A DNA stretch of 64,000 nucleotides from Narcine bancroftii (Eukaryota): NCBI RefSeq assembly GCF_036971445.1, contig NC_091470.1, positions 156,736,001 through 156,800,000 on the forward strand, given 5' to 3'. Positions 1 to 64,000 of this stretch are shown one piece after another; positions within the stretch are counted from its first letter, which is position 1, and each line of letters starts with the position of its first letter. The notes under the pieces were generated by a model. It was given only the letters and a program-made list of their open reading frames with translations, was not told the DNA's origin and did not search any database. The position numbers and the translations under genes are program-made.

Positions 1-1751
1 CTTCTAAGATATTTTCTTCTACCGTATATAAAAAGCATCTTCGTGATTTTCTCTGTGCAATTTTACAGAAATTTTTGAAAAAAAAGTCAAGAATAGTACT
101 TCCACTCTAGTTCATGTTAAATGTGCTTTCAAAATATGAATAACTAGCTTTTAACATCTATTTACCAATATTGCTTCAATGGACTGAAATGTCTCACTAC
201 TATAAATGGACTGTGGTTTAATTAATTCCTCCTATTCCTTTCCATGATTGGAGTATTAAAATACATTTATTTTCTGCAGCGTTCCCACTTCTAAAGAAAT
301 AATTTAGTATTTGTTGTTGCATTTATTGCCCAGTCTAAATTTACCACAATCTTGACCCAAAGCAGTTGGCTTGAGTTGCGAGTCCTGGCATTTAGACCCA
401 GGAGGGCGCAGCAATAGACAACCTGGGACATGAGGGACATCGGTGGTGCATAACTGAGAGATCTTATGGATCATTGAAAGCTATTTCTAGTTATATCCCA
501 ATACACTTTTAATTTATACACGTTACAGCATCATTGCATTATAAATTTTACAGCAAATCAGGTAGATTTAAAGGGAGCACAGTAACTGGGATGGTGTTGT
601 GTAGTCGGGGACTGCTGCCCTTATGAGGAGGCAAGTGGCATCAGTCAGTGTAGAGCAGTGCTCAGAAAGCAACTGTGGTTTTTATTGGTTTCCCAGAAAG
701 GTTTGGGCTGCAGCTCCCCTCACTCCGACAGCTAACCTATTGGCATCAGAAGGGTCAAAAAATAGGGTAGGACTGAGCAAGCCAGATCCCATTTATATCC
801 TACATATCCCATTTAGATCATGAAACAGGCACAATTTCAAAGCAATCGTTCAGATAATTGGGTCATGCGTTCTTGGACCACTATCTCCGACTCTCATGAA
901 TCCATTTATCAAGAAGACAGCTCTCAGTTACATCCAGTTCATCGCAGGTTTCAATGAATTTTATTCACTGATAAACTTGTACAGTGCGATAAATACTAAC
1001 AGATGCATCAATGCTAAACATCAGTGTCTCAAATGGTTTCTGTGCATCCATTAAAATAGTATGAAATTGTGGATCTTCACCATCAAGTTAGATTCTGGCT
1101 AGGCATTCGTAAATAGAGACCAGCCTTAACAATGTCAACTGCCAGAGGGAGTCTGTCCACATAACTGCCACTCACTGTTCTGAAGGTGGATGATATCCCT
1201 ACAGTATTTTTTTTAAAATTACTCTGGGTGTGGTACATACAATGAAATCTGCTCATCGTTATAAGGGGAACAGATCTCTTCATTACTTATCCAAAGATAT
1301 ACCACAAGCAGCAGCCAATAAAGTTTACTATGTACCCGGACTCGCCCTTCAGAATGCGGTAACATTAAAAGACAAGCACAGAAAATAAGATTATGCTCAT
1401 TGGAAGACCAATTAATACTGGCATTTCTAAGTCAGACCAATAAAATGCTGATAAGGATTGTTGAGGATTATATTAAAGATATAACTGATTACTTTTGAGG
1501 GGAGAGCAAAGAAAATACTTGCTCAGATTGCCCATTTCACCACTGAAGGTCACTAGGGGTCACGTCAGGAAGCAGCATCCAGGAAATTCCCGGCAGTTAA
1601 ATGAGGGGAACAGCAGATGTGGGAGTCACGGTAGAATAATAACACAGAAGGGGTTGACACTCATTTCATTGTTCAGAGTTCATGTGCCTGATGCTATAAA
1701 TATGACTTTTCAAAAGCATCCAAAAGAGGATCTACAATCTGTCAGCAATTC

Positions 1752-2724
1752 TCAAAACCGTGGCTTGTGCCTTATTCTCAGGATATTATACGTGTTCAGA
1801 CCTGGAGCATCAAATCCGGTAGATAGGCCTTTGCTGTTGAACGGAAAAAAATTAAACAGCTGTCCGTCTTGAGTTTCAAGTGACACAGAAGCAGTGTTGA
1901 ATTTCAGGACACAAGGGTATTCTTTTTCAAATACAATTTGAAAGACCCGATCTTCCAGATAACACAGCTTGATCGTTCTGTATTTCTCGGGTATCAAGGT
2001 TTCAATGTGAGGGCCAAACTGCCGCATCACTAAAATTCCGTGCTTATCCCCTTTTATCTCATAAAAGGTCAAATTCGAAAATGTGTAGTAGCCAATGTAT
2101 GGCTTGGATTCAGGAGGTGGGAACAGAATCCTGTTGCTCTGCCGAAATGCAGACTCCATGGCTGGGATTAGATAATTATAAACTCCCGTCGTCAAGTCTT
2201 CCTCCTGGGGTCGGGAACCTGACATTAAAATAATAAACCCTACCTTGAGTCGAGGTATCAGGGAGAACGTAGCGGAGTAACCATCCACATCGCCATCCTT
2301 TTTGATGACATCGTGACCAAGTTGCTCGTTGATCTCCCAAGGCGTTCCGGTCTTGTTGGCAAAGTAATCCTCAGAACACCTGAGCACCGGCGTGAACATC
2401 ACTTTCAGCGTTTCGGCCTCCAGGACACGTTTGCGAACAGCTCCCAGCAACACCATGCAGAGTTTGGCCAGGTCGGCAGCGGTTGAATACATCTGGCCAG
2501 AGGGCCGGTACCAAGCCAGGTCATAAAGCTCAGCTGCTTTCCCATTGCTGTAAACGCCGACGGATAACTGAGCACGGACTGATGGTGTGAATTCAAAGCC
2601 AGTGTGCTCCATTCCAATTTTAGTCAAGACATGCTCAGTAATCCAGTGCTGATAATCTGTCCCGGCCACGTTATTGGCGAGAACGTGAGCCAGGAGGGAA
2701 AATGCCAAATTGCTGTAATGGCAT
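1752..2724 (-). CDS. LACTBL1: LACTBL1-like serine beta-lactamase/PBP-fold protein, last coding exon
   Basis: TAG acceptor at 2725-2727; phase 2 gives R-CHYSNLAFSLLAHVLA (YxN motif), PSGQMYST and VIKKDGDVDGY (KxG motif); TGA stop at 1752-1754. Joined exons total 1689 nt = 562 aa + stop. Confidence 0.9.
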
Positions 2725-2821
2725 CTAAGAAAGACAGAGCAGTAATTATCTGTTATTTTACTACCTCTTACGTCGACTGTGCGCATACACTTCCGTAAAT
2801 TCATTCAACTAAACTATTTTC

Positions 2822-3190
2822 CCTGGAGAGAAGAATGAGGGGAGATTTGATGGAACAAATTTAAAATGATGAGGGATATAGACAGAATAAATATATACTT
2901 TTTCCACTGAGGATAGGTGAAATACAAACCAGAGCAAATGGGTTAAGGGTGAAAAGGGAAAAGTTTAGGGGGAACTTCTTCACACAGAGAGAGATGGGAG
3001 TGTGGAATGAGCTACCAGCTACAGTGGTGAATGCAAGCTCAGTTTTAACATACAAGAAGAATTTGGATGGGAGGGGTATGGAGGGCTACAAACTGGGTGC
3101 AGGTCAGTGGGACTAGACAGAAAAATAGTTCAGCACAAACTAGAAAGGCCTAAGGGCCTGTTTTTGTGCTGTAATGTTCTATGGTTCTAC
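2822..3190 (+). mobile_element. CR1 LINE 3' fragment
   Basis: CR1 ORF2 C-terminal region (GGGAACTTCTTCACACAGAGA...TGGAATGAGCTACCA) and GTTCTATGGTTCTA tail. Confidence 0.75.
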
Positions 3191-3399
3191 ATCACATGCC
3201 CAGGTTAAATGGACATGGCGGCAGTAGCACTAATGCCTTGCACATGCTGACAACATGTCAGGTTTGAAAGCTGGACCAGGCGAATAAACAATGGTATACC
3301 ACTGTTCCCCACTAATGGGGAGACACTGACAGTGGGTATCCGCCCATAATATTACAGTTACGTCAAATATGTCCTTGGAACTATGAATGATAAAGGCCA

Positions 3400-3756
3400 G
3401 TGGAGCTTAGTACAGAGTCGATGTGGCAAGGTTGTTTCCCCATGATAGGGGAGTCTAGGACAAGAGGGCACAATTTCAGGATAAAAGGGTGTCAATTCAA
3501 AACTAAGATGTAGAGAATTTTCTTTAGCTAGAGGGTTGCGAGTCTGTGGTCCACAGGCGGCTGTGGACGTGAGATTGTTGGGTGTATTTAAGGCAGAGAT
3601 TGACAGGTACTTGATTAGTCAATGGATCAAAGGTTATGGGGAGAAGGCCGGGGAGACGGGGTGAGTGGGTGGATGGATCAGTTCATGATAAAATGTCAAA
3701 GCAGACTCAATGGGCCAACTGGCCTACGTCTGCTCCAAAATCTTGTGATCTTGTGA
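3400..3756 (+). mobile_element. CR1 LINE 3' fragment
   Basis: GGAGTCTAGGACAAGAGGGCACAA also seen near 36030; TCTTGTGA tail. Confidence 0.7.
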
Positions 3757-4274
3757 ACTCCCATTTAAGATGCTCAGAAATATAGACCTGCTTCATCTCA
3801 CATTAAATATTTAACCACCAGTGAAATCATGGCCTGCAGTTCAGTTAAAATGAGAGTAAAATACCAAGCAAAAGTGCTTTCAGACAATTTTTCTGCTGCT
3901 TGCAATAAAAGTTACTTTAAAACTGTCTTTATGGGAGAAAATGCCACTGTGTATATTTAATGAGAAACGTTTGTATATATTTTGGTTGATATGGTTCACA
4001 GTGTGAAAAATAAAAAAATGTCTTCATGAATTATTGGAATGGGATGAGTTTCGATCATTTTGTTTAGGATGGTAGAAATCCTTTGGAAAAATATCGAATT
4101 ATAGCAAAATTATATCAAATAAATATTGGAATATTTTACTTAGTAGTGATGGAAATTTAAACTAAAATCTATAGGAGAACTAGAGTTTTGATTAGTCAAC
4201 AATTATTTTAAAAGACAGAAGTTTTATGGCACCGTCTGTCAGCATTGGTGGAGGATATAACAATTGAGTTGCAC

Positions 4275-4380
4275 CTCGTGCCAGGATCCGCAACGAGCAA
4301 GTCGTCCCGCAGGAGATTCAGCGCCATCTCGGTATTCCCATCCCACAGCAGGCTTGTTGACCTCAGTCGCCTGGGTAAAC
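4275..4380 (-). CDS. LACTBL1: LACTBL1-like coding exon 5
   Basis: CAG acceptor 4381-4383, donor AG|GTGCAA; encodes GLPRRLRSTSLLWDGNTEMALNLLRDDLLVADPGTR, phase 1 in and phase 2 out, fitting neighbours. This frame is not in the ORF track. Confidence 0.9.
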
Positions 4381-4434
4381 CTGAAAATCATTTCAGACAA
4401 CATTTCAATAGTTTGGCAACATAAAACAGCACAG

Positions 4435-4655
4435 GAAAGATTGCAGATGTTGGAATCTGGAGTAAATTTTAAAAAATCAGATGGAGGAACTCCAGGGTCG
4501 AGCAGCATCAGTGGGGGAAAAAGAACTGGGCCTGAACCCATTCCCCATTCTTTTGACAGGTTCAGACCTGTATCATCGACAGTTCTTTTTCTTCCACTGA
4601 TGCTGCTCAACCCCTGAGTTCCTCCAGTAAATTGTGTGGTTTTTTTTTTTGCAAT
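4435..4655. repeat. Palindromic Penelope-like terminal-repeat element (family also at about 13395-13480, 15580-15740, 36660-36830, 50025-50160, 53100-53205)
   Basis: Arms TGGAGGAACTCCAGGGTCGAGCAGCATCAGTGG (from 4482) and CCACTGATGCTGCTCAACCCCTGAGTTCCTCCA (to 4626). Confidence 0.6.
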
Positions 4656-4907
4656 ACTTGTAGGGGCTTGGAGCAATTAAAAAATGGATGTCAAGAAAAT
4701 TGGGTTGGGCAGCGAGAAGAGCTGCTGTCTCACTGCTCCGGAAACTCAGGTTCACTTCTGATCTTTGCTATTATTTACATGGAGTTTCATGTTCTCCCCG
4801 TGGCCATGCTCAGAAGCGCTAATAGAATCCGTGTCAAGGGGATAGGATGTGTAGTGAATAGATCATGGGGAAATTAGTGGGAAAATCAGAGCTGTTATAG
4901 ACTTGTC

Positions 4908-5010
4908 TGAGAGAGAAAGAGAGAGAGAGAGCGAGCGAAAGAGGGAGCAAAAGAGAGAACGAGAACGAGAGAGAGAAAGAGAGAGAACGAGAACGAGAGA
5001 AAGAGAGAAC

Positions 5011-5042
<32 letters not shown>

Positions 5043-5187
5043 AAGAGAGAAAGAGAGAAAGAGAGAAAGAGAGAGAGAGAACGAGAGAGAACGAGAGAGA
5101 ACGAGAGAGAACGAGAGAGAACGAGAGAGAACGAGAGAGAGAACGAGAGAGAGAATGAGAGAGAAAATGAATGAATGAATGAGAGAA
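4908..5187. repeat. Compound (GA)n / (GAGAGAAC)n polypurine microsatellite
   Basis: About 280 bp of almost pure purine on the plus strand. Confidence 0.97.
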
Positions 5188-5605
5188 TTTTCATCCCTCA
5201 ATAACTCAGCATAAATAAATAATGCGGGACCAAGTCAGACGGAGTGTTTCAATGCTTGTACATCGATCACTTTGGAGCAGAGACCATGGTGATTGGCCTC
5301 TAACGTGGTCCATTCTTAAACCAGCAGTGTTTAGTGGTTGTTACTGCTTTTGTAAAGCAATTTTGAGAGTTGAGGTTTGTGGGTTAGCATAAGCAGATGG
5401 CAGCAACAAAGTGTCAAGCTTTGTGCTACTCTGCTCTCCTTTCACAGGAATAAATTCTGGGACTTCCTGAATTCCAAGCCCACATTTCCAGGTGCTGGTG
5501 TTGATAAGCATTTGATAATCAATATACATCTTACACTTTGGCTTTGAAATATAAACTCTTGTTCACAAGCGAATGACATTAACTGGGCAATATTTATTGT
5601 CTCAC

Positions 5606-5844
5606 CTGATAGCTGACTGGCCATTCTTTTCAATGTCACAGATGAGACTTTGGAAGCAACTTTCTCTCTCTCAAGAAATACCAGGCTGTCTGCTTTGTAT
5701 TTATTTTCAGAGTTTCCCAGTGGGTTTTTAACAGTGAAGTTTTTGAGGTATTTTGTTAACGGGTCATCCAAAGATACAATTTTTCCTTCCTCCCATAGTT
5801 TATACAGCATTATAGTGGGAAATATCTTGGAAATGCTTGCAATC
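5606..5844 (-). CDS. LACTBL1: LACTBL1-like coding exon 4 (catalytic SxxK)
   Basis: CAG acceptor 5845-5847, GTGAG donor; encodes RIASISKIFPTIMLYKLWEEGKIVSLDDPL...VTLKRMASQLSG. Confidence 0.92.
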
Positions 5845-6017
5845 CTGAAAAGGAAATTCATTCAGATCATGACTAAATTCAGAACTAAATTCAGAATATT
5901 TAAATATTCTTTAAATATTTTTTATGTTACACCAATGAGGGGTTACTTAAATAAGCAGTGTGGAATTAATAACTGAATTACGCCCAATACGCCAGAAAGA
6001 TTGGTGTGGAAAATTAC

Positions 6018-6175
6018 CTGTAAGCAGTATATTCATTTGGAGGTGGTGAGAACTCATCGGAAACATTTCTTTTGCCAAAGTTTCCTGTCCACAGCACAGT
6101 GTCATTGTATACTACAATAGCAGATATAGATGGCAGACTCATTGGATGTATCTGATGGCGCAGAAAGAAGTCAAT
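6018..6175 (-). CDS. LACTBL1: LACTBL1-like coding exon 3
   Basis: CAG acceptor 6176-6178, GTAATT donor; encodes IDFFLRHQIHPMSLPSISAIVVYNDTVLWTGNFGKRNVSDEFSPPPNEYTAY(R). Confidence 0.9.
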
Positions 6176-7647
6176 CTGTATGAAGACAGAAATATTTGCC
6201 TGAATTTATCATGAAAATTCAAATAGAGCAAAATTATACTAGTTCATTGACTAGAGTGAATGGGTAGGTCTTGTCTTTGTGCACAAGGAACTGATAGTAT
6301 GGATTCCACATTTTACATCACATCCCATGTCAACCTTGGCAAGGAGTCAGCCCTCTCTCTTCCAAGTCAAAAGATTACTGGTTCAATTGCCATTCCAAAC
6401 ATGAGCATAATTCGTGCAGACTCGAGTTGAAGGCTATCATGTACATTACATTTTGTTGTATTACTACATGTCAATAAAAAATTGAACATATGAAACTTTT
6501 AAGCATTTATATTCCATTATTGTAAAAACTTGTGTATTATGTAGTCTTCTTTCTTCCAGCTCATTTTTTTTTTTACAAATCCTTTCTGGTATCTTTGTGT
6601 GCTTTCCACCATCTGAATGGTTTCAAACATAATTTATGAATACTCCCTCATTCCCTTAATTTATCAGCCTTTCCAAGATCTTTTTATGTTTTTATTTTCC
6701 TCAATTGCAAAGCTATATTAACCTATTGAAAGACTAAATCGCTTTATACTTGCTTTTATCTGCATTACCCAGATTAAGGTGAGCCTGCGCATCTCAATCT
6801 AGTCGCGAAAAAGGTCCAAATCTCACCCACCTATTGTTAGTGGTTGAGACGAGAAGTACCAGCATTTAAATGCCCAAACTCCTTTCTGTGACTTAGATGC
6901 CAAGGTTCCTCCCCCCCCCCCCCCCCCCCCACCAAATAAACTCAAAGGTATTCCTACATGACATACAAAAAGGTATTTTCATGACTGTATGAGGACAGGA
7001 ATATCTTTTGATTATTAGGCTGAATTGTACCCAATTACGAAAGCAGATAAAGGTGCAATTTTTTCAGGAGCTGATTCTGAGAGGGAAGGCAATCTCTGAA
7101 AGGGCAATATTTATTTCATAAGTGTAATGCTGTGTTTCCATTAAATGTTAACAGTTCTGTTTTTAAAAAAAAAGAACTAGTTAAATACTATACAGAGTGC
7201 AAAATTATAGATTCAATATACTTGATTGTGGCAAAGTTACTGAAATACTTGAATGGAGCTTTTAATATTTCAAGACAATATACTTTAAAATAATCAATTA
7301 CCACAAAGATACACGAAATCTGATGTTTTTATTGGCAAGATGCTTTGCAGTAAATAATTGTGGTTTTGCAGTAAATAAACCTCAGATCTCTTGCAACAAA
7401 TTGGAGGATTTTATGCCAGATTATTGCGTAAACACCTGAAATACATGTTAATTTTTGAGGTTCACCAAGACTTTGTGGAAAGGCTAAAAACATCAGTGCC
7501 TGTCTGATAAGTACACTGAATCACTGACAACTTCAGACTTCCATTAAACTCAGAAAAATAAAAAAATAATCACTAAATTGCTGTACAACAATAATCACCA
7601 GTGGTTTTGACACCATAGGAAGTACTAAATTTCAGCCCATTACAAAC

Positions 7648-7754
7648 CTTTTCTAATGCTTCTTTTAGAACTGGTATAGGATGCATCAATGGTACAGGTT
7701 TGGGATGCCTAGGGCATATCTGAATTGCTTCAATCTTGTCAGATAAAACATCAT
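7648..7754 (-). CDS. LACTBL1: LACTBL1-like coding exon 2
   Basis: CAG acceptor 7755-7757, GTTTGT donor; encodes DVLSDKIEAIQICPRHPKPVPLMHPIPVLKEALEK; phases match. Confidence 0.87.
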
Positions 7755-8269
7755 CTGAAATAGACAAAGAAAAACACAGTGGGGAGATTTTTAGACAATA
7801 TGCATCAGGAGGACTTGCATTACTAGAAAACATTGTAACTGATCAAGGAGAGCACTTCATTCCATTTGTTACCAGGGGTGCAGTGCAAAATTTTAGATGC
7901 TGGAGTTCTCCAAAAGCATTGACAAGGACTTGCTGGAGCCACCCAATGAGGTGCCCAGAGCAGCCCTATAAGGTGACAAAGCGGCACTCCAATGAGCTTT
8001 GGCAGCACTGCACCCGTTTGTTATAGGTTGAATGCAGAGTGGATATAAAGTGTTGGAGATGGTGGGCAGGTAAAATAGCTGGGCAGAGCTTGTAGCAGTT
8101 GACAACAGGTAATACTGAACAACAAAAGATTTGCTTTCCAAAAATAAACAATGGGGATTATGATAGACAACTTCAAGCTGAATACAAATTCAGATTTGCT
8201 GCATCACATAGGTAGTTGACGAATCATTAAATTTCCGTTTACTAAATTTAGCATGTTTATTCGCATAAT

Positions 8270-8668
8270 GATCCTGACACATTGTGTTAGTTCAGTTGAC
8301 CTTAAAATGTTTTGCAGCTGATTTTTGTTTGTACTCAGCATCTGATGCCTCTTGTGTCAGTGTCCAGTTGCCCTGATACCACTTTTCCATGGTCGCAAGG
8401 TCCTGGTGAAACTTTTCACCATGCTCATCACTGACTGCACCAAGAGCAGCAGGGAAGAAGTCCAAGTGAGAATGAAGAAAATGAACTTCATGGTTTTGAA
8501 TGCTTGAAGTAGACTTAAAATATTGACAGGAAATCACAAAAATGGGTTATATCTTTAAAAAAATGGTACTTGATATGAAAATCTTCCAGCAATTTTCATG
8601 ATCAGCAGTCCAAAATCCATAAAATACATCCAAAAGTGTTCAGGAAGCAAAATCTTTGTTGTCCAGTG
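8270..8668 (-). mobile_element. Internally deleted Chapaev3 (CMC)-like DNA transposon
   Basis: Transposase C-terminal peptide HFLHSHLDFFPAALGAVSDEHGEKFHQD..MEKWYQGNW and terminus CACTGGACAACAAA at 8668; the other end is not seen. Confidence 0.7.
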
Positions 8669-8698
8669 TTCAAAATCGACAAACTTCCTTTCACTTAC

Positions 8699-8804
8699 TT
8701 GTGGCTTGCTTTGGAAGTTTGTACTGCCACACGAAGCAGCATGTCATGGTGATGGACAGAATTATAAAGAAAGCCATTCCAAGGTGAGGCCATTTCAAAT
8801 CCAT
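8699..8804 (-). CDS. LACTBL1: LACTBL1-like coding exon 1 (N-terminal signal anchor); exon acceptor lies at 8840
   Basis: ATG at 8804: MDLKWPHLGMAFFIILSITMTCCFVWQYKLPKQAT with a hydrophobic helix; GTAAGT donor. The frame is open back to a CAG acceptor at 8841-8843, so the true start may be further upstream. Confidence 0.8.
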
Positions 8805-11800
8805 TGCAGAACCTTTCTTCACACTTTGCCCGATGGCACACTGTTGGAAAGGAAAACACAGAACACAGATACACATCCCATCATTTCCTCCTTCAAGCAC
8901 TGCTATGTAGAGACAATAAAACATGTTCAGAAAAATACTTGATTTACAGAATTACAAGTCCTTAATGTGCTCAGAGGTTCAAAATTACTTTTAGCTTGCC
9001 TACAAGAAGCCAGGAACCAGCGAAGAGAATGATGTGCAGTGGAAGAAATCTATAGTGCAGCAGAGGGTTAATTTGTCACATGTCACCGAACCAATAACAG
9101 AGGATAAATCTTCATCCTGGATAAAGAGACGCAGATTTGACCAGCTTCAATCAATTCATTAGAAATTGAAATGAATATTTCCCATAGAGCGAAGAGAGTC
9201 TGCAATTCAGGAATGCCTAATGATGCTATATTACAGTGGTGTATCGATGCTTCAGGCCTGAACCCTTCCTCAAAGAACAGGAATTTCAAGTCCGCAGACT
9301 TTCATGTTTCGCAAACTCTGAAGACCAGAGAATAAGCTTCGAAACAGGTTGGACCCTGCAAAAAGGTGACAATTAAAAATAAATGTTTGGAACAATTATG
9401 AATAAAACTTTTGAGCAAGGCAAAGTGAGTGGAAAAAGTCAAGATACTCTTCATTAAATTGGCTGTCAAGACTTTTGTCATACACAACTCCGTCTCTGAA
9501 AGCTAGAACCCAATCACCTCACACACAGCATTCAAAAAGTAGTTTCAGCGTAAGTGTATAGGAATAGAAACTTGATTGGATTTAAGCTGCAGTTGTATCT
9601 AACCTCTGAAGAAGATGAAGAAGCAGTCCTTGCACGTACCTATTTACAATGGCTGAAGATTGTTCTATTCTTATTTCTTCAGGGCTCCGAAATAATGTCA
9701 TATTGCCAGGAAATGCAACATGTTGACACTTAACATTTTTGTGCATGGCAAACCCAGACTCACTGATTTGAATGATAAATTTTTTACCGTTATCAGATAT
9801 TGCTCACAACTAGCATCGTATGAACTTGAGAAATGAGAAGCAGTACTTCATTCCTTGAATAGCTCGGGTTGAAAATGACACCTGGTGAACTTGATCAGAC
9901 CAATAGTTCCAGCACATGTTCTTACCCAAAATCTTTCCGGAAGGAGGTGGAAGCAAAATTAACCAGACTTCCCGATAGTGGTCATACACCCACTATCACA
10001 GAATAACGGCAGTCTGCATGGCACACTTTGAGATTTGGGACATCCACCAAAGTCAAAATTACTTATCGTTTAAATGTGAATGAGTAAATATTGATTACAG
10101 ATCAAAGAAGGTGGAAATCTATATTTCACTGTATTATCGGTATTCATTCAGCTGCCTCACGAAAATATAACCTCCTTCTCAATGTACTCTGGTGATACCC
10201 TGTACACCACGTGTTCAGGTGCATTGACAGGAATAGACAAATGGAGAACCTGCATTGGCTCAGGGTAGCGAATTATGGGGATTTCATCTGCTTCAAAGTT
10301 TTGCAACGGCATAATTTTGGTTACATTCAGATTGATTTAAGATATACAAGTGATTATTGGAATTTGCAAGAAAGAGGGCACAATGACAAACACTTTCTAA
10401 TAAGTGGGCAAATTCACCCAGACAATGCAGCAAAGTAACAGGTGTAGAGGATCACTAACGGATGGAGAATGGCAACTTTCCCCCATCTAGCAGCCCCACA
10501 TATTAATGTGATGCGCCAAGTATCACAATATTCTTACCCATCCCTGGTCTTGATTTATATTATGCAGTACCCAGCTGCTTCAATATGCATATCCAGGACG
10601 AGATTCTGACCCTTGATCCATCCTAATCTATTGAACACAAATAAACTGTCTCTTGGAAAACAATCTATTCCCTTCATCATTCGCTCATGATCTTTCGGGA
10701 ATGAAATATGCTTCGCTTACCCAGTCTATACACAATGCCCAAGGGTCTTTCAGATCAAATTTAGCAGCAATTAGAGATAGACAACAATTGCTTCCATAGT
10801 GACACACCAACCCAGGAAAATATAAGCTCACTTTGTGAGCTTTGATCAAATCATATTTTTATGATTCTCCAAGCTGAAAAAACCCAGTTCTTCATTACTT
10901 ATCTGGGTGACTAAATGGGTTTCAAACTGACAATTAATCTTGTACTTTTCTGCACTCTTTATAAAGCTTCAACTTCACCGTTACCTTCCTGCTGAGAGGA
11001 ATGAATTCACCAACTCTATTACTAACATCAATAACATGCATTGGAAGATAACATAGAACAAGTTTCATGACTAACTACATCAGCTAATGTTAGCTAGATA
11101 AAATAATATCAGTGTTATTTTGGTCTCCGAATTATAGTGGTAATTAAGCCAAGATGAAGGCTGGAAGTCCACAGTGCAGCTTGTTGAGTAGAGGCAAGTT
11201 GAAGTAAATCAAAAAGTGCTTTCTGATATTATCCCAAATATTGCCAAAATAAACAAACGAAGCGTACAGATTAAAAGCAAATCAGCATGGACTCTGCCAC
11301 CATTTGGCTCCTATGAAAGTCAGAGCCTTTAAAAACATGTTGGTTCAATTTCTCTCCACACGAGCAGCTACTGGAAACCAGGACATGCAAACATCAGGAA
11401 TAAAGCTCTTAAAAAGGATTTCTCAGAAGCCCTAACATTAATCAATTTTTCACAGAACCAATCCCCGATGATTACTTTTAATTTCTTCAATTTAGGGTTG
11501 CCATCAAAACGTAACCATACCTTTGCTGCTCAAAATCAAAAGGTTTGATAAAGAATGCTGGCCAGTGCCTTTTCTCAGAGAAAAAGCATTTTTCAGATCC
11601 TTGTTACCAGGAAACTCACCCAACAGCATGCTTTACTCAATGGAGACATAACACAAATATATCTTCAATAAAATGCCCACCTCAAGGTTTAAGTCATGGG
11701 ACATTTGTAATGAAAGCTTGGAAATGCAGTGGTCTGATGATTTCACATCGTGGTAAATCACTAATGTGCTCTGCTCTGTCAACTCGATTTCTCCTCTCTT

Positions 11801-14332
11801 GACGTCATAATCCCTGGGTTTAGGTCTTAAATCTACAAGTGGGAAGCAAAGTCTTTAATCCTCCCATTTAATTCACTTTTGATCGAGTAGATATCTCTCA
11901 AGAGGAAAAAAAATCACAATAAATCACCCACTTACTGGTGTTCATCATGAACTCTATGGAAATTATGCATTTTGGCTGTGACTCCCGAATACTAAGTGGA
12001 TTTAGTAAATTTAGAATACTACAAAAGACTTAGAAAAGCAGCTAATCAGAGGACTTCCTAAACTCATCTTTACAAATCTGTTGCCACTAAATAATAACGT
12101 TTTATTTTGAATATTGAAAAAATGCACAATTACTTTTAAATGCTTTTCTATAAAAAGAACAGGCACATTTTAAAACAGAGGTACCAATGTCAGTGCTTTT
12201 CTGAAAAGAGCAAGGTGTGTGAGCAAAAGTCAGATTAAAATCTCTCACACACATGATATTTGGGAAGTTAGGAATAACTGGGAGGTGAGGGGAATGCTTG
12301 TAGTGGAAGGGAAGTGCTGACAGAAAAGCACTCAGGAAGAGTTGGGCATCTCCTCTCAACCATACACCAGCATCCGTTTCCTTTCAACCTTCGTACAATA
12401 TCAAGCAGCAAACTGATACCTGGAGGAAAATCCATCCTCAAGGAGGCAAGTCACATCAAATAGTATGCTGTCAGATTAACACTTCCTCCCTCTGCCAATC
12501 TTAAGGGTTTAAAAAAAAAATGCAATTATTCTTTTAATTCATTTTGTTCTACTTGTGTAATCAGAAAACATTTCTCTCTAGCTACCCTATAATACAATCA
12601 CCTATGCTCTGACTTATACCACTGCAACTGGCTGCAGAGCGAGGAAGGATTCCTTTACCTGTATCATGATGGGGTTTAATTTCAATTCCCTACGGTCCTT
12701 CCTCAGATACCACTGATGCTTTCTGAGCGAGTCCACATTACTTAAATGCTCGCTAGAGCCAAGTGTTGACAAGTTACTAATGGTATCGCCATCACATCAC
12801 AGCCTTTAACATCCAAAATAACACCAACAGCCATGTCATCGGCATTTTAAAGGGCATTGAGAGCCAAGACACATAACGTTCAATGCAAATGGTGCACAAA
12901 ACCTTTTCAATTGTTGTGATCTCAGCAATTTAAAAAAAAAACTGTGGATTAAATTATACCTGCCAGAAGAAAAATCAAAACTTCAGAATATTCTTAGGAA
13001 ATGGACAATGATTAAGTGTTATAAATTGTGCATACACCATTGTAACGAAGTTTAGGTTCAGTTTATGCAACTTCTGTGACCCAAGTACCTCCTCTTCTCG
13101 GAGTTTGCATTTTGGAACCAACAATGAATTTGTAACTGACAAGAGAATAGGCTTCAGAGTACTACATAAAAAAACCCAACATTTTAAAAAGTACTGTAGC
13201 ATCCATTTAAAGAAATTGCGTGTTATTGAAGTCAATTAGCAATAATGAGTCTGGATATAGACTGTTATCTTAATATGCCACAAGGGCCCAGCAGCACGAT
13301 AAAATGCTAATTAGTAAGGCATAGTTGAGAATCAACTCTTCCGCTGCAAATTAAAAACATGAGAAATTTGAGAAAACCAGGGAAATAAAATCTTGAGATG
13401 CTGGAGGAGCTCAGCAGGTTGAACCAGATTCATGGGTAGAAATGGCCAGTGTTCTGTGTTGGGACACTTTATCGAGACAATTATTGTCAAAAGCCAACGA
13501 TAATTAATGTAACATCATCCAGACCCAAGATTAACTAAGTATTTCTGCTGTGCTGCAGTGATTGAGTTGCGATTCAGAACAATATGTGAATGAAACCACC
13601 AGGTCTAAAACTCTGCTTCTCCCCAACTGCCCTCTGGGCTTTTTGACATCAGACAAAGGATTTTTGTATCTACAAGTCCGGATGCCAGAAATCTGGAATT
13701 CTCGAAAATTCTCACTTGAAAGCCAGACCACCCGAGACTCCAGACTTCTCGACAACACTCAGCCTTTGCGTGCATTTGTGCACCGCACGATCAACGTGAC
13801 ATACTGCCCAAGAATCCGGAAAATCCAAGCCCCAAGCAGTCCAGATTTTAGGCTTTTGATGTACTCAGGAGTTTCAAAGTTTAACCCACACATGTACTAG
13901 AGGTGAATGAGAATAATCCTAGACAAAAGGAAGATGAAGATCTTAACTGTACACGATCAAATAGGTGGTGGAGGCTGAAACTTTATGGGCATTTCAGTCA
14001 CATGGATGAAAGAAAAATAGAGGGTTACGAGGTAGGAAGGGTTTAGTACATTTGGTAGGAATGTACAGATCGGCACAACATTGAGGGCTGAAGAGCCTGT
14101 ACCATGCTGTAATGTTCTATGTCTATCTATCAGCAATGAATAGCCAATTCAAGATCATGGCCGTTAATAATAATAAGGCTAAATGATAGCACTCTCATTT
14201 CAGGTTCCTATTCTGGAACATGTTCTAGAATGACAATACACTTTGTGGTTGGAAAGTGCTCAGTACAAGTATGGTGTTGAAATTGCCAGTGTCAATTATA
14301 GGTATACCAAACATTTCAAACCCAGCAGCAAA

Positions 14333-15575
14333 TTCTTCTCTTTGGCTTGGCTTCGCGGATGAAGATTTATGGAGGGGGTAAAAAGTCCACGTCAGCTGCA
14401 GGCTCCTTTGTGGCTGACAAGTCCGATGCGGGACAGGCAGACACGGTTGCAGCGGCTGCAGGGGAAAATTGGTTGGTTGGGGTTGGGTGTTGGGTTTTTC
14501 CTCCTTTGCCTTTTGTCAGTGAGGTGGGCTCTACGGTCTTCTTCAAAGGAGGTTGCTGCCCGCCAAACTGTGAGGCGCCAAGATGCACGGTTTGAGGCGA
14601 TATCAGCCCACTGGCGGTGGTCAATGTGGCAGGCACCAAGAGATTTCTTTAGGCAGTCCTTGTACCTTTTCTTTGGTGCACCTCTGTCACGGTGGCCAGT
14701 GGAGAGCTCGCCATAAAACACGATCTTGGGAAGGCGATGGTCCTCCATTCTGGAGACGTGACCCACCCAGCGCAGCTGGATCTTCAGCAGCGTGGACTCA
14801 ATGCTGTCAACCTCTGCCATCTCGAGTACTTCGACGTTAGGGATGAAGGCGCTCCAATGGATGTTGAATATGGAGCGGAGACAACGCTGGTGGAAGCGTT
14901 CTAGGAGCCGTAGGTGGTGCCGGTAGAGGACCCATGATTCGGAGCCGAACAGGAGTGTGGGTATGACAACGGCTCTGTATACGCTTATCTTTGTGAGGTT
15001 TTTCAGTTGGTTGTTTTTCCAGACTCTTTTGTGTAGTCTTCCAAAGGCGCTATTTGCCTTGGCGAGTCTGTTGTCTATCTCATTGTTGATCCTTGCATCT
15101 GATGAAATGGTGCAGCCGAGATAGGTAAACTGGTTGACCGTTTTGAGTTTTGTGTGCCCAATGGAGATGTGGGGGGGGGGGGCTGGTAGTCATGGTGGGG
15201 AGCTGGCTGATGGAGGACCTCAGTTTTCTTCAGGCTGACTTCCAGGCCAAACATTTTGGCAGTTTCCGCAAAGCAGGACGTCAAGCGCTGAAGAGCTGGC
15301 TCTGAATGGGCAACTAAAGCGGCATCGTCTGCAAAGAGTAGTTCACGGACAAGTTTCTCTTGTGTCTTGGTGTGAGCTTGCAGGCACCTCAGATTGAAGA
15401 GACTGGCATCCGTGCGGTACCGGATGTAAACAGCGTCTTCATTGTTGAGGTCTTTCTTGGCTTGGTTCAGCATCATGCTGAAGAAGATTGAAAAGAGGGT
15501 TGGTGCGAGAACACAACCTTGCTTCACGCCATTGTTAATGGAGAAGGGTTCAGAGAGCTCATTGCTGTATCTGAC
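14333..15575 (-). mobile_element. RTE-clade LINE, 5'-truncated, copy 1
   Basis: RT motifs GVKQGCVLAPTLF and LLFADD, then QLRWVGHVSRM and a C-terminal CxxC..SH..C zinc finger; apparent frameshift at the poly-G near 15171-15182; 3' end GAAGCCAAGCCAAAGAGAAGAA. Confidence 0.9.
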
Positions 15576-16139
15576 TAAGGTTAGTAAAAACACAGAGATG
15601 CTGGAAGAATCAGCAGGTTCCTCAGTGTTCACAGGAGGCAACGATAGATAACCAATGCTTTGGCTGAGACCTGCTGAGTCCCTCCATCGCTTTTGGTTTA
15701 TCTTCTACAATCACAGCTTCTGGAGACTTTGGTGTTTCAAAGCAAGTTAAGGTTGTAGCAAAGAGATTTTCTGCCAGCTGCCCTATCGACAGGAACTGGT
15801 GGTGAGACCATCACATTGTTGCACTTAACATTGAGCTCAGCACGCACGTCCCTGTTCACATCACTCATTCTTAATTTACTTTTTTTTCCCCCCAGAAAGA
15901 ATCAGAATTTGTCACAAACAGGTCATGAAATTCATCATTTTGCAGCCACATCACAGTGCAAACATTCACATTAACCATTTTACAAATTAAATAAAAATAG
16001 TGGAAGAAAAAGACAAAGTAAGGGTGTGTCAATGGGTCATTGTTCGTTCAGGAATCTAATGGCAGAGGGGAAGAAGCTGTCCTTGTGCCATTGAGTGCTC
16101 ATCTGTACCTTTTTCCTGATGGTAGCAGAAAGAGCAGTG

Positions 16140-16624
16140 CACGCCTTATCTGGGCTGCGAGAATTAGAGTTGGGAGGTAAAATCCACTCACGTACAACCC
16201 AGGTTACATCAGACGAGCAGGATGAAAAGAGAGGGTCTGCTGCTAATAACGGACCGACAAGAAAGGACCTTTTTCTAACCTTGTTAAAGTTAGGCGTACC
16301 TAAAAGTGATATTGATGGGAAACCTACTGCAGTCCTTTATAAGAGAAAGGCAGGCGAACATCATCCCCAGCTGCTGAGTCCTCCTGGCCCAGCTGTGCCC
16401 TCTGCTCCTCCTGCTGCTTCTATCGAGCCGGCTTCTCCTGCTCCAGTTACCCATGATGAGATACAACAAATGGTTAACAAGGCTCTTCTGGATAATAGTA
16501 GCATGTGGTCCTGGAAGCCCCCGAAGGTGTGGGCAGGGCTCCCGTGTCTACTCCATTGAGATACGACGGATATACGGGGACCCACGGCCCTACATACCGT
16601 TAACAATCCATTGGGGTGGGGGAG
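16140..16624 (+). pseudogene. Inverted ERV gag C-terminus and protease N-terminus fragment
   Basis: TRKDLFLTLLKLGVPKSDIDGKPTAVLY resembles the ERV-L gag motif GVPRSEIDRKPTAFLL; GDPRPYIPLTIHWGGG resembles the ERV-L/ERV-S protease start. It is on the opposite strand to the LTR. Confidence 0.7.
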
Positions 16625-17008
16625 CCAATATTTGGGTCGGTCCTGACTGGTGCAAAGAATTTCGCTCAACATGGAACAGCGTTGTCACATGGCTTCTAGC
16701 TCCTCCTCTAGTTGCTCTCTCTTGTGCTGGGATTCTACTTCTCTTTGAACTGATTCTGCTTCATGCTGAACGGCGCGGCGTAAGGCTGTGGCCAGCAGCC
16801 AACAATAGTCCGTCAGCTTCCCTTTTTTGCCAGGAAATTTACTTTCTCGAAGGAGAGTGGCACTTGATGGGTCTAACTTTTCATTCCAACTAATGGGTGG
16901 TCCCAACAAAGACAGGGTATTGCCCAACATGCCAAACCCATTGTCTTTGGAAGTCCATCCCGGAATCAAGAACTATTCAGGGCTCACCTCTTTCTTTTGG
17001 CGAAACAT
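16625..17008 (-). pseudogene. gag: ERV gag N-terminal fragment (class III-like), with internal stops
   Basis: ATG 10 nt after the PBS: MFRQKKEVSPE*FLIPGWTSKDNGFGMLGNTLSLLGPPISWNEKL...CWLLATALRRAVQ...REQLEEELEAM*, a W-rich N-terminus followed by a coiled coil. Confidence 0.65.
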
Positions 17009-17017
17009 CTTGAGACC

Positions 17018-17036
17018 AACCCTGCTCGCTGCGCCA
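17018..17036 (-). other. Primer-binding site complementary to the tRNA-Ser(UGA) 3' end
   Basis: TGGCGCAGCGAGCAGGGTT is the reverse complement of AACCCTGCTCGCTGCGCCA, the 3' end of vertebrate tRNA-Ser(TGA) as recalled. Confidence 0.85.
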
Positions 17037-17038
17037 AT

Positions 17039-17750
17039 TGTCCTGGGTAAACTTGTACCTCTCACTTTGTTCGATTTAGATTGGTCAGTGTTTGAGCTAC
17101 CGAAATAGACACACACACCGAGAGCAGTTCAGTGTATACAAATGTTTATTACAAATTCAAAAGCTGATTTCAAACTACAATATGCAAGCCCTTCCCAATT
17201 ATACTTATCAACACCTGGACTGGTCCCAACTGCCGAAGCAAGGCAACGACTGCACACTTGTAGTTAGTTGTCGGGGCGCCGGTAGCATCTTCTCCACCTC
17301 CCCCGACCGGAACGTTGGCTGGACTCTAGAAGTTCTTCTTCTTGCTGAGAGATGTTGCTACCTCTCGGAGAGTCTCAAACTTCAGCAACGGGACCATGGC
17401 TTATATTTCCCAAAAACTGCTTACCTAAGCACCTTTTCCCAGCAAAGTAAGAAAGATAAGCGAGCAAGCTAGCAAGCTAGGCTTCTATCGAATAACGTAA
17501 TTTTTAGCTTATCACTTTGAATGCAGTGGTTTATTTTGCATCAAGGCTCGGCCTCTGACAGCCTGTGACCAAAACAAGTAGGAAGATTAAATGTTCTTGG
17601 TACACAGATACCCTTTCGTCAGATAACAGCATCTCTGGCCCCTCGGTGGAATTTAGCTTATGTCTGCTGATTCTAAAAAACAAGCAGGTTCTCAGCCTTG
17701 TGGAAGCAAAGGCTGCAAAAGTGAAAAAACCAGTTTAAATCTTCCATTAC
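17039..17750 (-). mobile_element. 5' LTR of an endogenous retrovirus (712 bp)
   Basis: Minus strand starts TGTAATGG and ends CCCAGGACA (TG...CA); TATAA at 17401-17405; AATAAA at 17145-17150; followed 2 nt later by a PBS. Confidence 0.88.
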
Positions 17751-18469
17751 AGGTGACTAATGGTAATTTCTCATTACAGGAATGGTGCCACATCGACCCA
17801 ATGTGACAAATGGGATCGTTGCTGCACAACACCTAAAAGCACCTCTGACTGTGCCACACAATTTCTCTACTACAGGATGAGCCTCTTTAATTCGGCAATA
17901 TTGGAACCTGGGCATTGCCGGACCACAGAAAATGCCAGAAAACAGAAATTGACCCTTAACACTTATTAGCACTAGGACCATCTTCTGCACCTCTTGGATG
18001 ACATCCTGAAGTGCTAAAATGCAGTTGAATACAAGAAATTGACAGGACTGAATCACCAAAACACTCCACTGCAGTGTAAAGAGATTTTGGCGCATTAGTG
18101 CTGCTAACAGCGCCGCCCTGGTGGCAGATACACAAATGAATGGTTGCAGATTCAAAACTGCCAGACGACAGAGCACCAGATTGGGGAGGTACAATCTGTA
18201 CTATGAAGGGGTATTATCAGCATAGATTTTGTTTTTACTCAAGTATTTTTCACCATCTGTACACAGATTCAGCTCGGTGCTCGGAGATTTGCAATGATCA
18301 GTGGTATTAGAAAAGTTGAACTATTGTTGTCAATTTACCTTAATTCTCTTGCTAAACAGAAAACTAAGTTCAAGGACAATGGCAAAATACACACCAGAAA
18401 AACAACTTAGATCATTAGGTTTTAGCCACTCAAGAATAACCTTGATGGGATAAGATCGACCAATTGTAC

Positions 18470-19345
18470 ATGGACAACGCAATGAAATAGCATTCTTCTG
18501 TCCTTGGTGGGCAAAACATGCAGGCGCACCACACAGAACACGGATACAGACAAGCGATGCATGCATATACAGTAGATATAATTTATAAAGATAGTGTTTA
18601 ATTAATAGTACAGTCTTGGAGGGTTATTATGAGCAATTTATTCATCAGTCTCACTGCCCGTGGGAAGAAGCTGTTCCTCGGCCTGGTGGTGCTGGCTCTG
18701 ATCCTCCTGCATCTCTTCCCCGACAGGAGCAGCTGAAAGACGCTGTGTACTGGGTGGTAGGGGGTCCTCAATGATTTTGCACACCCTCTTCAGACAATGA
18801 TCCCAGTTGTTCATGGGTGGGGTAGGGGGCATGGTCCTGTGGATTGTCCCGATTCAATTCTCTACAGTAACATACCACAATGTGGCACTGGTGGCTAGGA
18901 AGCTCTCAATTGTGTCTGTCAAAAGTTGACATTATGGTGGCCAGTAGCCTTGCCTCTCTGTTTTCTCAGGAAGTGCAGTTGTTGTGCCTTCCTGACTGAG
19001 ATGTTGTGTATCCAGGATATGTCACTTGTTAAGTGGACTCCAAGGATCTTGGTGTACTCTACTCACTCCAGTACCAAGTTATTAATGCGTAGTCGAGGGC
19101 AATTGTCCCTGGTCTTCCTGAATCCCAGTCATCTCCATCATCTTGCCAACATGAGACTCAGGTTGTTACTCTCACACCATTCCACCTCTTCTCTGTAGTG
19201 TGACTCATCATTGATGCTGATGAGACGAACTACTGTTGTGTCATCTGTAAATGATGACTACTGGAGCTGGATCTGGTGAGGCAGTTGTGGGTCAGTTGGT
19301 TGAACAGAAGTCCTGAGGCGTTCCAGTGCTCAGTGTGACGGTGAT
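18470..19345 (-). mobile_element. Rex1/Babar-type LINE fragment
   Basis: Minus strand FTDDTTV-like motif and KIIEDP.HP...LLP.G C-terminal region. Confidence 0.7.
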
Positions 19346-19626
19346 CGACGTGCTCAATCGGTCCATGTACAACATTCACATGGTAAATGAGAGCTCTGAA
19401 CACAAGTCCTTGGGAAAACACGATTTTCATTCCAGTAATTTTAAAAATTGTCCAACCTTCTCTTACTGTTTGATGACATGAAGCAGAGAAAGATAGACTA
19501 CATAAAATTCTGGTATATGGAAAAAAAGGGTCAGCTGCATTTTTAGTTGTGTGTAAAGATTTATTGACTTTTACAAACAAACACAGATTGGAACATAAAC
19601 CTACCATATACTGAAGTCAACTTGTT

Positions 19627-19632
19627 TTTATT
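19627..19632 (-). terminator. Candidate UBE2J2 polyadenylation signal
   Basis: AATAAA on minus at the end of a 1.6-kb AT-rich, repeat-free putative 3' UTR; another at 19560-19565 and several more proximal ones exist. Confidence 0.3.
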
Positions 19633-21196
19633 GAAATTCAAAATAGATCTTTACTGGCAAGGCTCATGAATGGTTTCTAGATTATTATTTATGTAGAGGT
19701 TTGTTACTTTAAAAGGAAAAAAAATCTACAAATTCATTACTAATCTTATGGATAAGGCCAAAGCCTTGCAAAGTAACAACTTGTTTGTTTGTCAGTTTAG
19801 TGAACTTGCATTGTTTTTCCATTGTTCCATTTCAATAATTCCAAACTACAAAGTCACCAATGCTTTCTCAATTCCAGTGCAGCTTCCAAGAAACACTTTC
19901 CAAAGACATGACATATATGATCCATATTATTAAGGGAGAACTGTAGAAACATTTTGATAAACATTTCTCTACTCTATAGTTTCAAAATAAAATCATGGAC
20001 TTTACACTTACACCAGTCTTGTCAGGAAATTAATTATGACTTCTGGAAGATTTTTGGGCTCTTTCCAATGCCACTAAAGACCAACGATATCATTAATATT
20101 ACCTGAAAATTTTACTGGCAATTATTTTGATGTAGTTGCTGCAGTTATGCAAACCTTGCTCATTGTAGCAGAATGGCACAGGTATAACTATATCCTGGAA
20201 ATTACTTGACAATTACATTGTATTTTTCAACCAAGTGAAAAAAAATCTAATTCCATATTTATTGCTTGCTAGAGATGACATTTAAAATTCTAAATTTACA
20301 ATTTCAACACTCAATGCCATGAAACCAGGGTAAGACATTGCAAAAATTTGTCTCATGAAGTATCAAGCCCATTAAAATTTTGTGTAGATTGTATTGTTTG
20401 GAAAATCATATTGCTAAATTTCAAAGATATTGTAATAAGGACAACATAACCATCTTCCATGTCCATTATAGCTTTGTTTCCAGCCACACAGGTGTGCATT
20501 TTTAAGGAAATCAATTACAAAAAATTGATTTCTGTAACTGGTTTGCCAAGGATTATCCATAAAACTTAATGAGGAAATGTTTCTAATTGCTTAAAGGAAT
20601 GTGCACAAGGTCTCGATCTCTTGGGATGTCACTTTATTTTACACTGGACGACCACACTCGCCTTTCCCCAATTTGCTAAAACAAATACAATTTTAAAATT
20701 GCTTATTCAACTTTGCACCCAGTTTTATTTTGCTCACCATTTACTTTTTGTATTTTATTATTCCAGAAATTCTTCCAGTATAGTCTAAATACAACAGCAA
20801 TATAAATACATTAAAAAGTCATTTACACTGGGGTAGATTTTTAATTATTGAAGGAAACAATTAAAATCTGAAATGTTGCTGCAAAACATGCCCCTTTTAG
20901 AAATAATGCTAGTTTCAGAATCCCCATAATTAAGAGGCATATTGGTCACCCATTGTAAAGTTATGCATGACCTGCATAGTAAATCTGAACCTTCTGCATA
21001 TTCTTGAACTACTTGTTAGCTCCATTGATCCATTCATGTGAAAGAAAACCATAGGCTCTAGTTGGTCATATTTTGTACAATGTAATGGTAATTACATTAC
21101 TCCAGTGCAGTCTTATTTTCTCCCCTTCTGCAAAGTTTCCCCAAAAGGAGTCAGATTTGCTTGCAAGTTTGCAATTATTTGGTCTCGTAGCCAGCT

Positions 21197-21475
21197 TTAT
21201 TCTTGTGCTATGCTTCGTAACACGTATTTCACTGTGTAGGCAAATGCTGCAAAACCAACAATGACGAACAAGTTTGCTAAAGCTCCCCCCAGGAGTCCAT
21301 GGTTTCGGTTGGCCTGTTGAAGGCCTTGGTGGTTGGCAGCTGGCAGTACTGCGTGCCCATTGAGTAGTGGCATACCATTTTGGTGCATTTCACCATCAGG
21401 GATAACATCCGGTAAAGGCAGAGTCTGGGCTCTGTTACTGAGTTCCTCTTGTGCCCGTTGCTTTTCTTTTATTTC
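21197..21475 (-). CDS. UBE2J2: Ubiquitin-conjugating enzyme E2 J2, last coding exon (C-terminal tail anchor)
   Basis: CAG acceptor 21476-21478; EIKEKQRAQEE...HGLLGGALANLFVIVGFAAFAYTVKYVLRSIAQE-stop, the characteristic UBE2J2 C-terminus. Confidence 0.96.
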   Translation of the reverse strand, partial: EIKEKQRAQEELSNRAQTLPLPDVIPDGEMHQNGMPLLNGHAVLPAANHQGLQQANRNHGLLGGALANLFVIVGFAAFAYTVKYVLRSIAQE

Positions 21476-21557
21476 CTGGAAACACAAGAATAAAGCCATA
21501 TTATTACATCTATTTGGAACCACCAAGATTTTTATTTTTCTTATGTCCTTTTAATGT

Positions 21558-21790
21558 GGCACATTCAGCGTTGGGGTTAGCGGAACGTTGTTATCGTGCT
21601 AGCGACCAGGACCGTGGTTTCAATTTCCACATTGTCTATAATGAGTTTGTACATTCTCCCTGTGGGTTTCCTCTGGGTGCTCCGGTTTCCTCCCGCTGTT
21701 CAAAACATAGCAGGTCAATTAGATGCAATAGGGCTTGTGGGTCAAAAGTGCCTTTTACCATGCAGTATGTTTAAATTTTTTTTTTAAATT
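21558..21790 (+). mobile_element. tRNA-derived SINE (family also at about 42750-42990, 46165-46425, 62095-62320)
   Basis: tRNA-like head with A/B-box remnants and shared core TTTGTACATTCTCCC...GGGTTTCCTC.GGGTGCTCCGGTTTCCTCCC. Confidence 0.7.
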
Positions 21791-22585
21791 AAATTAATCT
21801 CATTTTAAATATTTTCATCCCAGAAAAATATTGACCTAAAGTTCTCAACAACCATACTTCACCTTACCCTAATGTAAACTCTTGCATGTAACAAACATGG
21901 AGCAATAACAAAGCAATTACCAAATGCTGATTGCAATTTATGCTCAAACTTCGTTCTACCTTGAACTAATTCCCCATCCAGAATATTTGAAAATTTCAAT
22001 GTTTTAAACCTATCACAAAGTTGAACATCGTAAACGCTTTATACTTGCAATCTGTGTCAACCACTGTACAGCCACCTTAATGGGCTTGATTACAAGAGAA
22101 TTCCTACTCTACAAACTCCTAGACCACTGAAAGGCAATTCTCTTGATTTCCCGCATGGGAGAACTGTCTTTAGGTCACCCTCCAGGTGGTAATCTTCCTG
22201 AACTAAATGACCGGAACATTTGATATGTAGAGTCCACTAACACATTATTACCACTCACGTCATACTCACCATCCTGTTGAGGTCATTCTAGTTCGTATAC
22301 TTCATTTTATTGCAGTGCACAGTTTATAACATTTTCCTAAAGTGATTTCCATAGTTTTCTTTTGCATAAACTCCATTCAACACTTTGATTTTAATTTCCC
22401 CACTCAAAAAAAACCCCTAATGATTGATACAAAATGCTTCCATGGTGAACTAATGGATTTAAGCATTTGCAGAGGATATTTTCCCTATATCATAATTGCT
22501 TAGCTTATTTTTTATTTGATATACAAAACTTCCAACACTGATGATACATTTATTGCTTTAATTTTAGATATCCATGAACACCTAC

Positions 22586-22666
22586 CTCCACTAGATCTGG
22601 AAAGAGCTCACAAAACACTTTATCCTTTAGATTAAAGGCGCTGCTTTGGGCAGCAAGTTGTCTTTT
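22586..22666 (-). CDS. UBE2J2: UBE2J2 coding exon 5
   Basis: 81 nt, CAG/GTAGG; KRQLAAQSSAFNLKDKVFCELFPDLVE. Confidence 0.95.
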
Positions 22667-22834
22667 CTGGAAAGAAGAAAATATTAATTCAAGAATCAGT
22701 TACGAGTTGCAGGAAGAATTGTTTTTAAAGATTTTTCAAATTAAATGACATTATCATGAGACATGGTCACAAGTGACTTTTCAAAAAAGGAGCAAAATGG
22801 TAGCATTTCACCTCCCCTCTGGAATGCACTTCAC

Positions 22835-23198
22835 CAGTGGTACTCAACCTTTTCTTTCACACCCAACCCACTTTAAGTATTCCCTATGCCATCGGTGCTC
22901 TGTGATTAGTAAAGGATGGCTTAAGGTGGGATGTGAGTGGGAAGGGAAGGTTGAGAATCACTGCTCTAGACCCAATTGTGACTGAAATATTTTGCTTGAG
23001 AAAAATTGTCTTTCGCCCATTTCCTTTGGAGTTATGAAACTGTGCACATAACGAGCCAATTAGGATTAAAAGTGGTTTTCAAACATATTATTTGCATTCA
23101 CCTACTGTCTAAGCAATCCCTTACTAATCACAGAGCACCTATGGCATTGGGATTACTCAAGGTGGTATGTGAGTGGAACCAAAGTCTGAAAACCACTG
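22835..23198. mobile_element. hAT-Charlie-like composite MITE
   Basis: CAGTGGTACTCAACC...GGTTGAGAATCACTG, spacer, then a second degenerate unit ending AAAACCACTG; same family as 55568-55918. Confidence 0.75.
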
Positions 23199-24413
23199 TC
23201 CTAGTGGTTTGATCTATATCTGTGGTTGCTGAACAGTGGTGCAAAATGAAAAGTCATAGTTGAGTTCACACAGAAAACAGGAGCTTACTGTTGGACCCAC
23301 ACACTTTTTAAAACCCCGGGCTCCCTGCCACCCCCACGCCATGCATAGCTGAAGGTGATGTCATGGTGCTGCCCGAGACTTCCCGAGCCAGTTTGATTTC
23401 CTGGCAGGCAAGTCACCACACATCAAGCATTATATAAAACATTCACATATCAAAATACCCAATGGAAACTGCCTTCTTAAGTACAACTTTAAAAAATAAA
23501 TGCAATGAAAGGAAGCCTGGATAACATTGTGAATACTATGGCTCAAGTTTCATACCAGAGTGTATTGTGCTGAATGAATGGATTGGAAAATGATCTTGCT
23601 AATAGATTTTGAAACATGACATGAATTGGAGCAAAACAAGCTGCAATCAAAAACATCTACAAAAATGTACCATTCTAAACCTTTTTAAAAAAAAATTAGA
23701 TTTAGAAATTAGCATAATGACCATTAAAATAAGTAGATGATTTAGGCTGAGATAAGCTTGCTTTTCTAATATCTTAGTAACTGAACAAATTAGTTGATAT
23801 AATATTTTAGAGGTAGCCTAAATTAAGTGACAAATGGCAATCTCAAACATTACTGGAGTCTTCAAAAGTCTGCCTCATACATTTTCAAACACCAATTGAA
23901 GAAGGTGCAGAATAAACATGATGTGATTCCACCTTAATAAAAAAAATCCTCAATTGTCAACGGAAACAAACGTTGCAGAGATCTGCAAAAAAAATGAAGA
24001 CTTATTGACCCACCCACACTCTGTCCAGAATGTTTATTTTATGCTGCTTTTGTGGTTGAAAAGTTGAATGTTTGAATTCAAAATATTAAATAGTTTATCA
24101 TAGCTCCAGAATTGCTCATTACTTTTAGTCATCGACGAGGAAAGAGAACCAAGTTAAATGGAACCTTTTCCTGGCTTAGGAGAAATATCACCCAAAAACA
24201 AAGAAAAAAATAAGGCAAGGTAGCTTAGCTTCCCAACTTGGAATGTCACATGGAAATTGATAAAAAAGAAAATTGGAACATTCACCACACTTAATTCAAA
24301 GTTTATATAAAAAATGAACAAATGTTTCTAGCTTCATCAGTGTGGACTAGTTGGGTTAAAGGAGCCATTTCTGTTCTGTAGAACATTCTAAAGCTATAAC
24401 AAGAAGAACTCAC

Positions 24414-24552
24414 TGTATATTCCGAAGTTTCAATACTGCCCAAAGTAGGGCCTTTCTCCACCATGAAGCTAAGGAGACCTGTGAGGATTGTGGAAACAGA
24501 CCAGGCTGGGTTCCAGGTATCTGGATGGAAATCAGTGATTGATAAACATAAC
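24414..24552 (-). CDS. UBE2J2: UBE2J2 coding exon 4 (active-site Cys)
   Basis: 139 nt, CAG/GTGAGT; (R)LCLSITDFHPDTWNPAWSVSTILTGLLSFMVEKGPTLGSIETSEYT. Confidence 0.96.
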
Positions 24553-24708
24553 CTGCAAGGAAAAGTTTGCTAACAATTATTTATTTTTCAACATGGATTC
24601 AGCAATTTTGAAATCACTTATCCCACAATGAATTCATAAATGGGAAGTTCATTCTTTATACATCAACTCATCAAATAATAATTCCTTTGGTACAGTATTC
24701 TTAATCAT

Positions 24709-25832
24709 TACGTGATCCTTTATCCGGAAAGCTCCAAAATCCGTCGTGGGGACCGATCGCCGGGGGGGGGGGGAGGCGGCCGAAGGACCAGCAGTTGGGG
24801 GAGGCGGCCGAAGGACCAGCAGTTGGGGGAGGCGGCCGAAGGACCAGCAGTTGGGGGAGGCGGCCGAAGGACCAGCAGTTGGGGGAGGCGGCCGAAGGAC
24901 CAGCAGTTGGGGGAGGCGGCCGAAGGACCAGCAGTTGGGGGAGGCGGCCGAAGGACCAGCAGTTGGGGGAGGCGGCCGAAGGACCAGCAGTTGGGGGAGG
25001 CGGCCGAAGGACCAGCAGTTGGGGGAGGCGGCCGAAGGACCAGCAGTTGGGGGAGGCGGCCGAAGGACCAGCAGTTGGGGGAGGCGGCCGAAGGACCAGC
25101 AGTTGGGGGAGGCGGCCGAAGGACCAGCAGTTGGGGGAGGCGGCCGAAGGACCAGCAGTTGGGGGAGGCGGCCGAAGGACCAGCAGTTGGGGGAGGCGGC
25201 CGAAGGACCAGCAGTTGGGGGAGGCGGCCGAAGGACCAGCAGTTGGGGGAGGCGGCCGAAGGACCAGCAGTTGGGGGAGGCGGCCGAAGGACCAGCAGTT
25301 GGGGGAGGCGGCCGAAGGACCAGCAGTTGGGGGAGGCGGCCGAAGGACCAGCAGTTGGGGGAGGCGGCCGAAGGACCAGCAGTTGGGGGAGGCGGCCGAA
25401 GGACCAGCAGTTGGGGGAGGCGGCCGAAGGACCAGCAGTTGGGGGAGGCGGCCGAAGGACCAGCAGTTGGGGGAGGCGGCCGAAGGACCAGCAGTTGGGG
25501 GAGGCGGCCGAAGGACCAGCAGTTGGGGGAGGCGGCCGAAGGACCAGCAGTTGGGGGAGGCGGCCGAAGGACCAGCAGTTGGGGGAGGCGGCCGAAGGAC
25601 CAGCAGTTGGGGGAGGCGGCCGAAGGACCAGCAGATGGGGGAGGCGGCCGAAGGACCAGCAGATGGGGGAGGCGGCCGAAGGACCAGCAGATGGGGGAGG
25701 CGGCCGGGCGACTGGAAGGGGGTGGGGATGGATATGGCAGCATAATTCGGGTGGGCTTTCCGAAATGCGGAAAATTCCAAAATTCGGAATACACTGTCCC
25801 CTAAGGGTTCCGGATAAAGGATCGTGTACCCG
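24709..25832. mobile_element. Tigger/pogo-like MITE hosting the minisatellite
   Basis: Perfect 16-bp inverted repeat GATCCTTTATCCGGAA (24714-24729) / TTCCGGATAAAGGATC (25808-25823); TA near both ends. Confidence 0.65.
24775..25706. repeat. 28-bp GC-rich minisatellite, 33 full units plus a partial unit
   Basis: Unit GGCGGCCGAAGGACCAGCAGTTGGGGGA; 30 identical units followed by three with a T-to-A variant. Confidence 0.98.
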
Positions 25833-26633
25833 TACTTTTAACAGTTATCAGTTGATGACATTTCTATGCAAATTTCTGGTTGAGTAAACAAATGAGAGGA
25901 AGAAAAAGCCACATCCCTTGATCAGTCAGAGTCTTTTGCAAAATTTAGAAAGATTAGGTATAAGATTAGGCTCTTTCTCAATTAAAAGCAGTTCACTGGT
26001 TTTAGAGAGAAGTTATAAAATATGAGATGTAGGAAAATAAATGATTTCACTTTAATGGATACAACAGTACTTTTGTTCTACAAAGAATTTCTTCATCCAA
26101 ATTTTTAAATAGCAACTCAATGCATCAACTTTCTTGCACAAATTTCAAGGGCACTTCAAAAGAATTGAGCAAATACAAGAAACAATATTTTAAAATACAT
26201 TTTATATTTGATTTGCTTTTGAGCACTCAGGCGAAACAAGTTCATTCATCTTTCGCACATGACTTTAAAGATTTTTTTGGGGGTATGTCTGTGAAATACA
26301 ACCTGTTTAAATATAATTTATAGTGTAGACATGCACTAAAATTTAAATATAAACATTCCAGCATCAATAACGAAGTTTCTTGTAGTTTAACCTTAAACTC
26401 AGTTTGAAACATTGCTGCTTTGAGAACCTCTTTAGGATTGGCAAAGAAACAAGAAACACTCAATTTTATTAGAATACATGTTTAATTTACCTTAGTGTAA
26501 AAATGAGAAAGGAAGGACAAAACTGACAACAGAAACCACTGAACTACTTTATTGTATGTTGAAAAGAACTTGTGTTGCTTTAAAAGTTTTATAAAATTAA
26601 TGAAAATCTTAAGTCTTGAATCAAATTCCTTAC

Positions 26634-26736
26634 CGTGTATTACATTTGAATCTTCCATTTGGTGTGATCATGTAAATACTAGGTGGTTTGAATGGAAATT
26701 CTCTGGGGAACACTAACTTGCCATGATAAAGACCAC
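26634..26736 (-). CDS. UBE2J2: UBE2J2 coding exon 3
   Basis: 103 nt, TAG/GTAAGG; [34 protein letters not shown](R). Confidence 0.96.
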
Positions 26737-27481
26737 CTAAATTTGAATAGGAAACAAACGTATCACTAGATTGCTGCATCTACACATTCCAAAAGTGAAG
26801 TGTATGCAATGATTTTTTTAAAAATACACCATTTGATCAAGGAAAATGGAGAGCAGGAAAAAAAAAGTATATTGCTAAAACATTGGTTGACTGAGAAATG
26901 CAACTTTTCTTTTATATTTTTATTTCTTGCTGTCGAATTAGTTTGGAAACAATGGTTGCAATAAAAATCAAACATTTTCTGAATGATGTTTGAAAACAAC
27001 TCATTTATCACAAGCAAATCTCACTTCTTCCACTAGAAGTGCAGAAATATTCTTTCTTCTCAAGAATTCTATTCCATAGAAGCACTAATCGACATATTAA
27101 ACCTCAAATCCTCATCAAGATCAATATCCTCAATCTATAAATCAGTAGTAATTACTATTTTCTGGATTTTTAAAAAAATACACAAGTTTGACAGCACTGG
27201 TCTCCATCCACAACCCTGTATTCACGTGAAACATTTCATATGAAACACTATTAAAAGTTTCATTCACAATGAAGCCTGACATCCAAGTCATCCAATGCCA
27301 GCATCTAATTATTGAACCAGAACAATTCCAAGTGTAGAGAAATGGAACAATAACATTTAAACTGGAGAAGCCGGGAACAGAGAAACTAAAGTGAAGATGA
27401 GAGGAATTTGAGAAGTGTACAGCATCTTAATACGCCTGGCATTTACTAGTTATCCATAGGTACAGGAATACAAATACATAC

Positions 27482-27522
27482 CGTCATACGGTGTTTTCTC
27501 AGGGCCTCGAACCACATAATGC
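27482..27522 (-). CDS. UBE2J2: UBE2J2 coding exon 2
   Basis: 41 nt, TAG/GTATGT; (W)HYVVRGPEKTPYD(G). Confidence 0.94.
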
Positions 27523-30491
27523 CTAGCAAGAGAAGATAACTTAAGAAAACCATAATTTCCTATTCTGAATAAAAAAAACCCATATCCAACTTAATATAAC
27601 AAGCAAACACTTCCCAAAACTTGTGTATTTTTTTGTTATTGGAAATGTTTTACAACTTGAAGCAACATTTTAATATCCAAAAGTGTCAGTAGAAAAATGC
27701 ATGGAATTAAATAAAAACATTTCAAGGAGGATAATGACAGTATTTTTATTCCAATAGCTTCCAGGGCCTAACAATAATGTAACATCATTTAAATATCCTG
27801 CATTTGTGTAAAATTGAAAGGCCTGACCACAAATATCTTCCTTTAACATATTAAAATCCCACATTACTGATTATAAAAAAGTCAAGGGTTCTTGTACATT
27901 TCTGGAAACACACTGCTTTTTATAAACCAAAAAGTGCAGAATTTACACGAAATTGCAACAAGATAGCCCAGTATTGGTCGGGGGGGGGGGGGGGTCCAAT
28001 AGTTACTGATGATCAGATCTGACCAATGTTGATCAGCAAACAAAGGCCAAGTAATACACACCATCATTGGGTTATGTGCACATTAGTGCACAATGTACAC
28101 ATGTACTTTAATCTTGTTGGTTAATCATACGCGAATTAATATTTATCTGTACTGCAGAAATGTTGCTGCATTTTACTAGAAATGTAATTAAAACATTGCA
28201 CATAGCACATATACATGGTCAACAGAATACCAGAAAAGCAATGGCCTCAAAATTACAAATTCCCGACATACTGCAAGACAAGGTTGATTAATACTTAAGA
28301 GGTATTTTACATCAGAAGCCATTTGTGCGATCCAACCATCTCAGTCAAAGTTGGATACTATTCAAGTTATCCCTACCCCAACCCCCCCCCTTCAAAATCC
28401 ATCATCTCATGGGTTCTAGTTCAAGTGCTCATCCAGTGTATCTTTCAAAAGTGGGAAAGGTTTCTGCCACAGCCAACCTTTCAGATGCAGTAAACCTCAG
28501 ACTTTCATGACTCCCATTGTTTAAAAGGTCCAAAACTAGGATCCATACATTTATTCATTATAGAAGTTTAAATTCTGGATGTCTCAGACCGTTTTCTATT
28601 TCAAAGAAAGCCAGATCATTGTCCACCTCCCCATACATCTAGGATTCTCCTGCCTGTAATATTCTGAAACCTGCTCTACAACCTCTTTAGTGGCATCACA
28701 TCTTGTGGCAAAGTGGACGGAATTTACAGAAGCGTGGCCCTGAGAAACTCCTGCAAAGCCGTTGTTTACAAAACAACAAACACCTTTCATTTTGAAGTGC
28801 GACTCCAATGGTTACTTTTCATAGGTTCTTTGATGCCACACATGCAAGTGTTGCGTCAAAGGCATTTGACCTCATCTCATCCTTGGAATTCTGCACTTTG
28901 CCCATATTAGAACTACACCCGTAATGAGAATTTAAGATGAATGCCTGAAATAAAACCCCAACTGAGCCCTGCAAGCAGAAAACTAGAAAATGACGCCACA
29001 AAGATAATGTGTTAATTATTTATAAAATGTTATTACAGCAAGGTAGAAGTCAATTCTGGCCATTTAAACCCGTGCCACCCAATTACACCCACAATTGTTG
29101 ATTGGACATATTTGAAAAATTTCCCCACATTGTCTCGATGCCACCAATTACGAATTGCATGGTTACAGCTGGGAAAGTTTCATTGTATGAAGTTCTTTAA
29201 CCTGAATCAGTCAACTCAGTATGGGCTTCCATACAAAACTTGAAGGACTACCCATTTGCAACAGTTTTATCTAGAAGGACAAATGACTGATTGGAGTGGA
29301 ATATAATTCTTCTGCTGCTTAAGATGTGCTGACTCTCCTCATTGTCTAGTGGTTAAGCTCTTGGATCTGAACCTAACCTGATGAATTTAGTATAGACAAC
29401 ATGCAAATATAATGTGAATATTTAAAGTGAGTTTTAGTGAACAGATGGCTGCCATGGTGGGACTTGAATGTATTCCTATTCCCTGGTTTATCCATCTGCA
29501 ATTCACTAATTTATCAGCATTCCCAGGAATGCCAAACTAGATCACCAAACACTGGAAACAAGGAATTAGAACTGCAGTTTTAAATAAAATGAAAATGACA
29601 TCTAAAAGTTTCATAAGAGCATTTCCTTAATCTTATTCTGGTTCCATTCCTGTTTCATCATGGAAGCTCAGGATTTCTAATTAGATTTTAGATCCATTGC
29701 TGCCAGAAAAGTTTACAATTTAAGGAAATCCATGTTCACACGTTATCTCCAATGAAGCAAGTGAAAGTGTGACACAGTAATCCATTTATATTGGCATCAG
29801 TACTATAGAGAATGTATGCCAACTGCACTATTAACAGAACAACGCAACCATCAAATGCTGAAAAATTAAGTGTTCAAATTGAAAAGAACCACAAAAAGAG
29901 TTAAATTTGCTTTGCAGTTCTCTGGATCGTCCAACTAACAAAATTAGTTAGTTAGTCTGTGCAACTAACAAACTTAATAGGCAGCTAAACAATGGAACCA
30001 TATATCAAACTTCTGAAGTGCTTTAGTTAACTCACACCTGGTGCTGTTCCTGTTTCACTACTGAAAGAGCAGTGGGCAACCCTGCCTCTCACTGCACCCT
30101 CCTCCACCCCCCCACCCCAAACAAAAATGTTCCCCGATGTCAGACTACAACTTATAAGAAATTTACTTTCCAGCTTTGCTGCGAGTTCACTTTTAGCACA
30201 CGTTCAAGGCATTAAAATGTATAGAAAGTTAATTCAGGAAAAATATTTTAAATTAACTGTAACCAAACACAAGTCCCATATTTTCAAGCAAATAAAAGAT
30301 ACATTTCAAATTGATAGTCCTTCACAGGTTAGCAATAATGAAATTGGTGGTGAAAAGCCATGAATCAATTCAATCAATTCAATGCTGAAATTGGGCACGA
30401 CTTCAAAATCATTCTGCATGAATACAAAGCAACTTTCAGATGTGCAAAATATAACTCGTTAATTATCTTTTTTGTATCACTGTAAACTCAC

Positions 30492-30622
30492 CATTCAAGA
30501 ATATTAGATGGAAGAGGTTCGGCACAGATATAAGGCACTGGGTCTTTCTTTATTCGAAGATAGTCTTGTTTCAGTCTCTGTGTTGCTGTTGTCGGAGCGC
30601 GCTTGTTACTGTTACTGCTCAT
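30492..30622 (-). CDS. UBE2J2: UBE2J2 coding exon 1 (start codon)
   Basis: CAG|ATG: the exon begins at the ATG; MSSNSNKRAPTTATQRLKQDYLRIKKDPVPYICAEPLPSNILE(W); GTGAGT donor. Total CDS 774 nt = 257 aa + stop. Confidence 0.96.
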
Positions 30623-30719
30623 CTGTATTGTGACAAAATCGGTAACATTTTAATCAAATTATTCAAGAATTAACTAAAAATATGAGAACAGTTACAAATC
30701 TGATATTCCATCTTTACCT

Positions 30720-31435
30720 CTGACTGCATTCCTATGTATAGTACAAACTTAGTTCTTAAGTTCGTAGGTGACATCATGGTGGTAGGCCTGATTACAGGGG
30801 ACAAGGAAACATCCCCTGGATGAGGTTCAGCACTTATCATTGTGGTGTGCCGAGAACAATTTGTTACTCAATACCCAAAACACCAAGGAGATCAAGGTGG
30901 ACTTTGGATGTGCAATAAACCACACTCACATCCTGATTTACATCAATGGAGTTGTGATGCAGCATTTACAGAGCTTTAAATTCCTGGGGTCCAAACCTCT
31001 ACTGATTTCTCTTGGTCCTTCAATTTAATAATTTTGATCAAAAAAGCACAACATCTTTATTTTTTGAGATGCATGAAGAAGTTACACCTCTACCCAAGAA
31101 TACAGTTGCATTTCTATTGATGAGAGCGTGCTGACATACAGTATTTTGATGTGGTACGGGAATGATACTGTAAGGCACCCAGTGGGTAGTGAAAACCACC
31201 CAACGGATTGGTGGAATGCAATTGCCTACCATTGAATCTATCTATAGGGATGATGTTTGGACAGGGTAAGAAATATTATTAAAGATCAACACACCCTAAT
31301 CATGAACTAATTACTCTCCTACCATCGGGCAAACGCTATAGGAGCCTTCGCTCATACACCACTAGGCTTAAAAAGAGCTTTTTTAAAAAAAAATGAAGCA
31401 GTGACAATGTTAAACAACAATTCACGACACTAAGT
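30720..31435 (+). mobile_element. Rex1/Babar-type LINE fragment
   Basis: WCAENNLLLNTQNTKEIKVDF...SFKFLG. Confidence 0.7.
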
Positions 31436-33507
31436 GGTGCTGTGCTTGTATTTTATAATTAGTAATTTTTTACTATTCATTTTAGAATAGTGGTTTTAAT
31501 TGTATAGGGTTTTTTTTTAAATCGTTATGTACGTAGGTCTATTTTGCAGTCTGGTTGTTTCATTAGCTAGTCTACCAACACAATGACAATAAACTGTATT
31601 GTCATTGGCATAAATGGGCCTGGAGGATGAACTGCAGACATGTTAATTTGACATCTGGTGGTTGGATACTGATAGATAAAATCAATCAAGATGCGTTTCA
31701 CAAACATTTCTCGGACTAGTTGACCCTGTATTGAATGTGCCCAGAAGTATTGAACTGCACGTTTTACAACCCTTTCTACGTATGATTCCACCTGCATTGA
31801 ATTCGCCCATCGTTATTGAGTGAAGATCTACCGGAACCAATGCCTGAAGAGCGCGCATAAAATCAGTGAACCGGTGCGGACTCGAAAGGCCAACATGGCC
31901 TGTTTCCGCTCCGTAAATGGTTACATGGTTATGGTTATACAAGGTGGCAAAGGGGCTTCAGTTTCCTCCCACTGTTCGTAACGTATCGGGGTTGTAGGTC
32001 AATTGGGTGGCATGGGCTTGTGCTGTATGTCTTGAGAGAAAAAAACAAATGAATACCAACTTTAGTATGAACAATAACTTTATTAGTCCAGGAACGCAAG
32101 ATGAAATTTCATCACAACATTCGGGCCATCATATTTAATTAAATAAAATTGGATAAAATATCAGAAACGATGAGAATGCCATAAAAATCTCCTGCGTCGG
32201 CGTGAGCAGCTCGGAACTCTACAAGCCAGTCAATCAATTATGAAAAAAAATTACAACAAAGAAACTGGAGAACCAATACAATCTTCAAAATTATGAATAT
32301 GAATTTTATAAATGTGGATAAATTGAAAGCTCCTTGTGAATATTTCTATTATATACACTTGCTTCTATTACTCATGATGATTGGCCTCTTCCCAAAACAT
32401 TTTAATATTGGTTATATGGTCCAATTTCTATACTAATTATACTGGACCACAAAGAGTTTGCTTCCTGAACACTTTTGGATGAATTATGGATTTTGGGCTG
32501 CTGATTACAAAATTCATCTCAACATTTTCCTATCACATACCTTTTTTATTAAGATATAACTTATTTTTTGATTTCCTGTCATATTTTAAATCAACTAGTA
32601 CATTGACCACCAAGCCAGCTCTTTTGGTCAGTCCAAGCATGCCTAGGTATGCACTCAGTTCAGGTGCGATGCAAATGTTATCCTAGGCCTGGGCATGCTT
32701 AGTCAGGATAGATGCAGACAGGCTTTAAAAGCTGCTCACATAAATAGATGCAGTGCGTATAGATTGACCACATGTTGATGCACGTTCTTCAGGCAATACC
32801 ATAGTAAGTGCACTTCACAATAGCATTTACTGTCTTCAGGAAGATTCAATGACTTATCAATGTCACGAGAGCTGCAATATATTCTGTTACATTTGTTGTG
32901 GGGATGTGCTTAAGGCTCAAAGACACAGCATGACTGCACGTTAAGAAAGCCTATGAGCTCGACTTTGTTTAAAATTGGTGACCGCACATTGGTGACCCTG
33001 TTGTGCAACATGTGCAGTCAACCTGAGAACTCAGTGCAGGGGTATCCGGAAGTCATAATATGATAAAACATGTAATTCAATAAATGTTAATTTAATGTTT
33101 CTCCAATTTCCTACGTGATACAGCAAATCTGAAATTATCTTTGTGTTCAGTTTGAAGCTGTCTTTCATAATCCCCAATTTTTTTTCAGAAAGCAAACCTT
33201 TTGAAAAATGTTGTGTCCAGTGATATTTCATTATAAATTCTGTTCATGCTGTGCACATAATCACAAAAAGCTTACAGCACAGAAAGAGACTACCTAGCTT
33301 ATCAAGTCCACAATGGTTCCAGGCAAGTGCAAACCAGCTATATTTGTCCTAAGGTGCCCTCTCTTTACAGTCCTGAAAGATTCCCATTTGAACATCACAA
33401 TAAATCTACCTAAAATGCCCATCCTCACTGGGTAAGAAAACAAAGGGGTTTCTCATGACATCTCTGGTTCCTTCATTCTCTGCTCTTTAGATCTTGCCAC
33501 TCCAGTA

Positions 33508-33814
33508 CAGGTAGTCCTCAACTTATGATGCGGTTACGTTCCAGCACTCCCATTGTAAATTAAAAAAAATGTAAGTAGGAAAAATGGCAGTGGGATCAGT
33601 GTGGGGACTGACACAGAGCTGTTGGGAGAGGGCAGAGGGATCAGGATGGGGACCAACACGGGACCATTGGGAGAGAGCAGGATAGTGGGATCAATGTGGG
33701 GACAGATATAGCACTGTCAGGAGACAATGAACATCATAGCCCAGCCAAAATTCAAAGTACAGTATGGATTCAAACCATCGTAACTTGGAAAAATCATAAG
33801 TCGAGGACTATCTA
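33508..33814. mobile_element. Tigger-like MITE with internal degenerate tandem repeat
   Basis: TIRs CAGGTAGTCCTCAACTTA / TAAGTCGAGGACTATCTA flanked by TA; internal GGGATCAGTGTGGGGAC repeats. Confidence 0.7.
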
Positions 33815-34399
33815 TATGCTAGGACTCCCCAAAACATTTTTTGATAGTTCCTTACCATTCTTGAGACATTAAATTTCGGTATTTTCTCTACATACAACAA
33901 AAATTGAACCAAGAACCTACCGCTAGATACAGCAATTAAAACCCAAGCATAACCTAACACCATTCCTTTTTTCCTCATCAGTCCTCTACACTTTTGCAAA
34001 ATGCTGAATCCTGCAAGACTTATAGAAAAAAACCTATTAAAATCCATAGACATCTGCAATCAAACATTTTCCCAATGTTATTACATGTACTACATTCTCA
34101 TCAAATATATTCTATCTGCTCTAAAATAACTCACATTTTTAAATGTTCATTAATTTTCCACAGCTGACAATGAAAATTACCTGGTTTATCCTCCTCTCCC
34201 TTCTTTCACACGGATCTTACAATGGCTACTCTTCAATCCAATGGTATAATTTGAATATCTAAGGAAGATTGAAAAATTATGGTCAGAACCTCAGCTATCG
34301 TCTCTCCAATTTCTTTCAGTAGCCTAAAGAGCGGGCATTTATACAATTTTTCCCACGTTCAAGTTCACTAACATCCTTTCTGCAGTTACCTCAAGGCAA

Positions 34400-36325
34400 A
34401 AAAATGGGGAAGTTGCAAGATAAATAAATGGAAAAATGTCACAACTATAGCTAACTTGGAACGTCATAGTCATGTGAAATCAAAGGAGGGCATACTAGGA
34501 AGCAAAAATGAGTGGGAAGACAGAGGATTGGGAAGATTTTTTAAAAGTCATTAAAATTTCAAAAGGAGAGAAAAGTGTGAAAGTAGTCTACCAAATAATG
34601 TCAGTGGATACAAAAAGCTTCTTCAAGTTTACAAAGAATAAAAGAGAGGCATAGGTCCTAGGACCACTAGGAAATGATACTGGAAAAATAACAATGGGAG
34701 ACAAGGAGATGGCAGAGGAACTAAATGAGTATTTTGCTTCAGTCTGCACTGTGGAAGACATTAGCAGTGTACCAGACGTCAAAGGGTATCAGGGAAGGGA
34801 AGTGAGAGCAGTTACTATTTCAAAGGAGAAGGTGCTCACACAGCTGAAATGTTTCAGGGTGAATAAGTCTCCCACACCAGATTGATTGCACCCTCAGGTC
34901 CTGAAAGAAGCTGCAGTAGAGATTGTGGGGGCATTGGTCATGATCTTTTAGGAATCAATAGATTCTGCATAGTCCTGGAGATAGGGGGGAAAAAAAAATC
35001 ACATATGTCACCCCATTCATTATTCAAGAAGGGGGTGAGGCAGCAGAAAGAAAATTATAGGCTGGTTAGCCTGACTTCAGTGGATGGGAATATGTTGGAA
35101 ATTATTGTAAAGGCTGATGTTATGGGTTCCTCAAGGGAAAATCTTGCTGTGAGTAAGTGAAAAGAAGGCTGGATAAGGGAGTTGCAGTGGATGTTGTATA
35201 TTTGGATTTTCAGAAGGCCTTTGACAAGGTGCTGCACATGAGGCTACTTAACAAAAGCCTATGGTATAACAGGAAAGTTTAGAGCATTGGGAATAGCAGG
35301 AAGCAGAGAGTCAGTATACAGGGATCATATTCTGATTGGCTGCCAGTTGCTAGGGGTGTTCCACAGGGGCTGGTATTGGGGGCACTATTTTTTTATGTTG
35401 TACTGTAGATTAATGATTCGGATTGTGGAATGAATAGCTTTGTGGCCTCATTTGCAGATAATACAAAGGTAGGTGGAGGACCAGGTAGTGTAAAGGAAAC
35501 ACTGAGGCTGCAGAAGAACTTAGAATAAGAGAAGTGGCAAATGAGATATAATGTCAGATAGTGTTCGGCATTGTACTTTGGTAGAAAACCAAAGGGCAGA
35601 ATATTTTTTTTAAATGGAAGAAAATTGAAAATTCCCAGATGTAAGGAGACTTGGGAATCCTGGTGCAGGATAGTCTGAAAGTAAACCTGTTGAGATCTGT
35701 TTCAACCAGCATGTTAAGATGGTGGTGAAGGCAGCAAATGCAAAGCTGGCATTCATTTCAAGAGCAAAAGAAAAGAGCAGGGATGTGATGTTGAGGCTTT
35801 ATAAGGCACTGGCAAGACCTCATGGTGCATTGTGAGCAGTTTTGGACTCCACATTTAAGAAAAGATAATGCTAAGGAGGTTCACTAGGATGATTCCAGGA
35901 ATGAAAGAGTTATCTTATGAGGGCCTGCATTTGTTGATATGTAGGAAAATGAAGAGGATCTCAATGAAACATTTAAAATGTTAAATAGTGTTGGCAGAGT
36001 AGATATAGAAAGATTGTTACCCATGCTGGGAGAGTCTAGGACAAGAGGGCACAACTCAGGATTAAAGGGCCTTTGCTTCGAACAGAGATGTGCAGGAATT
36101 CTTTCAGTTAGAGGGTGGTAAATCTGTGGCATTTTCTGCCACAGGCCGTTGTAGAGGCCAGGGCATTGGATGTATTTAAGGCAGAATGATTAGCCTGGGC
36201 CTCAAAGGCTTTGGGAAGAAGGCAAGACAGTGGGGCTGAATGGGAAATGGATCAGCTCATGATTAAATGGTGGGGCATACTAGATGGGCTGAATAGCCCA
36301 TTTCTGCTCCTATGTCATTCTGTGG
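34400..36325 (+). mobile_element. Degraded CR1 LINE ORF2 (about 1.9 kb)
   Basis: Broken frames with EMAEELNEYFASV, NYRLVSLTS, LDFQKAFDKV, GVPQG and FADNTK motifs; 3' tail present. Confidence 0.85.
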
Positions 36326-37729
36326 TATAGCTACATTCACATTAGCATTTCTTAAAAACCTGACACCAACTACAGTATAATTTAATCCTGCAAATCTAAA
36401 CTTGACCATTTTATATTCTTGCTGTTCTTTTACTCGGGTATACTTATAACAGCCTCAATGTCTTGCTCTTCTAACCTTTTCTGCATTATTTCAACATCCT
36501 AATCCATCCTTTCTTCATTTTGTGGATTTTCTTTCTCGAACTAGCCCTAACAACATGCAGTTGGACTATTTTTCATTGAACTGGTTTTTGATGTGTTTGT
36601 TTTAAATGTGCTTCCAACCAAATATTTATTCTATTTGCTCACTTAACTTTAAGTTTAGAGCAGAAATTTGCTGGAGGATCTCAGCAAGTCAAGCAGCATC
36701 AATGGAAGACAAAGAATGGCCAACTGAGAAATCTTGATGAAGGTTTCCGGCCCAAAACCTGACCCTCATTTGTCTTCCACAGATGCTGCTCAACCTGCCG
36801 AGTTTCTCCAATGGACTGTTTGCTTCCTCAGACTTTTTTTGATAACCTTCCTCATGATCCACAACTCATTTTCAAGTTGTTTGCAAGCTTACTAATCAGA
36901 CCAATTAGATCTTCATTCAAATCTTTATATTACAGAACCCCCAGCAGAACACACTAGTTATAGGCAGAAAAAACACACTTGCTCCACTTGTGTCTTGTAT
37001 GGTTAAGCCAAATTTCTATCAAACTTACAATTCATCATGCATCATCTTTCATGAGGGACCATGACAAACATTTTACTGAAGACCATCGAGTGCCCTTCCC
37101 TCAAATATCATCTTCAACATCTCTTCAAACAAGGCCTCCCCATACAAAGCCATACTGACTATACTTCCTAGTTCAAAACTAATCTATATGCAAGCAAATC
37201 CAAAGAATCTTCTCCAATAATTCCCTTACCACTGGTGCAAGGCTCAACAACCTATAACTGCCTGGATGATCCTTCTTAATGGAACAATATTGCCTATTCT
37301 CCAGTCTTCTAGGATTTTACCTATTGCTAGAAGATATCTGTCAACGGCCCAGTCATCTCCTACTTTGCCACTTTAATAAAACCATTAGACCCTGGGGACA
37401 TATCCACCATAACATTTTTCAAGAGACCCATAACCACCACCTTCTTAAGGTCGACATCCCCTAGAATATCACTTCCAGATCTCACCATTATTCATGTCAT
37501 TCTCTTTGGTGAATACTATTCATTAGGGATCCTTCCCATTTCCTCTGGCTCTATGCACAAATTCCCTTTTTTTCAAGACTCCTAAATAGCAAACTCAATC
37601 AGAGACTCATTTAAGGACACTTACTTTGCACATTATTTATTATTGAATATTTATTCTGCATTGTGCAGTTTGTTTGCATTTTTCTTTGTTTACATTTCTT
37701 TCTTTTGTACATGCATGTATTTTTTAAAA

Positions 37730-38330
37730 AATAATTTTTAAAATTTTTCACACTGTGAACCATATCAACCAAGATACGTACAAACGTTTCTCATTAAATA
37801 TACACAGTGGCATTTTCTCCCTTCTTCCCTCCCCCCTTCTCCAAAACCAATAAATATTCAACATATACAATAAAACCATAAAACAATGTCTTCACACAAA
37901 GGAAAAGCAAACAAGAAAAATGTGTCATCCACTTTTACACACTAAATCTAATCGTTTTTGTCTTCTTATCATTTTAGGGGGTGAAGGTCCGAGGCAAACT
38001 CTCTCTGTTATATTCCATATCTGGTTCCCAAATTTGTTCAAACAATGTGACTTTATTTTTTAAATTTTGGTTTTTTTTCTAATGGAATACATTTATTCAT
38101 TTCCATGTCCCATTGCTGAATTCTCAGGCTCTCTTCCATTTTCCAAGTTGACATTATACATTTTTTTGCTACTGCTAAGGCTATCATAATGAGTCTTTTT
38201 TGCACTTTATCCAATTTGAAGCCTAATTCTTTACTTCTTATGTTACTTAAAAGAAAGATCACTGGATTTTTGGGTATGTTGTTCATTGTGATTTTATTTT
38301 ATTTCTGATTTAGTTCTTCCCAAAACGTAT
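37730..38330 (-). mobile_element. L1/Tx1-like LINE 3' fragment (related at 53565-54240 minus and 3931-4019 plus)
   Basis: ORF2 C-terminus IALAVAKKCIMSTWK...CIPLEK; A-rich tail; its 3' UTR matches 3931-4019. Confidence 0.65.
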
Positions 38331-38779
38331 TCACTTTCGCACGTGCCCAATTGCATGTACATGCATGTATTCTTGATACTTTTCTGCACTACCGGAAAGC
38401 AGAAATTCTGCTTGGCCCTGCGGGAAAAATACTCTCAGGGTTGCATGCAATTCTGACAATAAATCTGAACATTGAACTTGACTGACCCCTTTGCTCTCCT
38501 TAATCCTACTTGCCAAGAATATTTCATGGCATCTCTTAGGTTTTATAATCCAAGGCTCATAATTCAAGGCTCCTGCACCTTTCCATCTTTATTCTTGATC
38601 TTTAAAGGAGCTTGCCTGCTCCAAATTCTAAGCTGCTGGCCTCCCCATACAAATTGCTTCAGATGTGGATTTTGATCATTGATCCGAAAATTTTCTCCGT
38701 CAAGCTGGGCTTATTTCCCAGTACAAGGAAAGAATAGTATGGTACCATTGTTTGTACCATCTACCTGTTGCTTCAGGAA

Positions 38780-39198
38780 ACTCTGTGCACAGGCAAAACC
38801 CTCCCCAGCATTAAGAACATCTACAGTGAATGCTGCTGTTGGAGAGCAGCAGCAATCAAGGAACCACACCACCCAACACATGCTCTGTTCTCACTGCTAC
38901 CATCAGGAAAAAGGTATAGGTGCCACAAGACTCGCACCACCTGGTTCTACCCCATCTCCATTCACATCAACAATCTCAATCAGGGGCTCATTTAAGGACT
39001 CTTACCTTTGCACTTTAATGATTTTTTTCTCTCTGTATTGCAGTTTGTTTACATTTCTTTATTTGTTTACATGTGTACATTGAGTAGTATTTTTTTCTTT
39101 GCACTACCAATAAGTGGTAATTCTGCCTCACCCCTAGGAAAAAAAATGTGACTGTGTGATGTCATGTATGTAGTACTCTGACAACAAATCTGAAATCT
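38780..39198 (+). mobile_element. Rex1-type 3' end (related copies at about 54250-54715, 37575-37720 and 63595-63680)
   Basis: HPTHALFSLLPSGKRYR and AAATCTGAAATCT tail shared among copies. Confidence 0.7.
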
Positions 39199-39204
39199 AT
39201 CATG

Positions 39205-41070
39205 AAATATTATTAGCAGACAAAGCTAAAGAAAATTCCAAGGTATTTTAAGTAATATTAAGAACAGGAGGATAACCACGGAATGAGTATAACCTGTTAG
39301 GAAGAAATGTGTGTAAAGTTGGAGAATATGTGTAGGTCTCAAATACGGCATGTAGGTGCTCTGTGGTTAATAAGGGATTACTTCAGATGGGATGCAAGTG
39401 GAAAGAAAAAAGTAAGAACCACTGTATTAGAGCATGTTTACATTACAAAAGGGAAGATACATTAGATGCTTTGATACAATAGTGAATAAATTCCCAGAGC
39501 TTGATAAAATGTATTCTAAGCTGGGATAGAAGGCAAGGGATTTAGATTTTCACATCCTTGATGTTCAGGACCAGCTGTTCAAGGGGGACAGGACAGCAGG
39601 GAGAAGTCATTAATTACAGACCTGCAAAACTAATATAAGAAAATTATAAAGAAAAAATTCTGAGGTAATGAAATAATCCATCCTCAGAAAGGCTCAGTTA
39701 CTGCAGCGATGTTGGCAAAAGACAGTATCCCAAGGTATTTGATCTGTGTTTTTTTTTTGAAGTAACAAAATACATTCAATGAGGCAGGGCAATTGTTGAT
39801 GCAAATTTTACTAAAATCTTTGACAAGATCACACGGGGATGGATGGTTCAAAAAGTAAGAGCCCCTGAAATCAAAGGCAAGTAGGTAAATTGGATCCAAA
39901 GTTGGTAAAAGGAGAGAGGACGATGATGAAGGGTTACTTTTGTGAGCAGTTGTGTGCAAGGACTACTGCTGGAACTCTTCAATTTCTCATATTTATCATC
40001 ATTTGGAAACAAATATAGGACACAATTAACAAATTTTCAGACAAGATGAAAATTTGAAATGTTGCTGACAATGAAGAGAATAATATCAGGTTACAGATAG
40101 TGCAAGTTGGAAGGAGAACTGCCAGTTGGAATTTAATACCAATAAATGTAAGGTGATTCTTTTAAAAGGTTCAACAAGTGTAGGACACGTGTCATGAATA
40201 GAAAGGCCCTGATGAGGAACAGAAGGCACCAGTTCATAGACTAAAAGGGTGGCAGCACAGATAGACAAGGTGGTGAAGGTAGCCTATAGGCTGCTTGGCT
40301 TCATTACCCTGGACAGAGGTCATGGCAGAATTTTATACAATTGGTAGGCTGTAGCTGGAGTATTTCCACCACACAATGGGTGCAGAGGAGACTTAGCAGG
40401 ACGTTACTGCGATGGAAGGTTTCAGTATGTAAGACTGGTAGTAAAAACACAATGCTGGAGAAACTCACCACATCAAACTGTGCCCTTTATATAGCAAAGA
40501 TAAAAATACATAATCAATGTTTTAGGCTCGAGGAAGAATCAAATGTCAGCAGGTAAGGGTAAGGGGTGAGGCCTGGTCGCAAAAGCAAGAGGTAAAAGGT
40601 GGAGAAGGGAGGGAGGAGACAGCAGCAAGCAAGAGGAGGCTAGGTGAATAGAGAGGAAAAGGAGTGAAGAGCTAACGGGGAAAGGAGAGCAGATTCGCAG
40701 GAACCGGAAAAGTCAACGTTCATGCCATTCGGCTAGAGAGTGCCCAGACAGAAAATCAGGTGGTGTTCCTCCAATTTACAGGTGATCTTGGTGGGATGGT
40801 ACATGAGGCCATAAACAGACACAAGTATTTTTTATCTTTGCTATAAAATACACTGTTTGACCTGCTGAGTTTCTTCAGCTTTGTTTTTACTTCAACTAGT
40901 GTCGGCAGACTTTCATGTTTTACTTTTCCTTTCATATGATAGACTGGGTTTGTTTATCTTGGAGCAGAGGAGAGAATCTGATAGAAGTAAACAAAATGAG
41001 AAAAATAGGGGGGTAGATAATGAGCTTCCCGATAAAGAGATGACATAAAGCAAGAAACATTGATTTAATC
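39205..41070 (+). mobile_element. Highly degraded CR1 LINE interrupted by a Penelope-like element (about 40440-40925)
   Basis: Residual KSLDK/FSDKMK-like motifs; insert bounded by AAAAACACAATGCTGGAGAAACTCA / CCTGCTGAGTTTCTTCAGC. Confidence 0.55.
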
Positions 41071-43129
41071 TGGAGTAATCAGGGTTGGGGGGGTGGGGGG
41101 GGGTGGAGGGGAAGGGGGAGAAAAAAAAAAACAGACAAAATACTGGTTACAAGAATAAGCTAATCTTTTATTCAAACTGATGTTTCACTCTTATTCCACC
41201 AACCTCACTTTTGTACCATTAAATAAATTCCACCTTATTTAAATCAGTTTGTCATCAGGACAAAATATCGTCCACTGAAAATTCTGTCACTTGTCCTAAA
41301 TCACCTGGCACTGAGCACTGACCACCTTGAGGTATATTGTTTCTGAATTCACAGCATTAAGTGCACATCAAATAGCTTCCTCTTCTTCATTACAGGTTCC
41401 TCAATATCAAGGGCAACTTGTTATTCAATGATACCAATGTGAGACCCAAAAACTTCCCTCTTCCATATTCCCTCCAGTGCTGCATCCATTGTCATTTACA
41501 CTGCTTTTGTGTGCTCCCCATGCATTCATCACTAGCACGAATGATTCTCCTCTGCTTGGCGAAGTCGTGGGCAAGGGGGTTCCAGCAGTTGGTCTTATTG
41601 CACATTTTCAAGACTTTTCCAGTCTATCTGGAAATAGTCAGGTTGCACAGAAACATCGACCAAACCAACAATCAAGCACCCATTTCTTCTAATCACATTA
41701 ATCCTGTTTTTTTGTCTCCCCACATTATCACACTGTATTACTGTACATGTCGCCATACAAGATGGCTGGTGTATAATTCAATTCCCATAAAATGTAGGTT
41801 TTGAACTATACTCAATGTATGACTACCCAAGTCTGGTACTTACCAACCATCCCACTGACCATGGAGTGCTGCTATTACAATATTTTAAAAGCTAATTACA
41901 CATAAAGGTTTACATTTTATTATTTTAAAATAAACCACCATCAGCTCCTTTAACAGCCCGCTTTAAGCCTGTACAGAGCCCATGGCAGTCAGATTGGGTG
42001 GATGGACCAGGCAGGGAAGTGCTGAAACCTCACTGTTCGTCCGCTGTTGCAAATGGCAACTAGTGTATGCTATTAGCTTCATTTGCTGTGTTGTTACTTT
42101 AAGGTATTTTAAACAGGTTTATAATACATTTTTATTGTTTTAATATAAGAAGTTTCAGTAGAAAAATATTTAGTGGTAGGTCTGTAGAAGTTATATGCAC
42201 ATTTTATGTTGTTCTCCTTTGCCATGGGGACACTAAACCACAGGATAATAAGGTTCGGATTTTATACTTGATGTTCAAGATGATGCCTGGTTTTGAGGTG
42301 ACTTTTTAAGGTTCCGATACCATCTGATACACTGACATACACACTACCTCTCACACACCATTGAGAATTCAATGGTCAATAAATCCTACCAGTTTGTGGA
42401 ATGTGAGCAGAAGCCAGAGCACACTGAGGAAACCGACCTGGCCCCAGGGAAAACAAAGGCAGTACTGGAGATCAGGACTGCATCCACATCATTGGAGAGG
42501 GATACCAGTGACACTGCTGGATTTTCCTAACCTGTTGCCATGAAAGGGTTCATTTTAAAAGTATGCTGTTGAACCTGTGAACAATCCTATGAAGCCAACT
42601 TAATGCAATTGGGGCCCCCTCAGTGCTGGGGATGTTGACCTGACAGAAGTATGGTTAGCCTGCAGATGGATTCAGAAGTATCTGACAAGAAAGCATCAGA
42701 GGTTTCACTCCCATGTTTTGATTTCAAGTTTATTGTCACATTAACATGGGGTGGGAAGGCTAGTGCAAGGTTATTACAGAACCAGTCACCGGAGTTTGAG
42801 TCCCGCGCTGTCTGCAAGGAATTCATACTTTCTGCGTGGGTTTCTTCCAAGTACTTTGGTTTTCTCCCACCATTAAAAAAGGTTCCAGGATGTTGGTCAA
42901 TAGGATGTATTTGGGTAGCACGGGCTCATGTACTGAAAGGAACTTGCTACCGTGCTGCATATCTAAATTTAAAATGTAATAAGTTTTTAAAAATTTAAAT
43001 TTAATAAATGCAATGATATAGGTCATTTTGCAAGCAGATATCTAATACTTAGGACAACAGGCAAGACCATACAAACATTAGAGTTACAGAGAGATCAGAA
43101 AGCAAACAATTTTACCAATTTGGGTTAAT

Positions 43130-44085
43130 TCAGGGATCTGATAATGATAATTGTCTTTGAATTTGGTGGAGTGAGCACACATCTTTCTTATAGAAGTGGG
43201 GTGAAGAGAGTATGGTTGAGGTGGGATAAGTCCCTTGATATTTCAGCTGCTTTTCCAAAGACAAAACAGGAGTTATAGATGGAGTTGATGAAAGGGAGGG
43301 CTGATATGCACGATGACCTGAGCCACATTCAAAACCCTATGCAGATTCTGGTCTTGAGTGAAGCAGCTCCCATACCAGTTACGCATCCTGACAAAATGCT
43401 TTCAGTGGTGCACCCATACAAGTTGCCAGGGGATGCAAGTGACATGTCCAATTTCCTCAGGCTACTGGGAAGTAGAGGCATTGGGAAGCTTTCTTGGCCT
43501 TTGAATCAATGTTATTGGAGATGTTTGCTCCAGAAGATGAAAGCTGTCTACAATATCCATCTCCGCAATATTACCATGGATCAGGGAGTGAATACCAACC
43601 CTCTTCCAGAAGTCTATTGACCAGCTCTTTAGCCTTGTTAACTTTGAGAGAGGTTGTTGTTTTGGAGCTATGTTTGGGCATACTCTCATGAGTGTACAAG
43701 GAGTATAGAAGAGGACAGAGTACAAAGTCTTGTGATATGCCAGTACTGACGTTGATCAGAGGAGGTGCTGGCATCAATCTTCATATATTGCAGCTTGTGG
43801 AATAGAAGGTCACAGATCCAATTGCAGATAAGCATGCTGAGAACGAAGCCACATAGCTTGGGGAGGAGTTTGGTGCTATTGAAAGTGAGTACCAATTGAT
43901 AAATAGTTAGAGAGCTGGTGTCCTTGTTGTCCAGGTATTTCAGGGCTTTGTGTTGGGACAGGGAAATTGCACCTGCTGTGGACTTGTTTCAGCAGTATTC
44001 AACCAGAACAGTCAAAGGGTGCTGGAAGGCTGGAGTCAATGTGAGCCATGACCAACCTCTCAAAGCACATCATGATGGAGGACAT
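43130..44085 (-). mobile_element. Degraded Rex1/Babar-type LINE
   Basis: CNWICDLL, STGISQ..VLCPLLYSLYTH, KVNKAKELV. Confidence 0.65.
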
Positions 44086-44579
44086 CAGAGTTACCAATCA
44101 AAAGGCACATCACTACATTCTTCAATACAGAAAATCTCAAGTATCACGACTACCTGGTCTACCACAGGATTTGTGCTAGGATTATGGTCCCAATCTTTGA
44201 ACAAGCTCCTCAATCCATTTACTACTTGTAACATGCATGAATCAAAAATGAGTTCACTTATGAACACCAAGCTTTGGGGTATTTGGGATAGGTGAGGGAA
44301 TTCATAGCAGGTATTGTTAGTCTAAAATATAAACACACTGTCGAAAAGAGCAACCATTCCTCCCCACCCACCCCAAAGACAAACCCTTGTTAAACATTGA
44401 TGCAGTGTTGCTGAGAGTAAAATAGCACCTTGAGGTGTAAAATGAGCAGCAGGAAATGCTAATCCAATCACTGCCATCCTGTTCACCACACTGAATCACA
44501 TTCAACATCCAAGGACCCGATACCCGATACCGATGTTGGACCTGGCGCAGTTATAGAAATAGAGCAAGTGTGACACTAA

Positions 44580-45045
44580 TGAACCAGTGTCAGGGCAGTG
44601 GGCGGGTAACTTGGCTCGCTTCCTGGTGACCTGCCCCACTCTCAGCCCACAGGGGAAGCGGCCTCCTCTCCCTCCCTCCCCCGAAGCCCAGGCTCAAAGC
44701 CAGGCCGGGCCGAGAGCCGCAGCAAACACCCTGGGCCCCGTTCTGCTGCGGCCTTTACCTCGACATGAAACCCGTCCTTCCGATCCGGATCCTGGTCGAG
44801 CAGCCGAACCGCGGTCCCACTGGAATTTTTTCGACACTCCTTTTCCCCCCCCCCCACCCCCCCCAAACCCAAATGACCGGACTGAACCAAGACTGCAGTA
44901 ACCAGAAGCGGCTAATATGGCGGCCGCATAGGGGACTGGTGCACCACATAAATACTTCCGGCTCCGCGGTCGCACAGGGGGCAGGTGCACCACATAAATA
45001 CTTCCGGCTCCGCGGCCGCCGGCACCCCCTGTCGACGGTTCCCAG
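44580..45045 (-). promoter_or_regulatory. UBE2J2: CpG-island promoter and probable non-coding first exon of UBE2J2
   Basis: GC/CpG-rich island upstream of the ATG exon; donor GAG|GTAAAG with exon end at 44759; YY1-like AATATGGCGGC at 44914-44924; two ETS motifs CCGGAAGT. Confidence 0.72.
44924..45015. repeat. Two tandem copies of a 46-bp promoter unit with an identical 32-bp core
   Basis: GGTGCACCACATAAATACTTCCGGCTCCGCGG at 44938-44969 and 44984-45015. Confidence 0.9.
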
Positions 45046-47064
45046 GTCAGATTTGTTGTCAGAGTACATATATGACACCACATACAACAGAAACACTTCT
45101 GTTTGGATGCTCTTCTTCAGTTTTGAATCTTGTTTCAGCATATTCTTGATCACACTTTAGTTGCACCTGCTTTGGCACTCTTGTTGTTTCTTGATCTTTG
45201 CCTATCAGATCAATGGAATAATGAGGGCTCAGTGGTGCAGTGAGTTCCAGACCCACTTTCAATCCTGAACTCAGATTTTATCTGTGGAACCTGCATTGAT
45301 ATTGTCCCAGTGCTTGAAGTTGTCTGCTGTACATAGCCAATTTGCAGAAATGAATCAGAGGGCAGGGGTTATTGCTGACAACTATGCTTTGTGCCAGGTT
45401 GGAGGTCTCCTCCTCTTCAGAAGCTCTCTTCCCCCAGATGGCCAGTTCAAGCTGGTACACTAAATTTCATCACAAGATACAAGAGCAGAAGTCCATCTGC
45501 CTTATCAGTCAGCTCCACTCCCCAGTCTTCTTCCCGTAACCCTTGATGCCCTGACTAATCAAATACCTGTCAATCTCTGTCAACCTAATTTCCACTGCCA
45601 TCTGTGGTAACAAGTTCCACAATTCATCAACATCTGCTTTCACTGTCTGAGATTTGATTAGTGGCATGTTTTCCAGGGTCGCACTGGAAAAGCTAGTCAG
45701 AGAGCATGCTGTACAGCAGGGCTATGTTGGGACTGAACCTTTGTTCTGCAGCTGTTCATTGTGAGTTCTCTTGCGTACTCAAATGTATCTACAGTGAGAG
45801 GTCAGCATCACTTGCACGTGATAGAGAACTACTTGAGGTTGGGGGTGACTTTGATTCAGTGGATGGCAGTATCACACAGAATCTACAGTTTCCCATTAAT
45901 TCTTCAGACAAGCTCCACACTAAAAGATTGCTATGGGGCAAAGTTGCACATCTTTGTCACCCGATGACATGGAGTTAATGCATATCTACCACTGAACTTT
46001 TATTTCAAAACTTTTAAAAAGCTTAACTATTTTTAAAAAATATGTACAGAGCTCAAATAACCAGATGCTAACCTCAGCTTTGAATCCCAGTCAGGAGCGT
46101 CCATAGTCATCTTTGACGAGTCCCTGAAGGCTTTTCTATGACAAATCTATGTTAACCCTGACAAGGGCAGCACGGTTAATATAGCGGTTAGTGCAAACGC
46201 TTTTACAACACCAGTGACCTGGGTTTGAACCTGCCGCTGTCTGTAAGTTTATACATTCTCCCCGTGTCTGCATGGGTTCTTCTAGGTGCTACGGTTTCAG
46301 AATCAGAATTAATTGTCATGAAGTGTGGTTGTTCCTCCCACCCTTCAAAATGTACAGGAGTTGTAGGTGAATTGGGCAGCATGGGCTCGTAGGCCAGAAG
46401 GGCTTGTTACCATGCTGTCTAAATTTCAAAACAATTCGTGTCTGTGACATAGCCTAATGCACAGGCAGACATTTTGCTGTTGGGCACCCTTGGCCTGCTG
46501 GTGACATAAAGAAAGCAAATCAGTGCAGTTCTTATTGATGGGTGGGGGAAAAGCATTGCAATGGGAAGATACAAGAATGAGAGATGAGAAGGCAATGGAC
46601 AGTAAATGCTAAGCAGCAGTAAGAAGTAGCTGAGGTAGACATTGCAGCAAGTGTACATGTGCAGGTGATGAAAGAACGGACATGGGAGTGAGAGGAAACA
46701 TAAACAGCCACTTAGTGAGGTCAGTTATACAGCAGGAAACAGGCTCTTTGGCCCAACTTGTCCATGTCAGCTAAGTTGCCTACCCAAGCTAGTCCCATTT
46801 TCTGTTTCGCCTAGATTCGCAAAAAACTTTCCTGCTCATTTACTTGTCCAAATGTGGCAGGAGAGAGGGAAAGAAAACAAATTCAGTGGCAGGTGTAGCT
46901 GAGGGAAGAGGGTTCAGATGTTTTGGAATGCATAATTTTTTGTCAACTCACAAGTTACTACAAATTCCAGTAACCTGTTTGGAATCATAATACTTTACAA
47001 CACACAAGGCAATTCAAAACTTTATGTTATGTCCACCTCAGCCCATTGGAAGAACAATGCAAAT

Positions 47065-47716
47065 CAACCATTTTCAACACAGGCAATATGGCCCCACCAA
47101 GGGCCACAGCACATAAAGTAAAAGCTTTGTTTTCTTTTCACTTCACGTAACAGATTTTTTTTGTTTTTATGAAGTCAGTAGAAGTATAGAAGAAACCAAC
47201 GAAACATGAATGCTTCACCTTAAACTTTGAGCGGAGACCCAAGAGGGCCATAGCCAAAAATTAATTGAGAATGGCTGCCCAAATCACCTTAAAATACGTG
47301 ACTAATTGCATATTAAAAACTCAAATCAGCTTTTAATATAGCTAGAAGATCCCAGATCTTCCTTCTTGTGGGGGGGGGGGGGGGGAAATGAGGTTCCTTC
47401 ATTGTTGTCCACTTGAAAGAACACTATGATGGATATAATTGCTGATACAAAACATATCAGTCCCTTTATAATGGAAATTATTGTCAATAGCTCAAAAATC
47501 CTCCAGGCAGCCATTCTCAGCAGTGGCCGTACAGCCCCATTGTGGGGCCACAGCACATTTAAAATGGGCCACAGACTGAAATCATGAAATACCTTTTATA
47601 TAGTCAGTACGGAAGAAACCAACTAAACTTGACTGCATTACAGGGAAAGGGGCCCATAAACTTTGACCAGAATCCGAAGGGAGCCAGAGCCCAAAAAGAA
47701 GAGTTGAGAATGGCTG
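47065..47716. mobile_element. Two related hAT-like MITEs (about 47065-47278 and 47507-47716)
   Basis: CAGCCATTCTCA...TTGAGAATGGCTG termini and shared internal GGGCCACAGCACAT. Confidence 0.55.
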
Positions 47717-47895
47717 CTCTATGGCAATGGTTAGTGTACTATCCATTACCCACTTATTTTATGGTCTAAGATAGATTGAAATAATCAACATAAATAAAAT
47801 AGCAGCAAAAGATTTATTGGGACAAGGAGTTACAGCTTGGCCCAGTAAACCGTAAATAATAGTGGAACAAAGTAAAGGGTAGGACTGATCAAGAC

Positions 47896-47901
47896 TTTAT
47901 T
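47896..47901 (-). terminator. Candidate MRPL20 polyadenylation signal (AATAAA)
   Basis: AATAAA on minus about 310 nt past the stop; a second one at 47813-47818. Confidence 0.4.
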
Positions 47902-48213
47902 GGTCATGTCTTTTAAATATAATCAAATATTTTTCAGAACAAGTACAGATGATCAAAGCTGACAGGGACACCAAATGTTTCTCCCTAGCCGATCACATTT
48001 TCCAAGTTACTACAAAAACCTTATTGAAGAACTAAATTTAACTATTATTTTGATTCAAGTATGTACAGTATTGAGAGGTTTTTTTTGTCAAAACCACACT
48101 GCCAAAAATATTTTGGACTGATATGAAGTCTGTTGTAAATGTTTTGTTAAATTGCCAAAGTCAGTTACATGACAGATGAAAATTATTTACAGTAATTATT
48201 CATGTCCACTCCT

Positions 48214-48387
48214 TTAGTCACAGTGTACAATGCGTGAAAATATTCCAGTGGGTTCTCTGCCATCGCCTAATGCATCAAGGAATCCTTCCTCCCGCCTTCG
48301 CTTTGCCAGTGCTGCCAAGGACTTGAATGTCTTTGGTTCGTATACAGCCAAGTCTGCAAGAACTTTCCTATTTAGTTCCACTTGACT
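48214..48387 (-). CDS. MRPL20: Mitochondrial ribosomal protein L20 (bL20m), exon 4
   Basis: TAG acceptor; [60 protein letters not shown]. Confidence 0.96.
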
Positions 48388-48624
48388 CTAGGAAAACATA
48401 AAATAACAGCTTTAATTAATCAAAACTCCTCCTAGCACAATTTTTTTCTGCTATCAAGTCTCAAGTTAGAAGTCCAAAAATAGCACGCAGAGTGGAAAGC
48501 AGCAATATACCGTGCTTTGTCAAACTCCAAAATTCTTGCAGTGACCCATGTACAAATGTCTCAGAATGTTTCTTACACATGTGTTACATGAGGTCAGCTG
48601 TACCATGGGTCTTGATATCACTTT

Positions 48625-48930
48625 TTATGGACAGCCAGCGTCTTTTTCCCAGGTCATGAATGGCAAACACTAGGGGACATCTCTACAAAGTGAAGGGAGG
48701 AAAGTTTAGGGGAGACATCAGTTGTGGGTGCCTTATGTTGGTGCCAGGGATGGTGGCGAAGGCTGAAACATTTGGGGCATTTAAGAGACTCTTAGACAAG
48801 CACATGGATAAAAGACAAGCAGAAGGTTACAAGGTACGAAGGGTTTAGTACTTTTTTTGGGGTAGGAATATATAGGACAGCACAACATTGAAGGCTGAAG
48901 GGCCTGTACTGTGTTTTAATGCTTTATGTA
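48625..48930 (+). mobile_element. CR1 LINE 3' fragment
   Basis: TRGHLYKVKGGKFRGD...FKRLLDKHMD; similar to 13960-14125 and 59172-60053. Confidence 0.7.
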
Positions 48931-49695
48931 GTCAAACAAATACAATTTATACAACACATTCTCCCAATTGAACCAGACAACTTTTCACCTTTCCCACAGG
49001 GCTGATGGATCCATTTATTCTTCAAATTTATTTACAACTAACTAAAGATGTGGAAAAAAATTGAATGTGTTCACTTTTAGGCCAGTAATCAATCACAAAT
49101 GTTCCAGGTTTTAAGTGTGCATGGCATGGAACGCGATGCAATTTTGACATTTCCCACAGAAATTATCAAAAATAAATTGCTTTCTAACATACATTTCTTT
49201 CTAATCTCTTGATTTTACATTTTAGGAAGATGAACCACCAGGATTTTACACTGTAGCTATACCTTGGAGCATCATTGCAAGTCAATTACTTTATTCCCAT
49301 GCTGATGAACATAGGTGTTAATACATCACTATTTTTACAAGAGTTCCAAAACAGCAAATTAGCTAAACCATCAGCTTGTTTTAGCTGGTTTGACTGCTGG
49401 AAAGAACACTAGGATAATTCTTACATCTCCTGAATTGTATCTACCTGCAATCTGTTTCATATTTCATGAAGTATACACCACTTCTGGCATGCTCTCATTG
49501 AAGCAACAGTGGAAGAACATGTTAAAAATTCTCAAAACAGCTCAAATCCATCAGGTCCTGATTTCAAGGCTATGATCTCAGCCAAAACTGTTGCAGATCA
49601 CAAGAATCCCTCATGTCAATACAAATTAAACAGCTTGCTCTTCAGAATTTGACCAAGATCCTCAATACACAAATATTTATATACTGCATACTCAC

Positions 49696-49773
49696 CTTGA
49701 TTAAATTACAAATCAGTACTGGATATTTCAACCCATGTTCCCGGGAAGCTGCTGCTATCCTGCTTATCCATAG
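49696..49773 (-). CDS. MRPL20: MRPL20 exon 3
   Basis: 78 nt, CAG/GTGAGT; [26 protein letters not shown]. Confidence 0.95.
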
Positions 49774-50500
49774 CTGAAACAAAATAAAACAATTCATTGT
49801 ATTTTTCATTCACCCATAACTTTTATAACAAGAGCCAGGTAGAAATATTGAATCATCTCTTTCAATACAAGGGTTAATTTTTAAATGAGAACTTGGGTTT
49901 AGAGAGAACAGTCATGCAGTTTTGACCTTCGTGTCCACAAATACTGAAGCTAAAACATTCAAGGAGGACCCTTCCTAACACCATTTATAATACTATCTCA
50001 TTTACTTCAGGGAAGGGGTAAAACACAAAAGTCTGCCGACAACATGGTTGAAGTAAAAACACAATGCTGGAGAAACTCAGCAGGTCAGTGTCCTTAACGT
50101 AGCAAAGATAAAGATTCATAACCAATAGAATAGACCAGCTGAGTTCCACCAGCATTTCAGTAAAGGTTCCATTATTATCACATAATACTACATTTAAAAT
50201 GTAACATTCTTGAGATTCTTTAACTTTTGTCTACTGTAAGGCAGACAGAGAGGGAGTCATCACTTTGTCCAGCGCCTCTCACAGAAACATAGCTCACCAA
50301 CATAATTTACTCCAACGTTATGGATGTTTTAATGTCTAAACTTTTTTTTCCCCTTGGTTTATGTGTTGATGTTTAGGTACAAGGTGGGATGGATGAGATA
50401 AGGATAATTTGTAAACGTCATAGATCTTTAACTATTGTTGATGACAGAATTGAAAATCATAGAGTTCAAACCTGAAAAATTATAAATAAAATATTCAAAG

Positions 50501-50600
50501 AAACCCTTCAGCACCTGGTGTTCCGAGGCAGTCTTCCCCCCAAGTACTGACCAGGGTTGAGCCTGCTTAGTTTCCAGGATCAGACCATCTCAAGCGCATA
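50501..50600 (-). pseudogene. 5'-truncated 5S rRNA pseudogene or 5S-derived element in MRPL20 intron 2
   Basis: Minus strand reads GGTCTGATCCTGGAAACTAAGCAGGCTCAACCCTGGTCAGTACTTGGGGGGAAGACTGCCTCGGAACACCAGGTGCTGAAGGGTTT, colinear and ungapped with about nt 22-121 of vertebrate 5S rRNA (roughly three-quarters identical by eye against the recalled sequence). Confidence 0.85.
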
Positions 50601-50623
50601 GGTGCTTCGGTGTTTTTAACTAA

Positions 50624-50928
50624 AGCTGCTTTCAGGTGCTCGGAGGCTGGGGGAGGACAGCTGGGACGTTCAGGTGTCTGCGGAGAAGACGCCTTTCTGT
50701 CACCTGAAGGAGAGCCGCGTCCGAGTGAACGCCGGCTCCTGTGGACCGTGGCCGTAGTCCCACTGCTGCTTTCAGGTGCAACGGGGAATTCTCGGAGTCG
50801 GAGATTATACCTACAGGAGGAGAGTTAGGTAAGTGCTCCTCCTGGCCGGGTTCTCCACTTTCTGGTGGCCTCCCTACAGCCGCATTGGCGGCTTTACATC
50901 GGGGTATTTTGGCCACCTGAAAGTGCCC
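50624..50928. mobile_element. Probable PIF/Harbinger-like MITE
   Basis: Imperfect TIRs GCTGCTTTCAGGTG / CACCTGAAAGTGCCC with internal TTCAGGTG and CACCTGAA repeats. Confidence 0.4.
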
Positions 50929-51015
50929 TATGATTATCCCACCTAGTCCACATGGCTCGGCATTCGTTAAGCTACAGATCACGCCTGGTCCCTCCTTGAC
51001 CGACGGGTTCTTTAC

Positions 51016-51126
51016 CGTCCTCATGTTCCGCTTCTTGAGCTTCCTGGCTTTGGTAGAGTAGAGGAACGCTCTCCGCACAGCCCTCAGCGCCAGGCTGTAG
51101 CATCGGTTCTTCCGTCCGCGGAAATG
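51016..51126 (-). CDS. MRPL20: MRPL20 exon 2
   Basis: 111 nt, CAG/GTAAAG; [37 protein letters not shown]. Confidence 0.96.
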
Positions 51127-51314
51127 CTGCCAAACACAAGCAGAAGTAAACTTAGAGTCGATCTGGAGCCCAGCCCCGGTCTTAACGCCAGACTGCAGGC
51201 CCTTCGGCCCGCCACGTCCATGCCGACCCCACCGCAACTCGCTTCCCACGCCTCCCGCCCGCTGGTGGACTCGGGCGGACCCGATTGCTGGCGTGGCCTC
51301 AGGGCCGCTCTCAC

Positions 51315-51401
51315 CCGCGCGTGTTTCAGCACTTCTTGGACCCGCCAGTAGCGGTCGGGCCCGCGGCTCCGGATCCAATGCGAGATCGTGAGGAAAACCA
51401 T
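51315..51401 (-). CDS. MRPL20: MRPL20 exon 1
   Basis: ATG at 51401; [29 protein letters not shown]; GTGAGA donor. Total 450 nt = 149 aa + stop. Confidence 0.96.
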
Positions 51402-51610
51402 CAGCAGCGACGGGACCTGGGACTCAAGGTGGCTGTGCCCCGAGCACCGGTGGCGGGGGGGGGGGGAAAGATGGGGTGCGTGTGGGCATGCGCCAAGTAC
51501 TCCCATCCTGCGCACACGTCAAAGAGAGCAGAACCGGCTCTCATCCTGCGCATGCCTTGTTCTCTCATGTGGAGCCAGGACGATCAACCGAAGTTCGAGG
51601 GGTCGATGTC
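51402..51610 (-). promoter_or_regulatory. MRPL20: MRPL20 CpG-island promoter with NRF1-like motifs
   Basis: GCATGCGC at 51486-51493, TGCGCACACG near 51509, TGCGCATGCC at 51547-51556 (NRF1 consensus GCGCATGCGC). Confidence 0.6.
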
Positions 51611-51874
51611 AAGGTTTCATGTACAGTCCCATGCTTTTTTAAAAAAAATAGTTAATAAAATTGATGTACCATTAATAATTATAAAAAGGCTGATATTGTG
51701 AAACTATCAGGCTTATATTAACTAAAGACAGGAACCACCGTCAACCTCATTGACTGATGGAAGCAAAGAGAAAGAGCAACATGCAAGGGGCCATGGGTAG
51801 GGTCAGTCTCAGGACGCGTGTCCAGCCGGCAGCAGCCAAATATGGCACAACAGCGGTTTACCACAGAAACCATG

Positions 51875-52783
51875 TCTCCTCCTCACTGACTATCACCTCA
51901 AGGATGTGTGTTTAGCCCACTGCTCTACTCACTATACACCCATGACTGAGTGGCCGGGCACAATTCCAATGCTATCTACAAGTTTGCCGATGACCCCTTG
52001 GTTGTAGGCCGAATCACAAATGGGAATGAGAAAGCGTATAGGAGGGAGAGAGATCAGGTCTTTGAATGGTGTTGCACCAGCAACCTTGCACACAATGTTA
52101 GCAAAACCAAGGAGATGATTATGGACTTCAGTAGGAAGTCAGGAGAACACGATCCAGTCATCATCAAGGGCTCAGTAGTGGAGAGGGTCAACATCTCCAA
52201 GAATCTATCTTGGAGCCTCCATGTTGACACAATCACGAAGAAGGCTCACCAGCAGCTATACTTTGTGGGGTGTTTAAGGAGATTCAGTGTGTCACCGAAG
52301 ATTCAAAAACCTCTACAGGTGTACAATGGAGAGAGTTCTAGCTGGTTGCATCACTGTCTGCTACGGAGGTGCCAACGCTCAGGACGAGAAAAAAACTCTA
52401 GAGGGTTGTTAACCTGGCCTGTGACATCTCGGGCACAAGTCTCCACTCCATTGAGGACATTTACAAGAAGCAGTGTCTTAAGAAAGTAGCCTTTATCCTC
52501 AAGGACCCCTACCACCCAGGCCACGCCCTCTTCACTCTGCTACCATTGGGGAAAATGGTACAAGCACCTAAAGACGAGCACTCAGCAGCACAAGGACAGT
52601 TTCTTCCCCGCTGCCATCAGATTCCTGATTGATCAATGAATCAAAGACACTGTCTTACTTTTGGCTTTTCGTGCACTATTTTTATTTATTTCTTGTAAGG
52701 TGGTTTATTTGAACGTTTGCACTATGATGCTGCCACAAAACAATGAATTTTGTGACTTGTTCATGACATTAAATTCTGATTCT
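51875..52783 (+). mobile_element. Rex1/Babar-type LINE 3' fragment
   Basis: PQGCVFSPLLYSLYTHD, KFADD, VSKTKEMIMDFS, KKAHQQLYF; AAATTCTGATTCT tail. Confidence 0.8.
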
Positions 52784-55062
52784 TTCTACGCCATTTAAAG
52801 TCTACGTTTGAAAATTTGCTTTCCTGTATCATTGTTTTTTTTCTTTCTACTTTAAACAAGGAGTGAAGCTAGATTAACAGATTTGAAAAGTTGAAGCGTT
52901 TTTAACTTTTATTTTGTGACTAACTAGTGGGATAGTAAAAGCAGAGCTTTTCTTGTCGTAAATTCTAAAACAGAATATGGATAAGAATACAAAATAACTG
53001 AATATTTATTGGAATGCTAAAATTACTCAGCAGTTCAAGTACCGTCTGGAGAATAAAACAGCCACATTTCAGCTAACGTTGGTGATCTTGCATGAGAACA
53101 ATGAAATATATCAATCTTGCTTCCTCTGAATGCTGCAAGACCTGCTGTTCCTACAGCATTTTTGTGTTTTTACTGCAATCACAGCATCTGCGGACTTTTG
53201 TGATTGACTCCAAAGTAATTAAGATAAGCAGCCTGCCACAATCGTTTTTCCTATTAAAATCAAATGTACATTAAACACAACACTATCACCACATTATGTT
53301 CGCCATTTTAAAAAAAATTATTACCACCACCCCCACCTTCCCTTCAAACAATTTAGATCCACTCACTGTCAGGGCTCAGATTTACGTTGACCATAAAAAA
53401 AATTCTCAATGGGGAAGTCACTTTCATTTACACTACAGCAGCATCTATTATTGCTCTTTTTTATTATTGTAGTTATAATTATATTGGGCTCCTATATGAT
53501 CCAGTTAAGGGTGCCATATCTTAATAAGCATGTCATATTTGTTCTTTTACAAATTAATTACATATTTGTAATTTTTTTCCCATAGGTATGCAACTATTCA
53601 TCTCAGCAGCCCATCGCACTATATGTAGAGGTGAGTCGGATTTCCAAGTAATTGCAATACATTTCTTAGCCATTGCTAAGGCTATTTTAACAAATAAAAC
53701 TTGGAATTTAATTCATGTATTGCTTATTTCAGTAAAGTTGCCCAAAAGATAAAGCTCCAGGTCGTCTGCAAAGGCCACCTCTGTTATCCTTGTTAATATT
53801 TCAGTAATATCCTGCCAGAAAGGTCTCACTTTCACACACAACCAGGTAGCATTCCTATTTCTGTCCCAAACCTAAAATACATCGCCAATATTTCAGATTT
53901 TGATTTATTCAACTTCTATGGTGTGAGGTATAATTGGTGTAGAAAATTATATTTCACTAATCTCTATATCTGTATCCTGAATTTATAATTTTATAATTGA
54001 TGTCATGTTATCCAAACACCAATCAGACCATCATCTTTCCATTATTGCAACACCTAAATCCGACTCCCATCTCTCTCTCAATCTCTGTAAACCTGGTTTC
54101 GCGCTTTCATTCTGGAGAGCTTAGTACATCTTGGTTATAAATTTAGGTGTATTTCTCAGCCAAATCGTTCGTTCCATTTCTCTAATTTCAGGTGCGGCCA
54201 AGTTTCTCCTCCCCCGCCCACCCCCCCAATATTTCTCTTAGCAACAATCAGCTGGAGACCAGCTGCATCATGGTCAGGTATGGGGACACCAATACCCCTG
54301 AGTGTAAAGCCCTGCAAAGGTAGTGGACCTAGCCCAGGATATCACAGGCAAAACCTTCCCCACCATCAAAGAGCAGCAGCAATCATCAGGGATCCACACC
54401 ACCCAACACATGCTCTGTTCTCGCTGATGCCATCAGGAAAGAGGTCCAGGTGTCACAAGATTCACACCATGAGATACCCCTCCACCATCAGAGTCCTCAA
54501 TGACAAACTCAATCAGGAACTCATTTAAGGACACATACTTTTCACTTTATTGATTTTTTTCTCTCTGTATTGCACAGTCAGTTTGTGTACATGTGTATGT
54601 TGATTTACTTTTTTTACATTGCCAATAACTGGTAATACTGCCTGGCCTGGAGGAAAAAGAATCTCAGGGTTGTACGTGATGTCATGTATGTTCTCTGACA
54701 ATAAATTTGGACTCTGAAGTACAAGAATTGTCATTCTGTAATGTATAATATGCAATATATAGCAACCTTTCCCAATGTTTTTTTTTTGTCTATGGTCCCC
54801 TTAAGACTCTGCTCAAAGTTTGTGGACACTCTTCCTTGTGAAGGAGTCAAGTTTTGGGTTCTTCTGTATTTTTCTCCTACCGACTACATAAAAACCACAT
54901 AAAATATATTTTATGATTTCAGTCTGTGGCCCCCCTTAAATTTGACATATGCTTCCCCTCCCCTCATTGAGAATGACTTATATGCAGTATGGTTAAATGT
55001 AGAATGGCATATAATTTATTGTGTTATAAAAGACCCAATCATTTTACAGGTTATAAAAGAAG

Positions 55063-55491
55063 CTAATTCTGTTTCTCGGGAGTATTTTTTTCAAATAAAC
55101 AACATCCATCACAAAAGGTTTGAGCTGAAGCAATGTTGAGGGGCGTTTCACACCATTGGTTTGTGGCGTACATATTGGCACCTTTGCTCAGAAGTAACTG
55201 GATTGTCCGCTCATGGCCCCTTTCCATGGCGAGGTGGAGTGGAGTTTTCATAAGCCAGCCTCTCGCCTCTATGTCAGCTCCACAGTCTATTAGATATTCC
55301 GCAACTTCAGCATCACCCCTCTCTGCTGCCCGATGAAGTACAGTCAAGTTTAGGCCATCCCTGACGTCTACGTTGGCCTCTCGCTGCATTAGAAGTTCCA
55401 TGATTCGGAAATGCCCCGATCCTGCTGCAGCATGAAGTGCAGAAGCTCTGTCACTGTCCATGGCCCCGCGTGCAAGCAAGCTGATCACTGC
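55063..55491 (-). CDS. ANKRD65: Ankyrin repeat domain 65, last exon
   Basis: CAG acceptor 55492-55494; ankyrin repeats ending ADIEARGWLMKTPLHLAMERGH...TNQW, matching the ANKRD65 C-terminal pattern as recalled; adjacent to MRPL20 as in other vertebrates. Confidence 0.85.
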   Translation of the reverse strand, partial: AVISLLARGAMDSDRASALHAAAGSGHFRIMELLMQREANVDVRDGLNLTVLHRAAERGDAEVAEYLIDCGADIEARGWLMKTPLHLAMERGHERTIQLLLSKGANMYATNQWCETPLNIASAQTFCDGCCLFEKNTPEKQN

Positions 55492-55567
55492 CTGCAGGAA
55501 AGGAAGCAAAACGTGAAGTTTATACACAGTTGTCGTTTATTCAGAAGTGCTATACCTTAAGCTACAC

Positions 55568-55918
55568 CAGTGGTTCTCAACCTTTTTCTTTCCACTCATG
55601 TACCTCCTTAAATAATCCCTATGCCATGAATGCTCTGTGATTAGTAAGGGATTGCTTAAGGTGGGATGTGAGTGGAAGGGAAGGTTGAGAATTACTGCTT
55701 TAGACCCAATCGTTACAGAAATATTTTGCTTGGAAAAAATTGACATTGGCCCATTTCCTTTAGAGTTACGAAACTGTGCACATAACGAGTCAATTAAGTA
55801 CAATTAAAACAGTGGTTTTCAAACGTTTTCTTTCCACTTTACTAATCACAGAGCACCTATGGCATAGGAAATACTTAAGGTGGTTTGTGAGTGGAAAGAA
55901 AACATTTGAAAACCACTG
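55568..55918. mobile_element. hAT-Charlie-like composite MITE
   Basis: CAGTGGTTCTCAACC...TTTGAAAACCACTG, colinear with 22835-23198. Confidence 0.75.
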
Positions 55919-55989
55919 CTTTACACCAACCAAACAGTTATTGTTGGAAATTCTCTGAATCTATGTCAGTTGCATAAAGTGAGAATGAA

Positions 55990-56732
55990 CTTTCAAGAAT
56001 TCATGATTCTTTTATTGTCATGCAATGAAACAGATGTAGTATTACACAAAATTGCCGTAAGGCAGACAAAGGTTCGCCATCAGCAGAAATTGCCCAGTGC
56101 CCCTTACAGACAGAGAAAGAAAAGCAAAAGGGTGTCTCCCTCAGAGTCACTGAGTGACCACAACCATACAGACTTCAATCCAAACCATCGGCAGCCTGAG
56201 CTCCATATCCCAACTTCCAACGTGATCAGGAACCCTTCAGCGCCCGAGGACCCTCAGGAGCCCCTCCCACCCTTGGCATCCTCTCGCAACCCCTTCAGCC
56301 AGTCACCAGCAGCTCACAGCCTCGTGCGAGTCCTTTGACCACAGTTATCAGCAGCCTGCACCCTTGTGGGTTTCTCTCCTCCAATCGATGCGAGTCCTTC
56401 AGTCGCAGAGCCTCTTGCTGGCCCGCCGCCGTACTGTCCCATAGGGTTGTCTCCTCTGCTGTTCCTTCTCAAATGGGCGGTGCTTTCCCCATTTTCTGAT
56501 GTCCTGCACCAGTCCTCTGCTTCCCCAGAGTTTGTAACCCATTGAGGCGCTGACAACTTGGGCCCGGATGCCGCGGTTTCAATATTTTAAAATAAACCAC
56601 CATTGGCTCCTTGGTGTTTAACGTCTATACGGAGCTGTCGGCAGTCAGACTTGGTGGTAGAACCCTGCAGAGGAGCGCTTGGTCTCCGCTCTCTGCGCGT
56701 CCACACTAGCTACAGCAGCACTGCCTTCTTCT
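55990..56732 (-). mobile_element. Probable non-autonomous retroelement (GC-rich head, Rex-like tail)
   Basis: Tail CATGACAATAAAAGAATCATGAATTCTTGA; segments recur at about 41915-42050 and 50160-50290. Confidence 0.45.
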
Positions 56733-57004
56733 TATCTGAATAAATGTACAAGACAAATGTATTGGGAATAATTTTTTATTACTTCTGTACTCCTTCCAGT
56801 AAGGGTGGTTTTGGGGCATGCCTCACGGGTTCAATCCTGATCTCCCGTGTTGCCCGTGTGGAGTTTACACAGAGTTTACACTGATTCTCCTGAATTTTCT
56901 AGATATCTCCCATGTTCCAAAGACCTGTTATTGTGCCCCAAATGTGGGTCAGGAGAATCAGTGTGGAGTTGATGGGTTTAAGAAATCAATTCCCTTAAAG
57001 TGTC

Positions 57005-57448
57005 ATCACTTGCAGAAAGGGCTTTTGGCATCTTGGCCTTCATAAATCAAAGCACTGAGTACCGGAGTTGAGATGTTATGGGGTGGTTTCATAAGACATT
57101 GGTGAGGCCACATTTGGGATATCATGTGCACTTCTGGTCACCAAACTATAGGAAGGATATCAGTAAGATCGAAAGAGTGTAGAGAAGATTTACTAGGATG
57201 TTGTTTGTTGATTAAACAGGTTAGAACTTGGGGGAACTTCTCCATTCAGAGAGTGGTGGGAGTTTGGAACGAGCTGCCATCTGACATGGTAAATGTGTTA
57301 AGAATAAATTGGATAGATACGTGAATGGGAGAGCTCTGGAGGGTTAGGGAATGGGTGCAGGTCAGTGGTACTAGAGGATTGATGTTTTGGCACAGACTTG
57401 AAGGGCCAAATGACCTGTTTTCTGTGCTGTAGAGTTCTATGGTTCTAA
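57005..57448 (+). mobile_element. CR1 LINE 3' fragment with internal deletion
   Basis: LVRPHL..FWSP-type segment, RVVGVWNELP and GTTCTATGGTTCTA tail. Confidence 0.7.
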
Positions 57449-58418
57449 GAAAGTGATTGCTCAGAGAGGCAGCAGTTACTCAATGAGCGAAATGGCCTCT
57501 TCTTTGTTGGAAGGAAATATGAGAAAATGTAAGAATAAAAGTATATGGTGAATAACTTAATTTATTGTGTAATATAAATATGCTCCAATGCCAAAAAATA
57601 AGTCAAAAACCATCTGAAATAAAGTTTTCCAGAGTTAAATGAAAACACCATTTAAGTTAATGTATTAAATTAATTAATTTACCTACTTTTTCTGAAACAA
57701 ACTAGCTTCTTATCTGAACTACCACGTAAAAGTCGACCCCCCCCCCAACTTTTGGCCCACCAATCTGGTATTTTCCATACATTGCATATAAAAATTGAAC
57801 CCCCCCCAATTTTTTTGGCCCTGGCTACCTGCACTCCAGAGCTTCCATTGCTTTGAATAGAACTCTTACCTGGGCCCCAGCCACCGATCCACCAGACTTC
57901 CCGAAGTCCTAACCACAGATTCTCGCCGAGGCTTGGCTCTCTTGCCCATCCGAGCTCCAGACGCCTCCAACAACGCAAGTACTTAACCACATAGTATGCG
58001 TGTACAGGTAAACCCCCTAAATTTTATCCTAAACATTGGTCCACAATATTCGACTATTACGTGTACTTCTTTTAAGGATAATTTAACCAAGACATAGATG
58101 AACATTTGAAACAGGAGGATTAAAGGAGCATTTATTTCATAAGGGAAACTGTGAGAGCAGTGGATATAACAAGGAGTGTAGAACCAGACGTTATCCCAGC
58201 TATAATACTGAAGACTTGTGCCCCAAGACTAGCTGTACCTCTTGATGAGCTGTTTTATGGACTGACATAAAACATCTATCCAACAATATGTAAATAGCCC
58301 AGGTACCTTTTAGAAGCAAGGATAATCCATTTTGGGTTCACTCTCCTTCATCAGCAAAGTAATGATAGGTGCTATCAAGTGGCACTTACACTAGTGACTT
58401 AATCGAGGTCTACAAGAT

Positions 58419-59164
58419 AGACAACAGACTCGCCAAGGCAAATAGCGCCTTTGGAAGACTACACAAAAGAGTCTGGAAAAACAACCAACTGAAAAACCTC
58501 ACAAAGATAAGCGTATACAGAGCCGTTGTCATACCCACACTCCTGTTCGGCTCCGAATCATGGGTCCTCTACCGGCACCACCTACGGCTCCTAGAACGCT
58601 TCCACCAGCGTTGTCTCCGCTCCATCCTCAACATTCATTGGAGCGCTTACATCCCTAACGTCGAAGTACTCGAGATGGCAGAGGTCGACAGCATCGAGTC
58701 CACGCTGCTGAAGATCCAGCTGCGCTGGATGGGTCACGTCTCCAGAATGGAGGACCATCGCCTTCCCAAGATCGTGTTATATGGCGAGCTCTCCACTGGC
58801 CACCGTGACAGAGGTGCACCAAAGAAAAGGTACAAGGACTGCCTAAAGAAATCTCTTGGTGCCTGCCACATTGACCACCGCCAGTGGGCTGATAATGCCT
58901 CAAACCGTGCATCTTGGCGCCTCACAGTTTGGCGGGCAGCAACCTCCTTTGAAGAAGACTGCAGAGCCCACCTCACTGACAAAGGGCAAAGGAGGAAAAA
59001 CCCAACACCCAACCCCAACCAACCAATTTTCCCTTGCAACTGCTGCAATCGTGTCTGCCTGTCCTGCATCGGACTTGTCAGCCACAAACGAGCCTGCAGC
59101 TGACGTGGACTTTTTACCCCCTCCATAAATCTTCGTCCGCGAAGCCAAGCCAAAGAAGAAGAAG
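58419..59164 (+). mobile_element. RTE-clade LINE copy 2 with 7-bp TSD ACAAGAT
   Basis: Uninterrupted ORF to the stop at 59103, (GAA)n tail; TSD at 58412-58418 and 59165-59171; near-identical to copy 1. Confidence 0.92.
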
Positions 59165-59372
59165 ACAAGATTCTGAGAGGCATGGATAAAGTGAACAGCC
59201 AGCACCTTTTTCCCAGGGCAGGAGGAGCAAACACCAGAATGAAGGGAGGAAAGTGCAGGGGAGACATCAGGGGTATTTTTTACACAGAGTTGCGAGTTCC
59301 TGGAATGCATTGCCAAGGATGGTGGTGGAGGCTGGAACAATAGGGGAATTTAAGAGACTCTTAGACAAATGC

Positions 59373-59924
59373 GAGGTCAACAAAGGTGATGTGGAGTCCT
59401 TTGTTTTGTTCTCTGCACTATTCTTGGAGCTGTCTGAACATCGAATCCGCAAGCATCGAATCCAGGCTGCTGAAGACACAACTGCACTGGGTGGGTCACG
59501 TCTCCAGAATGGAGGACCATCGCCTTCCCAAGATCGTGTTATATGGCGAGCTCTCCACTGGCCACCGAGACAGAGGTGCACCAAAGAAGAGGTACAAGGA
59601 CTGCTTAAAGAAATCTCTTGGTGCCTGCCCCATTGACCACCGCCAGTGGGCTGATCTCGCCTCCAACTGTGCATCTTGGCACCTCACAGTTCGGCGGGTG
59701 CAATCTCCTTTGAAGAAGACCGCAGAGCCCACCTCACTGACAAAAGACAAAGGAGGAAAAACCCAACACCCAACCCCAACTAACCAATTTTCCCTTGCAA
59801 CCGCTGCAACCGTGCCTGCCTGTCCTGCATCGGACTTGTCAGTCACCAACGAGCCTGCAGCAGACGTGGACATACCCCTCCATAAATCTTCGTCCGCGAA
59901 GCCAAGCCAAAGAAAGAAAAAGAA
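59373..59924 (+). mobile_element. RTE-clade LINE copy 3 with 5' inversion and 10-bp TSD AGACAAATGC
   Basis: TSD at 59363-59372 and 59925-59934; 59373-59436 is antisense RT sequence; the remainder is the sense 3' end. Confidence 0.88.
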
Positions 59925-60549
59925 AGACAAATGCATTGATGACTGAAAAATAGAGGGTTATGAGGTAGAGGGGTGTAGCTTTATTTTGGTAGGGATATAT
60001 GGGTTGGCACAAAATTGTGGGGCAAGGGGCCTGTACTGTAATGTTCTATGTTCAAGTATTCTTGTGATTTATACTTTGTACATTCTAGCTCCTTACTGAT
60101 GTACAGCTTGCTGGTGTCCTTGGCTGTAGAAAATCGTTTAGGCTCCTTTGTGTTTTGATATCTAAGAATTTGTTTGGAGCAAGAAGAAGCTTTGGTATGG
60201 TCAGTGTTTTGATTATCATGCTATAGGAAAGATATTGTCCAGCTGGAGAAGGTGCCGAGAAGATTTACGAGGATGTTTCTGGGTCTCAGGGGCTTGAGTC
60301 ATAGGGAGAGGTTGAGCAGGTTTTTGTACCTGTCATTTCATTGGCATTTATCACAAGATATAGGAGCAGAAGTAGGCCCATCAAGTCTTCTCCACCATTC
60401 TAATCATCCTTCCACTCAGCCCCACTCCCTGGCTTTCTCCCTGTAACCCTTGATGCCGTGAGTAATCAAATACCTGTCAATCTCTGCCTTAAATACACCC
60501 AGTGACCTTGGTTCTACAGCCAGCTGTGGCCACAAGTTCCCTGACATAC

Positions 60550-61099
60550 CTCTTCATGGCCATTAGCAGCAGCAATCGATAATGCAGTCCTTCCAACAGC
60601 ATCTTCAGCATTGACGGGGCTTCCATTTTCCAATAGTAGCTTTATTACTTCCTTGCTTCCAGCTTCTGCGGCTAAATGTAGGGGTGTCATGTTGCCCCAC
60701 GTTGTGCAATGAATGGAAACACCTTTAGAAAGGAGAAATTCTACTATATGTAACTGGTCACTCACAACTGCCCAGTGCAGTGGGGTCCAACAATGTTCAT
60801 CGGTTGCATCCACGCTTGCACCATAGCTCAGCAGTTGCTGCACAGTCAGTGTGTGCCCCCCTGCGGCTGCACAGTGCAAAGCTGTCAATCCACATCTGGT
60901 AGATGCACCAGTTGAAGCCCCACGTTGCAACAGCAGCTCAGCAGTCTGGGTGTGTCCATTCCACGAGGCTCGATGAAGAGCGGTCCATCCATGCTTGTCT
61001 GTAACACTGATTTGTGCCCCACGGTGAACAAGTAGCTTAACCAATGCTTGACAGCCATTAAATGCTCCATAATGTAGTGGTGTGCAACCATGTTCATCC
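60550..61099 (-). CDS. ANKRD65: ANKRD65 penultimate exon (about 6 ankyrin repeats); upstream exon(s) not found in the window
   Basis: CAG acceptor 61100-61102, GTATGT donor; DEHGCTPLHYGAFNGCQALVKLLVHRGAQISVTDKHGWTALHRASWNGH...GRTALSIAAANGHEE; phase 0 matches the last exon. Confidence 0.87.
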
Positions 61100-61239
61100 C
61101 TGCAAACAACAGGTTAACAGAATAGCAACCAAATGCTTCACTGCTCCCACACACTGTTTAATCATCCAGCTGAAATGAAGACTGAAACTTCAGGGGATAT
61201 AGATGTACAAATAGAGGTAAATAAATTCTGGATAGAATG

Positions 61240-61822
61240 AGAGTCACAGTGTGGAAATAAACCCTTTGACTCAACTTGCCCTCTCCACACAAGCCCCACC
61301 TGCCTGTATTTGGCCCATATCCCTCGAAACCCATCCTATTCATGTATCCATCCAAATGTTTCTTAAACATTGCAGTAGCACCCACTTCAACCATCTACTC
61401 AGGCAGCTGTTCCATATACACAACACCCTCTGTATATAAAAAAAAAAATTACTCCTCAGGTTCCTCCTCACAAACCTATGTTCTCTGATTCCCTTACTCT
61501 GGACAAAAGACTCGTAACGTTCACCTAATCTATTCCTCTCATAATTTTGTACACCTCTGTGCGATCACTCTTCATCCTCTTGTGGTCCAAGGAATAAAAC
61601 CCTAGTCTGCTCAACCTCTCCCTATAATTCAGGCCCCCAAATCCTGGCTACAACCTTGTAAATCTTCTCTCCACCTTCTAAAGCTCGACAATGTCTTTCC
61701 TATAGCAAAATTTAACCTAAATGTGGCATCTCCAATGTTTTATACAACTGCAACATGACTATACTCTTGACTGACAAAGGCCATTGTGCCAAAAACCTTT
61801 CTGACCACCCTATCCACTTTCA
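61240..61822 (-). mobile_element. CR1 LINE 3' fragment
   Basis: Minus ORF ATAMFKKHLDGYMNRMGFEGYG is typical of the CR1 C-terminus. Confidence 0.7.
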
Positions 61823-64000
61823 AAGTACTCTGCATCTGGATGATATACGATAATTTCTGTGTTCGTAGCATGGAGGAGATTAGGATGTCAGAATGAATAA
61901 GATGAGAGATTGACCACCTGTTGGACAGTGGCCCTGCAAGGAATGGACTTAATATGTTTAATGTTCACAAAAGGTTCCCCAAGATCTCTCTTCTCCATTA
62001 ACTAATGATGCCTCCAACCATTATTATAAATGATGATTAGCAATAGATCCTTGGAAGACTCCACTTCTGACTTGATCCACATGAAACATGTCCCCAGGCT
62101 GGCATGGTTAGTGTAGTGGCTGTAACAGTGCCAGTGACTGGGATTCGAATCTGACGCTGTCTGTAAGGCATTTGTACGTTCTCCCCGTATGTGTGTGGGT
62201 ATCCTCCGGGTGCTCCGGTTTCTTCCCACCTTTCAAGAACGTACCGGGGGATTGTAGTTCAATTGGGTGGCACGGGCCCATGGGCCAAACAGGCCGTATT
62301 GGCCCTTCTAGTCTGGACCGATTTACGTGAAACTCCACTAGTTCCACCTACCCACTCCTTTGCCCATAACCCTCACATCCATGTACTCATCTAACCTCCT
62401 CTGAAATTACAGAATTGACCCTGCCGCAACTACCTCTTCCGGATAAAATCAGGCTATTTGTCCAACACCTTGAAATCATACCCATGAGATAGAGTATATA
62501 ATGTTAATAAAAGTCTTCATTGGTTAGTGGTTCAGGAATTCCTAAGATTATGTTGGGATTCTTCAGTAACTGATAACCTCTGAGAGTGGTATTTGAAGCC
62601 AATGCTTACAAATCCTTTGCTTCAACAAATGTCAAACATTGTGAAAGCAGATATCAAATATTTGTTTAAAATGTCCTTCCTACTCAATCTTCACGTGGCC
62701 AGTTGGTCTGATAAATTCATCATTCCATTGGTACAGCAACCAGCCTCTTTCATCCAGAATTCATTCAGCTCTATTTGTGCATATACAAAATATATATTTC
62801 TTATTTGATTAAAAAATTACAGTTTTATATGATTAGCATTGTTGGTGTGAGGACTGTTAAAAGCAAAATATTGGCTCAATTAATAGTCCACAGCTAATCT
62901 TAGTAAAGCAGGCTCATGACATCAGTGAGGTGTATCTGTTCAGGATATCCAAGGGCACTGTCATAAGGGCTAACTGATGCTTTCCCCCCCCACCCCCAAC
63001 CTCTGGAGGAAGTTTATCCTCTGCACCCACCCACACTTCAACAAGGAAGATGAAGCTAAGAATTTATTGTTATACACATGAGTACAATGTACAAATGCAC
63101 TGAAATTCTTCTTGATGACCGCAAATCTATGGGTATGTAAAATACACCAATAAAACAGTAAGTGCCGTATATACTTATGTAAAAGTAGAGTGTTTTGGAC
63201 CAATTTTTCAGGTTAAATTTTGGGAGTCAACCTTCACAAAGGTCATACTTTTGATCGTGGTAAGTACCTGCATCGTTCAAAGTGTCAGGAGCTCGGATGG
63301 GTAGGACTGGGTGGTAAGTCTGCAGTTGGGGCATTGGGAGCTTGGATGGGTGGGTGGATATGGCGAGAGTCCGCAGTTAGGCTTCAGGAACTCAAATGGG
63401 CAAGATCGGGTGTTAGGACCATGCTGGGGCATCGGGAACTGGGATGGGTGCCTGGCCGAGGCAAGGATCTGCGGTCGTGGTGTCACAAGCTCAGATGGGT
63501 GGGCGGCTGGTGTGTCAAGAGCTCAGATGAGTGGGTGGTTGGGGCATCAGTAGCTCGGATGGGATGGAGGTCGGGGCATCAGGAGCTTGAATGGCAATTC
63601 TACCTCGCCCGCAGGAAAAAGAATCTCAGAGTTTTATGTGGTGTCATGTATGTTCTCTGACAATAGATCTGAAATCTGAATTGATCTGATATTCCATATG
63701 CCCAGAAAGAAAATTCTTCCATTTGTAAATTTTTTGCACTAAGTTAGTGTATTTCACGTTACTCTCATAGTTGAATGTGGTTTTTGACAGAAGCAACACT
63801 TTACCTGCAATCGATGAGAGCGCCATGCTGTAAGTGTGCTTTCACAAGGTGGAGATCACCACTGCAGGCTGCTTGATGAAGGTCAGTCCATCTACCCAGG
63901 TGGACACCACCTCCTGCTCTCTGTTGCACCTCAATGATATCGACCAATCTCCACAGCAGTTCAGTTGTCATCCCAGACACCTGCTTCTGCTTTCTTTAAA

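Follow-up and report, generated by a model that had tools for sequence, protein, structure and literature searches.

The locus considered here raises the question of what kind of element left a long terminal repeat (LTR), a tRNA primer-binding site (PBS) and gag-like sequence in close succession within a 64-kb window, by which is meant the whole stretch of DNA that was analyzed, and of the state in which that element survives. What survives is a decayed fragment of 1.6 kb from a high-copy endogenous retrovirus (ERV); it consists of one LTR, a PBS for tRNA-Ser, and two gag pieces on opposite strands (Table 1). The order of a TG...CA LTR, then a tRNA primer site, then gag is that of an endogenous retrovirus. 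With good probability it is what remains of the 5' part of a single dead provirus, the interior of which was probably flipped and trimmed after integration. The high-copy family to which this provirus belonged is likely of the ERV-L/ERV-S (class III) type, and its host is likely an electric ray.

Table 1. Features of the ERV piece and its left boundary (window positions; strand as + or -)
Feature	Positions	Strand	Basis or remark
5' LTR, 713 nt, TGT...ACA ends	17039..17751	-	Sequence; PBS begins 2 nt past LTR end
TATAA box, LTR position 347; candidate promoter	17401..17405	-	Sequence
AATAAA, LTR position 602, then GT-rich run; candidate polyadenylation signal	17145..17150	-	Sequence
PBS, 19/19 complementary to tRNA-Ser(UGA) 3' end	17018..17036	-	Sequence
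gag 5' piece, about 128 codons; basic N terminus, no Gly2, coiled-coil start	16625..17008	-	Gag comparison and profile
Inversion junction, tail to tail, best placed at near-palindrome 16625-16635	16615..16637		Minus-strand Gag identity and plus-strand protease start both end here
Protease N terminus with DPRPY motif, cut about 8 codons before the catalytic aspartate	16576..16620	+	Turtle ERV comparison by eye
gag 3' piece, inverted; capsid end, PSAP, no Cys-His box	16134..16559	+	92% to P0005 over 108 aa
GVPKSDIDGKPT motif within gag 3' piece	16293-16328	+	Sequence
PSAP late-domain motif within gag 3' piece	16398-16409	+	Sequence
LINE-type repeat 3' fragment, unrelated to the ERV; left boundary, about 8-nt overlap with gag piece	15894..16141	-	Window repeats

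The original prediction described a 712-bp TG...CA LTR with TATA and AATAAA signals; these features are present, on the minus strand, but the length is 713 nt. The LTR also contains a second TATAA (position 549) and a second AATAAA (position 217), and LTR sequence is found by sequence comparison in the gene model P0006 as well. An unmutated 19-nt PBS for tRNA-Ser, followed 10 nt downstream by an ATG that opens a gag-like frame, had likewise been proposed, and both are borne out, the PBS by a 19/19 match at 17036-17018 and the initiation codon by its location at 17008. HERV-S uses a tRNA-Ser primer, and the window copy has this trait of the ERV-S subgroup, with a match at 19 of 19 positions. 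The 16-nt core of the PBS occurs once in the window even when 2 mismatches are allowed, with 0.01 chance matches expected. The reference for the match is human tRNA-Ser(UGA), the last 19 nt of its 3' end being taken from the sequences in PMC11096365 and PMC12217144; a scan of metagenomes for the PBS core returned 118 loci, in which ARAGORN identified 0 tRNAs, and the pairing of PBS and tRNA therefore rests on the printed human tRNA sequences. Searches of the window for tRNA and Rfam families gave no match, and no second LTR or further piece of the element was found within the 64 kb. The minus-strand frame that passes through U5 and the PBS (17071-17009) runs on into gag. The Narcine models P0005, P0020, and P0021 start at U5 ATG codons upstream of the PBS and the window copy has no ATG there, which may only reflect annotation of the longest open reading frame. 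At the outer edge of the insertion, the terminal 9 nt of the LTR together with flanking sequence (CATTACAGG, plus strand) are repeated 27 nt further out, a local duplication that occupies 17744-17780.

Both gag pieces matched the same Narcine bancroftii protein, P0005, with identities of 77% for the 5' piece and 92% for the 3' piece, and P0020 (540 aa) aligns with the minus strand over aa 2 to about 157 and with the plus strand over aa 485-522. Since single Narcine Gag proteins map in two pieces on opposite strands, the window copy is probably flipped internally; P0005, P0006, and P0020 themselves carry both Gag parts in one sense. A profile of 9 non-ray Gags, built from frogs, a newt, turtles, and other sources, matches the same two regions, 17005-16637 on the minus strand (iE 2.2e-7) and 16140-16430 on the plus strand (iE 7.6e-15), and has no further significant match within the window. 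The two motifs that the original prediction placed near the gag start are indeed present, but they lie, like the gag end, on the plus strand, opposite to the LTR, the PBS, and the gag start, so that the window does not contain a colinear proviral 5' end; that reading had missed the internal inversion and the losses. The protease start is identical at 10 of 11 residues, compared by eye, to those of the turtle class III ERVs Ap_sp_ERV17 and Pe_si_ERV2 in the PMC6001957 supplement. In the window copy the protease start is in the +1 frame relative to the gag 3' piece. A search with the protease start gave 1 candidate, with none scored, and its comparison with P0015 gave no match.

According to the mapping of P0020, about 330 Gag codons, including almost all of the capsid, are absent between the two gag pieces, and the protease active site, pol, env, and the 3' LTR are absent from the window. 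Judged from its sequence, the window copy is incapable of making a capsid or an enzyme, and its LTR is at most a candidate promoter or polyadenylation site. Pfam has no significant match for the window pieces or for P0020; weak matches to DUF5535 (E 0.016-0.095, with the gag 3' piece at E 0.075) count toward a kinship with Fv1.

The family is likely class III, of the ERV-L/ERV-S type, a well supported assignment that is based on Gag, the protease start, and proxies rather than on an RT of the family itself. This accords with the class named in the original prediction, and the Fv1-like Gag, the PSAP motif, the lack of a zinc knuckle, the protease start, the YIDD motif of a proxy, and the layout, which is like that of XtERV-S, all point to it. 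A search with P0005 at E up to 0.001 returned 15 proteins (3 Narcine, 2 stingray, 1 whale shark, 2 frog, 2 newt, 2 turtle, and 3 other), and its relatives P0020 and P0021 were found by cluster look-up. In an ESM Atlas structure search with P0020, the Fv1 cluster ranked first, with a score of 950 versus 260 for the next row and a TM value of 0.51, which is under the Atlas bar for naming a family. P0007 is named “Fv1-like” by RefSeq, and Fv1 descends from MERV-L gag (PMC3948346). None of 14 proteins tested, among them the window Gag end, has a CCHC box, and 9 of the 14 include the Gag end. According to PMC1224870, zinc fingers number none in ERV-L and spumaviruses, one in SnRV, and two in epsilon retroviruses, and an SnRV-like or epsilon-like ERV is improbable on these grounds, as one or two Gag zinc fingers would be expected and none was found. 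The MHR pattern (QX3EX4-hydrophobic-X2R, as tabulated for XtERV-S) occurs at the aligned place in P0020 and 5 other proteins. In the stingray protein P0013, a family-type Gag N terminus is joined to an RT with YIDD, a motif described in PMC8278194 as typical of ERV-L-type RT and not of foamy viruses. Foamy virus was rejected as a candidate on the MHR pattern in P0020, the YIDD (not YVDD) of the stingray proxy, and the fact that no Pfam Gag family matches P0020. ERV-L proper was also rejected, as a tRNA-Leu PBS would be expected and that of the window is for tRNA-Ser(UGA).

Searches at the level of structure were less discriminating. Among the PDB matches listed for the P0013 RT, which include no ERV-L RT, MLV RT scored 151 bits and foamy RT 126, and an Atlas search with this RT returned generic RT clusters only. 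In the Atlas feature search with P0020, Ty3/Gypsy-type gag clusters scored 0.81-0.87, equal to or higher than the foamy Gag cluster at 0.81, and every one of these scores was below 0.9. In a fold search with the predicted model of P0007, which covers a region that is deleted in the window copy, the top 11 rows were retroelement capsids at middling Z scores (Z 5.2-6.0, rmsd 3.1-5.2); the foamy capsid was the best retroviral row (Z 5.6, rmsd 5.2, 150 aligned), tied with Arc, Copia, and PNMA. Foldseek gave nothing significant for both Gag models, the full-length one being of low confidence (pLDDT 59.6), a PDB sequence search with P0008 gave only chance matches to antibodies, and a search of viral contigs for relatives of P0020 gave 3 pattern matches, 0 of them confirmed.

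Among the closest known systems is XtERV-S of Xenopus tropicalis which, according to PMC8278194, has an LTR of about 705 nt with TGT...ACA ends, a TATAA box, and a poly(A) signal AATAAA followed by a GT-rich run, the same arrangement as in the window LTR, and a similar 19-nt PBS for tRNA-Ser(AGA/TGA). The same source gives XtERV-S a Gag of about 530 aa with features shared by the ray family (a basic N terminus, no myristoylation signal, MHR, PSAP, and no Cys-His box) and, as a further likeness, many deleted copies and solo LTRs. This is a likeness of features and not of sequence alignment, and there are differences: the leader is 30 nt in the window copy versus 158 nt in XtERV-S, protease and gag are in frame in XtERV-S (one frame with a stop between) but +1 in the decayed window copy, and the intact XtERV-S has a pol gene, a dUTPase, and an env of class I-like type, regions that are absent from the window. 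Rh_ty_ERV3 of the whale shark, a member of clade Huo published in 2018, has a Gag with the same capsid and IDG motifs as the ray family, as seen by eye in PMC6001957, where it adjoins HERVL, murine ERVL, and HERVS in the order of the tree tips, which is a matter of order only. The whale-shark model P0018 matches P0020 with an E value of 4e-21 at only about 25% identity over 308 columns, so that the whale-shark element is a different family. With MuERV-L/HERV-L and Fv1 the ray family has in common an Fv1-like C-terminal region of Gag and no zinc finger, together with the YIDD of the stingray proxy; ERV-L, however, has a tRNA-Leu primer and no env, whereas the ray family has a tRNA-Ser primer site (PMC3948346, PMC1224870, and PMC5930517). 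The RT starts of the turtle elements Ap_sp_ERV17 and Pe_si_ERV2, whose hosts are amniotes, resemble that of P0013 by eye (PMC6001957). CmiERV lineage I and the snakehead retrovirus are class III in the broad sense and offer a case of this class in a cartilaginous fish (PMC4422223), but SnRV has one zinc finger and the ray-family Gag none (PMC1224870).

The course of events can be outlined in conditional terms. From retroviral biology in general, the ancestor would have primed reverse transcription with tRNA-Ser(UGA), would have integrated via the TG...CA ends of its LTRs, and would have used an ERV-L-type Gag, which had a PSAP late domain but lacked a zinc knuckle, for particle assembly or budding. 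At this locus, the segment containing the gag end and the protease start may then have been inverted where short sequences are shared, by template switching or by the repair of breaks, and a deletion reaching the neighboring LINE fragment may have removed the remaining provirus. The left end of the ERV piece adjoins the 5'-cut end of that fragment, with about 8 bases shared. The fragment, which we take to be Rex1-like, is 76% identical to 52536-52787, 86% to 38881-38922, and 79% to 54411-54452. LINE twin-priming was ruled out as the cause of the inversion, as the two pieces meet with their tails and the element stops on the outside at the exact end of the LTR.

Other origins of this arrangement have to be weighed against a single provirus rearranged in place. 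Two proviruses of the family could have inserted nearby in opposite orientation and been fused tail to tail by deletions; the family is high-copy, and the gag start is farther from P0005 than is the gag end (81.5% versus 92.5% identity, 23/124 versus 8/107 differing, Fisher p 0.019), which fits an origin from two copies. Such an origin is nevertheless improbable, requiring two insertions and at least two deletions, and the gag pieces do not overlap in Gag coordinates; moreover, DNA divergence from 3 contigs only is similar on either side (29/257 versus 21/150, p 0.44). Less probable than this is that the piece is a true ERV or LTR element but not of the ERV-L/ERV-S type (SnRV-like, epsilon-like, or Gypsy). 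The Atlas feature and fold searches do not separate its Gag from Ty3/Gypsy-derived capsids, no RT of the family was found in the searches, and the P0013 RT scores best against MLV among the solved structures listed, but the similarity to Fv1, the missing zinc knuckle, the YIDD RT of the stingray relative, and a protease start like that of turtle clade Huo ERVs argue against it, as does the kinship of its Gag with whale-shark P0018 (E 4e-21), the Gag part of which resembles Rh_ty_ERV3 by eye.

An assembly error in this repeat-rich region, which would make the inversion an artifact, is a slighter prospect again. No contig listed spans the junction and no piece listed spans the whole stretch, and the junction is not among the 15 contig joints listed (there are 494 further joints); against this, the unique flanks at 15549-16009 and 18100-18668 match contigs of organism A without differences, and both junctions carry short shared sequences like those of natural repair joints. 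The inverted form could also have arisen during reverse transcription or be a non-autonomous derivative replicated at many loci. The depth in run X1 is similar on either side of the junction (24,393 versus 15,669), and internal inversions are mentioned for HIV proviruses, but the annotated P0005, P0006, and P0020 have their parts in one sense. As the copy lacks its 3' LTR and adjoins a LINE fragment on the left, at least one event came after integration, and this is the least probable of the alternatives.

The single provirus flipped after integration is thus the preferred reading, and its decay bears on its age. The gag 5' piece is interrupted by stops at codons 12 and 108 and has a gap of 7 codons. 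The family Gag start in the window is 78-82% identical in amino acids to three Narcine Gag starts, which are themselves 90-93% alike, so that this copy is decayed, whereas there may be younger members in the family. The region 13500-20500 was covered with contigs from four public runs; the listing is confined to the longest pieces out of about 248,000, which biases the sample, and the depth of run X5, which may be RNA, was left aside. The window copy differs by 8-14% from all 8 contigs listed on the element, including unbranched contigs of depth 101-556, and 27 of 40 variable sites listed (there are 322 further sites) fall in the element, where another letter accounts for at least 82% of the X1 depth at every one of them. 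The original prediction had regarded the family as fairly young on the strength of an unmutated PBS and few stops. There are, to be sure, only 2 stops in 125 codons, but the count understates the decay, given the 7-codon gap and the 8-14% divergence, and youth is unsupported for the window copy. Absolute dating of the insertion was ruled out, as there is one LTR only and the shark rate in PMC4422223 is an assumption.

Contig depth is very high across the LTR and falls off past about 17750. In run X1 it sums to 117,603-309,519 for the bins of the LTR and to 15,669-38,883 for those of gag, with contigs of the single-copy flanks at depth 3-10; according to the depth tool, summed depth is not a copy number, and it shows a high-copy family with an excess of LTRs. 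Some LTR variants in the contigs skip about 127 nt (17087-17215) or about 80 nt (17424-17505), which suggests LTR subfamilies. Hints of recent amplification come from P0020, a Narcine model in which about 500 Gag codons run free of stops, from the mutual similarity of the Narcine Gag starts, and from unbranched contigs of 129-153 nt at depths of 101-556 versus 2-10 for the single-copy flanks. It is a tentative and rather doubtful proposition that the genomes of electric rays contain an ERV-S-type family that has amplified recently, is perhaps copying itself still, and has full-length copies; this would be the first well-preserved ERV-L/ERV-S-type lineage described in a cartilaginous fish and would link the frog, turtle, and mammal members.

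The locus is likely an ordinary relic of a known ERV type, a broken copy, inverted in its interior, from a class III family of the ERV-S type, and not a new kind of virus. Its attribution to a cartilaginous fish, made at the outset, agrees with the closest Gag relatives, which are Narcine bancroftii proteins with 78-92% identity, so that the host is likely this electric ray or a near relative; a look-up of one host exon found no exact copy in the sequence collection. The accompanying view that class III is less well catalogued in chondrichthyans is not supported: clade III outnumbers clade I by 2,843 to 2,018 RT loci in 6 chondrichthyan genomes (PMC11089739), and Rh_ty_ERV3 has been in print since 2018 (PMC6001957). 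Class III belongs to clade Huo, whose members infect every major lineage of vertebrates (PMC6001957). SnRV-like ERVs of the elephant shark were described in 2015 (PMC4422223), and class III ERVs related to SnRV are also known from fish and amphibians according to a preprint (10.1101/2021.11.23.469661). No literature on an ERV family of electric rays was found in a search of openly available articles, and none of the genome papers listed for Narcine bancroftii is on ERVs by its title; subscription papers and bioRxiv supplements, which lay outside its scope, may describe the family. The locus itself, a dead and rearranged fragment, is of little import. The family, however, adds a batoid member to the ERV-L/ERV-S branch, for which surveys of RT fragments have so far been the main source in cartilaginous fish. 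Copies with paired LTRs of low divergence, if there are any, would make retroviral activity datable in a slowly evolving genome and would show whether fish ERV-S lineages kept env.

Several ray and shark RefSeq gene models are Gag-derived and misnamed. P0005 (XP_069743339) bears the RefSeq name SPACA9 yet is Gag throughout, P0006 (XP_069752347) joins LTR and gag sequence in one model, and the first approximately 250 residues of P0018 (XP_020392837), a whale-shark SDCCAG8 model, are Gag; these three are either annotation errors or ERV-driven chimeric transcripts.

The element is flanked by a beta-lactamase-like gene (Pfam PF00144) at 1752-8900 (-), presumably LACTBL1-like, and by a second host gene at 21197-26665 (-), with motifs at 24515 and 26665, which we assume to be UBE2J2-like. 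The LTR lies between these two genes and points to the beta-lactamase-like gene about 8 kb away, for which it may be a putative promoter. An intron of the 21197-26665 gene contains, at 24629-25850, a 28-bp GC-rich minisatellite of >30 near-identical units, and exons of an ankyrin-repeat gene (Pfam Ank) are found at 55063-61113 (-). A very high-copy LINE with an RVT_1 match, which we presume to be RTE-like, is present at 14339-15704 (-), 58369-59156 (+), and 59365-59946 (+); this LINE is probably young, because two copies are 97% identical over 742 nt.
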